Source of the DNA: a virus
Direction: 5' to 3' (one strand)
IMG/VR virus record: IMGVR_UViG_3300021197_001752
Coordinates: 1 to 64,000 of that record
Length of the DNA: 64,000 bases
In this document: positions 1-64,000 of the stretch, piece after piece
Numbering within the stretch: the stretch's first letter is position 1
Layout of the letters: the number at the start of each line of letters is the position of its first letter
Translations under genes and position numbers: made by a program
The notes under the pieces: generated by a model
What the model saw: the letters and a program-made list of their open reading frames with translations, nothing else
Told to the model about the DNA's origin: nothing
The model's database searches: none

Positions 1-1829
1 TCGGAAATGGTTTCTAACTGTGTAGTTAGTTTCTTGCATTTCTTTTCTTGTTTAGATCGGTCCTTTTCATTATCGGTCAATTGTCCGACGAGTTGCGTAA
101 TATCTTCATCAAAGTTATTATCTTCCAACTTTTTGAGAAGAGCACGGGTTTCAATACTGTCATTCTTGGAGGCTCGGAACTTCTTCTCAAACTGGTCAAG
201 GTCCAAGAACTTGGCTAGGATTTCCTTGCGCTTGGTTGAACCTTCGTTAATAAAAGTCATCGCACCCATCTGACTGGACATACTCGTAAGCAAGAAGTCA
301 TCAATGGTTCCAAAGATCTTACGGATTTCTTTGTCAGTGCCGTTGCGGTCTAGCGAGTTCAGGCTTGTCTCTTCCCCAGTCGCTGGGTCAATCATTGAGA
401 ACTCTACATCAGTCTTGGCTTCGTCAGTTTCTTCGCCGTGAAGTTTCTTTTTATACTTCTCCGACTTTCTCTCAATGATGTAGGCCTTGCCGTCAATATC
501 AATTTCAACACGACCGCAGCCAGCTTGCTTGTTCTGGTTGATGATGTTCAGGTTCTTGCGGTTGTTCTTGCTGATAGAGTTGTAAATCGTGTACAACGCA
601 CTATCAATCACGGAACTCTTGCCTGAGTAGTTCTTACCGAAGACACCGACAACGCCGTTCAGTTTCTCAAAGTTAATGGTGTTGTTCTCTCCGTAGTTGA
701 AGAGATTGTCCCACTGCATACTTTTGAGGGACCACTCCACGTTTCGTAAGGAGGCGTCTTCGCCGTTGACCCGAGCATCGTAGCGTGAGTTTAATTGGAA
801 AACTCTCTCTAAGGTCTTAGCGTCGGGTTCATATTCTTTTAAGTATTCCCGAATAAGTCGCTCTTGGACTTGTTGGTCCCGCAAATTCTCTGTGTTGCCC
901 AAGTCATCAACATCTACACTGGAACGCTTAAGTCCAGCCTTGTTAACGAAAGACAGACTCTCAGGCTTGAAGCGGCTCTTGGCAATGTCCATCACCCGAC
1001 GAATCTTGTCTAGAGAGACTTTGTGGTGAGTCACCACACGAAGTCGGGCTCCTTCGGGAATGTCTAGGTTTCTAGGCATGTTCCCCTTGGCTGTCATCTC
1101 AATTGTCATGAAAGGCTTAACGTTTTCTACAAGATGATGTTCCACGCAGAAGTCAGTCTTGCTATGGATATCCCAGATCAAAAAGCCCTTGTCGTTTGTC
1201 TCGCCGTGATTCTGCTGGATAGTAGAGCCACAATAGCGGATCGTCCCACTTTCGTTGAGAACCTGATTAGTCTTGTGGATATCTCCCAGCATAGCGTAAT
1301 CAAACTTATCGAACACTTTGATGTCGTGGTCGCCATGATCCATGATCCAACCCATGTCGGTTTTACTATTATTAATTGCTCCGTGATAAAGAGCGATGTT
1401 GATAGACTCTGGATCTGTTGGGTCTTGCCAGTTGGTCTCGTCAAAGATTGACAAAACGTTAATAGTCAAGTCGTCCTCTAGCTGAACCTCACCCGAATAC
1501 TTGTGAAGCATAAGGCTTGCGTGGTCTAGTGCTTCCACAATTGGGGTGATGGCATCTTGGCGGCTGCTGTTCCGCAGGTTACCGTCGTGATTCCCGAGGA
1601 TGATGTGCGTCTCGGCGATGTCAGCCAGGTTCTTCAAGAACTCTGTGGCTAGTTCAAAATACTCTGGTGAAAGTTGGGTCTTGGTGTGAGCCAAGTCGCC
1701 TGTGTGGACGATGTAGTCTACGCTTTCTGCTCGCAGGGTCTTATAAATTTCCTCAAATGCATGACGATATTCATGATGATATTTAAGATTTTTGATATGG
1801 GTATCCCCAAAATGTGCTATCCGCACCAT
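1..1829 (-). CDS. Fused Mre11/SbcD nuclease + Rad50/SbcC ATPase (gp47-gp46-like), runs off the window
   Basis: Not in the ORF track; translated by hand. ATG at 1829 follows AGGAG. Reads MVRIAHFGDTH..GDLAH..GNHD..GDIHK (metallophosphoesterase motifs), then in the same frame Walker A GKNYSGKS (615-638) and the start of a coiled coil. Confidence 0.9.
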   Translation of the reverse strand, partial: MVRIAHFGDTHIKNLKYHHEYRHAFEEIYKTLRAESVDYIVHTGDLAHTKTQLSPEYFELATEFLKNLADIAETHIILGNHDGNLRNSSRQDAITPIVEALDHASLMLHKYSGEVQLEDDLTINVLSIFDETNWQDPTDPESINIALYHGAINNSKTDMGWIMDHGDHDIKVFDKFDYAMLGDIHKTNQVLNESGTIRYCGSTIQQNHGETNDKGFLIWDIHSKTDFCVEHHLVENVKPFMTIEMTAKGNMPRNLDIPEGARLRVVTHHKVSLDKIRRVMDIAKSRFKPESLSFVNKAGLKRSSVDVDDLGNTENLRDQQVQERLIREYLKEYEPDAKTLERVFQLNSRYDARVNGEDASLRNVEWSLKSMQWDNLFNYGENNTINFEKLNGVVGVFGKNYSGKSSVIDSALYTIYNSISKNNRKNLNIINQNKQAGCGRVEIDIDGKAYIIERKSEKYKKKLHGEETDEAKTDVEFSMIDPATGEETSLNSLDRNGTDKEIRKIFGTIDDFLLTSMSSQMGAMTFINEGSTKRKEILAKFLDLDQFEKKFRASKNDSIETRALLKKLEDNNFDEDITQLVGQLTDNEKDRSKQEKKCKKLTTQLETIS

Positions 1830-1857
1830 AGGCGCACTCCTTCTATAAGCGTATCTT

Positions 1858-1866
1858 ATTGTATCA
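1858..1866 (-). promoter_or_regulatory. Putative extended -10 promoter (TGaTACAAT) for the mre11-rad50 gene
   Basis: Intergenic TGATACAAT about 30 nt upstream of the ATG; no good -35 element. Confidence 0.45.
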
Positions 1867-1898
1867 GGTATTTTTAGAGGTGTTTAGGGTTTTATAGA

Positions 1899-2165
1899 CT
1901 AGTTGGTCATTTTCCGTGTCAACGGATTATAGGCTTTCACAGGACCACGGCGACCTTGGGCCCACTTGTCTAAAATTGGCTGGATAAGTATTTCTGTTGA
2001 GAATTTTTTGGGCAGCTTGTCTCTGCCTAATTCGTTAAACATCTGCTTTAGGTGGTTTTGAATAATTATTCTCGCTTGGGCGATCTCAGCACCCGTGACG
2101 CCAGATCGCTCGCTCATAAGCTCTTCTTTAATAATTTCTCGTAGTTCAGATTCGGTGAATTTCAT
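1899..2165 (-). CDS. Small protein with IKEE-type leader (MKFTESELREIIKEELMSE)
   Basis: ORF track; GGAGGA RBS; leader shared with the genes starting at 9907, 10296, 10562 and 11331. Confidence 0.75.
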   Translation of the reverse strand: MKFTESELREIIKEELMSERSGVTGAEIAQARIIIQNHLKQMFNELGRDKLPKKFSTEILIQPILDKWAQGRRGPVKAYNPLTRKMTN

Positions 2166-2174
2166 TTCATCCTC

Positions 2175-3116
2175 CTATAGACCAGAAGCCTTCAACATTA
2201 AGTAGTTTGCTGGATTCATAAACGGTGCTGCCTCTGCTCTGCTCAATAACACAGCTTTGGGCATCTCAGCGATATCTTTATAACCAGAAGTATCCATTAA
2301 GCGTACCTCGACGTCGTAAGTTAAGAGAGACTTAACTATTTTCAAACTTTTATCTTTTGCATCGTCATCCAGTGCCATAAGGACAGGTGTGTCGTTAGAA
2401 ATAATCTTATGGAACAACTTACTATCGTCACGCAAAGTGGACCCTAATAAAGGAATGGCATTCTCGCCATAAGCGATGGCATCAAACACACCCTCTACCA
2501 GTACTACTTCTTTGTTCCAGTCAACCAGCAGATCATTAAAAACTATATCCTTGTTGCCAGGTCCATTTAAATATGGAGGCCAGTCCTTCTTATCCCACGA
2601 TCTAGCTACAAAATAATTACATTCTCCTCTAGCAGAAAAACTAGGTATAATAATCCTGTTAGCATATTGTCCTGTTGGGCAATATCCCAGTCGCCACATG
2701 AGCATATCCTGCTTGGTCACGTTTCTAGATCTAAGATATTTTCGTGCCCTGTTATCTGTTGGTCTTGGTGGTCGAGCCAAAGGTATAAACTCCTCTGGTA
2801 GTTCGATAACCTGCTCTACCTCTTGAACAGATACAAATAGATCCTTCAGATCTGAGTCTATTGGATCTTCTTCAAACTCACGCCATTGATAAACATGATT
2901 AAAGTCGCCATAGCGGCGGACAAGTCGGCGTAGAGATTTACCCTTATAGTCGCAGACCCAACACTTAAAAGCTTCTTTAAGAATGTTTACGGATAGCTTT
3001 GGCTTGTGATGACCACAACAAACACATGGATATAAAAGTTCAGATCCCTGACGGATTGAACCTCCAAGGACCTGATCTAATATTCTCTTTTTCTTTACTG
3101 CTGTTACATCTTTCAA
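2175..3116 (-). CDS. DNA primase (Zn finger + TOPRIM, DnaG/gp61-like)
   Basis: CVCC..CWVC zinc finger; RIIIP; VLVEGVFDA and LDDDA TOPRIM motifs; TTG start. Confidence 0.9.
   Translation of the reverse strand: MKDVTAVKKKRILDQVLGGSIRQGSELLYPCVCCGHHKPKLSVNILKEAFKCWVCDYKGKSLRRLVRRYGDFNHVYQWREFEEDPIDSDLKDLFVSVQEVEQVIELPEEFIPLARPPRPTDNRARKYLRSRNVTKQDMLMWRLGYCPTGQYANRIIIPSFSARGECNYFVARSWDKKDWPPYLNGPGNKDIVFNDLLVDWNKEVVLVEGVFDAIAYGENAIPLLGSTLRDDSKLFHKIISNDTPVLMALDDDAKDKSLKIVKSLLTYDVEVRLMDTSGYKDIAEMPKAVLLSRAEAAPFMNPANYLMLKASGL
2199..2206 (-). promoter_or_regulatory. Putative late promoter motif ACTACTTA
   Basis: Lies inside the primase 3' end, 34 nt upstream of the leader-tagged gene starting at 2165; the motif recurs before other late-type genes. 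Confidence 0.5.
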
Positions 3117-3722
3117 CTACAGTCCAAGTTCTTTTAGTTGCCGAATCGTATTATACACATTATCTGGATCATGTTTAATAGCGACGCCGCCGCCCTCACG
3201 AAACTCGTTGACATATTTATCACGGTCGTCAATCAGAAGTCCTTGCTTTCCGTTCCAAACTCCGTAGGGCTTCTTACTGTCAGACAAGTTGACTTTTTCA
3301 ACTGGAAGCCCTAACTCACGAGCGACCCAAATTCTCTTGCCGACCTTTGAGCCTTCAGCCATCGGAGCAGACAAAATCTCCAACCCTGGGATGTCTTTGA
3401 TATAATCCCAAAGTTCTTTGCCGCCACGCTCCCAGCCGAGGTTAGCCCAGAGGTCAACATCGTTTTCAACCATTCGGTACATGAAATCTCGGACACGATA
3501 GTTCCGAGGCAGGCTACTTTCTTGATCAGACCGAGCAATGTGCCACTTGTTGATCTCGACGTCCCAGCCGCCAAGCTCTTTGGCTGCCGAACGGGCAAGT
3601 TTATAATCAGGATGATCAGGCTCGTGGCGAAGTTCTCGCAACCGCTTATTCATATAACTCAGGACACCATCCTCGAAGTTGACGAGGACACCATCCATAT
3701 CACTAAACACTTGGTATCTCAT
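3117..3722 (-). CDS. HAD-family 5'(3')-deoxyribonucleotidase-like protein
   Basis: FSDMDGVL motif I, ILSAP, GK..W, LIDDR motif IV. Confidence 0.8.
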   Translation of the reverse strand: MRYQVFSDMDGVLVNFEDGVLSYMNKRLRELRHEPDHPDYKLARSAAKELGGWDVEINKWHIARSDQESSLPRNYRVRDFMYRMVENDVDLWANLGWERGGKELWDYIKDIPGLEILSAPMAEGSKVGKRIWVARELGLPVEKVNLSDSKKPYGVWNGKQGLLIDDRDKYVNEFREGGGVAIKHDPDNVYNTIRQLKELGL

Positions 3723-3743
3723 GGGACACCTCCCTCCAACACT

Positions 3744-3771
3744 ATAATAGCATATGCTGGTGGGTTGTCAA
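3744..3771 (-). promoter_or_regulatory. Sigma70-type promoter for nucleotidase-primase
   Basis: TTGACA (3766-3771), 16 bp, then TATTAT (3744-3749) preceded by TG; GGAGGT RBS downstream. Confidence 0.75.
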
Positions 3772-3782
3772 GAGATTATAAT

Positions 3783-4847
3783 TTATTTTCTTCTTCTAAC
3801 CTTAATACGGCGGTTGCCAGAATGCTTACCACCACAATGAGATTCTTCTACATCTTTACGGTTCCCTGGTGGGTTCTCGACAAACATGTCTTTACCACGA
3901 TCGTAGTATTTACCAGCCTTTGGATCGTAATATAATACCTGCCCATCTTCAAACTGGAATGGTCCTTCAAGTCCTGGGAGTGGTCCCATGTCGCCTTTTA
4001 GGTTTGGTACAGTGTGCCTGTCACGAGTGACATATTTGTACAAATCTTTGTTGGACATTTTACTCATTGCTTTTTTCTCTTCATCTGAGCCTCGGTATCC
4101 TTCATCTTTACGGTTACGAGCCGTATAGTCGTTAGACAATTGACCACGCTCAAGTGCATCAAGATATTTCTGATCAGGCTTCTCTACAGAGAGGGGTTCT
4201 TCACCTTTCGCAACAAGTACTGCGTTATACGCTTTCATATATTCTTCGTCGCCCCGACCAATCTTCGATGGGGGGTTGCCCATTTCTGCATCGATTTTGC
4301 CATACTCGGAGAATCTTGCTTCTCCTAAATTATCCTGACGGTTGCCAGCGCCATCTTTATCTTTCATTTGCTTAGCCATGGAAGCAATATCATTAATGGC
4401 TTCCTCTGGAAGACCAGCTAGTTCTCTAGCCTTACCCTCTATATCGATATCTTGCGAATACCTATCTTCATTCATGCCTTCCTTGACCGCTATAAGCTCA
4501 TCAGCAACTATCTCTGTGATATATGGCTCTGGAACTGGGACAAAATCAGATATAGTTCCTTGCTGGTCATGACTAGATTTATAGGTCTGCTCTGCTTCAT
4601 GGGTTACTTTAACTTGGGCTCGGTCGGAAACGACCCGAGTATAGCCTTTCTCGCCCTTAAGCATCATTAGAATACCTTTGTAGTATTTGCGGGTGTTAGT
4701 TCTGTAATCGGCTACTTGGAATTGTACAATGTCGCCCTTCTTGAGAGACTGGGCCATCCTGACATTTCCTGAACCTCCGTGGCGACCTAGATCTCCACCA
4801 TAAGCTTCTTTATCTTCTTTGATTATTCGTACTCTAAACTTTTTCAT
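3783..4847 (-). CDS. Multi-module putative internal head protein
   Basis: ATG at 4847 after GAGGTG. Starts MKKFRVRIIKE; short modules are separated by xxE sites; contains GLEGPF..LYYDPKAGKYYD, a motif I recognise from large-phage proteins. Confidence 0.65.
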   Translation of the reverse strand: MKKFRVRIIKEDKEAYGGDLGRHGGSGNVRMAQSLKKGDIVQFQVADYRTNTRKYYKGILMMLKGEKGYTRVVSDRAQVKVTHEAEQTYKSSHDQQGTISDFVPVPEPYITEIVADELIAVKEGMNEDRYSQDIDIEGKARELAGLPEEAINDIASMAKQMKDKDGAGNRQDNLGEARFSEYGKIDAEMGNPPSKIGRGDEEYMKAYNAVLVAKGEEPLSVEKPDQKYLDALERGQLSNDYTARNRKDEGYRGSDEEKKAMSKMSNKDLYKYVTRDRHTVPNLKGDMGPLPGLEGPFQFEDGQVLYYDPKAGKYYDRGKDMFVENPPGNRKDVEESHCGGKHSGNRRIKVRRRK

Positions 4848-4863
4848 GTTAAACACCTCACAG

Positions 4864-4871
4864 TAAATAGT
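4864..4871 (-). promoter_or_regulatory. Putative late promoter motif ACTATTTA
   Basis: Intergenic, 17 nt upstream of ATG 4847. Confidence 0.55.
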
Positions 4872-4886
4872 CTATAAATTTTTATG

Positions 4887-5591
4887 TTACATAAATGCAC
4901 TAGGCAAAATATCAATATTATAATATTTGCCCAATTTTACAAGAGCGCCAATTGCAATTGCACCGCCAGGGGGTATAAAGAGTGCTAACAAAATTGCGCC
5001 CACTCCAATGTCTCGTAGTTGTCTTTTTAGGAATGACTTTTCTTCCTCGGATAACGCTGTGCCTTTGGCTGCTTTTAATATAAGTTTACCCGCTTCGCCA
5101 GATTCTTTTATTTCCTGCCCGACTTTTGCCAAGCTAGATTTAATAGATTTGATTGCTGATGTAGATTTATCTTTCAGCCAATCTCTCAGCCCCTCATCAA
5201 GAAGCTCCTCGTTGAGGTCAGCCATCTTTTCTTCTTTGATGGCTGCTCGTCCAACTGTAACAACACTTGTTCTACCTCTCTTGTCGGTTACTTCTACCTT
5301 ATAAGACTCACCATCAAATGATAGGACTTTGCCTTTGTTGGCGGGAAATAATCCACGAGGAAGTTTTACTATTTTTCCTACTAGACTTTTATCTTCGGTA
5401 AGATGCTGGGCTGGGCGTCCTTGCTTTATCCAGTCTTCAATAACAAATATTTTTTGGTCTTCCGACAAATTCCAGAAAACCTCCTGCGAATCTTCGCTGA
5501 GGCGGGAGGCATACTGCTTATAAATCTTCTCGTTTACTTTGTGGACTTTTCTAAAATCCCTCCAGTTCTCCATTATAAGCTTATGACTCAT
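4887..5591 (-). CDS. W-type leader protein with C-terminal hydrophobic LETM1-like segment
   Basis: Leader KLIMENWRDF; C-terminus IGVGAILLALFIPPGGAIAIGALVK..ILPSAF. Confidence 0.6.
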   Translation of the reverse strand: MSHKLIMENWRDFRKVHKVNEKIYKQYASRLSEDSQEVFWNLSEDQKIFVIEDWIKQGRPAQHLTEDKSLVGKIVKLPRGLFPANKGKVLSFDGESYKVEVTDKRGRTSVVTVGRAAIKEEKMADLNEELLDEGLRDWLKDKSTSAIKSIKSSLAKVGQEIKESGEAGKLILKAAKGTALSEEEKSFLKRQLRDIGVGAILLALFIPPGGAIAIGALVKLGKYYNIDILPSAFM

Positions 5592-5829
5592 CTTTGTTCC
5601 CAGCTTCTAAAGTCTTTTTACTTTTCTTGCTATCTGGTAGGCTCTTTTCAATTCTAAATTTGAGCAGAGATTGACCGTTGATTGTTGGCTGCCCTAATGC
5701 ATCTTTTCCAATACTTTTTACGATCACTCGCTTGTTTTTGAATTTACCACCCAAGAGCACATCGCCAACTTTAATGTCAAGCTTGATCTCGCTTAAATAC
5801 TTCCGCCACTCTGTTAGTAGTTTTTTCAT
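5581..5829 (-). CDS. W-type leader + small beta-rich (KOW/SH3-like) domain
   Basis: MKKLLTEWRKYLSE followed by IKVGDVLLGGKFKNKRVIVK. Confidence 0.7.
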   Translation of the reverse strand: MKKLLTEWRKYLSEIKLDIKVGDVLLGGKFKNKRVIVKSIGKDALGQPTINGQSLLKFRIEKSLPDSKKSKKTLEAGNKDES

Positions 5830-6243
5830 TTATTTATCTGTTTCCGCAGCTTTGGTAATGTTCATAACAAATCCTGTTTTGCCGAAGAGTTTTTCATATT
5901 CATTCTTGTCATTTTTCCCGAAGGCTCCTACTTCACCTTCCTCTCCCGTTCGTGGGGATCTGACTTCGTAGGTCTTTCTCTCGCCAGAGCCGTCAACGAC
6001 CACCAACTTGGTTGGCTGACCTTTGGCTATCCCTTTGTCTGTTAGTGCTCCGATAACACGATAAACAGGCTTGCGGTTGCCGATAGTAAAAGTATCGCCT
6101 CTGTCTAAGCCCTCCAGATCATCAAGATGAGGTGAGCGTTGGATCTCAGGTCCTCGCTCATCATCAGAAAACCCGCCGAACTCAGCCGCCCAGTCGTTTT
6201 CTTCCTTCATAAACTTACGCCACTCTGTTAGTAGTTTTTTCAT
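5830..6243 (-). CDS. W-type leader hypothetical protein
   Basis: Starts MKKLLTEWRKFMKEE. Confidence 0.75.
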   Translation of the reverse strand: MKKLLTEWRKFMKEENDWAAEFGGFSDDERGPEIQRSPHLDDLEGLDRGDTFTIGNRKPVYRVIGALTDKGIAKGQPTKLVVVDGSGERKTYEVRSPRTGEEGEVGAFGKNDKNEYEKLFGKTGFVMNITKAAETDK

Positions 6244-6911
6244 ATTACAAATAACCTTTTGGCTTTTTGTAGTGCTTCGATAGTTTCAGTAGAGCCTTTA
6301 GAATAAATTTTAGACAGCGGGCTTTTAGGCCAGTCAGTACTTCTCCTGCCAATTGGCACAGTCTGATCGCAATCGTCTTCTTTTTTATCTGGAGTTAGTT
6401 GTGGGAAATAATCAAGTGTTTTTGAGGAGATTGAGTCTAGACCATGAGCAACGTCCATTTGGCTTGGTTTTACATCTGAGCGTTTCTCATATTTGTCCCA
6501 TACGGCTAGGGCGTAATCAGATACAGAAAATCTGTCTGGCATAAGACCGCCGCCGTTTTGTGAAGCCCATTCTAGAATCACCTCATATAATAATGGTCCC
6601 CAGCCTCTTTCCGCTCTCGCACCTACAACAACATGTCCATTAAAGCATGGTCCATTTTCATCTTCTATCGCCCTGTCAACCTGCAAACCGCCATAGGGTA
6701 TGCCTGTCTTGCTTTGTTTTAACTCTGAAAACTGCTTATTCTCATAATCCTCAATGCGAACATATCTTACCTGGGCACCATCGCCGCCGCCCTCGACGTC
6801 AAGCACAATACCAATATCGTCAAGTGCTAGCAGAGCGTTCAACTGCTTCTGGATGCGAGGATCAAGACCCTCCTTCAAAAACTCTCTCCACTCTGTTAGT
6901 AGTTTTTTCAT
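6240..6911 (-). CDS. W-type leader + GNAT-like acetyltransferase (paralogue of 7829-8452)
   Basis: MKKLLTEWREFLKE; RGWGPLLY..GLMPDR.SVS..A..VW. Confidence 0.65.
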   Translation of the reverse strand: MKKLLTEWREFLKEGLDPRIQKQLNALLALDDIGIVLDVEGGGDGAQVRYVRIEDYENKQFSELKQSKTGIPYGGLQVDRAIEDENGPCFNGHVVVGARAERGWGPLLYEVILEWASQNGGGLMPDRFSVSDYALAVWDKYEKRSDVKPSQMDVAHGLDSISSKTLDYFPQLTPDKKEDDCDQTVPIGRRSTDWPKSPLSKIYSKGSTETIEALQKAKRLFVI

Positions 6912-6912
6912 T

Positions 6913-7302
6913 TTATTCTTCTTTACCCTTTACAACACCAAGAGGACCAGCTTTAGCCTTTGGTCCTATTAGCTTTTGATCTCCAGATATCTGATCACCA
7001 TTTATAAGAAGGTTGATGGTGTTTATACCCATTAGTGGTTGGTGTACTATTATGTAGACACCCTCTGGATGGTCTGCTATAAACTCTCCCACCCTTGGTT
7101 CTTTATAATTTCTGTCTCTGTCCATAATATATTTTTGTATCAGAGCAGGACTGCCCTCAGCCTCATATCCTAGAGCATTAAGATCATCCATTAATCCATA
7201 AAAATCTCTACCGTTTTTGTTTAGTGCGTTAACCATTTCTTCTTCGTCAAACTCTTGTGACTCATTTAGAAATTGTCGCCATTCGTTTAATAGTTTTTTC
7301 AT
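6913..7302 (-). CDS. W-type leader hypothetical protein
   Basis: Starts MKKLLNEWRQFLNE. Confidence 0.75.
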   Translation of the reverse strand: MKKLLNEWRQFLNESQEFDEEEMVNALNKNGRDFYGLMDDLNALGYEAEGSPALIQKYIMDRDRNYKEPRVGEFIADHPEGVYIIVHQPLMGINTINLLINGDQISGDQKLIGPKAKAGPLGVVKGKEE

Positions 7303-7832
7303 AATCCTAAATCCTCATATGGTATTCCAAGCTCGTCAGCTTTAGCTCTTGCCTTGATCTTCCAAGCCTCTTTGGTTGAAGGAATATCACCGACGCCTTT
7401 TATATTTAGTTTGCTAACATCAAAGACGACTATTTCGTGACCCGAGTGGGCACCATCAAAGCCTTTCTCTGTAAAGTATTTTGTTAATGCTGCTGATCTT
7501 TCAGGGTCATTTGCTTTTGGCGGGAAGCTTACACCCGCTTGTTTCAAGTCGCTTATGTGATCATTGAAGTTGGCTACGTTCTCTAGGCTGTGTTCTACTT
7601 CTAGGACAACTGGGTCTCCACCAAATCTCTTGGCATTTTCTTCTGCATAGCTCATGGCCATGTCACTATCGATCGATAAGTAAATACCCCTACCTAAGTT
7701 ACCACTATCTCTCCTGCCTGCCTTACTGTCATCAAATTTATCAAACACCTCAGTGGTGCCATGATATAAAGTATCTGGTAGGAACTTTGATTCCTTCAGA
7801 TACTTCCGCCACTCTGTTAGCAGTTGTTTCAT
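7299..7832 (-). CDS. W-type leader + ADP-ribosyltransferase (ART-PolyVal-like, H-Y-E type)
   Basis: LYHGT..FDKFD..GRGIYLS..A.SYA..HEIVVFD. Confidence 0.8.
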   Translation of the reverse strand: MKQLLTEWRKYLKESKFLPDTLYHGTTEVFDKFDDSKAGRRDSGNLGRGIYLSIDSDMAMSYAEENAKRFGGDPVVLEVEHSLENVANFNDHISDLKQAGVSFPPKANDPERSAALTKYFTEKGFDGAHSGHEIVVFDVSKLNIKGVGDIPSTKEAWKIKARAKADELGIPYEDLGL

Positions 7833-8452
7833 TCTTCTAATTTACCTGCCGCACGCAAAGCGTCTAATGTTGGAGTTGAGCCCTTGCTGTATAAATAAGC
7901 TGTGGGTTGGGATGACCAGCCGTACTCCTTATCAAGGTTATTCTTTCTTGCCCACCTAATTGAAGATGATTGCTCGCAGTCATCAGATTCATCGTCAGGG
8001 GTAACCTTCTCAAAATCACGATTGGTAATGTCTAGTTGTTTAGCCTCTACATCTTTTCGTTTCCGCATATAATAATCCCATACTTGATAGGCATCTCTAG
8101 AAACGCTGCCTCGGTCAGCAGTAAGCCCGCCGCCAAGTTCGCTAGTCAGTTCTAGCATTATGTCATATAAAAGTGGACCCCAGCCTTTTCTGGCAGATGC
8201 CTGTACGACCTGATAGCCGTCTAGACAAGGCTTCGATAGTTTTACTGAAGTCATGGACCCCCAAGGGGCATCGTCAGGTGGAGGAGGATCACCAGCGTTT
8301 GCATGGTAGAGTGTTTGACCCTCGTGCTTATAAGCCAATTGAATATCTTGTCCAATGCTAACAAGTATGCTTGATCCTTCAGGGAGATCTTTTATAGTCT
8401 TCATCCCTTCGGACAATAAATACTTTCGCCACTCTGTTAGTATTTCTTTCAT
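7829..8452 (-). CDS. W-type leader + GNAT-like acetyltransferase
   Basis: Start reassigned to 8452 (MKEILTEWRKYLLSE; ATGA overlap with the upstream stop); RKGWGPLLY..GLTADR.SVS..A..VW. Confidence 0.65.
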   Translation of the reverse strand: MKEILTEWRKYLLSEGMKTIKDLPEGSSILVSIGQDIQLAYKHEGQTLYHANAGDPPPPDDAPWGSMTSVKLSKPCLDGYQVVQASARKGWGPLLYDIMLELTSELGGGLTADRGSVSRDAYQVWDYYMRKRKDVEAKQLDITNRDFEKVTPDDESDDCEQSSSIRWARKNNLDKEYGWSSQPTAYLYSKGSTPTLDALRAAGKLEE

Positions 8453-8982
8453 AGTCCTATAAATATCACATCGCCTGATGATGTGTAATCCCTTGCAAGT
8501 GATTTCCACACTCTCCTGGCATCAGCCGAAGTTCCTGAGCCTATGGTGCAGTGATGTGCCCCTACAAATACACCGCCATAAGACTTGGCGTATTCTGCTG
8601 CTTGAGCGATAAATGCTTTGTATATTTCTTTGCCGTACCCTTTGCCTCGTTGTTCTGGGTTAGTGATCCAGGCATTTTCTATATCGTAAAATCTTGGTCT
8701 GAACTTAGCTGGCACTTCTTTCATTATATAATTGCCGTCTTCGTCCTGTGCCATATCTTTGGTGGTATTGTTGGCTTCAAACTTTTCTTTAGCTTTTATA
8801 AATTCTGGTGTTTCCATAAGAGCGTCAACATCTGACTGACATTCTTTAAATCTTAGGTGTTGCATCCCTTGGGCATAACCAATACCTTGAAGGTCAATAC
8901 GAAAGTATTCCGAGTCACCCTTGAGCTTGAACTTTGAGCCCTCATTTATAAACTGTCGCCACTGTTCCATAAGAAGCTTCAT
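8449..8982 (-). CDS. W-type leader + GNAT acetyltransferase
   Basis: MKLLMEQWRQFINE; acetyl-CoA loop PEQRGKGYG; S.DA.RVW.SL. Confidence 0.75.
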   Translation of the reverse strand: MKLLMEQWRQFINEGSKFKLKGDSEYFRIDLQGIGYAQGMQHLRFKECQSDVDALMETPEFIKAKEKFEANNTTKDMAQDEDGNYIMKEVPAKFRPRFYDIENAWITNPEQRGKGYGKEIYKAFIAQAAEYAKSYGGVFVGAHHCTIGSGTSADARRVWKSLARDYTSSGDVIFIGL

Positions 8983-8983
8983 A

Positions 8984-9151
8984 TTACTTTAGCTCCACTC
9001 TTTTTGATGCAAAATCTACCAATATAAATGGAAATATTGCATGAATAAGTAAGCCACCCGCACATAACATTAGCTTGGCAGAATACTTGCCAGCATGTAG
9101 TAGGTGCTGGAGGTATGTCATGTCTTGTTCTTTCAGGTGCTTTGCTAACAT
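8984..9151 (-). CDS. 55-aa DUF6356-like small hydrophobic protein
   Basis: Translated by hand (below the ORF track cutoff): MLAKHLKEQDMTYLQHLLHA..LLIHAIFPFILVDFAS; fills the gap between its neighbours exactly. Confidence 0.7.
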   Translation of the reverse strand: MLAKHLKEQDMTYLQHLLHAGKYSAKLMLCAGGLLIHAIFPFILVDFASKRVELK

Positions 9152-9152
9152 A

Positions 9153-9593
9153 TCATTCCTCTGGGAATTTATTTCTGTTCTGCCAGTCGTGGGACACCTT
9201 ATCCTGATCTATTGGACCGCCCTTAGCCCATGTGCGGCACGAGCGGGCTGAGTGACACTTAAAATGATGCATCCAGCAGTAGCCCAGTTCGCCATCATCA
9301 TCTGATGTTTCCCCTGGCATACAGTCTTTCATTCTTGGTGAGATGTCAAATGCAACACAATTGCCGCAGTTAGATTTTTTAGCTGCCTCTTCAGTTGTGT
9401 TCCAATACTCGGCAATATCTTTCCAGTAATCACCTGGCTCATCTACATTGAGCGGTCCATACTGAATGTGTTCTGCTTTGATGGAAGCATCCCGATTTTT
9501 AGTATTAAGTTCTAAGTCTTGCGTTGCGGGAGGACAAATATACTCCTTGGCAGTATCAACAAACTTTCTCCATTTTACGATTATCTTTTTCAT
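9153..9593 (-). CDS. Degenerate W-type leader + Cys-rich metal/Fe-S-binding domain
   Basis: Start reassigned to 9593 (MKKIIVKWRKFV; TAATG overlap); CGNCVAF..GYC..C....C..W. Confidence 0.65.
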   Translation of the reverse strand: MKKIIVKWRKFVDTAKEYICPPATQDLELNTKNRDASIKAEHIQYGPLNVDEPGDYWKDIAEYWNTTEEAAKKSNCGNCVAFDISPRMKDCMPGETSDDDGELGYCWMHHFKCHSARSCRTWAKGGPIDQDKVSHDWQNRNKFPEE

Positions 9594-9907
9594 TACCAGT
9601 CCTTGCAGGCCCAATATCTTGCTTTAAGTTTAGAACCTGGGCTTTTACAATTCATGCGGACCCTAAAGTTCTTTCTGTTTTTTGGCTTGTCTTTGTTATT
9701 TCTCATCTTAGCATCACCGAATTTAACTATTCTTTCTTTACCATCTTCGCAAGCCTTGACAACTTTTTGTTTCTTGCCGTGACCAGTCTCGCCTTTTCTA
9801 ATATATCGCTTTTTGTTGCATTTCATTTTATCTTTATCAAATTCAGCAATCACTGAGGCGATTTCTTCTTTTATAATATTTCGTATTTCGTCTTGAGATA
9901 AATTCAT
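9593..9907 (-). CDS. IKEE-type leader + basic phage domain (DUF6321-like)
   Basis: MNLSQDEIRNIIKEEI..IAE; IVKFGD..RKNFR.R.NC..ARYWACK.W. Confidence 0.7.
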   Translation of the reverse strand: MNLSQDEIRNIIKEEIASVIAEFDKDKMKCNKKRYIRKGETGHGKKQKVVKACEDGKERIVKFGDAKMRNNKDKPKNRKNFRVRMNCKSPGSKLKARYWACKDW

Positions 9908-10296
9908 CCTTTTTTCCCTGCCTTTGATTTTTTACCGTAGTTACCTCGTTTGCTACATGCCCCTGGTGTGGGTCTGCACTTTGGATACTTGGAACGCTTT
10001 TCGTCGCTGCCACGACCGCAAGCTTTACATTTCTTTCTGCCTGTCTTTTTGTCTTTACGGCAGGTGTTACAATCTACCCAGCCGCTCTTACTTCCTTTTT
10101 CGCCCTTGCGTCCAAACCAATCACCAAGATTCGATTCTGATCCTGGCTTGCTGGTGAGTTTACGTTTCTTACGCTTTACTTTTCTTTTCTTGCGTTTCTT
10201 CTTTTTTTTCTCGTCAAGATTCTCAGACTGTTCCGCTAGCAGTTGCTGTAACTGCTCCTGAATCATCTGTTTTAAATCAGAACGAGATAACTTCAT
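9904..10296 (-). CDS. IKEE-type leader + polybasic Cys-containing protein
   Basis: MKLSRSDLKQMIQEQL; LDE followed by a long K/R run; DWF..GWVDC..CGR..YPKCRP. Confidence 0.7.
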   Translation of the reverse strand: MKLSRSDLKQMIQEQLQQLLAEQSENLDEKKKKKRKKRKVKRKKRKLTSKPGSESNLGDWFGRKGEKGSKSGWVDCNTCRKDKKTGRKKCKACGRGSDEKRSKYPKCRPTPGACSKRGNYGKKSKAGKKG

Positions 10297-10562
10297 TTAT
10301 CTTTACCGCCTTCGCCCCAGTTTTTAGCACCAACTTTGCGGCACTTAACAAGTGCACCTGATGCATAAGCTGATGGCCAAACTTTATACCTTGACTTGAC
10401 CTTGTGATAACAAGCATCTCGCTTCGCCTTACGCTTAACACGTCTCTTTTTCTTTTTTGTTTTGCGGCGGCTAGAAGCTTTTCTCTTAGCTTTACGCTTT
10501 TTCTTTTCGTCTAAGATCGCTTCTCGAATAAGTTCTCTGAGGCTGTCATGTGTAAACTTCAT
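10293..10562 (-). CDS. IKEE-type leader + polybasic protein
   Basis: MKFTHDSLRELIREAILDE, K/R run, then DACYHKVKSRYKVWPSAYASGALVKCRK, a motif I recognise from T4-like marine phages. Confidence 0.75.
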   Translation of the reverse strand: MKFTHDSLRELIREAILDEKKKRKAKRKASSRRKTKKKKRRVKRKAKRDACYHKVKSRYKVWPSAYASGALVKCRKVGAKNWGEGGKDK

Positions 10563-10577
10563 ATTCCTGACTCCTCA

Positions 10578-11033
10578 TTATTGTCTTGGGTTTACAACGT
10601 AGGTTCTCTGCTGACCTCCTCCAAAACTATCTGTTTTGAAGTCGTCTTTTCTCATCACTGTGATGACCTTTAGTGTATCAGGACCTTTTTGCATGTTAAG
10701 TACACCGATCACATTAAGATCAGGAACCGATTTGGCTTTGCTGACCCCTTTTATGTGAAACGCCTCATCGTTAGCTAATTCACCGTTTGCGTAATCATTT
10801 ATAATTTTACCTAATGCCATCTCTACTGTTCCGACGATCGCCTCATTAGAAATCTTCTTATCATGGCGAAATTGTCTTTCCTTGCTATGTTTGGTAGCCT
10901 GTAAATCCAGATCATCCAGATCTATAACAATTTTCAAACCACCGACTTTAGCAACATAAGCGCCGCCGCTGCCCAGGTCAGACATTTTTTCTTCGTTGAT
11001 AAAATTCTTCCAAACTGCAAATACGTTATGCAT
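10578..11033 (-). CDS. W-type leader hypothetical protein, possible RelE/BrnT-like RNase fold
   Basis: Leader WKNFINEE; TKHSKERQ.R...KVITVM. Confidence 0.5.
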   Translation of the reverse strand: MHNVFAVWKNFINEEKMSDLGSGGAYVAKVGGLKIVIDLDDLDLQATKHSKERQFRHDKKISNEAIVGTVEMALGKIINDYANGELANDEAFHIKGVSKAKSVPDLNVIGVLNMQKGPDTLKVITVMRKDDFKTDSFGGGQQRTYVVNPRQ

Positions 11034-11331
11034 TGGTGGTAACAGCCGCTCTAAGTTTCGTAGGCTCTAGATCTAGCCCGATCATATTCAGCAAAGTATC
11101 TGCAACCATTGCTTGTCTGGCAACGTTTTGTTTTTGCATGTATGCTTTAAGCTTCTCTAGAACTTTCACATCGCCGCCGTCGCCCATTATTTGCTTAAGG
11201 GCAACCTTAACCTGATTAGGTACATCAGCATCCGCTCCAGGCGCTGCCTCAGCTTCTGGCTCTTCTTGGATGTTGGTGGTGTTGATCTCTTCTTTGATCA
11301 AATCTCTGATCATGTCTTTTGTGAGCTTCAT
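11026..11331 (-). CDS. IKEE-type leader hypothetical protein
   Basis: Start reassigned to 11331 (AAGGAG RBS); MKLTKDMIRDLIKEEI..IQEE. Confidence 0.7.
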   Translation of the reverse strand: MKLTKDMIRDLIKEEINTTNIQEEPEAEAAPGADADVPNQVKVALKQIMGDGGDVKVLEKLKAYMQKQNVARQAMVADTLLNMIGLDLEPTKLRAAVTTNA

Positions 11332-11367
11332 AGTATTTCTCCTTACGGGACGCAAAGCGTCTGTTAG

Positions 11368-11375
11368 TAAGTAGT
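11368..11375 (-). promoter_or_regulatory. Putative late promoter motif ACTACTTA heading the leader-gene array
   Basis: Intergenic, 37 nt upstream of ATG 11331. Confidence 0.6.
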
Positions 11376-11377
11376 CA

Positions 11378-11956
11378 CTACTCTGTCAAAACTATCTTAT
11401 CTGTCAGGAAACCTTTATTGTCCTTGTTCTTCAATAAAAACTCACCAGCCCTAGCAATTACAACTGCGTCTGCTCGATCGTCTGTTCCACGTTTATAGTT
11501 TTTTCCGCCTCTAGCCATTTCATAAGGAAATGATGTCTTTTCTCTTTCTATGACCGCTTGAATGACCATCTTCTTTCTTTGTGGTCCTTTTGTGCCACGA
11601 GGGAAAGATAGCCCATATAAAGATCGAGCCGTGTTGACATTAATAAATGTTGGCTCAAGTTCCAATTCACTAAAGCATAACCAAGACACAACACCATTGA
11701 ACTTAGCCAGTTTAATAATAGTATCTGCTCTTGATCTACCAGGGACAAACCTCTTCAGTGCTGTCTCAATAAAGACATGTTCAAATTTATATTCTCCTCT
11801 CAGAGCATAAAGCTCTGACCCAACCATCTCATATTTGGTGTAGCTGTTATCTATCTTAGACAGGTCCCAGCCCTTGCAGTGCACTAAGTCACCAGTAGTC
11901 GAATCTATGACGGCAACGCCTATCATAGTGGATGAAATATCTAATCCTAGTATCAT
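11378..11956 (-). CDS. RuvC-like Holliday junction resolvase
   Basis: ILGLDISS..G; VFIE; D.ADAVVIA acidic catalytic set. Confidence 0.85.
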   Translation of the reverse strand: MILGLDISSTMIGVAVIDSTTGDLVHCKGWDLSKIDNSYTKYEMVGSELYALRGEYKFEHVFIETALKRFVPGRSRADTIIKLAKFNGVVSWLCFSELELEPTFINVNTARSLYGLSFPRGTKGPQRKKMVIQAVIEREKTSFPYEMARGGKNYKRGTDDRADAVVIARAGEFLLKNKDNKGFLTDKIVLTE

Positions 11957-11963
11957 ACAGACT

Positions 11964-11992
11964 ATTATATACTATTGTTATCTAAACGTCAA
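11964..11992 (-). promoter_or_regulatory. Sigma70 promoter, probably giving a leaderless ruvC-like mRNA
   Basis: TTGACG, 17 bp, TATAAT, 7 nt, ATG; no Shine-Dalgarno sequence. Confidence 0.75.
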
Positions 11993-13076
11993 GCTTTAAT
12001 TTAAAAGTAAATCCCTGAGATTCTTCTTTTCTCACAGGGTTAGCTAACTTGGCTATTCCTATCAGGTTCTTGTCTTGATCATAAATACCGATCTTGCTTA
12101 TGAATACTTGTTTTTCCATTTGCGCACTTGATGAGCAAAAGGCTGACTCCATAGTATTCTTTATATTAACCTTGTCTGGCTCTACAAACGATGTGTTAGA
12201 CAAGTCGATTGCGTCGAACTGTTGCCCGTCAGTATAAAAGGTCGGATTCATTGAAGCATTGAGTTGACCTTCAGGAGCATGAGCAAACATAGTTACTGTG
12301 GGGATTGTATGCGTACCCTCAAAATTAATTTCTGATATGGATGAACTGGGGTGGAATGTCCCTGTACTATGGGCGGCAAAGTTAACCCAGTTAGGTGCAA
12401 ACTGACTTGCTGCTGATCCCGAGTAACAATCTGTGTTGACGCTGGAAATGTGATAACTGGCCGTCAATAGCATAAAGCCCTCATTATATAATACGACCCC
12501 AACAGTACTACCAATATTAGGTCCTTTAGTTTCTATTAGTTCACCATTACGCTTTGAATCCTCTGCTGTTGCCATCAATGAGCCAGTAAAAAAATAGTTT
12601 AATTTTACACTACCTTTTTTTATTGATGACCCAAACATTATACTGGGTATGCTAACCAGATTAACATCACTGCCCGTAAAATATGTTGCAAAGTTATGGT
12701 GCTTATTTAGGTACTCATAATAGTTTATAGTATTTTGGAGGGCTGCCATCCTCTTACGATCACCAAGCTTTTGGATTAGCTCTCTATCGACAGATGCTGA
12801 CAATGGGTAGGTGCCGTTAAAGGTGTCACCATAATCTGAAGTATTGAAAGTATTCTGTGTGGTGCTGTTCAAGACAGTGGTTGTACCATCCTTCACAGCA
12901 AATGGGAATGCACCGTTGACTGTTTCATATAGATCTACAACGCCGTCGCTGACATTTTCATTCCTGCGGTCATTGATATATGCAGATCCGCTATACAGCG
13001 TGACCTTAAACTGCGGGTGTGTTTTTAGTTGGTTATGATATACATCATCTGGACTAAACCGATGGAGATAAGACAT
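11982..13076 (-). CDS. Virion structural protein (baseplate/tail-fibre attachment type)
   Basis: C-terminus ISKIGIYD..NLIGIAKLANPVRK..FKLKLD; paralogous to the adjacent gene. Confidence 0.6.
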   Translation of the reverse strand: MSYLHRFSPDDVYHNQLKTHPQFKVTLYSGSAYINDRRNENVSDGVVDLYETVNGAFPFAVKDGTTTVLNSTTQNTFNTSDYGDTFNGTYPLSASVDRELIQKLGDRKRMAALQNTINYYEYLNKHHNFATYFTGSDVNLVSIPSIMFGSSIKKGSVKLNYFFTGSLMATAEDSKRNGELIETKGPNIGSTVGVVLYNEGFMLLTASYHISSVNTDCYSGSAASQFAPNWVNFAAHSTGTFHPSSSISEINFEGTHTIPTVTMFAHAPEGQLNASMNPTFYTDGQQFDAIDLSNTSFVEPDKVNIKNTMESAFCSSSAQMEKQVFISKIGIYDQDKNLIGIAKLANPVRKEESQGFTFKLKLDV

Positions 13077-13087
13077 TTTTACCCCCG

Positions 13088-14224
13088 TTAGTAGTCTAGC
13101 CTGACCCTCAACGTTAGCTCATTAGCAGGTGTCTTTTTGATAGGTTCACTGAGCTTTGCTACCGCCAGCAATTCGTTATTAGCACCATACATGCCAACTG
13201 TTGTAATGTACGAAACTGGTGTGTCTGTGGCAGTGCTCTTGACACGTAGTTGACTAGCACTTAGGTACGTTGGATTTGAGCTATAGTTAAACTCATTGGC
13301 GTTAGCACGGCAGAAGTAGACTGAGGAGTTTAGTTCTGTCGTATTGTTGAAGGAGATGTTATCTATTCTGTGATTGATAACTTTAGCAATGTTATTGAGA
13401 CTTGCTGTTACCAGCAGAGCCGTTGACCCTGTAATCGCTCCTGTAGCGAGCAGATGTGTATTGGTTGGTACAATACTGTTCTGTTTGAGAGGTGATGTAC
13501 CTGTTCCTGTGCTACCCGAATCGAATAAGGAAGCGGTGAGGACAGCTATGCCAGCCTGATAATATACTAGACCAACTGAGTTAGAAGTAGCTGTAAACGA
13601 ACCTTCGTTCTGATATAGAATTCCATATTCGCCTGCGGGCGAATTGACAAAGTAGTTAGTTCCTGCATTGAGGTCTCTAAGGTTTACCTTTTTAGCACGA
13701 GCTTTACCAGTACCTGCGTCATTGCCGCCGTCGGGCTGCGAACCTACCAGTAGGTTGCCGCTGACAAACATATCCATTTGGAATGTGCCTTTTTTGATTT
13801 CATCTTTTGTGAGTAGGCGTGAAAAGTTGACAAAGAAAACTTCTTTAAGCTTGGTGCCGCCAGTTAAGTTTCCATCCTCATCGAATTCACGAATAGCGCC
13901 AGAAGCATCATGTCCTACAAGAACTTGTGCCATCTGGTTGTAAAGATTTATTTTTTGAGTACTGAGATTTCCGCCAACTATATGTGTGCCACTAAGAGCG
14001 GAGTTGGATGAATAGCCAGCCGTCACATCAAAGATATGGTTTGCTGATGAACTGAGATAGGGATAATCATATACTGCGGTAAACATAGCGTGTGTATGTG
14101 TTTGTATGTTTTCGTTATTGTATGTTCCCGAGACGATCGTTCCTGTAATTGGAATATTTTCGTGTAACTTAGTTCTTGTGTCTACAACGTCGCTTGGTAG
14201 AAGTGTTTTAAATGTAGTCGCCAT
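13088..14224 (-). CDS. Virion structural protein, paralogue of 11982-13076
   Basis: G.V.Y..G...LTAS core and YITTVGMY..NELLAVAKLSEPIKK..RVRLDY. Confidence 0.6.
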   Translation of the reverse strand: MATTFKTLLPSDVVDTRTKLHENIPITGTIVSGTYNNENIQTHTHAMFTAVYDYPYLSSSANHIFDVTAGYSSNSALSGTHIVGGNLSTQKINLYNQMAQVLVGHDASGAIREFDEDGNLTGGTKLKEVFFVNFSRLLTKDEIKKGTFQMDMFVSGNLLVGSQPDGGNDAGTGKARAKKVNLRDLNAGTNYFVNSPAGEYGILYQNEGSFTATSNSVGLVYYQAGIAVLTASLFDSGSTGTGTSPLKQNSIVPTNTHLLATGAITGSTALLVTASLNNIAKVINHRIDNISFNNTTELNSSVYFCRANANEFNYSSNPTYLSASQLRVKSTATDTPVSYITTVGMYGANNELLAVAKLSEPIKKTPANELTLRVRLDY

Positions 14225-14237
14225 AACTTATCCCTTA

Positions 14238-15209
14238 TTATACCTTAATAAATCTAACAGGTATATCCACACGATACCCTGTAGTAAACCCTGTGACTCT
14301 TATTGTACTATCAATAAATTTGAATGCTTGGCTAGGAGTGGTAAGAGTCATAGTAGAACCACCTAGTGTGTTGAACAAATAATCGCTCGACGCAAGATTG
14401 TCAGTTGCACGGATCTTGAAGTTGAACCTCAGTCCAGCACGTCCAGCGATTGGGGAGTTGAGGTTAGCGGTTTGAGCATTGTTTTGCCCAATTGAATCAA
14501 AGTAAGAACTATCATTTAGGCTACCCTGTAAGGAGAAATAATAACTAGCAATTTGATCATCATCTACAAATGATACTCTTGCGTCTTCAGCATCTGTATC
14601 GGGCGTAACGATTGTTCCAAGCCTGTTATCAATTTCTATCACATAGGCGGTCTCTGTTAGAGTGTTGGAAACACCCAACGGGATCAAACCTAATGCATTG
14701 TTGTCAATACCTTGGTCAAAGGTAATTACAGGCTGATTAGCTAGATCTGCTCTAGCTCCTCTGATAAGCCCTTTGGATGTATTGTCACCAGCAAATATTG
14801 CTGTTGTTGCATCATTGACTGTTATGACATATGATCCAGCCGTTGTTTTGTCCGCAAGGGTTGCCTCAGAAGGATCTGTAGTGGGCCCAGCACCTACATC
14901 ACCGAAGGTGTTCAACTGTACTACTGGGAGGTACAGAAGATCGGTTCGGGCGATGGTCAAAAGCTTTGACTTCATAACACTTGTGTTGTTAGTGAAAGCT
15001 TCAAATACTGGTGATTGAAGAATATTCAAATCATAGTATGCTGAACCACTTGCATGGTTGTAATTGTAAAGTTCGTAGTTGATTTCATCATCACCGAAAG
15101 CGAACTTGGTAATTCTAAAACTACCGTCGCCTTTTGCTAATCTTTTTCTACCAGTGTCGGTAAGTACGGCATCTAATATAATATCGCCGCTATTGTCAAG
15201 AAATGCCAT
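14238..15209 (-). CDS. Virion structural protein
   Basis: DAVLTDTGRKRLA....ITKFAFGDDEINY; located in the tail module. Confidence 0.6.
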   Translation of the reverse strand: MAFLDNSGDIILDAVLTDTGRKRLAKGDGSFRITKFAFGDDEINYELYNYNHASGSAYYDLNILQSPVFEAFTNNTSVMKSKLLTIARTDLLYLPVVQLNTFGDVGAGPTTDPSEATLADKTTAGSYVITVNDATTAIFAGDNTSKGLIRGARADLANQPVITFDQGIDNNALGLIPLGVSNTLTETAYVIEIDNRLGTIVTPDTDAEDARVSFVDDDQIASYYFSLQGSLNDSSYFDSIGQNNAQTANLNSPIAGRAGLRFNFKIRATDNLASSDYLFNTLGGSTMTLTTPSQAFKFIDSTIRVTGFTTGYRVDIPVRFIKV

Positions 15210-15240
15210 TATAACTCTCCTATGGACAGGTCGTCAATAA

Positions 15241-15248
15241 TAAGTAGT
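15241..15248 (-). promoter_or_regulatory. Putative late promoter motif ACTACTTA
   Basis: Intergenic, 32 nt upstream of ATG 15209. Confidence 0.6.
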
Positions 15249-15272
15249 GCTCGAATCTATTTATCGCCCTTA

Positions 15273-17678
15273 TCATGACTCTTCCTGCATTTTCTTCTCA
15301 AAGGTACAGTTTAGGTCAAACTGCCTACCTGTATCTAGTGATGTTATTCTGATTTTGTAGTGTTTGCCGAATGTTGTATCGTCAAGTTGCTGACCAACGG
15401 CTAAGTTGCCCTGACCATCTGGCAGGGGCTCGGACACCAAATAAGATGGTCTAACTTGTAAAAATCTAGTCATTGTTCTGGAGTCTTGCTTATTTGGCTC
15501 GATGCGACTTGGTGTGTACTCTTTGATCAATGGGTATGTAATACCTTCAGTTTCTATAATTTCTACCTGCATAATGGCGGTTGGGTTGGAAAAATTACCA
15601 CTTAAATCAACAGATCTAAACGTATAATAATATTTTATGTTCGGAGTTAGGGTGTCAGTAAAAGCCAAGCCTTCATCGGCAGTTACATTTCTATACAGGT
15701 TATCAGAGAAGTTTGCATATGCGGATTTCTTTATGTTTGTTATGCTACCTTCTTCTGGGTCTATGCTATACCCAGGTTCCTCTGTCGTTCTAAATACCTG
15801 CACAACCGTTGTATCTTCACCTTCAGATTTAAATTCAACATGACCTTCAGGTAAGTCAAAGTTTTCTATTAGTTGGTGTTCACGAAGGACTTCAAATCTA
15901 TCCGCATCATTTGATAAGATAGGAATGTATGGAATAGTTCTTTGTCCTGTGAGTTCATCTGTTTGGCGTTCCAGTTTAATTAAGAGCTTGTTTTTTACAC
16001 CCTTATATGGTATAAAGGTAAAATTAGGTGGGACAGGTGGTCTATCAATTATTCTTATCTCTGGAAAAGATATGCCATTTGGTATTACAGTACGCCCCCT
16101 TACTAATATTTCTTCGCCTACAAAGTTTTTCTTAGAAGCGACTGGGACCTTGACCAGAACTAACTCTTTAGCTTGTGTTGTAGTTTTTAATATAAATTGT
16201 GAGGTATTAAAATTAGACTCAAATTCTAAGGTGCCTTGTTCGGAGGTTGTCAATATGTGTGCATACACATCATATTCGTAGTTTATTTCATTTTTTACCT
16301 GCGTGTCAACATATTTAAGAACTCCCAAATCATCACTGTTAGGGAATATGTGAGTAGATAAGACTGCCGCTCGATTAGCGTAGCGTTTTTCTACAGAGTA
16401 AGCTATAATTTCTTGTCCTGTGTCTTCAGCTAGATTATTGGGTAAGCTAATTTTTGCTGGATGTATTGACGTCCTATTGTTTAACCTATCGATCAAGCCT
16501 GGTGCGGTTGCTCGATTGATAATAGTATCAATCCTATCTGTTATAGCTTTCATATATACTCGATCGAGCAAACTAAGACAACTACCAGTATCCTGACCTG
16601 GGTTTCTTTCGTTCCCTCTGAGAGTTAGGAACTCTGCATTTCCTGCTTGTTCATTTTGACCTGCTCTTGCCTGGCTGACCATTTGTTCAATTGCAGGTCC
16701 GATTCTCAGCACCTCCACCTGTCCAGTAAATGATGCTGGCTGGCTCTCAATAGTCTCTTCATCAAGTCTAACTATAGTACTAGTAGATCCTTTAATAGGA
16801 TAGGTTGCTGGCCCAACTCCTGTTTGTATACCAATTATTGTATCGAATAAGGTTGTACTTAGTTTGGCTTGTTCTACCGCCTTCATGAATGGTCCTGTTG
16901 GGGCTGTTGGGAATGTTATATCCACATACATTGGGTACAGATTCTTCTTATCATGTAAGTTTAATATTTGTTTGATCTCTGTTTGTGGGAAAACAGTAAT
17001 ATTTGTTGAATTGGGATCAAAGTCTTGGTTTTCACGTAGAAGAGTTCCGAAGTCATTCCAGTCATCAGGAGTCTGAGGGAGTAAATCATTGCAACGACTT
17101 CTTGCACTAGCCAGCGACCTAGGGGAGCCAACATAAAAATCATTATCACGTTCGCTTAGTATTCTACAGATTTCAGTTTCATATAGGCTAGGAAGGATTC
17201 TCTCATCAAGCATAGGCAAGTTTTCTTCGTATGACCCAGCATAGTAATTATATGTTGGCGTTATCTCCACTATTTGACCTGAAGCATCAACTGTTTTTAG
17301 ATAATCATTAGTTTCTTTAGTGTCCCGAACCCAAGGCAACTGATCTATGTCAATAGCTATCGTGTTATATTCAGTTGGTTCAGTTATTTCAGTATAAAAA
17401 TCAGCAAGTGCCTCTTCAAATTTTCTTAGTTCCCGATCTCCAAAACGACGGTAGTCGTCATCATCAACACCAATCCTTATTGCATCTAGATCAATATTTA
17501 CTTTATTTTCAGTGGCATAAGTGTTTTGATCGACTTGTATTCGCCTTTTATTAAATACTACCTGCCCCCTACCGACTCGGCGTAAATCATCCAAGCCACG
17601 AGTTAGAGCAAAATCATCGAATGATTCAAGAGGTATTCCTTGTGTCGTTCCGAAAAATGTCAAGTTTCTTATACTCAT
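15273..17678 (-). CDS. 801-aa putative structural protein with Fn3-like segments
   Basis: YVDTQVK...YEYDV and FTDTL.PN.KYYYTFRSVD.SGN.S.P patterns. Confidence 0.5.
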   Translation of the reverse strand: MSIRNLTFFGTTQGIPLESFDDFALTRGLDDLRRVGRGQVVFNKRRIQVDQNTYATENKVNIDLDAIRIGVDDDDYRRFGDRELRKFEEALADFYTEITEPTEYNTIAIDIDQLPWVRDTKETNDYLKTVDASGQIVEITPTYNYYAGSYEENLPMLDERILPSLYETEICRILSERDNDFYVGSPRSLASARSRCNDLLPQTPDDWNDFGTLLRENQDFDPNSTNITVFPQTEIKQILNLHDKKNLYPMYVDITFPTAPTGPFMKAVEQAKLSTTLFDTIIGIQTGVGPATYPIKGSTSTIVRLDEETIESQPASFTGQVEVLRIGPAIEQMVSQARAGQNEQAGNAEFLTLRGNERNPGQDTGSCLSLLDRVYMKAITDRIDTIINRATAPGLIDRLNNRTSIHPAKISLPNNLAEDTGQEIIAYSVEKRYANRAAVLSTHIFPNSDDLGVLKYVDTQVKNEINYEYDVYAHILTTSEQGTLEFESNFNTSQFILKTTTQAKELVLVKVPVASKKNFVGEEILVRGRTVIPNGISFPEIRIIDRPPVPPNFTFIPYKGVKNKLLIKLERQTDELTGQRTIPYIPILSNDADRFEVLREHQLIENFDLPEGHVEFKSEGEDTTVVQVFRTTEEPGYSIDPEEGSITNIKKSAYANFSDNLYRNVTADEGLAFTDTLTPNIKYYYTFRSVDLSGNFSNPTAIMQVEIIETEGITYPLIKEYTPSRIEPNKQDSRTMTRFLQVRPSYLVSEPLPDGQGNLAVGQQLDDTTFGKHYKIRITSLDTGRQFDLNCTFEKKMQEES

Positions 17679-20600
17679 CAGTATCCTCCTCCTCCGCCGC
17701 CGCCGAAGTTGCCGCCTTGCTGACGACCCATGTTTCTCATAGGTGTATTAACACGCACTTTTGTTCTCTGGAAATTCCTAGCCTGGGTTTGACCCATTCG
17801 AGACTGTTGCATATTGCGTTGTGTCTGCTGGTTGCGTTGTGTCTGCTGGTTGCGTTGTGTCTTCCTGTTAGTCTGTTGCGACTGACCACGTTGTGAAAAT
17901 TGTCGTGTCTCTTGTACCTGTTTCCCTTTAGGAGCCTGCTGTACAATGTCTAATAAATCTTCAAATCTTGTTTTTGGAGCCGCTTGCTTTTGCGCTGGTG
18001 GTCTGACAATTTCTTCTTGTAGCTCTTGTTTTGGGGTGAGCATATCCATAAAACCTTTAGGGGCCTGATCTTGAGATACAGGTGGTGGTGAGATAATTTC
18101 CTGCACATTCAGCTTTGGTATTACGTTGTTACCAAATCTCTCTAACATTCTAGCTATCTGACCCCTGTCCCCTATATCAGACCCCATATCAGAAAGTCCT
18201 GGAGATAAGTCGAAGCGTTCAAGCTGCTGCTGGTTTATGATTGGTTCAATTTGCTGAGATGGTGCTTCTTCTATCTGTATGCTATTCTCTGTAACTACAA
18301 TATCTGCCTCAGCGTCGGTACGGGTCAAAATAAAATACTGGTTATATGTTGGTAGATCAAGACCGCTTGGAGAACTAATCCCCAACATATCGCCTAAGCG
18401 CCCTAACGAAGGTAAAGCCGAAGTGAACCTACACAGCATGACAGACCTAATCGGTAGGCTATTAATGTCTTGAATTGATATCTCTCGCCAAGCAGCAGAT
18501 GAAACACTTATCTGCTCGCCAGCGGTAAGAGCAAAGCCACTCAATATTTCCACTCTCATGAGTTGTTTGTAATTGAGCCAATAGGATGCATACTTAGAAT
18601 AGTCTCGCATCGGATCTGTCAGATCTGTTTGTTGGTTGTTGGTACCTATAAGTTGCCTTATTTCTTCAAAATCATAGTTATAATTTGGATATTCATCTTC
18701 ATCACTGTTGTACTTAGATAGAACTATATTCACCATTGCCTTAAGTTGATTTGGGAATCTAGTTATATCTTCGAGCATCTTATCTGGTGCCTTTAGTACA
18801 ACCTTAGTAAAAGAATTTGCCTTGTCGTTTTGTTGGGTGCCAGCGTTATTGGTAGATAAAGCCATAGGTCCTAGGAGGTTAACTAAAGCCTTATCGACGT
18901 CCCTATCATTTGTTTGTACCTCTCTTGTCTCCTGCTGCTCGCCTCTTCTTGCTCTGAGGTTTCCTTCTCTGTCCAAGAGATCTTGTTGGTTATTCTCTAC
19001 CTCATCTGAATTGGAATTTCCTAAACCTATCTGTGAAAAAGATGACCTATTATTTACTTGGTCCCTAGTTCTGTTCCTGTCTGTATCGTACTCTATTGTA
19101 ACGCCCCTAGACTGTAACTCTTGCATAAAAATATCTGCCGTGTCAAGACTTATGTCAGGACCCAGCGAGTTTTTATTAACAGCTACTAGATCATCCTTCT
19201 GTCTTCTATACGATATTATACCAGCAGTAAAATCAGCATAACTCTTATAATCACCTACATTATCTTTAACTTGAACTATCGATTGTCCAAGTGGGTTTAA
19301 GATAACAGACGGAGTAAAGTATTTAATTTTTGCTGCATTTATACCTTGCACTCGCTCTGGGTTCGTGAAGTATTTTTCTGTTTCTATATCACAGCGATCA
19401 AGATAATCTGTAAGAGTGACTACTTCTAATCCTGGGTTAGTAGTAGCTACTGGCTCATATCTAAGGTAGTCATATCCAGAACCTTGATCCGCAGATAAAG
19501 TATTATTAAACTTATAATCTATTGAGCTAATCGATCTAGATGTGCTCCCAGCGCCACCGCCGCCAGAAGTGGCGTAGCTAGCTGATTCTGGGTTATCGTC
19601 GCCAGGGTAAACTTCGATACCAGGCACAGTTTTTCTTAGTTCAATTTCTAATTCAGAACCATAGAATTCAAATATATCAACAATGCGACCAATGCTCTCT
19701 GCTCGTTCGTACACCGTCTGATCGGCTGTCCCTGCCATTTTATCTATATAATCACTGATTGATCCTGCCCCACTTATTATTTCAACGCTCGCTAATGCGT
19801 CCATCATAGGTACCCACCTGTCGATGATTGTATCCAATCTATCCGTGGTAGATGAGTGTAGGGTGCGGCGGTCGGCTGGGTCGCTTGATGGTTGGTTAAC
19901 TAAGTCATTAATTATGTTTTTGATATTTTGGGCCTGCTCTAATAGACCGTTTGTCATTTTCAGAACCATGTCAACAGTTGGGTCTACATAGTCTATTTCT
20001 ACGCCATATTGGAAGGTATTTCCTATGGTGTTTCTAGCATTTTGGTTATTATAATCTGTGCATGTCAAGAACATCAGTCCTCTAGTTGCACCATTGCCTT
20101 GTGTTGTAGAGCCGAAATATAGATCCTCGGAAAAATTATTTATAAGCATTTCATTATCTAAACCAATAGAGATATACTCTTTCTCTTGGTCACGACCTGA
20201 TAGCAAGCTGATCCTGCTAGTTGTTGATAAAGAATTGTCATTTACTAGAATGTTTGGATTTATTTGTTGTTTATATAATCTTATCCTTGATACTCCGCTG
20301 CCTAAGCCTAGTGCTAACAAGGAGAAGGTTTCGTTCTCATACAATTTAGGGAATGTACTGGATTGTTTCAAGAACAACCTCTCATTGAAAACGAATGATA
20401 GGTCTATCGCATCATCACGTCTCCTAGAAGCCCACAATTCAGAAAACACCGTAGAGTTGCGTGCAAGAGCTTTATGAACGCCCTCGTCAACATCAACCGT
20501 CATCGATCTTATCTCATCTTCAAAATCAGATAGATTTACACCATTGCTTGTCCCTCCGTTGGTATAACCTGATTTGGTATCTAGGGTCCTGTTGGATAGT

Positions 20601-21607
20601 GCAAATACTCCTCGTAGATCTTGAAATATATTAGATTGAGGTGATAAGTTAGTAGTATCTGGTGATAAAGCATCTTCCGCAGTTTCGGACAGCGGGGTAA
20701 TGAATACATTGGATTGTACAATTGCTGTCGTTACGTTAGTAAATGTAAAATCTAATCTCTCACCTTGAGCAACTTCGTCAAAAACTTGGCGGAGTGCTTC
20801 AGTGTCTATATAAGCAAATGACAAGACTGTCAAGTGATCTGCGTTCAGGGGCACACTAACATATTGAAGCCTAGGCATGTTAGCAACTCTAACCTCTGCA
20901 CCGTTATCATCTATTGTTTTTTCCATTTGTGCTACAAGCTGAGTGTCTTCTAGGAGGGAAGCCATTGACTGTTCTATCACGTATAAATTATTATTAGTTG
21001 ATGCGCCAAAGGTTAAGACTTGGCGGCGACCGTTCTCGTTTAAAGTAAACCTTTCATTTGCACCATATAGACCACTGCCATCAGGATCTGCGCCGAAAAA
21101 TGGGCTTGAGGTTAGTACTCTGATACATGCTGCTAATCGTCTTACAGCGGCTACAAAATCTCTATGGCTTTCACCTGGGTGGAAATGACCATTGTCCATT
21201 CGATGAGTACCCAGAAGACCTAGTAGCTCTGCTGCTTGTGTTGCTTCTTCTATAGAAAAGTTATGATTACCATTAACTAAATCTGAGAGGATTGATAAAT
21301 CACCATCTAAGCCATCTCTCTGTTCTGTAACGGCTCTTATAACGTTCATTATTTGCTTAGTGAGATTAGAGTCGGTTGAAACTAGAGTTCTGATGCTTGT
21401 GTATTGTTGACCTTCTTGATCATCAAACCAAGTATCCTGCGCCTCGTTCTCTACGGTTTCGATAAAACTATTATCTACTGCCAGGTACCCAAAGTTACTA
21501 TCCGCCTGGGCGAGGTCGAGTGAAGGCTCAAAGGTTACCTTTCTAATGCTTATATTTGGTGTTAGACCATCAAATGCGACACAACTGTCAAAACGAAATT
21601 GCGACAT
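17678..21607 (-). CDS. 1309-aa hypothetical (probably virion) protein with Q/R/G-rich tail
   Basis: Long ORF inside the structural module; no family recognised. Confidence 0.55.
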   Translation of the reverse strand: MSQFRFDSCVAFDGLTPNISIRKVTFEPSLDLAQADSNFGYLAVDNSFIETVENEAQDTWFDDQEGQQYTSIRTLVSTDSNLTKQIMNVIRAVTEQRDGLDGDLSILSDLVNGNHNFSIEEATQAAELLGLLGTHRMDNGHFHPGESHRDFVAAVRRLAACIRVLTSSPFFGADPDGSGLYGANERFTLNENGRRQVLTFGASTNNNLYVIEQSMASLLEDTQLVAQMEKTIDDNGAEVRVANMPRLQYVSVPLNADHLTVLSFAYIDTEALRQVFDEVAQGERLDFTFTNVTTAIVQSNVFITPLSETAEDALSPDTTNLSPQSNIFQDLRGVFALSNRTLDTKSGYTNGGTSNGVNLSDFEDEIRSMTVDVDEGVHKALARNSTVFSELWASRRRDDAIDLSFVFNERLFLKQSSTFPKLYENETFSLLALGLGSGVSRIRLYKQQINPNILVNDNSLSTTSRISLLSGRDQEKEYISIGLDNEMLINNFSEDLYFGSTTQGNGATRGLMFLTCTDYNNQNARNTIGNTFQYGVEIDYVDPTVDMVLKMTNGLLEQAQNIKNIINDLVNQPSSDPADRRTLHSSTTDRLDTIIDRWVPMMDALASVEIISGAGSISDYIDKMAGTADQTVYERAESIGRIVDIFEFYGSELEIELRKTVPGIEVYPGDDNPESASYATSGGGGAGSTSRSISSIDYKFNNTLSADQGSGYDYLRYEPVATTNPGLEVVTLTDYLDRCDIETEKYFTNPERVQGINAAKIKYFTPSVILNPLGQSIVQVKDNVGDYKSYADFTAGIISYRRQKDDLVAVNKNSLGPDISLDTADIFMQELQSRGVTIEYDTDRNRTRDQVNNRSSFSQIGLGNSNSDEVENNQQDLLDREGNLRARRGEQQETREVQTNDRDVDKALVNLLGPMALSTNNAGTQQNDKANSFTKVVLKAPDKMLEDITRFPNQLKAMVNIVLSKYNSDEDEYPNYNYDFEEIRQLIGTNNQQTDLTDPMRDYSKYASYWLNYKQLMRVEILSGFALTAGEQISVSSAAWREISIQDINSLPIRSVMLCRFTSALPSLGRLGDMLGISSPSGLDLPTYNQYFILTRTDAEADIVVTENSIQIEEAPSQQIEPIINQQQLERFDLSPGLSDMGSDIGDRGQIARMLERFGNNVIPKLNVQEIISPPPVSQDQAPKGFMDMLTPKQELQEEIVRPPAQKQAAPKTRFEDLLDIVQQAPKGKQVQETRQFSQRGQSQQTNRKTQRNQQTQRNQQTQRNMQQSRMGQTQARNFQRTKVRVNTPMRNMGRQQGGNFGGGGGGGY
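17814..17862. repeat. 18-bp tandem repeat (about 2.7 copies) encoding TQRNQQ
   Basis: TTGCGTTGTGTCTGCTGG twice plus a partial copy. Confidence 0.9.
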
Positions 21608-22419
21608 TAGCAGACCTCCCCAGTTCCATCATCATCGGTATATACATCCACACTATCAACTTCCTGATCAGCATCATCGATTTCACGATCGACTCTAATG
21701 TCTAAATAGTATTCCACAAAAGTCTTGTTAAGATCTGGATATCTCTCCAATAGCTCTTCCTCAGATGCTTTGATAAAATCATCTTCGGCTCTTGCGCTCA
21801 TCTCTGGTATAAAGTATAGTTGTTTTTCTATAGCTCCAGAAACAACCTCAAATATTTCAACTGAAAAGTTACCCTTTGGTTTAAATACGCTGTTTACTTC
21901 TTCTACGTTTAATACTACAGGTTTTTCTTCTTCGACGATCAAGCCATATGACTGACTAGAATATGTGATTGATCCTGTAAATTCCATTTGTGGGATTCGC
22001 TGTCCTCTATTGTAGGTCTCAATATACTGATGCGATCCTGTTGGGCTAACAGCACTATTTCTAGCTTTTCTAACTTTCCAAGCGGGCTTGAAATCTTTTG
22101 TTGAATCTATTGTACCAATAGGTTTACTTAGCCCGTGGTTGGTATCGATTACCCCCATTGACTCTTTAGAATATGGAGTAGGGAATTCTATAGAAGAGGA
22201 AAAATCATAAACCACCTTTAGGTACGGCGTTTGTTTAATTCTGCCTACAATATCGTTTTGTAGTTCGGTGACGCCGCCATGCGAGCCATCGTATAAGACG
22301 TCATCGTCGTAAAAGCTATAAAATTCAGGCTTTAGTTTACCCTTGGATAGTAGATACTTACCATATTGAGTCAACTCTATTGCTATCACTTCCTCTTTTT
22401 TGTTGAAATAAGTGGTCAT
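21607..22419 (-). CDS. Virion structural protein, N-terminus related to 14238-15209
   Basis: IELTQYGKYLLSKG....YSFYDDDVLY. Confidence 0.55.
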   Translation of the reverse strand: MTTYFNKKEEVIAIELTQYGKYLLSKGKLKPEFYSFYDDDVLYDGSHGGVTELQNDIVGRIKQTPYLKVVYDFSSSIEFPTPYSKESMGVIDTNHGLSKPIGTIDSTKDFKPAWKVRKARNSAVSPTGSHQYIETYNRGQRIPQMEFTGSITYSSQSYGLIVEEEKPVVLNVEEVNSVFKPKGNFSVEIFEVVSGAIEKQLYFIPEMSARAEDDFIKASEEELLERYPDLNKTFVEYYLDIRVDREIDDADQEVDSVDVYTDDDGTGEVC

Positions 22420-22443
22420 ATTATAAATACTCTTTTGTCAAAA

Positions 22444-25400
22444 CTATTTGAGTGTTTTCTTTGGATTACTGTTAGATTTATTAGGTAAGACCTTTTTCTT
22501 GGCAGCAGTCTTAGGTCGTTGATCTTTTGTTTTAGCCTTAGGTGGAAGCTCTTTAGGTGGGTTCTTCCTTGGTGCTTTACCTTTTGGTGGGTTAGCTTTT
22601 GGTGGGTTATCTTTTGGTGCTTTTTTTGGACGACCACGTTTTGGTGGTGGTACTTGTGCCTCTTCTCTTTTAGACCCTTCCAGGCTCTTGACATCCTCAG
22701 TATTCTCTTTTTCTTCTACCGTTATCGTATCAATATCTGGTCTAAAAGTAACTGTGGTGTTGATCTTTGCCAATTCAATCATAGAGAAGAAATCGTATGG
22801 CCAGTTGAAACCCTTGGTCCTATTTTCATAAGCGGCTTGTCCTGTAGCACCTGGGACTCTGGCACCAGCTTCTGTAAGACTCTTTTTGATAAGTTCTTCG
22901 TAACTTGACGGTGCTCGTTGTTTGACTTTGAACACCATCCATCTGATATCTGGTCTGAATCCTGGGTCGTCTTTGGAACCGCCTCGTACTAATCTCGATG
23001 TATCTAGAAGATCACGAAGTCTTTCATCTACCTTACCACCACCAGCGCCTGGCTTGGCTCCAAAATCTTGTAGCCCTATACCAGGCATCGCATGATCAAT
23101 CGTAGATATATTCATGGTTGTATTACTAAATTTTGTACTTGGTTCTGGCATTATGCCCTGCCACCAATCTGCCAAATCTTGTTTATTAAGCTCAGTGGTG
23201 AACTCAAATAAATACATTGCTAGTGGTGGATTATCGTTGTCGTAAATTGCACTCTCTGGACGCTTGGACAGGTCCTCTCCATCTGAAGACTGCGGGTAAG
23301 ACTCTGGTACCAAATAAGACATTCTTTGTTCAATAACTGGTGGTAATACGTATTTGGTTAACGATTTTCTAAGTCTGGCAGTCTGCTTACCAAACTCATC
23401 AACCACTTGATTTGATTCATTTTTTAGCGGGATTGGTATAAACTGTATGTTAGCCTCGGTGTCTTCATAATAAGGTAGTGCAATGATTGCCTCATGGACT
23501 GACTTCTTATTTGCTAATCTGCCCAGATCAACTGGCTTATTGACTACTTCTGATGGGAAACCTACCAATTTAGCCAATGATCTTACCTTTCTCTGCCTAT
23601 CCCCAAACGCTGTTATATCCATCAACGAATTTGGTATTTTAGGTAGCATTCTCTCTTCTGCTGCGCCAATAACATTTGGCTGTCCCTGTGTACCAGGATA
23701 AATTATCTGAGCTTTCATTCTCTTCTCTTTATCTCCTGATGAGATATCTCTAAGCACCATCTGCACGCCTTCTCCTGCATCTGGCACTACCCCGTATTGG
23801 TGCCACATTCCTTGTTGTGGTACAACTTCTCTACCATTAGCTGGTGATGTGAACGGCAATAACCCACGGTCGCCAAGACCGACCTTAGCGAATGAAGCCG
23901 TAAAGTTATAAGACCCGCTAGTAGAAGCCCATGGCTCTGCTCTGACTGGGAAATCTAATATGGGGCATTCCCACTTAGGCATGATAACCCAGGCATTATT
24001 TGGTTGAACGTTACCTGGGTGTCTATTGTTAACCGTGAGAGACGCTTTAATTTCCATCTTGTTCTGCCATGCTCGGTTCCACATATATGGTGGAATACCT
24101 AAACCGCCTAAGCCTTCTGTTACAATATTCATCGGCAGATTAAGATTAGCTGACCCAAATGATGCACTGACATCCGTCTTGTTTAGGTCATTATATCGAA
24201 AGTCAAACAGATAATCATTTACATTGCCATACTCATATTGCGCCTCTTCGAGGATCTCATTTATTGACACCATGCCCGAAGCTGTAGGGGAGTAATATAT
24301 TCTTGCAAATGATTCACCGTACCAATAAGGAGGTGTGTAAGGAGCATGATTTCCGTGTAGTAAAGGCCAGCCACTGCCTGAGGGCATACTGCCAGTCAAA
24401 GAAGCATTCAATAAGTTCTTGGCTGTAGTTTGGTATCCATACCTAACCATTCCCCAATCACCTGTTACAACCTGTGCCATGTCATCATCAAACGTATGAG
24501 TAGCCTGACCTTGTGTAGCCAGGATTTCAGCGGCGCTGTTGAAGGCAGAACCAGTTGCTGTTGGTGGTCCATAGGCTATTGGATTAGAGTACAAGTTGAA
24601 CTGATCTGTTTTTCTAAGAGCAACTTCCATGGCATACAATGTACCACTCTGGACCGAAATAGCCTCTGGGTTGACTAAATTAGGATCTGTGGCAATTGTA
24701 GTAAGCCTACTATTCTCTAGGAAGACCTCTGGAACTGCGCCGAAGAAGTTGCCAGCGCCCTTGACATATTTATTGTTTTCAAAGTAATTGAAAGAAGATG
24801 TTGTGTCATTTCTAAACCAGTCATATGTTTGGTTACTATTAAACTTATTTTGCAGCAAATAATCCGTAGGATTGACTATAGTCTCAAACGGTATGCGGTC
24901 TGGGAAGTAAATTTGATGGGCTAACAATTCTTCACTACCTGTTGGTTGCACTTCCTCTGCGGTACCAAGTCGTCTGGGTAGAATTATATCTTTATAAAAT
25001 TTACTTACCTCTCGACGAGTTCCGCCGCCTGAAGTCAAAGGTCCGATTGTATGATCTGACTGCCTAAGTCCTGCTGCTCTTTTAGTATCGCTTACAATTT
25101 CTGCATATGTTTGGGCGTCTGTGGAGCCTGATAGTACTTCACCTATAGTCCCCTTCTCTCTAGGTATCCTATCTTCTTTGACTGTAAACACAGGGTGATC
25201 AACTGCAATGCCAGACTTGATGGAGTTATACATAATACCTGGAGCATAGAAATAATCCAATATGTTTTGCCATCCTGAACCTGATATTTCTGCTTGATTT
25301 GCGCTGCCCAAGCCGCCTGCTACAGGAAACAAGCCTGGTGCATAAGACTGCGAGAACAATGTAGCTATTTGCAAAGATCTTATAACAGGATAAAACCCGT

Positions 25401-28400
25401 CATAAGGTAAAAGCCTTTGTACTGCTTGGGCTTCCATTTTAAAGTCGCTTGGCAAGCCGTTGAGGTCCTGATCCTCTACCATGAACTGAGATAGATATTT
25501 TATAAAGTCAGTATTTTGGAATCTTCTCATGAAACCGTCATCTGCGGAATTATTCAAGCTCGCAAGTGCCGAACCTGTTATGGAATATGACGCTGTGTTC
25601 GCTGCTAGATAATCACCGTTATTAGTGCTTTCATAATGATCTACATGTTCACTAATTCTAAATTCTGGTATTATTCCCATACCACGACCAACTAGCTTTA
25701 CTCCATCAGCAAAGTCTTGATAAGTATTGTAGAACGGTCCTCTAGATCCAATTAGGCTGCCTTTATTACTACCATCAACCGCTCGGCGATCTCGACCTGC
25801 TGTCCAGGGTGGCATAAACAGTGCGCCGCCCATGGAAGGTCCAAACACAGATTGTGTATAGTTGACCCCTGAAGCTATGCTGTCAAAATCAAGATGTACC
25901 ATCTGATTTATATACTGGCAGTTTCTTCTTGTATACCACCCTTGCGGTGCATAACCCTGACTACCTGTTCGAGCGGGTGCGCCTGCTCTGAACCACATCA
26001 GTTCGCCTGCGCCGAGGTTAGCAAAGAAATTCAAGTCCCATCGTACTGCATCGTGGATTCCGAATTGCGCACTAGCTGATACAGAACCGACCGTGACACC
26101 TGATAGTATAGCTACAGAGCCAGAATATATTGAATCGCTGAATAGGAAAGAATCTAAGGGCCATATAGAGGCTGTCCCGTCAGTTGATGCTCCTCCGCTG
26201 CCAGTTCTTTTGGCAACAATACCATCCACTATATCAAATGGGTGTTGGTAATGTTCTTCTAGTGTATAATCTTGACTATTGGTATACCCTATTACTAAGC
26301 GATCGACTTGCCTGTTATGAGTTTTGTATATAAGCTCTACTCTACCCGCCACTTTATCATCTGTATCGGGGTTTGTTATATCTGCCTGGAAAAGATCTGA
26401 CACTATGTGTAAGTTGTTTTGTATCTTATTATTAATCGCATCATCGTCATTCTTCCAACGAGTATAAAGGAAGTTATTTCTCAGCATACTTTCTGACATA
26501 AACTGATTCTTGGATTGCGGGTATATCCGTTGGGTTATTTCATGACTCTTTATCCTGCCGATTCCAGTTTCCTCAGGGGCTAGATTCTTGCTATAGGAAA
26601 CTGATCTTATGTCTCTTAGACTATCATAAAGAAATTTGTCACCTTTGCCAGTATACATATGTTTTACGTTAGCATCACCATTTATAAATCCTTGGCGCTG
26701 ATTACCATATGAATGTTTGATTGTAACATCTCTAAACTTCAGTCTCCCATCCTCTGGACTATTTTCATCTACTAAAGATAAAACCGTTTTGATTGGCTCT
26801 GCTGAAGTATAAAGAAATGGATCATCAAGCGTGCTTTGGATTTCTACCTGCCTGCCGCTCTCGCTCATAGATATTTCAAAAACATTAATCTGATTTGACT
26901 TAACAATACTTTCTCTCGATCTTAGCTGAGATTGTCTTATCTGCTGCCAGCTAGTGTGATTGTTGCCAGTTCCCCAGCGATATTGTACCTGACCATTAGA
27001 GGCTGTAAATATTGGCGATGCATCATTTGAGCGGTAATCAGTCAAGCCATCAAATGGTAGACTTCGGAGATACCCTACTGCTGCGTCTACACCTTGGACA
27101 TCAATTGACGCACCCATAGCTTCCTGTGCTCCTGCGGCTGAAGTATATTTACTAATATCGTTTTCTGTGGCTAAGAAAGTTGCGCCACCTACTTCCGCTG
27201 GTAAAACAAAGGTATCGGCAAATGCTTGTGCTGACTGAGTAATTTCCATTACACCTGGGTTATTATCGGAACGAATTGTCAGGTTTGTGATAGAGGCTGT
27301 TGGGTTAATATCCCCGCTACCATCAGTACTGACCTGACCTATACCCGATGCGGAAATAGCGGAAGACATAGCAGTCATAACAGCCTTTGCATTGCCCACA
27401 CCAGAGATATTGACATAATGTATATTATTGACTACTCCAGCCGATAACAGAGTCTCATGACCTGTTGGTCCGCTACCGCCACTAAGGTCTGTAGAGAATA
27501 GCCACGATGATCCAGTATGATCATATATAATCCAGGCTGCACCAGATAAAATGAATTTATTGAAAGCAGCACCAGCGCCAGAGCCTCTGGCATCGATGCC
27601 AAGTGTTGATAATTCTGCCACTGGACTAATAGAAAATGCTTCACCCTGGGTAATACCAGACTGACCTTCTAGACTAGATGGAGAGGGCACTATTACAGAT
27701 TCTGGTATAAGTCCGCCACTATGGAAAAAGTGGTTATACGTTTGTGTATCAGATCCTGAATAAGCCAAGAACCAAGATAAGTTGTCCGCTTGTGGAATTG
27801 GAGTTGTAATAAAATTATTGTTTTGTACGCTGCCCGTGTTAATAAATTCAATTTGTCCCTGACCGATTGCAGTCAAGTCGAATTGTGCCAAGCGAGGCTT
27901 GGGTCTGCTATTTCTATTTACATCGTGTCTTGATGTTATTACTGAAGAAAAACTACCCGTATTTAGATCTTGGATCGAGAATCCTTGTCCAAGAAAAGAT
28001 CGCTGGATAGCGAAGATGTGACCACCCCAACCCTGAGATAGCGTATTGTTGGCTTGATTGATGGATCGAACCAGAAGGTTTCTGAATGGTAGTGCGTTAT
28101 TAGGTGCTATTTCCTGAGCGTTAAAATCCAAGAAAGCAGGCGTGTTTGTTTCTACGCTGCCTGGTGAGGAGAACCTATTTACAAATACCGTTTTATTTAC
28201 TGTTCTTGCTTTCAGTGTGTACTCGGTGTTTCTACGTGATGGTACTGGTGTCTCTACTAAACCGCCTACATATGGCGACAAGAAGACACTTGGATTATAT
28301 GCATCAGGATCATCTCTAAAATCTAAGTTGTTTATCCTTCTTCCTGAAGTCTGAAGTACTTGATAATTTTTATCAAAGTTTCCTACTATAGTTCCAAGGC

Positions 28401-31400
28401 TGCCTGTCTTGTGGGCTATATTAGCAATATTGACAGGCCTTTTAGCTGTGATACCTCTGTAATAATGCCCCTTGCCTGAACTGTTAGCGCCGCTTTCGGT
28501 GTCCAACCTTGCTAGGCTACCTGTCCCGCTAGCTATTGTAAGTCTGTAGTTTTCACGACGAAGATTTACTGTGCCTTGAATCTGCTCTGACCTTACTCTG
28601 GATAAAAGACCACCAACGTGCTCGCTAGTGAAAGGACCCTGCATTGGCACCTCAAACCCGCTGCCGTAATATGAGTCCTCATGAATGTTTGTCATGTGAC
28701 TACCAGATAAGCCCGTATTAGTTAATTGCTTATTGTGTTCGCTAGCTACAAGCGCCCTGTATAAACTAAACGGAGCCATACGATCGCCCTTATAAGTTTG
28801 CCCAGCAATTGAGACTCTAAACTTCTGCCTTGATTTTTCTAAAGGTGATCCTGCTGGGATTTCCTCATCTGTGCAAGTACTCTGATTTGATACCTCGTCA
28901 AATGATAAGACATTAGCTTTTATCTTGTTGAAGGATTGATTATGTCCGCCAGCAACAGACTTTTCTACGGCACCACCAAATTTATAGAACTTATTTCTTT
29001 GATTGTCAAGCTCTTTCTTACGCACAGATGTAAAAAGATTTTGTCTATCTAGCGTTGTTGCAGCACCAACTGCGGCAGCAGGTCCAAGATTCAAGGGAAA
29101 GTTATCCCTTTCTGCTCTGTTGAGCCACCAGCTACAATTTTCGCCTTGATCATTTTTTATGATATCATCGCTAGCACCTGTAAAGTCGTTTACATCAACA
29201 AGGTTTACTGTGCCTGCGCCATGTGCTACAGCACTACTAATGTTGCCATTTGTGCCAGCTACGGTCATGGTCAAAGTTATTTTCTTATTGTTACTGCCTT
29301 CCGCAGCGGTAATGCCTAGAACACCGATACCTGCGCAACCATCACCTGCTGCTGCCGTGTTACCATATGTAATTCTACTATCTGTGGTACCGTTGATGGC
29401 TTTGACCACCAAAGCGGCATTCGCTGTGTCGCCTGATCCCGCTGTGGCTATAGTGATGGCGTTAGCGCCAAAACTAGAGGGTGAACCACCCGACGACACG
29501 TCAAACTTGATAGTTATAGTAGTGTTGGAACCACCTGCTGCTGTTGGGATCTGAATAGTGAATCTGGTTGATGGATCTGCGGCTGCTTGGTAACCATTCA
29601 TATCAATAGCATCTATAGCAGACGCAACTGATCCTGTCATTGTTATTGGGTGATGGTTGAATCGCCAACTATATTGCTGTTCATATCCACCCTTAACTGA
29701 CCCAGATGGTTCAAATGGGTACATCACAAGACTTGGATACTTGTGCTGATATTTGTTCCTCTCTAGGACATGACTCTCAATAACATTTCTAGTGTTTTCG
29801 GCTACTGGGGCACTAGCTGGGAACAACTGTTCCACAAGATTTGTGAGAGCGCCATCGAACCACTTGTAATAGTCTAGGTATTTATCTAGATCAACTCGTT
29901 GTCCTGTAACACGACGGAAAAATATCTCTCTAAGTTTTTTAAGATCTTTATATTCTGCTCTATATCTGTTTACTGGTTCACCGATAAGATTATTGAACTC
30001 ATCTATTGATGCGAACATTTCAAGCATATCATTTGAGATTGCATCGTACATGCTTTTTTCAACTGCAAAAAAGTGTCTTATAGGTCTGGGTGAACGCCCA
30101 TAAACACTATCATCCGAACCCTCTACAATCACTGTTATCATATCGTCTGAGGAGAATTCTTCTGGTGCTTGCAATCTTAGTGAAGGGAAATATTCTTTCC
30201 TTACTGGAGTGTCACTAGCCTTGAAGAAATCACCACGAGCAGAGTGATGACGCTGAACTGAACCCGCATACTCAACTTGATAGTTGTTTTCATATGCAGT
30301 TGAATTAGAGCCAGAAGAGAAATCATCTACCCTGAACTGTCCGCTAGTATCACTACCCGTAACAGTTTCAAAATCCCAGTTTAGTGCCAAGGATTCTATC
30401 GCTGGTATAAAAACACTAGAGCCACTAGTTTGGAAAGTTTTTACATTTCTGTAAGGATGTACAACACCATATGCATCAGCATCTTTGGCTTGGTGATCCA
30501 CAACAGACGCCGTTAGGAAAGTATTCCAAAAGCGACAAGAGTTAAGCCTGATATCGGATCTGGTCAATAGCGAACCACTAAAGTTTTGTCTATGTGCTCC
30601 AGCATATATTCGCTTTGCTGAGGCAAGCGTAGAAGACCCAGTTACAAAGTTAACTATTTTACTGGCTTCAAAAGATGATCTTTTATCCTCTAGGTCAAAG
30701 CTTGTTCCATATAGCTCAATGATATATGACTGATCATCGTTATCAGTTCCATCTACCTCTTGAGAGAATGGATAAGTTTTTGGTCTAGCTGATAATGCAA
30801 AGACCCATCTTGTATTATGATAAACTTCTTTGAGTGTATCGGTCTTGATAAGTATATTTCCAAACCTGTCTTCGACAACAAAGTATGCATCTCTAGAAGC
30901 TGCCTGGGGACTTGTTATTTCAGAAAAGTCTGTTGTAGCATGAACGGCATATACTTGTAGACCAAAGTCTATCGTATTTGCTGCCCAAGCAGCATCAGTA
31001 GATGTAGTTGTTGTAGTCTTTGGTGTATGGAACCCGAATAAAGAAGAACTAGGTGAGGTTGGCTCGATATACGATGTTTCTGATGGAGTAGGTTTAAGTG
31101 GGAATAAAACATCTGCTTGTAGCGTAAAAGCATTATCCCCAAGATCTAGATTGCCTGAGATAAGACCGCTTGAGCCGCCGTCGTAACCAGTAGCATAATA
31201 GTGTTGATATACTGTAGCGGCTTGATCATCATATCGGCGAAGGCCACTGAAGTCAACAAACTTCTTCTCTGTTGCGGTTGCTTTATAACTGCTAGTTAGG
31301 GTTTGTTCAACATTATCTGCATAGGTACTAATCTTTACTATCTTCTCATCGATTCCCATACAACGCAGAGTATTGCCAAAAGATTTTCTAGTTCCTTTTG

Positions 31401-33558
31401 ATTTTAGAATATATGACAAGTTATTGTAGATGTTCTTGTAGATAATATTTTTAATTTGATGTATAGAGGTTTCTAATGGTCTCTTGTCATCCTTATCAAG
31501 AAATCTAACTATTTCTCCAACAGAATCGAATAGATCAGGAGCCTCGAAACCCAATGATGACAATAGTCTATCGTTGTTTGGAGATTCCTGAATACTTCCC
31601 GTAGGGTAGCTAACGTCTTTTACTGTTAGTACGCCGCCGACCTGGGCATATAAAGTGTCCAGGTAACTTCCCATAATTTGTGTTAGTTTAGCTAGCTCTT
31701 CGCCGTTTTGCTCGTCTTGCTCAATAATCCACCCAGGCATTGTAAAATATAGACTAGAGTTATTTGTATAATCATACTGCTGCCCTAAGGATGACAAATC
31801 ATCTCTAGAGGAAATATATGTTGGGTGCGTATCATAAATAATAGGATCTGCTGTCTCAAAGCCAGCAGCACTAGATGACACTATAGCAGATCCTGTATTT
31901 CTAGTCCCTGATGTAGAGTAACCAGTCCAAGAGCCATTTGATAGTCTGCTAGAATAATCAAGCACAACACTGTCTGTTGCGGAGTCCAGGGTTATACCCT
32001 CATTGAATTTATAATATATCCCTAGTCCAGCGTTATTTATTGTCGTGTTTGAGCCGCCATTGACGCCCATATACCAGTTACGACCTATCTGTTCTGATGT
32101 TCTTGGTTCTTTCCAGAATCTAAATTCATCTAAAGACGCTGATAGTTTACCGTCGCCTGCGGGTATTACCGCACCACCAGTAAAGTCAGTCACATCAACT
32201 ACGTTAACAGTTCCTGCGCCATGGGCAACAGCACTGGTGATATTACCCGATACACCACCCTTGCTAATTGTTAGGGTAACTTTGGTGCCTGCGCTGCCTG
32301 CTGATGCCGCAAGTCCTTGTACCCCTGTTCCTGAAGACCCATCGCCTGAACCGTTTCCATATGTAATTCTGCTATCTGTTTCGCCGTTGATTGCTTTTAT
32401 GACAAGAGCCGCATTTGCAGCATCACTTGAGCCAGCGGTACCGATAGTTATATGGTTAGCGCCTGCGCTTGAGGGACTACCGCCTGATGATATATCAAAT
32501 TTTATTGTAATCGCAGTGTTAGACCCGCCAGCGGCGAGTGGTATTGTCATGTTGAATTTAATCGAGGGATCACCAGCACCCTGATACCCTGCCATATCAA
32601 TAGCATCTGTGGCAGTTGCCGAGGTGCCATAACCACTTGGCTGAATTGGTCCTGGTGAAGTTCTCAATGCGCCCAAGCGACCAATTAGACTTCCCGTTAC
32701 TAAATTGATTGAAGATCCAGTTAGTATATTATTTTGCTTACAAGTTCCGTTTTCGTATAAATCAATGGAGGTAGAAGCACCGCTATTAGAAAACACAAAC
32801 GCATAATGATCCCAAGAACCGCTGCCAAGTGTTAGTCCGCCAGCGGTCGGAATTGATGCCTTGAAGACACCACTAGATCCTGATTGATAAGATACATAAA
32901 ATCTGTCAGCAGAGCCCGAGTCTGTTTCAATTGTTAGGCGACCATAATCATGAGAGCCACTAGCTACTCCATTCCAGACATCCAATACAACTTCTGTTGG
33001 CGAGGAGGTGGAGCTATCAAATTCTGTCTTATTATAATAAAATTCTACTGTTGATCCACTAACACCACCAAATTCAAGATTGTTTGATAGTCCAGAACCT
33101 GTAACAAAGAAAGTACCACTGTGTGGCCCACCTTTAAACTCAATGTGCTCAGCAGTTGTAGGGGTGGTATATCCCTGCTTAGATGCGCCGTCGGTGCCGT
33201 AAATCGCACCTATAGTGACATACCCAGTGGTCTTAGGGTACTCATTATCAAAGATATGTTGCTCAAATGGCGATAAATTATTATAGAAATCAAGCTTTTC
33301 TTTTGAGCTACCATCGTAAGGGTAATAATCTTTGATATATACAAACGTATCATAATAATAACGATAGGCTGAACCATACTTAACAAAGTTATTTGGGTCT
33401 GAAAAATCAATCTTAGGTACAAATGCCCTGGCTTTTGATAAAGCGGCTTCGATCTGTTCTGGTGATTCTATATTATCACCGAGCTTTTTCAGGGTTGATC
33501 GGGTTGTACCGCCAAGTGTTCCCGCTTTTTTTGCGTCAAATAACTTTTTTATGCTCAT
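22444..33558 (-). CDS. 3704-aa giant virion/baseplate protein with LamG-like domains
   Basis: TVEF..WDHYAFV..LYENG..LDEFRFW LamG pattern; internal duplicated module; K/P-rich tail. Confidence 0.7.
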   Translation of the reverse strand: MSIKKLFDAKKAGTLGGTTRSTLKKLGDNIESPEQIEAALSKARAFVPKIDFSDPNNFVKYGSAYRYYYDTFVYIKDYYPYDGSSKEKLDFYNNLSPFEQHIFDNEYPKTTGYVTIGAIYGTDGASKQGYTTPTTAEHIEFKGGPHSGTFFVTGSGLSNNLEFGGVSGSTVEFYYNKTEFDSSTSSPTEVVLDVWNGVASGSHDYGRLTIETDSGSADRFYVSYQSGSSGVFKASIPTAGGLTLGSGSWDHYAFVFSNSGASTSIDLYENGTCKQNNILTGSSINLVTGSLIGRLGALRTSPGPIQPSGYGTSATATDAIDMAGYQGAGDPSIKFNMTIPLAAGGSNTAITIKFDISSGGSPSSAGANHITIGTAGSSDAANAALVIKAINGETDSRITYGNGSGDGSSGTGVQGLAASAGSAGTKVTLTISKGGVSGNITSAVAHGAGTVNVVDVTDFTGGAVIPAGDGKLSASLDEFRFWKEPRTSEQIGRNWYMGVNGGSNTTINNAGLGIYYKFNEGITLDSATDSVVLDYSSRLSNGSWTGYSTSGTRNTGSAIVSSSAAGFETADPIIYDTHPTYISSRDDLSSLGQQYDYTNNSSLYFTMPGWIIEQDEQNGEELAKLTQIMGSYLDTLYAQVGGVLTVKDVSYPTGSIQESPNNDRLLSSLGFEAPDLFDSVGEIVRFLDKDDKRPLETSIHQIKNIIYKNIYNNLSYILKSKGTRKSFGNTLRCMGIDEKIVKISTYADNVEQTLTSSYKATATEKKFVDFSGLRRYDDQAATVYQHYYATGYDGGSSGLISGNLDLGDNAFTLQADVLFPLKPTPSETSYIEPTSPSSSLFGFHTPKTTTTTSTDAAWAANTIDFGLQVYAVHATTDFSEITSPQAASRDAYFVVEDRFGNILIKTDTLKEVYHNTRWVFALSARPKTYPFSQEVDGTDNDDQSYIIELYGTSFDLEDKRSSFEASKIVNFVTGSSTLASAKRIYAGAHRQNFSGSLLTRSDIRLNSCRFWNTFLTASVVDHQAKDADAYGVVHPYRNVKTFQTSGSSVFIPAIESLALNWDFETVTGSDTSGQFRVDDFSSGSNSTAYENNYQVEYAGSVQRHHSARGDFFKASDTPVRKEYFPSLRLQAPEEFSSDDMITVIVEGSDDSVYGRSPRPIRHFFAVEKSMYDAISNDMLEMFASIDEFNNLIGEPVNRYRAEYKDLKKLREIFFRRVTGQRVDLDKYLDYYKWFDGALTNLVEQLFPASAPVAENTRNVIESHVLERNKYQHKYPSLVMYPFEPSGSVKGGYEQQYSWRFNHHPITMTGSVASAIDAIDMNGYQAAADPSTRFTIQIPTAAGGSNTTITIKFDVSSGGSPSSFGANAITIATAGSGDTANAALVVKAINGTTDSRITYGNTAAAGDGCAGIGVLGITAAEGSNNKKITLTMTVAGTNGNISSAVAHGAGTVNLVDVNDFTGASDDIIKNDQGENCSWWLNRAERDNFPLNLGPAAAVGAATTLDRQNLFTSVRKKELDNQRNKFYKFGGAVEKSVAGGHNQSFNKIKANVLSFDEVSNQSTCTDEEIPAGSPLEKSRQKFRVSIAGQTYKGDRMAPFSLYRALVASEHNKQLTNTGLSGSHMTNIHEDSYYGSGFEVPMQGPFTSEHVGGLLSRVRSEQIQGTVNLRRENYRLTIASGTGSLARLDTESGANSSGKGHYYRGITAKRPVNIANIAHKTGSLGTIVGNFDKNYQVLQTSGRRINNLDFRDDPDAYNPSVFLSPYVGGLVETPVPSRRNTEYTLKARTVNKTVFVNRFSSPGSVETNTPAFLDFNAQEIAPNNALPFRNLLVRSINQANNTLSQGWGGHIFAIQRSFLGQGFSIQDLNTGSFSSVITSRHDVNRNSRPKPRLAQFDLTAIGQGQIEFINTGSVQNNNFITTPIPQADNLSWFLAYSGSDTQTYNHFFHSGGLIPESVIVPSPSSLEGQSGITQGEAFSISPVAELSTLGIDARGSGAGAAFNKFILSGAAWIIYDHTGSSWLFSTDLSGGSGPTGHETLLSAGVVNNIHYVNISGVGNAKAVMTAMSSAISASGIGQVSTDGSGDINPTASITNLTIRSDNNPGVMEITQSAQAFADTFVLPAEVGGATFLATENDISKYTSAAGAQEAMGASIDVQGVDAAVGYLRSLPFDGLTDYRSNDASPIFTASNGQVQYRWGTGNNHTSWQQIRQSQLRSRESIVKSNQINVFEISMSESGRQVEIQSTLDDPFLYTSAEPIKTVLSLVDENSPEDGRLKFRDVTIKHSYGNQRQGFINGDANVKHMYTGKGDKFLYDSLRDIRSVSYSKNLAPEETGIGRIKSHEITQRIYPQSKNQFMSESMLRNNFLYTRWKNDDDAINNKIQNNLHIVSDLFQADITNPDTDDKVAGRVELIYKTHNRQVDRLVIGYTNSQDYTLEEHYQHPFDIVDGIVAKRTGSGGASTDGTASIWPLDSFLFSDSIYSGSVAILSGVTVGSVSASAQFGIHDAVRWDLNFFANLGAGELMWFRAGAPARTGSQGYAPQGWYTRRNCQYINQMVHLDFDSIASGVNYTQSVFGPSMGGALFMPPWTAGRDRRAVDGSNKGSLIGSRGPFYNTYQDFADGVKLVGRGMGIIPEFRISEHVDHYESTNNGDYLAANTASYSITGSALASLNNSADDGFMRRFQNTDFIKYLSQFMVEDQDLNGLPSDFKMEAQAVQRLLPYDGFYPVIRSLQIATLFSQSYAPGLFPVAGGLGSANQAEISGSGWQNILDYFYAPGIMYNSIKSGIAVDHPVFTVKEDRIPREKGTIGEVLSGSTDAQTYAEIVSDTKRAAGLRQSDHTIGPLTSGGGTRREVSKFYKDIILPRRLGTAEEVQPTGSEELLAHQIYFPDRIPFETIVNPTDYLLQNKFNSNQTYDWFRNDTTSSFNYFENNKYVKGAGNFFGAVPEVFLENSRLTTIATDPNLVNPEAISVQSGTLYAMEVALRKTDQFNLYSNPIAYGPPTATGSAFNSAAEILATQGQATHTFDDDMAQVVTGDWGMVRYGYQTTAKNLLNASLTGSMPSGSGWPLLHGNHAPYTPPYWYGESFARIYYSPTASGMVSINEILEEAQYEYGNVNDYLFDFRYNDLNKTDVSASFGSANLNLPMNIVTEGLGGLGIPPYMWNRAWQNKMEIKASLTVNNRHPGNVQPNNAWVIMPKWECPILDFPVRAEPWASTSGSYNFTASFAKVGLGDRGLLPFTSPANGREVVPQQGMWHQYGVVPDAGEGVQMVLRDISSGDKEKRMKAQIIYPGTQGQPNVIGAAEERMLPKIPNSLMDITAFGDRQRKVRSLAKLVGFPSEVVNKPVDLGRLANKKSVHEAIIALPYYEDTEANIQFIPIPLKNESNQVVDEFGKQTARLRKSLTKYVLPPVIEQRMSYLVPESYPQSSDGEDLSKRPESAIYDNDNPPLAMYLFEFTTELNKQDLADWWQGIMPEPSTKFSNTTMNISTIDHAMPGIGLQDFGAKPGAGGGKVDERLRDLLDTSRLVRGGSKDDPGFRPDIRWMVFKVKQRAPSSYEELIKKSLTEAGARVPGATGQAAYENRTKGFNWPYDFFSMIELAKINTTVTFRPDIDTITVEEKENTEDVKSLEGSKREEAQVPPPKRGRPKKAPKDNPPKANPPKGKAPRKNPPKELPPKAKTKDQRPKTAAKKKVLPNKSNSNPKKTLK
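29174..32615 (-). repeat. Two copies of a ~145-aa module within the giant protein (about 29174-29620 and 32176-32615)
   Basis: Both copies read DAIDM.GYQ...DPS..AAGGSNT.ITIKFD.SSGGSPSS..KAING.TDSRITYGN..SAVAHGAGTVN.VDV.DFTG. Confidence 0.9.
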
Positions 33559-33560
33559 GT

Positions 33561-35042
33561 TTAGGGCTCTTCAACTCTGAATTTGAATATTTCTGCTTGC
33601 TCTTTGTACTGTCCTTGTAAGTAGTACGCAAGTTGTATTCCGTAAGAATATCCTGCTTCTAAAGGACTCATATCTAAGTCGAAGTAGTTACCACTAACAT
33701 CGTATGAAAGCCTGCTATATTTCATAGTTCCAGTGCCATAAGAAACTACTTCTATATTATCTTCTATACGAAATATTTTATAGTAAGCATCTTCGATCAC
33801 AGTATTTTCTACATCGACTGATGCTACTGTATAAATTGTTGGCTGCCATCTCTTGGGTCTAGCAAAGAGTCTTAACCTTGGTTTTTCCAACTTGTGATAT
33901 GTTGGCTTTAGGTTAGTCAATTTATTAAAATAGGGCTCTGTTCTGTCTTCAAGATTTGGTGCAAATGACTGCGGCTTGAAGGAGCCAGTAAAAAATTGGT
34001 TAGAGCCACTGAACCACACATCAAATAATGTTGCGTCGGAACTGGTGATCGCAAAAGAGGCGGTATAAATGCCAGTTGCACGGACACCATTTCTGATCTC
34101 ACGACCACACTCAATCTTTGTGGTGGCTGACCCAGTAGCGTCCGTTACAATAACTGGTGCCCCAGTAGGAATACCATCTGTTGACGTTGTGTAGAACGAT
34201 ACACTTAATGCATCATTCGTAAGACCGCTTATATTTGTTAGGTTTCCTCTAAATCTATTGTACAGGAATAATGTATTTAAATTATCCGCTGCGGACAAAA
34301 CAGAGCTACTAAGAAAGAAATTTCCTCTCTGATCTTTTGCTGAATCATCCCACTGTGCTTCCAACACAGGTCTTTTCAGAAAAAACTCTGTACTTCTTGC
34401 GTGGAATCTTTTAGTGAATAAACTGCCTAAGTTGCCGCTAATAGCGGAATCAATATTCTTAATCAAAAAGCCATAGTTGTTACGTGTGCCTGCAATCCAT
34501 TCCTCCACAGCGGGTGTTACATCTATTTCCATATCTTCGTCGCCGTTGGGGAATAATACAGAGCCTGAGAAGTTGTTGGTGGCCTGGGCGGTAAAATAAT
34601 CACTACCTGTTCCATTCCAGTTTGCAGTAGAAGTTCTTTTCACCCAACTGCACTGGTCTATATCTTTATACCCATCCATATCCATGCCACGACCCTCGTC
34701 CCAACTAGACGATACAACCCTAACATCCAACGTTAAATTATCAGGTAAGGTATCAGCGTGCTTGGCGTTCTTAACTTTTAATATAAAATTAACACTACCA
34801 GAAGCTGGGAGTACTCCGTTTGTTCTGTCTGTAGAAATACTATCTATATCGAACTGTAACAAAATTCTAGCTTCTTCGGCAGTTTGTGAGTTAATGCTAG
34901 CCGAAGTTTGCCCGTGTATGACAAATGATTCTAATATATCAGCCGCACCCATATTAGACCCTGTTGCTCTAGTCTTTAGGTCGGATTTGAATGCATTAGT
35001 GATTGTTGTATCTCTTGTCGCATCATATAATTTAATAGCCAT
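33561..35042 (-). CDS. Virion structural protein (DNRLRE/CBM96-like N-terminal domain)
   Basis: D.TI..RILLQFD..WDEG..IDVT..V..W...NYGFLIK..F..R...P.L pattern. Confidence 0.6.
   Translation of the reverse strand: MAIKLYDATRDTTITNAFKSDLKTRATGSNMGAADILESFVIHGQTSASINSQTAEEARILLQFDIDSISTDRTNGVLPASGSVNFILKVKNAKHADTLPDNLTLDVRVVSSSWDEGRGMDMDGYKDIDQCSWVKRTSTANWNGTGSDYFTAQATNNFSGSVLFPNGDEDMEIDVTPAVEEWIAGTRNNYGFLIKNIDSAISGNLGSLFTKRFHARSTEFFLKRPVLEAQWDDSAKDQRGNFFLSSSVLSAADNLNTLFLYNRFRGNLTNISGLTNDALSVSFYTTSTDGIPTGAPVIVTDATGSATTKIECGREIRNGVRATGIYTASFAITSSDATLFDVWFSGSNQFFTGSFKPQSFAPNLEDRTEPYFNKLTNLKPTYHKLEKPRLRLFARPKRWQPTIYTVASVDVENTVIEDAYYKIFRIEDNIEVVSYGTGTMKYSRLSYDVSGNYFDLDMSPLEAGYSYGIQLAYYLQGQYKEQAEIFKFRVEEP
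33618..33625 (-). promoter_or_regulatory. Putative late promoter motif ACTACTTA
   Basis: 60 nt upstream of the giant-protein start, inside the upstream CDS. Confidence 0.45.
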
Positions 35043-36829
35043 TATCGTGCAACTCCTTGTATGTCTTGGTCTGGATCTTTTATTTCAAAAACTACAGTTG
35101 ATGGTGCGTATAGAATTCTACCATCTGGGCTGGTATTTATTTCTATATCGAAAGGAAACTGGCTATAGCCAGCATCTGTTTTCGTGTTCACACTCACCGA
35201 TATTGTATCCACTACCCCAGGTACACTGTTGAGAGTCTTATACAGATCCGTTATGTAGAAAGGTTCTCCAATATTCTTTTTGATTACCATATCATTTTTT
35301 AGACGATTTATACACTCATTAATTACATCAAACCTGTTTGATTCTAGATCAGTAACAACTTCAAAGTCTATTTCTAAGTTAACTATCTTACCAGGTAAAA
35401 TGTCTATTGTGTCATTGATCATCTTATATTGATTTAACCACAGCTTCAAATTGTGTAAAAGCGATGTTGGCGGATTTATAAAGTTTCCATCTTGGTCTTC
35501 TGAGATGACGTAAAGATTAAGATTTCTCTTGAATGAGTCTCTATCCTGTGCTATAGCTGCTCTTTTAATAGACCCATAACTTCCTGGCATCCTATAACAT
35601 AATGCAATATAATCCTGTTTGGTTACTGCTCTGTTTTGTGATGCATAAGAGTCAAAAGCTCTCATCCTTATTTCTTCTTGGGTGGGTGCCGAAACGTCGC
35701 CGATTATTGGTTCTTCATTCGTACTTTCAATTGAAGATTCAATAAAGTCAGTGACTGTAGAGTCTAAGGCAGATAATGATTTATATACCAAATTGACAGC
35801 CGAAGGTGAGTTTACTGTATTTACGCCAGCATTTGCTGTCTCTGTACTGTTGGACCTATAAATTACTGTTAAGATCGTATCTGTTGGCACTACACCAAAC
35901 TTATCGTTCTTTATAAGGTTACTAGGGTCGAAACTATCATCAGTTACATAATTTCTACCATGTACATCTAATACTACATCGGCAGGGTCTGCGATTAAGT
36001 CACCAGTTAGATTACCCTCTGATCCAAAACCAAATTGTAAAAATACTTCACCATCAATGAACTCACTCATGAACCTTCTGGGTACAGGCCTTATTCTTAG
36101 GTTATAAGGTACCACACTCTTATCAGAAGCATTATTAACAATTTGTTCATATATTACATTTTGTGATAGATATGGCACCTGGTAATATTCATTACCCTCT
36201 GAGTCTCTTATTGAAATAACTTCACTGATGTTTAGACCATCCATTTTGAGGCGAAGAAATTTAGTGAACGTTCCTACGGCAAATGTTTCTTGGTTCAATT
36301 CACCTGATATGACTTTCCCTTTGGACTTTATTGCGTAATAAGTGGGATCACCAGTAGCCTCATTGACACGACCAACCACCACCTCGTTTGAGGGATCAGA
36401 AAAATCTATGTCTTCTTGTAAAGTAAAGATACCAGAGGCTTCGGAATTGAAGGTGGTGCCCTTCTTCATAATCGGAATATAATCTATGTTTGGACCTCTA
36501 GTTGTAGTTGAGGCTGGTACTAACACATACACAGTTATGATACCCTCTGTTGCAACAGTTCCAGTCTGCTTATAACCCATCTGGCGGGCTAATCTAGTGA
36601 TATTATCTGTTTCTATTGCACTATCAAGAAAACTCTCATTTGCCTGATAATCAACATAAAAAGATAAGTTGTCTCCGATATAGGATACTGCATCTAACAT
36701 CAAAGAGCCGAACGATGCTTCGTTAAAGTCCTTAAATGTGTCGGGATAATAACGCTTTGCATGATCTATTAATGATTGCTTGATGCTCTCAAAATCACGG
36801 CTAACATAATTTACTGGTCTTTTAGCCAT
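35042..36829 (-). CDS. Baseplate wedge protein (T4 gp6/baseplate J-like)
   Basis: YVSRDFESIK..DFNEASFG.L.D..SY.GD..ESFLDSA; QNRAVTKQDY. Confidence 0.9.
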   Translation of the reverse strand: MAKRPVNYVSRDFESIKQSLIDHAKRYYPDTFKDFNEASFGSLMLDAVSYIGDNLSFYVDYQANESFLDSAIETDNITRLARQMGYKQTGTVATEGIITVYVLVPASTTTRGPNIDYIPIMKKGTTFNSEASGIFTLQEDIDFSDPSNEVVVGRVNEATGDPTYYAIKSKGKVISGELNQETFAVGTFTKFLRLKMDGLNISEVISIRDSEGNEYYQVPYLSQNVIYEQIVNNASDKSVVPYNLRIRPVPRRFMSEFIDGEVFLQFGFGSEGNLTGDLIADPADVVLDVHGRNYVTDDSFDPSNLIKNDKFGVVPTDTILTVIYRSNSTETANAGVNTVNSPSAVNLVYKSLSALDSTVTDFIESSIESTNEEPIIGDVSAPTQEEIRMRAFDSYASQNRAVTKQDYIALCYRMPGSYGSIKRAAIAQDRDSFKRNLNLYVISEDQDGNFINPPTSLLHNLKLWLNQYKMINDTIDILPGKIVNLEIDFEVVTDLESNRFDVINECINRLKNDMVIKKNIGEPFYITDLYKTLNSVPGVVDTISVSVNTKTDAGYSQFPFDIEINTSPDGRILYAPSTVVFEIKDPDQDIQGVAR

Positions 36830-36856
36830 AAATAATAAACTCCTACTAAAATATAT

Positions 36857-37255
36857 TTAGTTTATTGATTCAAATATAGTAAGTGTATCCGACTCATTTA
36901 TAGGCGTAATTTCATATCTTATTCGTATTTGTAGCTGGTTTAGTGCTACTTCCTGACTTTCTGTCGAAGATATAAACTCAATTTCTGTAAGCTCTATGAA
37001 TGGTAGATACGTCGCAACCTGTTTGTTTATTTCGGCTCTTATCTGTTCTAATAGCGAAGGTGTGAAATTGCTAAATAAGAAAGATCTAAGACCGACGCCA
37101 AAGTCAGGTAGCATTACACGTTCGCCCTTGCTAGTCAAAAGGATGTTCTTGAAATTTTGCTGAATAGAATCTCTTATGGTTTTATTGAGACCATATGGTC
37201 CATCCTCTTTTGTATAGGCTAAAGGCAATGCTACTGAAATACCTACTCTTGACAA
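36857..37255 (-). CDS. Baseplate wedge/sheath initiator (gp25/GPW-like)
   Basis: NILLTSKGERVMLPDFGVGL..FLF..YLPFI. Confidence 0.9.
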   Translation of the reverse strand: MSRVGISVALPLAYTKEDGPYGLNKTIRDSIQQNFKNILLTSKGERVMLPDFGVGLRSFLFSNFTPSLLEQIRAEINKQVATYLPFIELTEIEFISSTESQEVALNQLQIRIRYEITPINESDTLTIFESIN

Positions 37256-37266
37256 GACTTACTCTC

Positions 37267-40200
37267 CTAGATCAGTGGATCAAAAAACTTTCTAAGTAAC
37301 ATATCTGCGTCTATCGAGGGTTTTACAAATGTAGTGCCCAGTAGACCAGTTGTGTTACAAGAGGTGTCTAAGTAAATAGTTGATACCGCCAGAAGCGGCT
37401 CAACTGGATATAAGTATCTGGAGATATCGTCACGTACCATATTATGATTGCCAGCCTGACCCACTATGGAATCCTTTTGTACCCCAATAGGACCTCGGTC
37501 AGTTACTCGCTCCGTCAGATCAATTGATTCAAATAAAATTTTGTTAGGCTCGTCAGGATCGTCTATAAAAATACCGTCCAAAAATACTGATACAACATCG
37601 GCTATTTCAAAGTCGTCCTCTGCCAATACCTTTTCATATAGGTCCAAAACACCTTGATCCTCTAATGCAAAAGTTATTTTCCTTGTAAGGTAGTTTTCTA
37701 TAACCTCCCTAAAGATACGATCATTGTATTGCCCTTCTCCCTTGGATGCGAATCTAATTCTTTGCCCACTTGGTGAATTAAACAAAGGCCATATTGCACA
37801 CAAGAATGACATCAGTCGTGCGCCTATACCAACAGTGGCAGTTGTTCTTTTTATTTTTTTCTCAAAGTTTGGTCCTGCATTGACTAAAGTAGCTTCTTCC
37901 TGTAAGTCGGCATAAAGCTTCTCGTATGCCTTCCCTGCATTGAATATCCCAGACTCAAAATAATCTTGTCTTGGGTTTTTCTTGAGATTGATATCATCTT
38001 TTCTAAAATAAGCATTGAATATTTCCATGTCATTACCACGATCAATTACCAGATTCTCCATTAAAGGATAGGGGTACTTGCCTGTTTCGTGTGACTCGGG
38101 CGCTCTTAGATATGCTGCTTCACCGTCTTCTTCGCTGCCGACTATATGTGCCTGTTCTATTTGATCAACCGAGATACCAAATCCGTATATATCTTCTTGA
38201 TGCTCGCTCAGATATTCACTCAGCAAAGTCGCCACCTCGGTCCTCTGGAGTGATCTTGGGAGTCGATGATGGTTTGGAATATCATATTTCCTATCGGGTT
38301 GTGTTTGTAAAAATACTAAAACATTCCTGTCTTGTTCCATTTCCTCCTTAAGATTCTCTAAGAACTGACCCTCCTCGTCAAGATAAGTTTCACGGCGGTT
38401 GGCTTGAGGATCAGGTTTTATATCATGAACTATAATTGTTACTATATTATTTGGTATTTCCTGCAATTCATCTCTTTGTTCTACATGGGCATATTTATCA
38501 GCCAATTCACCTGGTAGGGTTGGACCTCGGTCTGTTGGTTCTGTGGGTGCCGACACTACTATTCTAAGATTACCAACACGGTACTCGTCATGCTGTACAT
38601 TATAGCTAACTGCTACACGCTCTGCATTTAAACCACCTGATCCTCTCAAGACTAAATTACGATCGTCTGACACACGGACTAATTGTTCTGATCCATATGT
38701 TTGATCGTCAACGCCTGGAATAAAACCAATATCAAAGCCGCCATATTTGGGAGGTGTGCGACCGAGGATAAATGATTTAGCATCTGATGTGATAAATGCT
38801 TGCGTTCCCGCCGCTATTGCAGAAGAAGCATTAGCCTGAAGAGAGGAAATGGCATCAGGTGCTTTTATGTTGTTGAGAGCATTTATCAAAGCATTGTTGG
38901 CTAGGTTTTCAAAATCACACATTGATTTTATTTTATCTGCTGCTCTCCTTATCTCTTCATCAGCTTGATTTTTAATTTGTTTATCTGTAAGACCTTTATC
39001 TCTCAATAGATCTAAAGCTTTACTTGCTGCCCTAACATAGTCTGCCTTATTGCAGTAGTCAACATAAAATTCCTCTGGCACTATGCCCTTCTTTATTTCA
39101 TCTGATACATTGTCACCGATTTTGTCAAATAGTAAATCTATCTGATCTTCTAATAAGAGTCCAGCAAATTGCTCACGCACCAACTGCATTATCAACGGTC
39201 CTGCATTTCCAGACAATAGAGCTAGCATCTCCATGGAGTTTAGACAGTCCGATACTTTCTCAAAGATTTCTTGAAGTTGCTCTAGAGGGAGTTCTATCCC
39301 AAGCTCATCAACAAGTTTGTTGAGATCTATATCTCCGATTAGATCACCAAGGCGAGATTTACCATACTCTAATAGTTGTGCAGGATTTTTTATATCTCCT
39401 AATTTAGCAATACTATCATCAAGAAGTGGAATATTTTCACAGTCTAAATATTTTTCAAGTGCTTCTTGAACTAAAGCTACCAAAACTTCTCTTAGAGCTT
39501 CTTTGAGTATTTCAGATACTATTTTTAGTATAAATGATAAAAGACCCTCAATAGGTATGAAAGGTATGCTTATTCCAAATAGATTGCGAATTTTGTCTTC
39601 TATTAGCTGATCAAGTGGTAAATTGTTCAAGTCTCGACCAAGGAGTTGGTTCTTCAGTGAATCACCGATTTGGTCTAAGGCACAAGCCAGGTCGTTTTGT
39701 AAAAAGTCCTCAAATTCAGAAGATGGAGCGCAAACAAGTTTTGATGCTCTTGTAGAAAGAGTAGCATCAAGACCCTCCCCCTGGTCACCAGCGCCTGCAA
39801 AGGCCCCTGGTGTATAACCTTCTGCTAGATCTTTCATAGCGAACAACTTTTGTAAGTCCTGTAGGAGCGAATCTCGCAGAGCAGCAAATAATTCATCTAA
39901 TGATATCTGATCTAATACTAAGTCAAATAGGTCAGATAGCTCCTTGATCTGGTCTAAGAGTTGTGGTAGATTACCACAGTTCATGACTGCATCTTCTACT
40001 AGCGGTTCTAGAGACTTTGCTTTTCTTTCTATTTTTTGTTTTTTCTCAATAAAAGATTGTATATTGATAGCTTCGGATTCTTTTTGAGCCGCTGAAACCG
40101 TTCTAATCTGTGCCCCAGGTTTGGTGGCTGATTGGTCTGTATATGCCACCTGAGAGTCTGCTACAATATCATCTGATTCTATTTCTGTTCCTGTACTTGT

Positions 40201-42684
40201 CAGGCTCTGAGATGCTATTTGATCGTCACCATCATCAGTAAGTTTATTTTTGTTATTAACTTTAGTTGGATTGATAGTTGGTGCTGGGTAAGTGTATAGG
40301 CGGACAAAATCTACCCATGGCGTGAGCTTTCGATCGCTAGCATTTGGTGGGTTGTTTTTTACTATTTCCTCTGCAAAAAACACATATCCAAATTCAGTTT
40401 GTTTATAGATCCTAAAATAGTTTTTGTCGCTCTCTAGCTGCGATGGAAACTGTCCCTCTGGTTGATCTTGTATGGAATCTATTTCTAAAGTAGTGGCTAT
40501 TTCGTTATCTATTGTTGCCCTCTTGAAGCCGCTGAAGTACATCCTAGATTTATATATAATGTGCAACATTTGATAATCATTGGTAAGCCCTATTTCTATT
40601 TGATCGTTTGCATCTGGGTATACACCATTGTATGCTAGGGCTGATCTTATCTTACTGGTGAACTTAGATAGAGCCGAAGATTGCCTATATAAATTGACTC
40701 CTATATCAGCCGATCCCAATCCCTGTCCAGCAACAATGCGTGCATATTTTCTAACAATGTGCGAAGCTGTCTCGAATAAAGGGTCCATCTTTTCTAAAGT
40801 AAAAGATATATTTTTTTCTGACCTTTTTTGGCTGGCTAATATAGCTCTCTGGAGGGTTAGTTCATCTAGATCAGTTTTGATATTGCCAGATGCTGCTGAC
40901 TTGTCAAATTCTGTTTTCTTTATTATCAAGGCTATAAGTGGTGCTGAATTTGGTCTTGGGTCAAAGTGAGTCTTCATCTCATGACTCAGAGTGCTAGGCA
41001 TATCAGTTATCGGCTTGTTTAGGTGGTTGCACAAAGCACGATACATCAATTCTTTTAACTCAGGTTCTTCGGCTCGATAGTCTAAGCTGTCCTCAACATC
41101 TGCTGGGGCTTTCATCACTACAAAATAAGAGCCTTCGTCCTTGGCTAGGGCAACTGACTCTGGGTATCTGGGATTATAATAAGAATTGGGGACGCCTCTA
41201 TCAGAGTTAACATTGGTTGTCCAGTCATCATAGTTAAATGCATCTTCTGCTCTATTGTTGGAAGTTATAGCATTGGCATCCGCTTCTTGCTTCTGTTCAG
41301 TAGGTGTTACGTTTTGAACTTTTTCTAGTTTTTGTATATAAACAGTCGGCTCGTCGTCCAAGCGTGGGCCTGGAACTTTCTTTATTTCGTACGCAAATTT
41401 CTCTCTACTAGGATCGGTGGCGGTATCGTAAAAATCTTTTGTGTATTCGTTTACATTTGACCATTTTCTATCGTTTTCATCATCTAATAATCCATCATCG
41501 CCTGCGGCTTGCATAATTCTATTCAGGTGGCTATTAGATATACTACCAACTAAGGATGTTTCTCCCACACTTGGATCTGCGGGTGCGGGTTTCGCATTAG
41601 GCAATTGTGATACCCAAACCGCTCCTTCTGCCAATATTTTTGCATATAATATCTGCCTACCAAGTGGCTTTGTTTGATCCATTTGGAGTGATGCGTTTCT
41701 GGTTGTTGTACCAGACTTAAGCTCCGCTTCCTTTCGCTTTGCTTGAGTTTCTTGCGCTGATAAAGATGCGGTTGTGCTGTCTAGCTCTTTTTGTTCTGCT
41801 TTAGTAGGGATAGTTTGGGCAGTCAAAGGTATAACTGGTTTTCTTGTAGATGCAGTTGCAGTTTGTGTATACATGCCTCTGCCAACCATTATCTCTCTTG
41901 CTAACCTAGTGCCTGGCTCATCTTCTGTAGAAGTCTTTTCCAGGTATAAGAACTTGTATTTTGTTTCTCTAAATAAGAAACCTCTAGTTTCTACTGTGAA
42001 TCCTGCTATCACGTGAGGGTGCAGAGTAGCAAAGTAGATTGCATCCAATAAAGTAAATTCAATCTTGACTGGTGGGAAGGCACGGTTGAACGGTACCCTA
42101 TTAGCTCCTCTTGTTTCCACCGTAAATGGAAATGACATTGGTGCTAGCTTAGTGGCTTGTTGTTTCATAAGTTTATATTTAAACTTAAGTTTTGATGTTT
42201 CCGATATCCGAACTGCATCCTCGGGCGTGGTTGGATTATTTATATCTTCGCTTGGGGGATTATAACGATATCTCAATCCTGCCCTGTATGTATTGAACCA
42301 TGTGCCTTGACTTGTTATGGCAAGATCGATTAATCGTTCTTCTGGATAGCCTCCGTGAAATGCATCCTCGCTTGTAAATATAGTAATATCTGGATTTGGA
42401 TCAATAATAGACCTTTCCTCAACAGATAAGGGGTCTGCGGAGATTTTTCCTTCATATCCAAGATCTTCTTGTGCTGCTTGTGCTGGTACTTCTTCTTGAG
42501 GTATCCTGCCTGTGGCTCTATGAGTTTGTCCATTGGCGTCTACCATGACCACCGTTGCCTGGTTATCACGAACACTTACATTTATTTGACTTATACCATT
42601 TTGCCTAAAATAGGCAAGCTCGGCGTCTGGTGTATCAGGCTGATCTCTGTATAAACTGTATAACTGCTCAAAACTGTGTGACAT
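37267..42684 (-). CDS. 1805-aa hypothetical virion-module protein, helical central region
   Basis: Long ORF between hub-like and wedge genes; no family recognised. Confidence 0.55.
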   Translation of the reverse strand: MSHSFEQLYSLYRDQPDTPDAELAYFRQNGISQINVSVRDNQATVVMVDANGQTHRATGRIPQEEVPAQAAQEDLGYEGKISADPLSVEERSIIDPNPDITIFTSEDAFHGGYPEERLIDLAITSQGTWFNTYRAGLRYRYNPPSEDINNPTTPEDAVRISETSKLKFKYKLMKQQATKLAPMSFPFTVETRGANRVPFNRAFPPVKIEFTLLDAIYFATLHPHVIAGFTVETRGFLFRETKYKFLYLEKTSTEDEPGTRLAREIMVGRGMYTQTATASTRKPVIPLTAQTIPTKAEQKELDSTTASLSAQETQAKRKEAELKSGTTTRNASLQMDQTKPLGRQILYAKILAEGAVWVSQLPNAKPAPADPSVGETSLVGSISNSHLNRIMQAAGDDGLLDDENDRKWSNVNEYTKDFYDTATDPSREKFAYEIKKVPGPRLDDEPTVYIQKLEKVQNVTPTEQKQEADANAITSNNRAEDAFNYDDWTTNVNSDRGVPNSYYNPRYPESVALAKDEGSYFVVMKAPADVEDSLDYRAEEPELKELMYRALCNHLNKPITDMPSTLSHEMKTHFDPRPNSAPLIALIIKKTEFDKSAASGNIKTDLDELTLQRAILASQKRSEKNISFTLEKMDPLFETASHIVRKYARIVAGQGLGSADIGVNLYRQSSALSKFTSKIRSALAYNGVYPDANDQIEIGLTNDYQMLHIIYKSRMYFSGFKRATIDNEIATTLEIDSIQDQPEGQFPSQLESDKNYFRIYKQTEFGYVFFAEEIVKNNPPNASDRKLTPWVDFVRLYTYPAPTINPTKVNNKNKLTDDGDDQIASQSLTSTGTEIESDDIVADSQVAYTDQSATKPGAQIRTVSAAQKESEAINIQSFIEKKQKIERKAKSLEPLVEDAVMNCGNLPQLLDQIKELSDLFDLVLDQISLDELFAALRDSLLQDLQKLFAMKDLAEGYTPGAFAGAGDQGEGLDATLSTRASKLVCAPSSEFEDFLQNDLACALDQIGDSLKNQLLGRDLNNLPLDQLIEDKIRNLFGISIPFIPIEGLLSFILKIVSEILKEALREVLVALVQEALEKYLDCENIPLLDDSIAKLGDIKNPAQLLEYGKSRLGDLIGDIDLNKLVDELGIELPLEQLQEIFEKVSDCLNSMEMLALLSGNAGPLIMQLVREQFAGLLLEDQIDLLFDKIGDNVSDEIKKGIVPEEFYVDYCNKADYVRAASKALDLLRDKGLTDKQIKNQADEEIRRAADKIKSMCDFENLANNALINALNNIKAPDAISSLQANASSAIAAGTQAFITSDAKSFILGRTPPKYGGFDIGFIPGVDDQTYGSEQLVRVSDDRNLVLRGSGGLNAERVAVSYNVQHDEYRVGNLRIVVSAPTEPTDRGPTLPGELADKYAHVEQRDELQEIPNNIVTIIVHDIKPDPQANRRETYLDEEGQFLENLKEEMEQDRNVLVFLQTQPDRKYDIPNHHRLPRSLQRTEVATLLSEYLSEHQEDIYGFGISVDQIEQAHIVGSEEDGEAAYLRAPESHETGKYPYPLMENLVIDRGNDMEIFNAYFRKDDINLKKNPRQDYFESGIFNAGKAYEKLYADLQEEATLVNAGPNFEKKIKRTTATVGIGARLMSFLCAIWPLFNSPSGQRIRFASKGEGQYNDRIFREVIENYLTRKITFALEDQGVLDLYEKVLAEDDFEIADVVSVFLDGIFIDDPDEPNKILFESIDLTERVTDRGPIGVQKDSIVGQAGNHNMVRDDISRYLYPVEPLLAVSTIYLDTSCNTTGLLGTTFVKPSIDADMLLRKFFDPLI

Positions 42685-42693
42685 CTATATTTC

Positions 42694-43608
42694 CTAATTC
42701 GTCATATTATATCTACTATAGATTTTGTTTTTATCGTATTTTAGTTTCAACTCTTTGAAGTTAGCCAAATTTGCCTGGAAGGTTGCAATGAACGACAAAG
42801 ACATAGTGTTAAATACAAGCGCAGTTGCTGCACCTGCTGGTGCTGTACCGATGCTTCCTGGCCATGGTATTGCATTACCAATAGCTAAAGCGTTGATAGC
42901 AATACCTTGTTTTTCCACGATCATACTAAGTTGTTTCACCAATTCTGTCATGTCCTCAAAAGCCTTGACCACACTTTTACCTTTTGCTATTGGTTGCATA
43001 TCTGATGTATCGTTACCTGCTATTAATTCAATACCGATTGGCTTTGTTATTGGCTTACCTAATGAATTTTTCTTATCAACCCCAGTAACTATCTTAACAC
43101 CTTCACGACCAACAAGTCTAATACAATCTGCTTTCATTATGGCAGCGGATCGACCCTTAGGAGCGCCATATCGACCGCCTGTACTTATATGAAAATTTCT
43201 ATCTATGTCTGTTTTCTGAGATAAGTATATTGTAGCAGCGTCTAAGATAGGGTCAGGGTTCAAAAATTGGGATTCTGTCTTGAGTGGGTTTTCAGAAATG
43301 ATTTTTTCTTCTTTTACATTTCTCCCGTGTAAGCCTGCAATGAATCTAATAGTTGAAGCATGAGTATGACCTTTGCCGCCATAACCGCTGTTTTCGTCAG
43401 TTGGGCGATCACGACCAAGAATTATAAAGTTATTATTCTCTCCTTGATATACTGTTTCAGAATCTACTTGATTATAATTTCCGTGTGGCTCTACTAATCT
43501 AGAGTTTGAACCACCAAGAGATTTATTACCTGGTCCCTGTTTTACTTTTTTTCTATTTGCAGATACACCCGACTGGTCTACTGCTTTTATTCTTGTGCCA
43601 CCTGACAT
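42694..43608 (-). CDS. Putative baseplate hub/spike-associated protein
   Basis: IILGRDRP..IYLSQKTD.D..KAD.IRLVGREG.KI beta-strand pattern; adjacent to the lysin and gp25 genes. Confidence 0.45.
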   Translation of the reverse strand: MSGGTRIKAVDQSGVSANRKKVKQGPGNKSLGGSNSRLVEPHGNYNQVDSETVYQGENNNFIILGRDRPTDENSGYGGKGHTHASTIRFIAGLHGRNVKEEKIISENPLKTESQFLNPDPILDAATIYLSQKTDIDRNFHISTGGRYGAPKGRSAAIMKADCIRLVGREGVKIVTGVDKKNSLGKPITKPIGIELIAGNDTSDMQPIAKGKSVVKAFEDMTELVKQLSMIVEKQGIAINALAIGNAIPWPGSIGTAPAGAATALVFNTMSLSFIATFQANLANFKELKLKYDKNKIYSRYNMTN

Positions 43609-43617
43609 TATTAACTC

Positions 43618-46023
43618 CTAAGTGTTCCTTTGTTCCCAAAATTCATACTCTTGGCGGCGCTGGGCTTGGGTCGCTCTTCTCTGACGTGCTCTTTCTTTTG
43701 CGGGTACTACTCCTGCTAGCCCATCCCAACTACCATGGTTTTTCTTCACTTTAGAAAATCTTTTACTAGTTGCGCTACTACCAACATATACAAAGTGCCA
43801 TCGTTCTGAGGAAACAGTTCTTATGAAGCCATATCTGTGGGCGTTCTCAGCCATCCACTTCCATGGTTGCACCGCATCATTTTTTGTGCCTTGCCAGTTA
43901 TGGGCTGGTTTTCCCTTGTATCGCCTGGCTTTTGATCTGTGATCATAAAATCTGTCTTCTTCATATGTTGCTTTTTTCCTCTTGAAAGCCAGACCGCCGC
44001 CTGCGGCAGTTTGGAAATCTACTGCTATACCAGAGTTATGATTGGAATAACCAGGCTTAGCCACAGGTATTCTAAAATATTTTCTTTGCGGTGCTCGGCT
44101 GGCTAACCATTTTTCAGCGGCAGCATTGCCTTCACCACCACGGCGGTTATATTCTTCTCTCCATTTAGGCTTCAGGAGGTCTCTTCTGGCTTTAAGCTGC
44201 ACGTCATATGATCTGTATGTAGAATTTATTTGTAATGGTGGTCCATTAGGAACATCTTTTTTATATGCTGCTATCATATTTTTGATCGGCTCTTCTAAGC
44301 TTTTCGCTATTAGGCCTTTCTTTCCCTTAGCAGATCTAACGGGACCATCCTTAATAATTTCAATAGCTGGGATTGCACCTTTAAATTTACCCCTAACCCA
44401 AGAATCAAGTGTAAGCCCATCCTCTGATGGGGGAGAGGCAGCAGGCCTAGGATTGTTGGCTGGTATATTATCACGGCACAGAATGTCTGTTCCTTCGAGC
44501 TTATCATAAGCGAACTTCAAAAGATCGCCGTATTTTTGAGCCTGACCACGACCATTATAATAAGTTGCTAATTTGATGAAATCATAATTTCCTGTTTTTG
44601 CTCCTGCTTTTGCAACCCGACGCCAGTGATAACTGCCCTCGATCCATGTTATGAGTAGTCTATCCGAGACAGCCTCAGGATCACTATCATAGGCTTGCAT
44701 AGCTGCTTCGGGATCATTCTTAAACTCCTTAAGTAAAGATCGACCCATCACCTGAAACTGCCCAAACGAAGTTGATTGAATAGCAGCTATTGGGTCCAAA
44801 GCGTATGCCTTGTTGAAAGCGGCTCTATTAGTTTCTTTACTTACTCTGGAAATATACCAAGCTCTGTCTGGGCTCGCTGGTGGTTTAGGATTACGAGGTG
44901 TCCAAGGTACTTTATTTCTTAGGTCTGGCCTAGCCTTATCAATGTTTCGTGATTTTATTCCGCCTACAAATATATGTGGTTCAAACCTTACAGCACGGGC
45001 GTTGCCTTTGCTTTCTACTTCCATAAATGCTAACAGCAATCTTGGTGGTATCCCCACCCTCTTTGCCAATTCTTCTACTCTACAGAATTTATTTGATGAG
45101 TCTCCCTTTCTACTTTGTCCTTGATTAGGGGATACACCGTTTCCTTCATCGGTAGTCTCACTAAGCTGGTATGATTTATTACACACTATATCAAACGATT
45201 GTTGCTTAGGTGGAGTCTCTATCTTGTTTGGTACTTCTGCTGGTGTCTCAGGATTCTTTTTTGTTTCGGCTTTTACTGGTGCCGTGGAACCTGACGGTGC
45301 AACATCGGTAGTTGTCCACCTGCTATTTGGGGCAGCGACGCCAGTTAAAGATTCTACCTCTTTTGGGTCAGTTGCAGTATTTTCTACTTTTATTTCAGCT
45401 TGTTGGGCAATGTTTTTTGCTGGTAAGGATTCACCCATTGCATGAGTTGTCTTCATCTTAGTTGGCACTACTTCACCACAAGAATCAGCCGCTGTAAAGA
45501 TAGAGAAGTCGTCCTCTTGTTTTTGACCACCTAGAGCATAACCAAGAATGATGCCACCATTCCTGATATTTTTATTATTCCACATCACCATTAAAATCGA
45601 TCCAACTGGAGGTATCGAGTTTATAGTGTTTAGGTCACATGTAAATCTAGGGTATTGCCTAATAATTGGATCGTCTATCGATGTAGGATGACGCAGAACC
45701 ATACCTGGCACTAAACATCTAACAGAAATAGATTTGTCACCTGTAGCTGTATATATAAGCTTGTGACCACCAATCAGTTCTCTATCGCCAATCGATGGTG
45801 ATCTTACTTTACTTTCCAGATTGTGTACCACCATAGCTGGTACCCATGTGCGCCCAGCAAAGCTATCTGTTGAGTTTCGTTCCTGTTGTATCTCTTTGAA
45901 AGTCTCGCCAGAATCTTTGGGATTTGTAAGACTGAATGATTCAGTATTGTGACTTTTCTCTTCGTGCATCTTTTGAAACAATTCAAGCACGGTAGCTTTC
46001 TGGCTTTTATTTTCTACGGACAT
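43618..46023 (-). CDS. Virion-associated peptidoglycan hydrolase: N-acetylmuramidase (DUF3380-like) + M15/VanY-like peptidase
   Basis: EVES..RFEPHIF..STSFGQFQVMG..YNG; S.YRS...Q..AKPGYSNH..G.AVD..WM..NA..YGF..E.WH. Confidence 0.85.
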   Translation of the reverse strand: MSVENKSQKATVLELFQKMHEEKSHNTESFSLTNPKDSGETFKEIQQERNSTDSFAGRTWVPAMVVHNLESKVRSPSIGDRELIGGHKLIYTATGDKSISVRCLVPGMVLRHPTSIDDPIIRQYPRFTCDLNTINSIPPVGSILMVMWNNKNIRNGGIILGYALGGQKQEDDFSIFTAADSCGEVVPTKMKTTHAMGESLPAKNIAQQAEIKVENTATDPKEVESLTGVAAPNSRWTTTDVAPSGSTAPVKAETKKNPETPAEVPNKIETPPKQQSFDIVCNKSYQLSETTDEGNGVSPNQGQSRKGDSSNKFCRVEELAKRVGIPPRLLLAFMEVESKGNARAVRFEPHIFVGGIKSRNIDKARPDLRNKVPWTPRNPKPPASPDRAWYISRVSKETNRAAFNKAYALDPIAAIQSTSFGQFQVMGRSLLKEFKNDPEAAMQAYDSDPEAVSDRLLITWIEGSYHWRRVAKAGAKTGNYDFIKLATYYNGRGQAQKYGDLLKFAYDKLEGTDILCRDNIPANNPRPAASPPSEDGLTLDSWVRGKFKGAIPAIEIIKDGPVRSAKGKKGLIAKSLEEPIKNMIAAYKKDVPNGPPLQINSTYRSYDVQLKARRDLLKPKWREEYNRRGGEGNAAAEKWLASRAPQRKYFRIPVAKPGYSNHNSGIAVDFQTAAGGGLAFKRKKATYEEDRFYDHRSKARRYKGKPAHNWQGTKNDAVQPWKWMAENAHRYGFIRTVSSERWHFVYVGSSATSKRFSKVKKNHGSWDGLAGVVPAKERARQRRATQAQRRQEYEFWEQRNT

Positions 46024-46317
46024 TTATCCCTGTCCTTGGATCATATCAAATAGATCATCCTTATCTTCTTCTGATAGCGACTGGCTTTTGGTTGTTGCCT
46101 CTTTCTTATGTACAATTGCAGCAAGCTTGACTAACTGTTCGTTAGAACGCTGTAAAGTCTCTACTAACTTTGCCGCCACTGTTCCTGATTCAGCATATCT
46201 GTCTTTAGCTCCTGAAAGATAATCTTTTAGTTCTTTCAGTAGCTCTTCTGTTGTACTTCTGTCCTGCTCTATGTTAAGAAGAGCTTTGGTTATCAATACA
46301 TCTAAATTTTGTCCCAT
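46024..46317 (-). CDS. Hypothetical helical protein
   Basis: ORF with GAGG RBS, tightly packed. Confidence 0.6.
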   Translation of the reverse strand: MGQNLDVLITKALLNIEQDRSTTEELLKELKDYLSGAKDRYAESGTVAAKLVETLQRSNEQLVKLAAIVHKKEATTKSQSLSEEDKDDLFDMIQGQG

Positions 46318-46321
46318 TCAT

Positions 46322-47035
46322 TTATACCTCGCCTTCAAGCCATCTTTTTCTAAAGTCAGCATATTTTTGTCGTAGTCTCTTTAGGCTGCTTACTATCTGC
46401 TTTGTATTCAGCCCAGTGATCTCACGCATGTATAAGTAAATAGCTTTTTTATTAAAAATCTCGATCTGTTCGATGTTATTCATTAGGGTTTGTATAGCAT
46501 CTAATACTTTTCTTTCGTTTTCTCGAAGATCTTCGTCGCCCCATTTACTCACCTCTGTTAGCAAAAAAGCCCAAAACTGATGATCTTCTAAGCTGTCTTC
46601 TATGGTGCCCTTAGCATTATTGTTGACTATATCAATTTCTTTTATTACTGAACCGAATTCAATCTCTCGCTTATTTCTCTTAGTTTGCTTTTTAGCTTTA
46701 TGGGTGAACCAATTTTTTGTGACAACTGAAAAATAAGAAAAAGCCTTAGTCCCACGGTCTGGATTGTATTTATCCAAAATTGTCGTGAGCCATATTTTGC
46801 AATCTTCTTTATGATTGTCCACATTTTGTAAAGAAGTAAACTTATATGTGTAAACTATCTTGTCTACCAACTCATTAAAGGCTGGTTGTATATGCTCAAT
46901 ATATAAACTGGTTCTCAGTTTGAGGTCGTCGGTTCTAGCATATTCCACAATTGCCATTTCAGTATCTTTTGTAAAGTAATGGTTTTTTTTGCTTTTATTT
47001 CTCTTACCTCTGGTCTTAGTATTAGTCTTCTGCAT
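46322..47035 (-). CDS. Phage RNA polymerase sigma factor (gp55-like late sigma)
   Basis: YFT..E.AI.Y; LDKYNPDRGTKAFSYFSVVTKN region-2 motif; C-terminal HTH-like segment. Confidence 0.75.
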   Translation of the reverse strand: MQKTNTKTRGKRNKSKKNHYFTKDTEMAIVEYARTDDLKLRTSLYIEHIQPAFNELVDKIVYTYKFTSLQNVDNHKEDCKIWLTTILDKYNPDRGTKAFSYFSVVTKNWFTHKAKKQTKRNKREIEFGSVIKEIDIVNNNAKGTIEDSLEDHQFWAFLLTEVSKWGDEDLRENERKVLDAIQTLMNNIEQIEIFNKKAIYLYMREITGLNTKQIVSSLKRLRQKYADFRKRWLEGEV

Positions 47036-47321
47036 CTTGTAGGTTCCCTTCTTCCTCGTCTAGAGAAAATAGGACTCTATATTCTTCTAGGTATTGTTTT
47101 GTATCAGTAGAGTGTCGAAGTAGGTTGAGGATAACCTCATCACCAAAATATGCTTCCATTTCACTAACGTCTTTTACATGCTTAGAATATTCATCTAATA
47201 CCGAGTTTATATCTTCAAACCCTTGGGATAAAGCGTTAAATCTAATCAACATCTCTCGTATGTACCACACAATTGCTATGTCGAATAACAAATGGATTGC
47301 TAATAATAACCAACCTATCAT
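47022..47321 (-). CDS. Small protein with N-terminal TM helix
   Basis: MIGWLLLAIHLLFDIAIVWY followed by a coiled-coil-like segment. Confidence 0.6.
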   Translation of the reverse strand: MIGWLLLAIHLLFDIAIVWYIREMLIRFNALSQGFEDINSVLDEYSKHVKDVSEMEAYFGDEVILNLLRHSTDTKQYLEEYRVLFSLDEEEGNLQDAED

Positions 47322-47572
47322 TTATATTCTTTTTCTTTTGTGGAGTGCTTCTTGTACTTTTTCATCTCTTCTATAGTTTCTGATATTGTGTCTTTGACTT
47401 TTTTACCTGCTTTATCATTTGCAGCAGTTTTTTTATGTATAAAGACTTTACTGATGATTCTTTTTATGTCAGTACTCTTACAAAGTGTGCACTCCTGCAA
47501 TTTTTCTTTATGATGGTGCATTGCATCAAAGCCCTCCTCGCAGGAGGCACACTCGTAAGAATATCTCGGCAT
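47318..47572 (-). CDS. FmdB-family zinc-ribbon protein
   Basis: MPRYSYECASC...F..C.LC.S....R.IS. Confidence 0.85.
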   Translation of the reverse strand: MPRYSYECASCEEGFDAMHHHKEKLQECTLCKSTDIKRIISKVFIHKKTAANDKAGKKVKDTISETIEEMKKYKKHSTKEKEYK

Positions 47573-47790
47573 TACTCAGTTTCAAATACTGGTTTAGTCT
47601 GTGTCACTTGTGCCTTGACTGTTGGTGGGTTCTGTACCATAAGTTCGCCCCCTTTAGTGCCCCAACGCTTCGTGTCAGGTGTCTTGGCAAACTCAAATGA
47701 TTCCAGAATAGGTACAATATCAGTTTGGTCCATCAGACTGTTTTGAAGTGCCATCATAATGGCACCCATTGCTTGATTACTAAGCTTCAT
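47572..47790 (-). CDS. Hypothetical protein
   Basis: GGAGGAG RBS; first gene after a sigma70 promoter. Confidence 0.7.
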   Translation of the reverse strand: MKLSNQAMGAIMMALQNSLMDQTDIVPILESFEFAKTPDTKRWGTKGGELMVQNPPTVKAQVTQTKPVFETE

Positions 47791-47823
47791 TTTTTTCTCC
47801 TCCCATAATAGGGTTTTGTTTTT

Positions 47824-47852
47824 ACTATAAGATAATATACTACTTTTGTCAA
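47824..47852 (-). promoter_or_regulatory. Sigma70 promoter for the sigma-factor operon
   Basis: TTGACA (47847-47852), 17 bp, TATAGT (47824-47829), intergenic. Confidence 0.8.
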
Positions 47853-47856
47853 GTTG

Positions 47857-48846
47857 TTAAGTATTGTTTATTATATCGCAAATATATTGAGACGCTTTAC
47901 CATCGCCATAAGGACATACCTCTTTGGATAGGTCTACTTTAGTAGCCCAAGTGTCTACTAGATTTTCTAAACATTTTGGTTCTTTGCAGAGAACCGAAAA
48001 AGTATCGAGGCCTTCCACTCTTTCTGTAAAGTCACGGCAAACAATACATGGTTTCTTGAGGAAAGCAGCTTCTTCCTGTACACCTCCACTATCAGTTATT
48101 ATAAATGCACAAGTTGAAAGTTGCTCTATGAATTCTGCATGTCCTAGCGGATCTATAACATTTACGTCAGTTAGGATACTAGAATGCTTTTTAACTTCTG
48201 GGTTGGGGTGGATTGGTAAAATAAACTCAAGGTCTTTATATTTTTGAGCTAAATTGTTTACTACCTTAAACCATTCCTGTATCTCATCTAACTTTTCACG
48301 ACGGTGTAATGTAACGACAACTTTATTAGATTTATGAATAGTCACGTCGGACAGGTTATCTAGAACAGTATTACCCACTATATGAATATTAGTACGACCT
48401 TCTTTTTTAAGATTACTGGCTGATATATCTGTTGGGCACAAATGGATTTCTGCTAGTGCAGAAATAGCACATCTATTAAACTCTTCTGGGTATGGACTGT
48501 ACTTGTCAAATGTTCTTAGTCCTGCTTCTAGGTGTGCTACTGGTATCTTTCTATGGAAAGCTGCCAATGCTGTTGCAAATGCAGAGGTAGTATCACCTTG
48601 CACCATTACACATGTTATATCGACAAATATTTCTTCTTTGTTTAATATTGATTGTATAATCGAATCTAATCGGTTACCGTTATCTAAAATTTCTAATACA
48701 TGATCTGGTTTATTTGCCTTCTTTAATAGGTCAGTGTGTTGTCCTGTGAAGAAGGATTTGAACGGCATGTTCCGCTTTTTCATTTCGTTTATCACAGGAA
48801 GTACTTTTATGTACTCGGGTCTTGTTCCGTAAGTTATAAGAAGCAT
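47857..48846 (-). CDS. wecB: UDP-N-acetylglucosamine 2-epimerase
   Basis: GTRPEYIK, TGQH, VQGDTT, HLEAGLRT, PEEFNR, TDSGGVQEEA. Confidence 0.95.
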   Translation of the reverse strand: MLLITYGTRPEYIKVLPVINEMKKRNMPFKSFFTGQHTDLLKKANKPDHVLEILDNGNRLDSIIQSILNKEEIFVDITCVMVQGDTTSAFATALAAFHRKIPVAHLEAGLRTFDKYSPYPEEFNRCAISALAEIHLCPTDISASNLKKEGRTNIHIVGNTVLDNLSDVTIHKSNKVVVTLHRREKLDEIQEWFKVVNNLAQKYKDLEFILPIHPNPEVKKHSSILTDVNVIDPLGHAEFIEQLSTCAFIITDSGGVQEEAAFLKKPCIVCRDFTERVEGLDTFSVLCKEPKCLENLVDTWATKVDLSKEVCPYGDGKASQYICDIINNT

Positions 48847-48848
48847 GT

Positions 48849-49250
48849 TTACTCGGTAAGGTATTTTACAACAAGGTCATGAATTTTCTCGTCAACATTT
48901 AGTTTCCAAGAATCGTCGCCTTCAGTAATTTTAGTTCTAATATCAGTCGCAGAAATAAATCCGATGTCTTTAGGTGGTACATGTTCTATAATGCCATACC
49001 CGACGCCACGTCCATAATTCACAGAATCTATGTCTGGTATAACCATCACCACTACATCATGATCTTCATATGCCTTTTCTAACATCTCTACTGTCTGTTC
49101 TGTAGTAAAGGGGTTTTTGTCGTCAGGTGGAATATCTCTGACACATATCAAAACAGGTAAGCCCTCATCAAGCTTTTGTGACATAAGCCATTTATGACCA
49201 TTATGAAACGGTTGCCACCTACCAATAAACATTGCTCTTCTGGTACTCAT
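48849..49250 (-). CDS. HxGH cytidylyltransferase-like nucleotidyltransferase
   Basis: FIGRWQPFHNGH..NPF..ISAT.IR. Confidence 0.85.
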   Translation of the reverse strand: MSTRRAMFIGRWQPFHNGHKWLMSQKLDEGLPVLICVRDIPPDDKNPFTTEQTVEMLEKAYEDHDVVVMVIPDIDSVNYGRGVGYGIIEHVPPKDIGFISATDIRTKITEGDDSWKLNVDEKIHDLVVKYLTE

Positions 49251-50194
49251 CGGTCTTCTCCTTCTAATAGATCTCTAACTGTGTCTGTCCAGTTTCTAAA
49301 TTTATATGCTCGATCATCAATATACGTGTCGGCTGGAATCTTGAAATTGGATACCTCATCAAAGTATTTTTTTAGACCTCTTTCCTCTAACCAGGCTTCG
49401 ATTACAGATGATGGTCGGGACGATAAGATTACTAACCTCTTACCAGCGTCTTTGAGAACCTCAAATGCAGCCTCTGCGCCGTCCATTGGGTCATCGTATG
49501 CGTTCATCAAACCCTTGAAACCTTGACTATATTTGTGTATCACACCATCAAAATCAATTGCAATAGTTCTTTTTTTGTCTAGCACATTAACCTCGCTTAT
49601 AGTGGAGAAATAACCACTCTCTTCTAGGTGCTCAACGATGTGATTGGCGCACTCTTCTACACTAAACTCTGCCGTATTCACAATGATTTCTGGACTTCTG
49701 GGCTTTTCATAAGGAGCACTAATACCAGTAAAATTAGGTATTTCTCCGCTTCTTGCTTTTTTATATAACCCCTTAGGATCTCTAGCCTCACACGTTTCTA
49801 GAGGAGCTTTTACGTGTATCTCTATAAAGTCTTTTCCAATTATTTCTCTTGCAAATTTTCTGCTCTTACGGTATGGTGAAATAAATGCTGTACACACTAT
49901 TGTGCCAGATTGTCTCAATAAATTAGCTACCTCTGAAATCCTTCGGATGTTCTCTTTTCTATCATCTGGTGAGAATCCAAGGTCGTTGTTGAGGCCAAGC
50001 CTAATATTATCCCCGTCAAGTGTGTGGGTCTGATACCCTTTTCGGAATAATAATAGTTCTACTGCATTGGCTAATGTAGATTTACCTGATCCTGATAAAC
50101 CAGTAAACCATAATACTGCTGGCTTATGTTTATTCTTCTGTATCTTCTCTTCAGTCGATACTGTTGTATTATGAAAGTGTAAGTTGTTTGTCAT
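49247..50194 (-). CDS. cysC: Adenylyl-sulfate kinase fused to a C-terminal HAD domain
   Basis: WFTGLSGSGKST, LDGDNIR, RDPKGLY, FTGISAPYE; then IDFDGVIH..YIDDRA. Confidence 0.92.
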   Translation of the reverse strand: MTNNLHFHNTTVSTEEKIQKNKHKPAVLWFTGLSGSGKSTLANAVELLLFRKGYQTHTLDGDNIRLGLNNDLGFSPDDRKENIRRISEVANLLRQSGTIVCTAFISPYRKSRKFAREIIGKDFIEIHVKAPLETCEARDPKGLYKKARSGEIPNFTGISAPYEKPRSPEIIVNTAEFSVEECANHIVEHLEESGYFSTISEVNVLDKKRTIAIDFDGVIHKYSQGFKGLMNAYDDPMDGAEAAFEVLKDAGKRLVILSSRPSSVIEAWLEERGLKKYFDEVSNFKIPADTYIDDRAYKFRNWTDTVRDLLEGEDR

Positions 50195-50397
50195 TTTTTT
50201 ACCCCAAACTTAGAGAAATTATACCACACTCTTTCATGGGCATAATATAGAAATATTTTTGTTATTAACTCAACAGCACCGATCTTCACGCCAATCATTG
50301 GGTCGCCAGATATTAGCCAACCCAACAACATTGTGTCTATTGTCCCAACAGCACGCCAGCTTATCGCTTTTGCCAAGTGTCTTTTCTTTGCTACCAT
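50191..50397 (-). CDS. DUF2061-like small membrane protein
   Basis: KAISWR..GT..K..LYY.HERVW. Confidence 0.85.
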   Translation of the reverse strand: MVAKKRHLAKAISWRAVGTIDTMLLGWLISGDPMIGVKIGAVELITKIFLYYAHERVWYNFSKFGVKK

Positions 50398-51344
50398 ACG
50401 AATGTTTTCTTACAATGCTTTACAATATGTATTATTTCTTCATCGAAATCAAACTTTGGCTCCCAGCCCAGTTTCCTCAACTTGCTATCGTCTACAGAAT
50501 ATCGAATATCTTGACCCTCCCTCTCATAAGAAAAGTCTAGATATTTATCATAATCAATGTTTTCTTCCTCTAGGTAGCAGTCTATCACCTTCTTGACCGT
50601 ATCAACGTTTTTTTGTTCAAACCCGCCAGATATATTGAAAATTTCATTTTTTGCGCCAGACTCCATAATAGTAATAATAGCGTTTGCAGTGTCTGCTGCA
50701 TGGAGCCAATTTCTAGTCGGTTCACCCTTGTTATGAAGTCTTATTTTTTTCCCTCTTTGTAATAGTTTTACAGACAAGGGAATTAACTTTTCTGGGTACT
50801 GAAATATACCATAGTTATTGGTAGGTCGGACAATCACATATTCTGTGCCATAAGTCCTATTCCATGATTTGATCAAATGATCTGCGGCTGCTTTGGTTGC
50901 TGAATATGGATTACTAGGGTTCAGAGAACTATCTTCTGTGAATGACCCGCTTTCAAGATCGCCGTATACCTCATCAGTGCTAAAGTGTAGTAAGATTGGT
51001 CTTTCGCAAACATTACTTGGTTTGTTCTGGATAATCTTTAGTAGATTTTGAACACCACTAATGTTTGTGTTGATAAAGTCTGTGTTATCAATTATACTGT
51101 TCCCAACATGCGATTCGGCAGCTAGATTTATTATGTAATCACAATCAGGGATAGTCTCAAGATCACAAATATCTTTTTGTAAAAAAGTAAAACCTGGTAA
51201 GTCCTTGAATGTTTGCACGGCTTCCATATTAGCCGCATATGTTAGTTTGTCTATACCCAGAACCAAATAGCCTCGTTGGAGTAATTCACTTGTAACATGT
51301 GAGCCAATTAACCCCATGCACCCTGTAACTGCCACTATCTTCAT
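50391..51344 (-). CDS. rfbB: dTDP-glucose 4,6-dehydratase
   Basis: TG..G.IGS, DKLTYA, AAESHV, STDEVYG, PYSATKA, PEKLIP. Confidence 0.9.
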   Translation of the reverse strand: MKIVAVTGCMGLIGSHVTSELLQRGYLVLGIDKLTYAANMEAVQTFKDLPGFTFLQKDICDLETIPDCDYIINLAAESHVGNSIIDNTDFINTNISGVQNLLKIIQNKPSNVCERPILLHFSTDEVYGDLESGSFTEDSSLNPSNPYSATKAAADHLIKSWNRTYGTEYVIVRPTNNYGIFQYPEKLIPLSVKLLQRGKKIRLHNKGEPTRNWLHAADTANAIITIMESGAKNEIFNISGGFEQKNVDTVKKVIDCYLEEENIDYDKYLDFSYEREGQDIRYSVDDSKLRKLGWEPKFDFDEEIIHIVKHCKKTFVW

Positions 51345-51775
51345 TTGCAATACCCCACGTAGTCACTGCACACACCATAAGCGTTTGTTGATAATACCAT
51401 GTCAGTCTCCTTTTTTGTATGACATACTATAACAGATCTTGGGGTAAGTTGTTTACCTGGATATGTCCAAATGAAACGATTACTTGTTATAGTGTAGTGA
51501 TCAGACTCGTGCCAAAAGCAATGGGCACCTATGTTTAATAGATGTTCTAGTGCCTCGATGTTTTTAGCATGGCACCATAATTTTGGGCGTAATAAGAAAT
51601 CTGTGGTTATAAGATGTGTTGGCTTATCATGACCTAGGTATATTTTATTATCAATAGACCACACGTCTATTTCCACGTCAAATCCTTGATTGATTACTTC
51701 AGCAATTTTTGCAGGGCTGTTCTCGGTTTCTTCTTCTGGTCCAAAAAGATTGCCCCTGTGAGATACTAATAACAT
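51341..51775 (-). CDS. Glycerophosphodiester phosphodiesterase-like (short)
   Basis: SHRGN..ENS..DVEIDV..LGHD..H.KN; start reassigned to MLLVSH. Confidence 0.7.
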   Translation of the reverse strand: MLLVSHRGNLFGPEEETENSPAKIAEVINQGFDVEIDVWSIDNKIYLGHDKPTHLITTDFLLRPKLWCHAKNIEALEHLLNIGAHCFWHESDHYTITSNRFIWTYPGKQLTPRSVIVCHTKKETDMVLSTNAYGVCSDYVGYCK

Positions 51776-51776
51776 A

Positions 51777-52652
51777 TTATTTGTAAAACTCCGCTCTAGT
51801 GTATGCCCAGTTGCACATACCACCATGGCTTACCACATGTCCCATACTATTGAAGTTATGCCAGCCATTGCTTCGACCCCAGTATATCTCTTCAAAATCA
51901 TACTTGAGGTCTAATATTTGTTGTTTATAGTTTTTCCAGTTTGGCTGCATCTGGTTATAATTCCACCTAAGATCACAAAATCCTATCTCGCCAATATCTC
52001 TAAATGAACAATACTCTTTTAGTAAATCTGGCCAGTTCTTATCTTCGTAGAGTAAAGCTTGTGGGTTGTAAGGCATAGGTGGGATTTTACCAGAAAAGTA
52101 TTTTACAAATGATATACCTGTGTGTCTTAAACCGTCAGCATGAAATGGTTCATTGTTTTTATCCCATATAGAGCCCAATAGATCAATCTCTCCATACATA
52201 AAGCAATCGCCAAATTTATACAGTTCTTTACCAGTCTGCTGTGTCAAGAGAATCATTTTATCTTCTGATTTTATTATGTCGTGGCAATACGATATAATAT
52301 CTTGCTTTGCTATTACAGAATCACCCCTGGTTTTTAGACAATAATCAAAACCTTTTTCTTTTGCGTGTTCTATTCCTAGTGATACAGATTTGTATTGGGC
52401 TGGCATATTGATTACAGTACCGCCGCTATCAACTGGGTGTAAGTCTTCCCAGATAACTTTATCGCAAATATCCTTTGTAGAGTTATAGGGCTCGTGTCCA
52501 TGTCCAACTAAAATTATGTACGCATCAGGATTATTGTTTCTTAAGCTTTGAATATTTGTATCTACTATTTCCTGTTTAGCTAAAAACCCAAGGCTACCTT
52601 GGGGGTCATAATCTGGAATGTGTATCTGCGATACAATACAATTATTTTTCAT
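51777..52652 (-). CDS. Putative glycosyltransferase-like protein
   Basis: GI..A...G.DY.LKTR.D pattern (WavE-like); cluster context. Confidence 0.5.
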   Translation of the reverse strand: MKNNCIVSQIHIPDYDPQGSLGFLAKQEIVDTNIQSLRNNNPDAYIILVGHGHEPYNSTKDICDKVIWEDLHPVDSGGTVINMPAQYKSVSLGIEHAKEKGFDYCLKTRGDSVIAKQDIISYCHDIIKSEDKMILLTQQTGKELYKFGDCFMYGEIDLLGSIWDKNNEPFHADGLRHTGISFVKYFSGKIPPMPYNPQALLYEDKNWPDLLKEYCSFRDIGEIGFCDLRWNYNQMQPNWKNYKQQILDLKYDFEEIYWGRSNGWHNFNSMGHVVSHGGMCNWAYTRAEFYK

Positions 52653-53271
52653 ACTGATACCCAAACAACTCTATGTCTTTTGCGTATAGTTTAGCAACTT
52701 CAGCGGCACTTTCTTCATCATAATGTTCTGTGTAATGCCCATGGTTAGTAGGTCTATGCTGTGTAGAAAATAAGTGTTGATAAAACTTAAACCCCAATTT
52801 GTTCATAAGGACTTTCATATCCGCTTGGATATTTTCTACCCTTAGGATCATATCGACGGCCCTATCCTCTGTATGAGTATAAACATGCTGAGGGAGAAAA
52901 TGAACATCATTTATCCACTTGCCTTCACCGATCCTCATAACAAAATCTTTAAAATCCTTATACTCAGACAATAACGGTTCATCATATCGTATCAAGCCAG
53001 AGTACTCATGTTTTCTATTTTGTGTAAAGTCCATATAGCCTGATAACAACCTAGACCAAGGATTCCTAACAGCAGCAAATGAATAATACCTGTGGTAGTC
53101 AGGCTTTATATTTAGGATCTGTTGGTAACTCATATGGTGTATATGTGGCTCTGGGTCGGACCTATCGTTACCCTTAAGTTCATATAAATCCTTGAGTAGC
53201 ACATGAATTGAAGACCCTGCTGCTTTTGGGTTGTGTACGAATATTATTTTCTTTTCATCATCTATAAACAT
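52642..53271 (-). CDS. Sulfotransferase (Sulfotransfer_2 family)
   Basis: FVHNPKAAGSSI (PAPS loop), VRNPWSRLLS.Y, HFLPQ, Y..D.ELFGY. Confidence 0.88.
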   Translation of the reverse strand: MFIDDEKKIIFVHNPKAAGSSIHVLLKDLYELKGNDRSDPEPHIHHMSYQQILNIKPDYHRYYSFAAVRNPWSRLLSGYMDFTQNRKHEYSGLIRYDEPLLSEYKDFKDFVMRIGEGKWINDVHFLPQHVYTHTEDRAVDMILRVENIQADMKVLMNKLGFKFYQHLFSTQHRPTNHGHYTEHYDEESAAEVAKLYAKDIELFGYQYEK

Positions 53272-53274
53272 ATT

Positions 53275-54054
53275 TTATCTATCATAATAACTTTGGACAT
53301 ATGGGTTCATAAAAGAAAATGTAGCTCCACACTGCGCCCAGCGAGCAATGTATTCTCCCAGTCTATTAATATCAAAAACTTTGAAATATTTATCAAATGT
53401 AGAATGTATATTTTCTTCTACGCCGTGCCAGGTATCCCTAGGTATTCCTGAGCCTATTAGGAAGATGTGCGCCAAAGAAACTTCAGCACTATTAAGCGTT
53501 TGGTCTATATCCTCCTCTTTCTCTAAACCTGGTAACACTATATGATCCCTGTAATATGCTAATGCTATCTTTAGACCATTGTGAATACTTTCTCTTTTGC
53601 AAGCATATATGTGGTCTCCTATGTGATAAGGTGAGCCCATATGAGCCCTCTTATAAAAAATATTACCACAAATAAATTTATGGCTTGATTTTCTAAGTTC
53701 TTTTTTGATAATCGAGAAATCTTCGTAATATTCATCCGAGCGCATTTTTATGATATAATCTGCCGATGATTTCTCTAGACCATTATATGTTGACAAACAA
53801 GCCCAGTAATATGTGGAACAACCAACGATTCCCTTGTACGGTTCACCAGTTGGATCAGCAGGTCGCTGAGGTAGCTCTTCTGATGTTATCACCACATTGT
53901 TATAATCTGATAGCTTCTCTATCCAAGTGCCTGAATCTTCATGGTCCCATGTAGAAATTATAACTTTGTTAAATTGTTTACACAACACATCCATCTTCGA
54001 TAAGAAGACATTGCTACCATCAATGGGTCCTTGAATGATTAGATCAATATTCAT
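53275..54054 (-). CDS. WavE-like polysaccharide synthesis protein
   Basis: IIQGP..IISTW..ST.NGL..Y.IKMRSD. Confidence 0.7.
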   Translation of the reverse strand: MNIDLIIQGPIDGSNVFLSKMDVLCKQFNKVIISTWDHEDSGTWIEKLSDYNNVVITSEELPQRPADPTGEPYKGIVGCSTYYWACLSTYNGLEKSSADYIIKMRSDEYYEDFSIIKKELRKSSHKFICGNIFYKRAHMGSPYHIGDHIYACKRESIHNGLKIALAYYRDHIVLPGLEKEEDIDQTLNSAEVSLAHIFLIGSGIPRDTWHGVEENIHSTFDKYFKVFDINRLGEYIARWAQCGATFSFMNPYVQSYYDR

Positions 54055-54055
54055 T

Positions 54056-54538
54056 TTACCTTGACAAATTCACATAAGTTGGTTTTCCATTATACATGAT
54101 ACCTTTAAATAAACGTTTCATATCTTCAGGGTCTTCAGGCCAGTGCTTTTCAATATTCTTGAATCCGCTAAGGTGTTCCTTGTCATCAGTCGCCCAATGT
54201 GACCAGCCTAACCAAAGATAATCTTTATCCCTACCCGCACCAATTAATTTGACTGGGATCTTCTCATAATCAACGTAGTTTCTAATAAATTCAAATGGTC
54301 GATACAATGTGAATGGCGTCATTGAATAACATACTACAAGCTTACCCTCTTGGGCTAAGCCAATACTCATCCCCATCATTAATTGTTCTGCTGCGCCTGG
54401 GTTGATAACTCTGTCTGGGAACTCTTCACGAATCTCATCAAAATGTCCATAACCTAAATCACCAACGACAAAAACAATATTTTCGTTTTCTTTCATTTCT
54501 TCATGTAATAAACTGACAAATGTTTTTCTAACGCTCAT
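54056..54538 (-). CDS. Transketolase-like pyrimidine-binding subunit
   Basis: GDLGYG..N.G.AEQ.M.G..GLA.EG..RPFEFIR..SH.A.D..P.Y. Confidence 0.88.
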   Translation of the reverse strand: MSVRKTFVSLLHEEMKENENIVFVVGDLGYGHFDEIREEFPDRVINPGAAEQLMMGMSIGLAQEGKLVVCYSMTPFTLYRPFEFIRNYVDYEKIPVKLIGAGRDKDYLWLGWSHWATDDKEHLSGFKNIEKHWPEDPEDMKRLFKGIMYNGKPTYVNLSR

Positions 54539-55172
54539 TATTCAACATCTCCGTACCTAGTTTGTAATCTTCCGCTGAAAGCTTGCAATAGTGTGCATCA
54601 AGATCTTTCAAAAATGGGAAATATGAGTTGACATCGGTTTTGTGAAAGTGTATCCTTGGCAAGAAAGCTTTACAGCGACGCTCAAGATACTCTACATCCA
54701 CTGGGTCATAACAAGCCCATCCATTAGCATTGACATAAATTTCCATATTGTCAACATTATATTCTTCTATGTATCTTAGTGCTTCCCAGACTGAACCTTC
54801 TGCACATTCTCCGTCGCTAACCATAACATGAACCTTGCGGTTCTTATTAGCCAGTGCCCGACCCACAGCGATCACTATACCAGAACCCAGGCTACCAGTT
54901 GATACATAAATGTGATTGTCCTCATCCCAATTAGGGTGTCCGCCGTGTTTTTCTACTAGAGCATCTGCGTCAATATGATCATAATATTTTTCTAATACCA
55001 CGTATAAAGCATAAGCAGCATGACCGTTTGATAACACAAATATATCATCTTCATTTTTGTTTTTGAAGATCTCGTCAATTATATCCACACATGTAAAGCA
55101 ACTCCCAACGTGTTCCTCGTTGTGATCATATAGAAGTTTTAACAATCTTTGGTGTAAGACTTTATCGCTCAT
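54528..55172 (-). CDS. Transketolase-like TPP-binding subunit
   Basis: H.GS..LS.GH..GHP..STGSLG.G..SDGEC.EGSVWEA..N. Confidence 0.88.
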   Translation of the reverse strand: MSDKVLHQRLLKLLYDHNEEHVGSCFTCVDIIDEIFKNKNEDDIFVLSNGHAAYALYVVLEKYYDHIDADALVEKHGGHPNWDEDNHIYVSTGSLGSGIVIAVGRALANKNRKVHVMVSDGECAEGSVWEALRYIEEYNVDNMEIYVNANGWACYDPVDVEYLERRCKAFLPRIHFHKTDVNSYFPFLKDLDAHYCKLSAEDYKLGTEMLNNER

Positions 55173-56335
55173 TTCATCCCCAATGTCTTGCTCATTCTGG
55201 TCATGTGACGTCCACCATCAAACGATGAGTTCTTCCATAATTTCACCATACTATCAAACGTAGACTCGCTAACATACTTACTAGGCACTGAGAACCAGTT
55301 GGCACAGTTGTGGGTCATCGCATGTTCCGCTGTATATTCATCAAATACTAAAGCTGCAATAGTGCCATTCATATTACTCGCTAATATATTTACACCCTGA
55401 CCTGTACGGCAAAAGCCGATGCCAAAGTCACAAATGTTGTTTTGGATTGCCCTAATCGCTTGAGATACATAATCATTGTAATCACAACTTTGATTTACAT
55501 AAGTACCAAAATCAACATAAGGTATATTATTAGCCTCTAATACTCTCCTGGCCATTTCTTTAGCCTCGAACCCTGAATGGTCGCAGGCGATAGCTATAGG
55601 CTTCTGTCCAAATCGTGGTGCTACATGATTGACAAAGAACTCCAACTCTTGTGGTGTTCCCAGGACATGCATTTTCTCTACCTGATGAATGCCAACTTTA
55701 GCACCGTCTCGGATCATATGATTATACATTGGACAGATATAGAACTCATTCTTTACACGAATATTCTTTTCGATCATCTCTTCCGCATACTGAATGAACA
55801 TCTTACCAGTCTTGTAATAATATACACCTACAGCAGCATTTTGGCTGATTACTTCCTTCTCAGCCGTTCTGGTTGCATAACCTTCCTCGTTCATTTCTAC
55901 ATAACTATGGGCTGGACTGTTCGCTTTGAACGTTAGCAAATATCCATCCATCTCTTCTGGCACAGAGGCTGGGTCAAACTGGTTTTCGTAATATACATCA
56001 GGCGTATAAATAAACAGAGGCAAATCATTGTCAATATATTCTCTAGCCAATAAACAGGTGGACACTGATCCATCGGTGATATGATCGACAACGACAATTT
56101 TTACGTCTTCACCAAATTTATCCCTCAATATTTGATCGATTGAGAAGTTGTGAATATGATCTAGGCGCACTGCAAAAATAAGATTGCAATCATCTACCTT
56201 GAATGCATCCATAGCCCAATCAATAACATGTCTGGTATTTGCCATGATTAGCGGCTTGGGCATAGTGTAGCCCTTATCTAAAAACCTCTGTGCTCTACCT
56301 GCTACAGGTAGCAATACGTTATATTTCTTTGTCAT
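55169..56335 (-). CDS. Sugar nucleotidyltransferase-like domain fused to RpiB/LacAB isomerase
   Basis: P.AGR.QRF..GY..PKPLI; C-terminal IACDHSG..D.G..DY..C.TGQG..HN.AN..FDGGRH..R. Confidence 0.85.
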   Translation of the reverse strand: MTKKYNVLLPVAGRAQRFLDKGYTMPKPLIMANTRHVIDWAMDAFKVDDCNLIFAVRLDHIHNFSIDQILRDKFGEDVKIVVVDHITDGSVSTCLLAREYIDNDLPLFIYTPDVYYENQFDPASVPEEMDGYLLTFKANSPAHSYVEMNEEGYATRTAEKEVISQNAAVGVYYYKTGKMFIQYAEEMIEKNIRVKNEFYICPMYNHMIRDGAKVGIHQVEKMHVLGTPQELEFFVNHVAPRFGQKPIAIACDHSGFEAKEMARRVLEANNIPYVDFGTYVNQSCDYNDYVSQAIRAIQNNICDFGIGFCRTGQGVNILASNMNGTIAALVFDEYTAEHAMTHNCANWFSVPSKYVSESTFDSMVKLWKNSSFDGGRHMTRMSKTLGMK

Positions 56336-56337
56336 CT

Positions 56338-56673
56338 TTACCCCTTATAGGCTCTAATATTTTTTATTACACCATCTTGACTATATGTGATGATGTCTGC
56401 TACTATTATTTCTTGCTTGTCTAGAGTTATCACAATTTCCGCTGTGGCGGTCAAGAGAAGCTTATCAACAGTGCACCGTGTTATATCAACCTTGATATCA
56501 TCTACACTATCAAATAAACCCCTATTTGCTTCTAGGACTTTTTCCCTACCATGGCATTCAACATCCCAATCCATAAGTGACACAGTGCTACTATAAAGCT
56601 CTTTTAGTGCGTCCAAATCCTTACGTTCAAATGCAGAAAAGTATTTCCAAGTTAGTTGATAGAGATCCATCAT
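56338..56673 (-). CDS. SnoaL/NTF2-like protein
   Basis: YF.AF..KD...L..LY...V.L.DW..G...V..I.AY. Confidence 0.7.
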   Translation of the reverse strand: MMDLYQLTWKYFSAFERKDLDALKELYSSTVSLMDWDVECHGREKVLEANRGLFDSVDDIKVDITRCTVDKLLLTATAEIVITLDKQEIIVADIITYSQDGVIKNIRAYKG

Positions 56674-57548
56674 TTTACCCCTTGAATAAAGTCTGTAGCA
56701 TATGCATGTGCATACTCAACATTTTTCTTTATATTATTTGGATCTTTCTGTGTGCTATGCATAAAACCTGCTGCGAATGCATCGCCAGCGCCTAGCACAT
56801 CTAACTTTACATCATTTATGTATTCACTACTGACCATGAAATCATTACCCTGTGCGCTAACGAAGCTGCCTCTAGGGCTATGTACGATTGCTGCTGATCC
56901 AACGGATTCGCCGAGCGACATCGCTGCATATATTTCATATTGTTCGCCCGTAACACTTGTGGCACTATCATCCGATGTAATCACAAAATTCATATTTCTT
57001 ACTAGATTCATTATTCTCTTCCTCTCTGCGCTGCTGTGTGCAGCCAAGCAGAAGTCTGCGGATATTATACTAGTTTCTGGGATTTGTGTAAACATTTTTT
57101 TATCTACTCCTAATAAAGTATCTAAATACATGAAATGGTACCACTTTGATTTGGGTAAAATAAAGTCAGAGCTTATCTTACAGGCTCCCCAGTTGACTAT
57201 ACTGCTTCTTCTTTGTTCTTCTGTTTCACATATTATAAAGGCGTTTGTTGTAGGTATCTCTGCACGAGCTACATGATAGTCAAAATTTGGATTCTTGTTT
57301 TTATATTCTTGTAACCTCTCTATTACATCACTGCCCTGTTTATCATTCCCTACTACTGTAGAAACAAATACTTTATACTTTTTATCTATTTCACATAAAC
57401 CTCGGGCGGTATTCATAACGCCGCCAAGGTCAGTCTTTGTTGACAGCCCTAAATTAGATACACCTACTTGAAATGAGTTGGTTGCTTGTACTGTGTCTAG
57501 GAATATATTTCCGACTATGCAGAAATCAAAACTTTTCATTTTTGTCAA
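56670..57548 (-). CDS. PfkB-family carbohydrate kinase
   Basis: GG..N.A; VG.D..G; DVLGAGDAFAAGF. Confidence 0.88.
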   Translation of the reverse strand: MTKMKSFDFCIVGNIFLDTVQATNSFQVGVSNLGLSTKTDLGGVMNTARGLCEIDKKYKVFVSTVVGNDKQGSDVIERLQEYKNKNPNFDYHVARAEIPTTNAFIICETEEQRRSSIVNWGACKISSDFILPKSKWYHFMYLDTLLGVDKKMFTQIPETSIISADFCLAAHSSAERKRIMNLVRNMNFVITSDDSATSVTGEQYEIYAAMSLGESVGSAAIVHSPRGSFVSAQGNDFMVSSEYINDVKLDVLGAGDAFAAGFMHSTQKDPNNIKKNVEYAHAYATDFIQGVK

Positions 57549-58062
57549 GTGCTTCTATATCTTCCATGGTACAATCATTTATTAGTCCACGCTCAAGCAT
57601 CACTCCAACCATTTCCATTATTACGTTACAACCAGCATTGCTTTGGAGAACATTATGATAGCCAAACGCAGAGGTACAAAGCTTTTTCACTTCCCAATTG
57701 GCATCTGCGGGACAAAAAGGATATCTGACGGCCTGTAAGATACTACTATCGAATAAGTCATCGCCAATATAAGCCATGTGTTCAGGAGTTGTATTGTATT
57801 TTTCCTGCAACTCTGGGATGAAGTCTACCTTGTCTTTTCCACGAGCATAAAAGAAATCAATGTTTCGATTTTTAGCCATAGCTTGATTGACAGTATCATC
57901 GCCTGATAGGAAGCAGACATCTATGCCAGCGCCACGAAGCCGCTTGATTGCAGTGAAGTCCTTGTCACAATACGTTTTAGCAAATGGCATACCATCTAAT
58001 CCATAATATTTTCTGCCATCCGTCAGTACACCATCAATGTCCAATATCACTAATTTAATCAT
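57526..58062 (-). CDS. KdsC-like HAD sugar-phosphate phosphatase
   Basis: LDIDGVLTDG..K..D..AYIGDDLFD..CPADA. Confidence 0.88.
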   Translation of the reverse strand: MIKLVILDIDGVLTDGRKYYGLDGMPFAKTYCDKDFTAIKRLRGAGIDVCFLSGDDTVNQAMAKNRNIDFFYARGKDKVDFIPELQEKYNTTPEHMAYIGDDLFDSSILQAVRYPFCPADANWEVKKLCTSAFGYHNVLQSNAGCNVIMEMVGVMLERGLINDCTMEDIEALDKNEKF

Positions 58063-58802
58063 ACGAATCCTCTGTCTTCCTTTGTAATATTATACTGCTT
58101 AAGCAAAGGGGTAATTTCTTGTTCATATTCTCCAACATTCCATTTCCCTTTCACAATGGCAGTCGCAATATACGGATATGTACTTGAGTCCCAGTGGTAC
58201 ATGCCACGTCTCTTCTCACCATTATATGTGTAAAGACCTTGAATGTTAAGTTGTTTACATATTTGTGAAGCCATTATCTCAAACTCGTGGATTTTATCAA
58301 TATCCGTTTCGGAATATATTTCAAGTAAATCTTCTGTTCTCCACAATGAGGGCTGCACAGCAAACAGAAAGTCAGGGTTGTGTTCTAACAAATGGAACCC
58401 ACTGTGGTTTTTGAATTGCACATCCCGATGGTTTTCCCGATATAATCCACCCTTTATGAATTTTATGTAACTAATGTCTTCTTCATCTAAGATTTCTTTG
58501 CTTTTTTTTATGCCCTGATAATCAGGAGCATCATACAAAATCATATCTTCATGATGAAAGATACAGTATTCTTCATCGATGTGTCTAAGGCAATGCTCTA
58601 CTCTTTTATCATACTGGTCATTCTCGCTATAATAAATTGCATCCCAGTGATCAGGCAAGAGGTTCTCTGTATCTTTGTCGATAAAAGCATATTTTTTTAT
58701 GCCTGTTAGGTGTTTATCAATTTGACCAGTAAACATTTCCCACACATCACTGTAATCGCTATGTGAGTACATAATGATAGCTATATCCTGCATGTTATTC
58801 AC
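58059..58802 (-). CDS. Putative glycosyltransferase-like protein
   Basis: HED acidic motif, QPSLW, I.KGKW; cluster context. Confidence 0.5.
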   Translation of the reverse strand: MNNMQDIAIIMYSHSDYSDVWEMFTGQIDKHLTGIKKYAFIDKDTENLLPDHWDAIYYSENDQYDKRVEHCLRHIDEEYCIFHHEDMILYDAPDYQGIKKSKEILDEEDISYIKFIKGGLYRENHRDVQFKNHSGFHLLEHNPDFLFAVQPSLWRTEDLLEIYSETDIDKIHEFEIMASQICKQLNIQGLYTYNGEKRRGMYHWDSSTYPYIATAIVKGKWNVGEYEQEITPLLKQYNITKEDRGFV

Positions 58803-59625
58803 CTGTTATATCAATGTAGCTTGTTTTTTCATATAGCCCTATATCTTTAAAAAACCACTTATAGAACTTATGATTATCAATGCACTGCCATTTATCAAAC
58901 TTAACCAACTTGTCTGTTCGATAATCTTTTGGCTTCTCTTGTTCATTACTAAACTCGTCTTCGGAATTACTATCAAACCAGCCCTCGGTGATTGATTTAT
59001 AATAATCGCTACCAGGTGTATAATACTCCTGTATTTTGTCATATGCACTGCCAACCAAATCCATATTCTCGCTGTTAGAATAAAACCAATGGTCAGCATA
59101 TCCCCAGTTCATCTGATCCCAGTAGGCAGCGTACATCTTATTCATATCTAAGGTTGGGTCAAAATTTATATTGGTTACATAATATGTCTGCGGGTGCTCT
59201 TTACCTCTAGTGCCAATATCGGTTCTAGCTAATATTACTGCATCATACTTAAAGTTGTTCTCTTTCTCGTGTTCTGCTTTTATTTCAAGGACTCTTTTGC
59301 GAGAGTACAGAAAACTGAATGTTTGAAAGATAGAATTGCTTTTATACATTGTTCCGCTACGATCAAAGCCATCATCAAACCATCCCTGGTCCATAGAATC
59401 TAGTTCACTCTTGAAATCTCTTTGTTGTTCGTATTGGACTTTAATGGGATCATACATATGGTGTATCATGTTTTTAACACCTTCGCCTTGTTCCCAACAG
59501 TGAAAAAACACATCCACATCATTGTTGCTCATTACTTTTCTTTTTAAATATTCCCAAGATGCAAAGGCGGCGTTTTCTCCGCCGCTATTCAAAAAGTATC
59601 CGTGGAAACATAGAGCTATCTTCAT
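58795..59625 (-). CDS. Putative glycosyltransferase-like protein
   Basis: KIALCF.G..DVFFH.W..YD.VI..R.D..D..F pattern. Confidence 0.55.
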   Translation of the reverse strand: MKIALCFHGYFLNSGGENAAFASWEYLKRKVMSNNDVDVFFHCWEQGEGVKNMIHHMYDPIKVQYEQQRDFKSELDSMDQGWFDDGFDRSGTMYKSNSIFQTFSFLYSRKRVLEIKAEHEKENNFKYDAVILARTDIGTRGKEHPQTYYVTNINFDPTLDMNKMYAAYWDQMNWGYADHWFYSNSENMDLVGSAYDKIQEYYTPGSDYYKSITEGWFDSNSEDEFSNEQEKPKDYRTDKLVKFDKWQCIDNHKFYKWFFKDIGLYEKTSYIDITGE

Positions 59626-60242
59626 TTTATTCTACAATCTTTGAAAAGTGTAAATTCTGTCAAATCTCTATAAGGAGGGGACTCTGGAATATCAGGGTTG
59701 ATCCTGGGGAAGTTTTGCATCAAGGATAAACCATGAGCAGCCTGTTGCGGAGTCATATACATATTCCAGCCCAGTGTTTTTATATCATCGTCCTGATATC
59801 TGATTCCTTCACTGCGCCCCTCATAGCGAGCCTCTCTGGCCCAGTCAGATAATTCTTTACTATCAGTTAAAATCATACCACCCTTACTAATCTTGAGGTG
59901 CTTTTTGATATGAAAGGATAAGCACATATGTGTGCCTGGTCTATACATATCAGTTGTAAACCTCTTAGCTGCGTCAAAGATTGGAAACGGCTTCAACTGA
60001 TAGATCCCTTGCCAACATAGGTCTTCAAATACCACCTCTCCACCAGCGTGCATGATAGATTGTGGTACTGATAGATAAGTTTGCCTAGGTATCGTTACCT
60101 CTTTATTTTTGACGCCCTCAAACATACAGCACAAAAACAATGCATTAGTACAGGAATCTAGTGATACCGCATAAGGTGCACCTGTATAATCAGCCACCGA
60201 TTGCTCGAACATCTTTACTACTTCATATGGATTCTGTTTCAT
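59622..60242 (-). CDS. Short DegT/DnrJ-family PLP sugar aminotransferase
   Basis: FE..VA.Y.GA.YAV...SCT.AL; DAA; SFH.KK.L...GGMI; start reassigned to MKQNPY. Confidence 0.8.
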   Translation of the reverse strand: MKQNPYEVVKMFEQSVADYTGAPYAVSLDSCTNALFLCCMFEGVKNKEVTIPRQTYLSVPQSIMHAGGEVVFEDLCWQGIYQLKPFPIFDAAKRFTTDMYRPGTHMCLSFHIKKHLKISKGGMILTDSKELSDWAREARYEGRSEGIRYQDDDIKTLGWNMYMTPQQAAHGLSLMQNFPRINPDIPESPPYRDLTEFTLFKDCRIK

Positions 60243-60636
60243 CTTCTTTTTCCAAAATATAATATTTCTTTTTAAAGCCGCATGACTCGAATAGTTTAAG
60301 ACTAGCATCATTTGCAATCTTAACCTTAGCATGTGAGTATGGCTTTTGCTCCATTACATGATTGATAAGTATTTTACCGTAACCATTCCCACATTCCTCA
60401 GGCAGTACAGCTATTCTTATGTCGCCCTCAAGGCTACCAACAAATCCAACAGGTACATCATCCTTTAGCAAGATCCAATAATTTCGAGAATGCTGCTTCA
60501 TATATTTTCTATGTGTCGCTGGGAAGATCTCTTCTTGTTGTATAAACCCTTGTTTAACATCAGGGTGATTCCGTAGGTTACGAACAAATTCCCAATGTTC
60601 TATTTGACAACTAACAACTCTTATTTTACCACTCAT
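60223..60636 (-). CDS. GNAT N-acetyltransferase (PseH-like)
   Basis: RNLRN.P.V..H..Y; GNGYG; N.ASLKLFE.CGF. Confidence 0.8.
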   Translation of the reverse strand: MSGKIRVVSCQIEHWEFVRNLRNHPDVKQGFIQQEEIFPATHRKYMKQHSRNYWILLKDDVPVGFVGSLEGDIRIAVLPEECGNGYGKILINHVMEQKPYSHAKVKIANDASLKLFESCGFKKKYYILEKEDETESI

Positions 60637-61414
60637 CAATTTGATTCCCATATTGACTATCACTTTTCATCCAATATGAAGTCAGATACCCTCTAGTAAA
60701 ACGCCATCCTTCTAAATTCTGATAAGGATTCAAGGCGCTCCCAGTGTCTAGGAACGTATTGCTTTGATTCTCTTTGAAGCACTGATGTATTACAAAATTA
60801 CTCAGGCTAGCCGCAGAGCAAAGAACAATGTGATCTTTGATATTATTCTTTTCGATGTATTCTTTGACTTGATCGACAGTATCGTAATTGTCAACCATGC
60901 AGTTGCTTCCTATGCGAAATTCCTTCTTTACTTTGAAGGGTAAGCCAGAGAGATCTGCCATCTCGTTGACAATATAAATAATATCCCTATCATTGAACAA
61001 TGGGACTACTTCTTCAACATATCTTGAATAGTTGGAATTGATAAACACATTAGCAAAGGTAAGGTTATCTTCAAACCCTTCTCCGTGGAGATCCATCTGC
61101 CACTTGAAATTCTCTTCTCCGACATCTGTTTTAGTACAAATGCCTTTATAATAGTTGTCAGCCTTATATTGGAAGCTTTCAATAAGCTTTTCACGATGAA
61201 ACTGGTGTTTATTTGGTAAGAATTCTTTTTGTTCTTCTTTGGTATATATGTTATGACCAATACGGTCACCTGTAACAAAATACCCAGGAGCTAATACAAC
61301 TGTTTGGTTCTGCATTATAAACATTTCGCCGTCAGAGAACCGAGCGAAGGCAAAGTTATCTCCTGATTCTAACTTTGTTTTAAACCTATCAAATTCTTGC
61401 TTAAAATCTTTCAT
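60626..61414 (-). CDS. GT-D-fold-like glycosyltransferase
   Basis: FARFSDGE..LD.GS pattern. Confidence 0.6.
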   Translation of the reverse strand: MKDFKQEFDRFKTKLESGDNFAFARFSDGEMFIMQNQTVVLAPGYFVTGDRIGHNIYTKEEQKEFLPNKHQFHREKLIESFQYKADNYYKGICTKTDVGEENFKWQMDLHGEGFEDNLTFANVFINSNYSRYVEEVVPLFNDRDIIYIVNEMADLSGLPFKVKKEFRIGSNCMVDNYDTVDQVKEYIEKNNIKDHIVLCSAASLSNFVIHQCFKENQSNTFLDTGSALNPYQNLEGWRFTRGYLTSYWMKSDSQYGNQIDEW

Positions 61415-63054
61415 TTTAGACTCCTAACTGTTTCCCAGCCGCCGCCGACTGCATTGCTGACACAGCGATCTCTTTCGCTGAAGAACTGTTGATGGGAGAC
61501 AGCACTATCAGTTGAAGTTGCCTTGTCATCAATTCCCAACTCATTACCTAAAATTGATCCATGTAGTTGTGGTTTACCTGGAGGATGCGGAGGAACATAA
61601 GTTTGAATACCGCCATACTTTTGGGCTAGATACGAAAATTGTATATCCTCTCCGTTATCCCAGGTATAAGGTTTTTCACGCCATAAATACTGCAACCAAT
61701 CACGTTGGAAAAACCATGCATGACCTACAAGATCTACTCTCTCCAGGTCCTCATTCTGACTTGGCCACCCAACCCTGGAATGGTCAACATAAGAATTGGC
61801 GTTGTTTAGAATCACTCCCGCACTGCCCATAATAGCCTGTCTGTGCCTGCTTGATGCAAGACAGTTTGTAAACCATTCTGAGCCTGGTATTGTATCATCG
61901 TCAAAGATAGCAATATATTTAGTGTCTGCTAATAAGGCAGCGGCAAACCGACCGTAGAACTTCCAGTTATGATTATTATGGAATATCTTATCAACATTCA
62001 ATTTAGTATGATCAAAATTTCTATTATCTTCATGATCGTTAATCCATAACCATATTTCTTTTGGTGGGATACTTTGATTCCTGATAGCTTCTATTTGCTT
62101 CTCTAGGTTATAAGGTCTACGATAAGAATTGAGAATCACAGTAATATCCGAACCGATTTCAGTATTTGTTTTTTTCATGATCTCATCGGTTGCAAACGTT
62201 TTTTCTATTATATTTAACGTGTTGTCTAGTGATCCTTTGATTTTCTTTATTATACTATCTCTTGTACCGTTAACAAACCAATCTTCACTTGCAACTCCCA
62301 ATAACTTTGGATTTGTTATTATTTCACACCCAGCTAGTTTAGCTTCTACTACTGTTCGACAAAAGGTTTCTAATACAGCAGGAAAGAATACAAATTTTTC
62401 ATATTGTGATAGAACCTTAAGAAGTTCCACGGGATTAGGAGCGTCAACCAAATCATACTCAATATTATTTTTTCTACAATATGATTCTGCTACAGCTTGA
62501 TTTTTAGTTGGGTTACTAGATCTCAATATCGCCGCTGGTTTTGTCTTTATAATCTCTAGGTTTTCTGCCGCCTTAATAAAGTCTTCACTCCAGATAGAGC
62601 ACTCAAGATTATGTGGCGTAGAGTCTTTTATATTTCTTGCTAGTACATCACGGTGAATTTTGCTTTGGCATAAAACGGTTGCACAGAGATATAAACCTTC
62701 ACCATTTAAGTATGAATCGTCTGGGACTGTAAAATTTTCATACTTAGACGGATCTCTTCCTGAAATATACTTGTGATCGTGCTCATAAATGATATACTTA
62801 TAATCAGGGTTAGCAGTGGTCAAATCACGTAACATTAATTTACAAGAGGTAGACATGAGCAAATGATTACCAATTATAACACGTTGGTCATCCAATACAG
62901 CATGTTGAAAGTCTTCATCTGTTAGGTTTTCAGATTTCATCTTCCTAACAAAATGTCCTCTATCCTTCAATCCCTGACATACTAGATCATTAACTAGTTC
63001 ACCGCCACCAGGGACCTCATCAGCAAAGACATCTGCTATAAAAATAAACTTCAT
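61411..63054 (-). CDS. Two-domain glycosyltransferase (GT-B-like + GT2-like)
   Basis: GGGE..ETFCR.VVEAKL.GC; then ITVIL..Y.R..IFDDD..GEDI; start reassigned to 63054. Confidence 0.8.
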   Translation of the reverse strand: MKFIFIADVFADEVPGGGELVNDLVCQGLKDRGHFVRKMKSENLTDEDFQHAVLDDQRVIIGNHLLMSTSCKLMLRDLTTANPDYKYIIYEHDHKYISGRDPSKYENFTVPDDSYLNGEGLYLCATVLCQSKIHRDVLARNIKDSTPHNLECSIWSEDFIKAAENLEIIKTKPAAILRSSNPTKNQAVAESYCRKNNIEYDLVDAPNPVELLKVLSQYEKFVFFPAVLETFCRTVVEAKLAGCEIITNPKLLGVASEDWFVNGTRDSIIKKIKGSLDNTLNIIEKTFATDEIMKKTNTEIGSDITVILNSYRRPYNLEKQIEAIRNQSIPPKEIWLWINDHEDNRNFDHTKLNVDKIFHNNHNWKFYGRFAAALLADTKYIAIFDDDTIPGSEWFTNCLASSRHRQAIMGSAGVILNNANSYVDHSRVGWPSQNEDLERVDLVGHAWFFQRDWLQYLWREKPYTWDNGEDIQFSYLAQKYGGIQTYVPPHPPGKPQLHGSILGNELGIDDKATSTDSAVSHQQFFSERDRCVSNAVGGGWETVRSLK

Positions 63055-64000
63055 TATAGCGTGCCAACTTGATTTATATCTGACTGCCATTCTTTACTAG
63101 TGTCAGGGCTGACCTTTAGAACTGCATCAACTACCTGCTTTTGGATAATATCTTCTGAGTGTGTCTCAAATAAGCTATCCTTTAGAGCCATTGCTGTGTT
63201 CTTCTTGGCTTTATGATTTTCATAAAGCTTTCTCATAGTAGACTTTGATTTGTGTTCTTTTGGATAACACCACTGACTATCCTTTTCAAGGACGTTTTCC
63301 CAAACAGCTTCTTCTTGGATAGGTGCTATATCATAGCCAATCTTTTCAAACATGGTTTGTCGGCTAACTTTACCATTACTCTTATTTTTATTGATACACA
63401 AAAAGTCCATATGACCTGACCAACCTGGCGCAGCGATTGGCATACCACTATATGCCGCCTCAAATAACGGAAGACCATACCCTTCACCATGTGTTGTAGT
63501 AACATATGCTTTGATCTTAGGGTGTAAGTAGATCCCGTGTATCTCTTCCTCGGTCATGTTACCATGCAATAAATGCACGCCGCATTTCTTATCTGGGAAT
63601 GGTTGCAAGATCTGCTTAATCATATCTGTACACACCATCCTGTCAGATAAACAGTTTTTGGCTTTATTTGTTTTTACCACTAAACCAATTTCTTCATCAT
63701 GGAATTCTTCAACAAACCATTTGATCAAGGCAGACAAATTCTTCCTCGGACCCCATTGAGAAATAGTGAGAAAGTTGAAGTCATGAGGCAGGTCGATTTT
63801 ATCTGATAAATCTTCTGGTTCTGTATACTTCACAGGGTAATTAATAATCTTTGTATCAGTGTTATATTTGAGGGGTACAACTTGACCGTTAGGTAAATTT
63901 ACCTGTACGTCGTTTCTCATAAAGCCATCGAGAGCATGTTTCGATGTTACTATCATTAAGTCCATCTCGTTTGCAAATTGAATCCAGCCAGGTGAAACTC
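63054..64000 (-). CDS. GT4-family glycosyltransferase (5' end outside the window)
   Basis: RKN; GEGYGLPLFEAAYSGMP; frame stays open to the window end. Confidence 0.9.
   Translation of the reverse strand, partial: VSPGWIQFANEMDLMIVTSKHALDGFMRNDVQVNLPNGQVVPLKYNTDTKIINYPVKYTEPEDLSDKIDLPHDFNFLTISQWGPRKNLSALIKWFVEEFHDEEIGLVVKTNKAKNCLSDRMVCTDMIKQILQPFPDKKCGVHLLHGNMTEEEIHGIYLHPKIKAYVTTTHGEGYGLPLFEAAYSGMPIAAPGWSGHMDFLCINKNKSNGKVSRQTMFEKIGYDIAPIQEEAVWENVLEKDSQWCYPKEHKSKSTMRKLYENHKAKKNTAMALKDSLFETHSEDIIQKQVVDAVLKVSPDTSKEWQSDINQVGTL

Follow-up and report, generated by a model that had tools for sequence, protein, structure and literature searches.

In bacteriophage T4, a 10-residue capsid targeting sequence (CTS) suffices for targeting, and gp21 cleaves after L/I-x-E (PMC9026906). 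[quoted passage not shown] In the phiKZ-like giants (phiKZ, 201phi2-1 and SPN3US), a diverged gp21 homolog processes many head-internal proteins C-terminal to Glu, and a large protein load enters with the DNA (PMC9026906, PMC5694885). In contrast to the locus described here, where a uniform portable tag precedes unrelated bodies, these phages have an S/A-x-E motif, long propeptides and paralogous cargo families. The cargo-loading peptides of encapsulins are short, portable, C-terminal and uncleaved, and they bind the shell protein directly, with no DNA delivery. They resemble our system by analogy only, in that a portable short peptide sends unrelated enzymes into an HK97-fold shell; the leaders here, however, are N-terminal and putatively cleaved. 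Iyer, Burroughs, Anand, de Souza and Aravind reportedly described in 2017 the polyvalent proteins found in phages and in conjugative elements, which are presumed to enter the host together with the invading DNA. Their effectors are similar to those found here (ART-PolyVal, zeta-toxin-like kinase, papain-like peptidases and ParB_N), but they are parts of giant multidomain chains, whereas nearly every effector here is a separate small tagged gene. A giant single polypeptide of the polyvalent type was rejected for this locus, since each leader-headed cargo gene is an ORF of its own (57-354 aa), with only one two-module in-frame chain.

The window analysed here comprises 64,000 nucleotides, positions 1 to 64,000 of the 146.7-kb IMG/VR record IMGVR_UViG_3300021197_001752. 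At 1899-11331, two conserved leader classes of 14-16 residues head 15 minus-strand genes, or 16 with one doubtful gene (3783-4847), which agrees with the about 16 counted in an earlier note on this DNA, all of whose coordinates hold. The W-class consensus is Met-Lys-Lys-Leu-Leu-Thr-Glu-Trp-Arg-Lys-Phe/Tyr-Leu-x-Glu and terminates in Leu-x-Glu; the E-class consensus is Met-Lys-Ile/Leu-Thr-Lys-x-x-Leu-Arg/Lys-x-Ile-Ile-Lys-Glu-Glu and terminates in Ile-Lys-Glu-Glu. The leaders of both classes end in the gp21 cleavage motif (Leu-x-Glu in the W class and Ile-Lys-Glu in the E class; motif according to PMC9026906). We regard the W and E leaders, with a probability of about 0.7, as putative sequences for targeting to the capsid (prohead core), specific to the lineage of this distant T4-type myovirus, and the system would best be read as an expanded two-class version of the T4 CTS.

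Like the CTS of T4 IPI, IPII, IPIII and Alt, the leaders have a Met-Lys start, an aromatic residue in the middle, a Leu/Ile-x-Glu end and unrelated bodies behind them. A gp21-family protease is present in the lineage, and the cargo includes an ADP-ribosyltransferase and very basic small proteins, which makes the T4 analogy of the earlier note an apt one. However, the leaders are 14-16 rather than 10 residues long, their sequences are unlike those of T4, and the leader HMMs did not match the T4 regions examined. Compared with the handful of tagged genes in T4, there are two leader classes and ~25 tagged genes per genome in long coupled arrays, and an internal leader occurs in one in-frame two-cassette chain. 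This phage also differs from T4 in its DnaE-type replicase, in having no detectable gp55 or gp45, and in its putative late motif; it encodes its own GroEL-like chaperonin.

Tagged genes and their products

Leaders were scored with HMMs trained on IMG/VR copies, for which noise is at or below about 5 bits. The 15 array leaders score 10-32 bits, except that of 10578-11033 (5.3 bits), and all matches within the array lie at ORF starts on the coding strand. The features of the array and its flanks are as follows.

1899-2165, minus strand: E-class leader gene; 88 aa, basic body; E HMM 24.9 bits
2175-3116, minus strand: primase without leader; phrog_47, E 1e-36; no match to the leader HMMs
3117-3722, minus strand: 5'-nucleotidase-like gene without leader; phrog_2643, E 7e-12; no match to the leader HMMs
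3783-4847, minus strand: doubtful degenerate leader gene; 354 aa; N-terminus ends Ile-Ile-Lys-Glu-Asp; no leader-HMM match
4863-4870, minus strand: putative late-promoter motif ACTATTTA, exact; 14 nt upstream of the longest ORF start of 3783-4847
4887-5591, minus strand: degenerate W-class leader gene; 234 aa; W HMM 10.2 bits
5581-5829, minus strand: W-class leader gene; 82 aa, basic small domain; W HMM 31.8 bits
5830-6243, minus strand: W-class leader gene; 137 aa; W HMM 25.9 bits
6240-6911, minus strand: W-class leader gene; 223 aa; W HMM 27.5 bits
6913-7302, minus strand: W-class leader gene; 129 aa, acidic; W HMM 29.1 bits
7299-7832, minus strand: W-class leader gene, ADP-ribosyltransferase (ART-PolyVal); 177 aa; W HMM 31.1 bits
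7829-8452, minus strand: W-class leader gene; 207 aa; W HMM 23.6 bits
8449-8982, minus strand: W-class leader gene; 177 aa; W HMM 27.9 bits
8984-9151, minus strand: DUF6356 gene within the array, without leader; 55 aa; PF19883, E 3.5e-11; no leader-HMM match
9153-9593, minus strand: degenerate W-class leader gene; 146 aa, 7 Cys; W HMM 11.7 bits
9593-9907, minus strand: E-class leader gene; 104 aa, net charge +18; E HMM 14.2 bits; phrog_7595
9904-10296, minus strand: E-class leader gene; 130 aa, net charge +31, 6 Cys; E HMM 19.7 bits
10293-10562, minus strand: E-class leader gene; 89 aa, net charge +27; E HMM 15.3 bits; phrog_727, E 2e-21
10578-11033, minus strand: degenerate W-class leader gene; 151 aa; W HMM 5.3 bits
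11026-11331, minus strand: E-class leader gene, first in the array; 101 aa; E HMM 15.0 bits
11368-11375, minus strand: ACTACTTA, a one-mismatch variant of the putative late motif; ~37 nt before the first array gene
11378-11956, minus strand: RuvC-like resolvase bordering the array, without leader; phrog_159

Three of the degenerate leaders have better-scoring counterparts in the twin genome G003: 24.1 bits for that of 4887-5591, 30.9 bits for the ortholog of 9153-9593, which keeps the full leader, and 10.0 bits with the W HMM for the ortholog of 10578-11033. Ordinary replication enzymes bearing the leader, which the earlier note held to be incompatible with packaging, were not found; both the primase and the RuvC-like gene lack it.

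The product of 7299-7832 matches PF18760 (E 6.6e-8) and exceeds the curated cut-off. The product of 6240-6911 is probably a GNAT-fold acyltransferase, as predicted from its AF2 model, for which the best structural matches are nearly all GNAT (Z 4.4-5.9). In this model, residues 1-14, the W-class leader, form a detached helix (pLDDT ~35), and the body is confident. Alignment and BLAST identify 7829-8452 as a paralog of 6240-6911. Residues 15-62 of the 5581-5829 body match an internal domain of a protein of Pelagibacter phage HTVC008M and also a 60-aa huge-phage ORF whose N-terminus differs. Relatives of 9153-9593 found by tblastn carry the annotation high-potential iron-sulfur protein, and the product of 1899-2165 has no Pfam or PHROG match.

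Leader conservation and spread

Similarity among the proteins ends at the leader Glu, as the earlier note had observed: the information content falls from >3.5 bits to ~0.7 bits within two residues past it. The final Glu of the W class is kept in 89 of 98 copies. As also anticipated, the HMM scan found leaders essentially at N-termini only, plus internal copies in one fused protein (308 aa; one clear copy at 16.4 bits and one weak at 5.5 bits). By our own arithmetic, the degenerate DNA patterns of the leaders amount to about 46 and 50 bits. They nevertheless have matches in 35 and at least 119 viral stretches, which excludes recurrence by chance. A Sec/Tat signal peptide was rejected, since the leaders are charged and amphipathic and have no hydrophobic run (~10 or more residues would be expected after the basic N-region).

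The whole record contains about 25 leader genes (11 W and 14 E), with a second cluster at 114-122 kb of the genome. In IMG/VR, at least 375 distinct leader-headed proteins were found on 152 stretches, and their bodies fall into 261 clusters, most of them without a known family. Members of two body clusters carry either leader class, and one body (5581-5829) has homologs elsewhere without a leader. The leader arrays lie in variable regions and their content differs among relatives; in the relative G002, the RuvC-like gene abuts the primase, which indicates that the array occupies a variable insertion site. Given this location and the swapping of leaders between bodies, the tag would act as a portable address for recruiting new cargo.

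Prohead protease and head module

No S77/gp21-type protease was found in the 146.7-kb record itself, which is ~81% complete and is missing the whole head module. The twin G003, which is collinear over 173 of 182 genes with a median identity of 90%, has a 28-kb head module absent from the studied record that encodes a gp21-type (S77) prohead protease (14021-14446), a portal, a scaffold and a gp23-type major capsid protein (MCP). G002 also encodes such a protease. For the studied phage, whose own record is without the enzyme, the protease argument rests on G003 and the relatives. The gp21-like protease that the earlier note predicted is thus present in the lineage, namely in G003 and in all 10 leader-bearing contigs of at least 70% estimated completeness. 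It was detected in 5 of 5 and in 21 of 39 leader contigs, with fragments positive roughly in proportion to their completeness; a gp21 homolog occurs in only about 5% of cultured phage records. The catalytic His and Ser of the protease are invariant.

Leaders are also found close to this enzyme. Across 20 head modules, 28 of 38 leader matches are no more than 2 kb away from the protease start, where T4 has genes 67/68. The protease N-terminus is itself W-like and keeps Leu-Leu-x-Glu, and a conserved head-core protein encoded just after the protease has an E-like N-terminus, so that the leaders appear to have a modest likeness to both (8-12 bits with the E HMM for the core protein, or qualitative only). 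The scaffold and the MCP propeptide are rich in the Leu/Ile-x-Glu sites that were expected in capsid and scaffold proteins, although the motif is short and common.

Putative mechanism and alternative explanations

In the mechanism we propose, the leader genes would be expressed late, along with the head genes, and the amphipathic leader would confer affinity for the assembling scaffold core, because the leaders resemble the N-termini of genuine core components (the protease for W and the post-protease small protein for E). The shell would then close around the core, and the gp21-type protease would cleave after Glu to free the mature protein within the head. The basic small proteins would remain with the DNA. 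By analogy with T4 Alt and the IPs, the enzymes (ADP-ribosyltransferase, GNAT-like, zeta-type kinase and others) would probably be ejected with the DNA into the next host.

The expression timing was considered from the promoter motifs. In G000, G002 and G003, ACTATTTA stands before structural and leader genes, on the coding strand and mostly between genes; G002 has 18 copies on the coding strand versus 0 on the other. The claim of a promoter shared with the structural genes therefore holds exactly for several leader genes and only approximately for the head of the main array, which has the one-mismatch variant. This pattern is consistent with late synthesis of the array genes. Homologs of gp55, gp45 and gp44 were searched for in this phage and none was found; T4-style late control therefore cannot be assumed. 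The main array could also be transcribed earlier, from a sigma-70-like site that lies upstream of the RuvC-like gene.

If the tags work in this manner, N-termini alone would flag hundreds of uncharacterised proteins as virion-packaged and possibly injected, and would lead directly to new effectors of host takeover and anti-defence in marine T4-type phages that are abundant but uncultured. The T4 capsid-targeting principle would be ancient, sequence-diversifying and expandable to ~25 genes per genome, new short tags would become available to load foreign proteins into phage heads, and the proposal from T4 work that the N-terminus of the protease itself serves as a core-targeting peptide would gain support.

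It is possible, but rather unlikely, that the tagged proteins are head-targeted and cleaved yet are mostly accessory core, scaffold or DNA-condensing proteins, which are degraded and expelled or retained with the DNA like T4 gp67, gp68 and peptides II/VII, and are not delivered effectors. With a median length of 110 aa, the E-class bodies are short, and they are acidic with low complexity past the leader or extremely basic; E-class genes adjoin the protease in the gp67/68 position, and most cargo bodies have no enzyme signature. The larger W-class bodies (median 177 aa), however, include an ART, GNAT-like enzymes, C39/C70-like proteases, a SAM lyase and a zeta-type kinase, which make poor sense as scaffold, and T4 ejects Alt and the IPs (PMC9026906). 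The capsid-packaging and injection reading of the earlier note is partly supported: its computational predictions were borne out, but many E-class proteins are small, with an acidic or basic character, and may belong to the core or the head interior instead of acting as effectors. Still more speculatively, the two classes may provide two-channel addressing, in which W mimics the protease and E the post-protease core protein, sorting cargo by place, copy number or fate (DNA-bound basic and acidic internal proteins versus ejected enzymes). With such addressing, this uncultured lineage of marine phages would have at its disposal hundreds of injected effectors for host takeover and anti-defence, exchangeable like plug-ins.

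It is improbable that the leader is an amphipathic helix acting outside the capsid pathway, for instance in oligomerisation, in membrane association or as a pro-peptide silencing toxic enzymes in the producing cell. The leader is predicted to be helical and amphipathic, and a pro-form would benefit toxic cargo such as the ART and the zeta-type kinase, but a signal-peptide-type hydrophobic stretch is absent, and the link to the gp21-type protease, the clustering beside it and the Leu/Ile-x-Glu ending would all be left unexplained. A pro-peptide role would fit alongside capsid targeting and would not replace it.

We consider it very improbable that the leader was left by recombination or duplication as a scar, in the form of a conserved 5' cassette boundary for gene shuffling with no peptide function. 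Three adjacent W genes share ~24 identical nucleotides at their 5' ends, and the arrays lie in regions that vary between relatives; however, conservation is at the peptide rather than the DNA level. All synonymous codons are used family-wide for the conserved residues (six each for Arg and Leu), the DNA upstream of leader genes is unrelated, and conservation tracks the reading frame and stops at a protease-type site. Local DNA identity may aid shuffling, yet it leaves the peptide constraint unexplained. Equally hard to credit is that the leader, instead of serving the capsid, is recognised by an enzyme of modification or maturation (RiPP-like, e.g. a radical-SAM maturase), by a chaperone or by a degradation machine: one leader on unrelated bodies is a typical RiPP trait and the GroEL-like chaperonin is phage-encoded, but radical-SAM (PF04055) occurs in one of five leader-rich genomes and in none of G000, G002 and G003, no conserved maturase lies beside the arrays, and of the two enzyme families tested only the prohead protease co-occurs with leaders.

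Two classes of leader in the window and the record

Fifteen minus-strand genes within 1899-11331 of the window are headed by one of two N-terminal leader types, the W class and the E class, which precede otherwise unrelated cargo bodies. The earlier note had proposed a common leader on about 16 genes, of which only the sixteenth is doubtful.

1899-11331, minus strand: seven clear and three degenerate copies of the W-class leader, consensus Met-Lys-Lys-Leu-Leu-Thr-Glu-Trp-Arg-Lys-Phe/Tyr-Leu-x-Glu
1899-11331, minus strand: five copies of the E-class leader, consensus Met-Lys-Ile/Leu-Thr-Lys-x-x-Leu-Arg/Lys-x-Ile-Ile-Lys-Glu-Glu
3783-4847, minus strand: the doubtful sixteenth leader gene, 354 aa
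Genome 119411-120337 (L003:15411-16337, L003 being a stretch of the whole record), minus strand: a 308-aa two-cassette protein with a clear (16.4 bits) and a weak (5.5 bits) internal leader copy

The window makes up the first 64 kb of the whole record (G000; linear, 146,705 bp, ~81% complete by CheckV), which has nearly all of its genes on the minus strand and contains a second leader cluster at 114-122 kb, with one W and nine E genes. HMMs trained on distinct leaders from other contigs (73 W and 227 E) score the G000 copies at ~10-32 bits, except for 10578-11033 (5.3 bits), with noise at or below ~5 bits. All matches in G000 lie on the coding strand and at ORF starts, as the earlier note had expected of such a scan, save for the internal copies in the 308-aa protein. 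The leader is absent from the primase, nucleotidase, DUF6356 and RuvC-like genes in or adjoining 1899-11331. In G003, a collinear twin of G000, the two cassettes of the 308-aa protein are separate genes, residues 93-308 corresponding to one of 216 aa that has a leader itself; together with the clear internal leader, this identifies the protein as an in-frame fusion of two cassettes. The internal leader would provide an internal protease site, making the product a small cargo polyprotein.

The similarity ends at the Glu, as had been claimed: information content stays above 3.5 bits through the Glu that closes Leu-x-Glu (W) or Ile-Lys-Glu-Glu (E), and no more than two residues later it is down to ~0.7 bits; some leader positions are fixed by the search patterns, yet the free positions are conserved as well, and the drop after the Glu is independent of sampling. 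Three adjacent leader genes do have ~24 identical 5´ nucleotides in common, which may aid cassette exchange. However, a DNA repeat or a cassette scar leaves the constraint on the peptide unexplained and, as the principal explanation, is rejected. Family-wide, the invariant Arg is specified by six codons drawn from both codon families, and every conserved Leu by six. The DNA ahead of each leader simply closes the preceding gene, often with coupled stop and start codons, and is not conserved. These patterns indicate that selection acts on the leader peptide and not on the DNA. A recognition tag for a radical-SAM-type maturase is also rejected, as radical SAM proteins occur in one of five leader-rich genomes and in none of G000, G003 and G002, a more distant syntenic relative. 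A signal peptide is excluded by the leader composition.

Association with the prohead protease and the head

The window carries gp6-like and gp25-like baseplate genes, and G000 has no capsid genes in its 146.7 kb. G002 (147 kb) is syntenic with G000 at 25-74% identity. G003 (174.6 kb, 95% complete) has 173 of 182 genes in common with G000, in collinear order and with a median amino-acid identity of 90%, and its extra 28 kb maps exactly between the two ends of G000.

G003, 28-kb head module: TerL, portal, gp21-type protease, scaffold-like protein, gp23-type major capsid protein (MCP) and sheath

The G002 MCP is nearest to those of the distant T4-like phages Microcystis Mel-JY01, Flavobacterium immuto and Rhodothermus RM378, and the G002 protease is 36% identical to T-even gp21; the protease family keeps the catalytic His and Ser. 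The protease gene of G003 occupies 13928-14524 of that genome. PF03420, PF04586 and a custom protease HMM find no match in the ~81% complete G000, which is attributed to the missing head module. Two further genes of the record are a 3704-aa ORF in the tail-fibre/baseplate block (window 22444-33558, minus strand; 90% identity in G003, partly conserved in G002) and a GroEL-like chaperonin of 527 aa (genome 109423-111006, L003:5423-7006, minus strand), read from its N-terminal sequence alone.

The earlier note had predicted a gp21-like protease in addition to N-terminal leaders. Peptidase_S77 is encoded by all 5 leader-bearing contigs of a first scan and by 21 of 39 in a later one; all 10 contigs that are at least 70% complete have it, with fragments positive roughly in proportion to completeness; among cultured phage records the comparison rate for a gp21 homolog is ~5% (2,625 of 50,697). 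The prediction holds for the 10 more complete contigs and for the twin G003, the incomplete G000 itself giving no match. We cut 20 head modules around the protease irrespective of leader position. Leader matches occur in 18 of them, all on the protease strand, and 28 of the 38 matches lie within 2 kb of the protease start (~9 expected if evenly spread). They peak in the 1 kb directly upstream of the protease, the position of core genes 67 and 68 in T4, and about ten of the 38 belong to one conserved post-protease protein (123-150 aa), to whose N-terminus the E HMM gives 8-12 bits. The protease N-termini themselves are W-like (Met-(x)-Lys-Lys-Leu-Leu-Arg/Thr-Glu-Tyr/Phe...), with the Leu and Glu nearly invariant. 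The LxE sites predicted for the scaffold and capsid proteins are likewise found: Leu/Ile-x-Glu averages 1.15 per 100 aa over the proteome but reaches 3.8 in the G003 scaffold, and residues 1-60 of the G003 MCP contain four such sites, including Leu-Lys-Glu-Ala ~19 residues ahead of the conserved core.

In T4, gp21 cleaves after L/I-x-E, IPIII residues 1-10 suffice for head targeting, and proteins fused to the capsid targeting sequence (CTS) are packaged and then delivered (PMC9026906). T-even internal proteins form a diverse set with the CTS alone in common (PMC3012670). In the T4 record, IPII and IPIII have a common 10-residue leader ending in Ile-Ala-Glu, the IPI leader is related but longer, and the short leader at the start of Alt is rich in Leu/Ile-x-Glu. 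The runs Leu-Leu-x-x-Trp-Lys-x-Leu-Leu-Glu and Ile-Asp-Leu-Ile-Lys-Glu-Glu occur in the gp23 propeptide and in gp67, respectively. T4 workers suspected that a Leu-Ile-Glu site near the gp21 N-terminus acts like a CTS (PMC9026906); it parallels the W-like protease N-termini of the leader phages. The leader HMMs detect neither T4 nor immuto proteins, so the likeness to the T4 CTS is one of design and character and not of alignable homology. We consider it fairly probable (roughly 70%) that the leaders are a lineage-specific form of the T4 CTS, expanded and with two classes, that is served by a gp21-type protease. While the CTS principle is already known from T4, the scale, the two leader classes, the leader likeness to core-protein N-termini and the phage lineage appear to be undescribed; a full-text literature search with leader strings returned nothing relevant.

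In immuto, a 76-aa ORF directly after the protease (L173:10340-10567) carries Trp-x-x-Lys-Phe-Leu-Lys-Glu near its N-terminus, a stretch that resembles the W leader although it is sub-threshold in the HMM. This ORF could serve as a cultured-phage test case for the leader idea.

Cargo and distribution

The cargo with recognizable features is as follows.

7299-7832, minus strand: ART-PolyVal ADP-ribosyltransferase (Pfam)
6240-6911 and 7829-8452, minus strand: paralogous, probable GNAT-fold enzymes (top structural matches nearly all GNAT, Z 4.4-5.9)
9153-9593, minus strand: Cys-rich cargo (7 Cys), with relatives in other phages annotated as high-potential iron-sulfur protein
Genome 118488-119405 (L003:14488-15405), minus strand: AAA_33/zeta-toxin-type P-loop kinase, 305 aa, with a degenerate E leader (9.8 bits)

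The AF2 model of the 223-aa cargo at 6240-6911 has a confident body, from which the leader is detached as a low-confidence helix. Foldseek alone gives no significant match for it; this protein and its paralog are probably GNAT-fold enzymes, on moderate evidence. The kinase is a candidate packaged toxin-like enzyme. The leader at 9153-9593 is degenerate in G000 and intact in the G003 ortholog. Three proteins at 9593-10562 with net charges of +18 to +31 recall the basic internal proteins of T4, and many E-class bodies are short and acidic. PHROGs and Pfam give no match for most cargo, nor for the small proteins of the head module. In a diverse set of 148 cargo representatives, Pfam identifies ART-PolyVal (3), GNAT families, C39/C70-like peptidases, Ntn hydrolase, SAM lyase, ParB_N and 2H phosphoesterase; most have no match. 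Injection of the enzymatic cargo is plausible, at slightly below even odds. Within the capsid model, the main uncertainty is the share of delivered effectors versus core or DNA-associated proteins.

The leaders are real and widespread. Back-translated leader patterns retrieved 35 W and at least 119 E stretches from IMG/VR, from which 152 loci (1.29 Mb) were taken. Among the matches listed, these loci contain 413 leader-bearing ORFs. By body, the 375 distinct complete proteins from this set group into 261 clusters, of which 214 have a single member and two include both W-headed and E-headed members. The body of the 82-aa W protein also occurs within a protein of 170 aa from Pelagibacter phage HTVC008M, a phage with no strict E-leader match, and behind a different N-terminus in a huge-phage ORF. 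Cultured phages gave no match to the window by megablast or to two E-class proteins by tblastn, so these searches revealed no cultured carrier with virion proteomics. Cellular genomes (596 Gb) yielded only 14 stretches with the E pattern. Every one of these belongs to a metagenome bin, the taxonomic labels of the bins being scattered, and several lie on large multi-copy contigs; a gp21-type protease is present in two of five bins tested, so the stretches look like mis-binned phage contigs. NHDW01000006.1 (305 kb; L209, L214, L216) and PBIO01000025.1 (101 kb; L210, L213), from bins labelled Methylococcaceae and Halobacteriovorax MAGs that contain the protease, have 7-8 E-leader genes each and are probably such contigs.

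Array site and expression

In G002 the primase directly adjoins the RuvC-like gene (57.8-59.3 kb; window equivalents 2175-3116 and 11378-11956), and the leader arrays lie elsewhere (125.8-132, 134.6-136 and 141.5-146.6 kb), which marks the array site of the window as a variable insertion region.

The motif ACTATTTA is found 25-45 nt ahead of start codons and almost exclusively on the coding strand (coding vs other strand: 18 vs 0 in G002, 13 vs 2 in G003, 9 vs 1 in G000). Genes with the motif in front include those for sheath, tube and scaffold, the gp25-like and core genes, and leader genes or arrays. The earlier claim that the array head has the promoter of the structural genes is only roughly right: in the window the exact motif lies ahead of 3783-4856 and the first array gene has a one-base variant. 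The T4 late promoter TATAAATA shows no enrichment, and homologs of T4 gp55, gp45 and gp44 are not detectable in G000, G002 or G003. Scans for sigma-70 promoters and terminators over 1-16 kb do not exceed shuffled expectation; late timing is made somewhat less certain by a sigma-70-like site that lies upstream of the RuvC-like gene. Late expression of the leader arrays is plausible from the motif pattern. Directly upstream of the tail/baseplate block lies a 237-aa gene (window 46322-47035, minus strand) whose G002 ortholog has a sub-threshold match to Sigma70_r2 (E 0.017); its product is a candidate small phage sigma factor acting at the putative late motif ACTATTTA.

Strong sigma-70-type early promoters cluster outside the arrays, at 81-108 kb of the genome (L001, L002, L003). 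At least five are near-identical, with TTGACA, a 17-nt spacer and TATAAT, behind which comes a conserved ribosome-binding box rich in purines. They mark an early region and point to a host of the classical sigma-70 and Shine-Dalgarno type.
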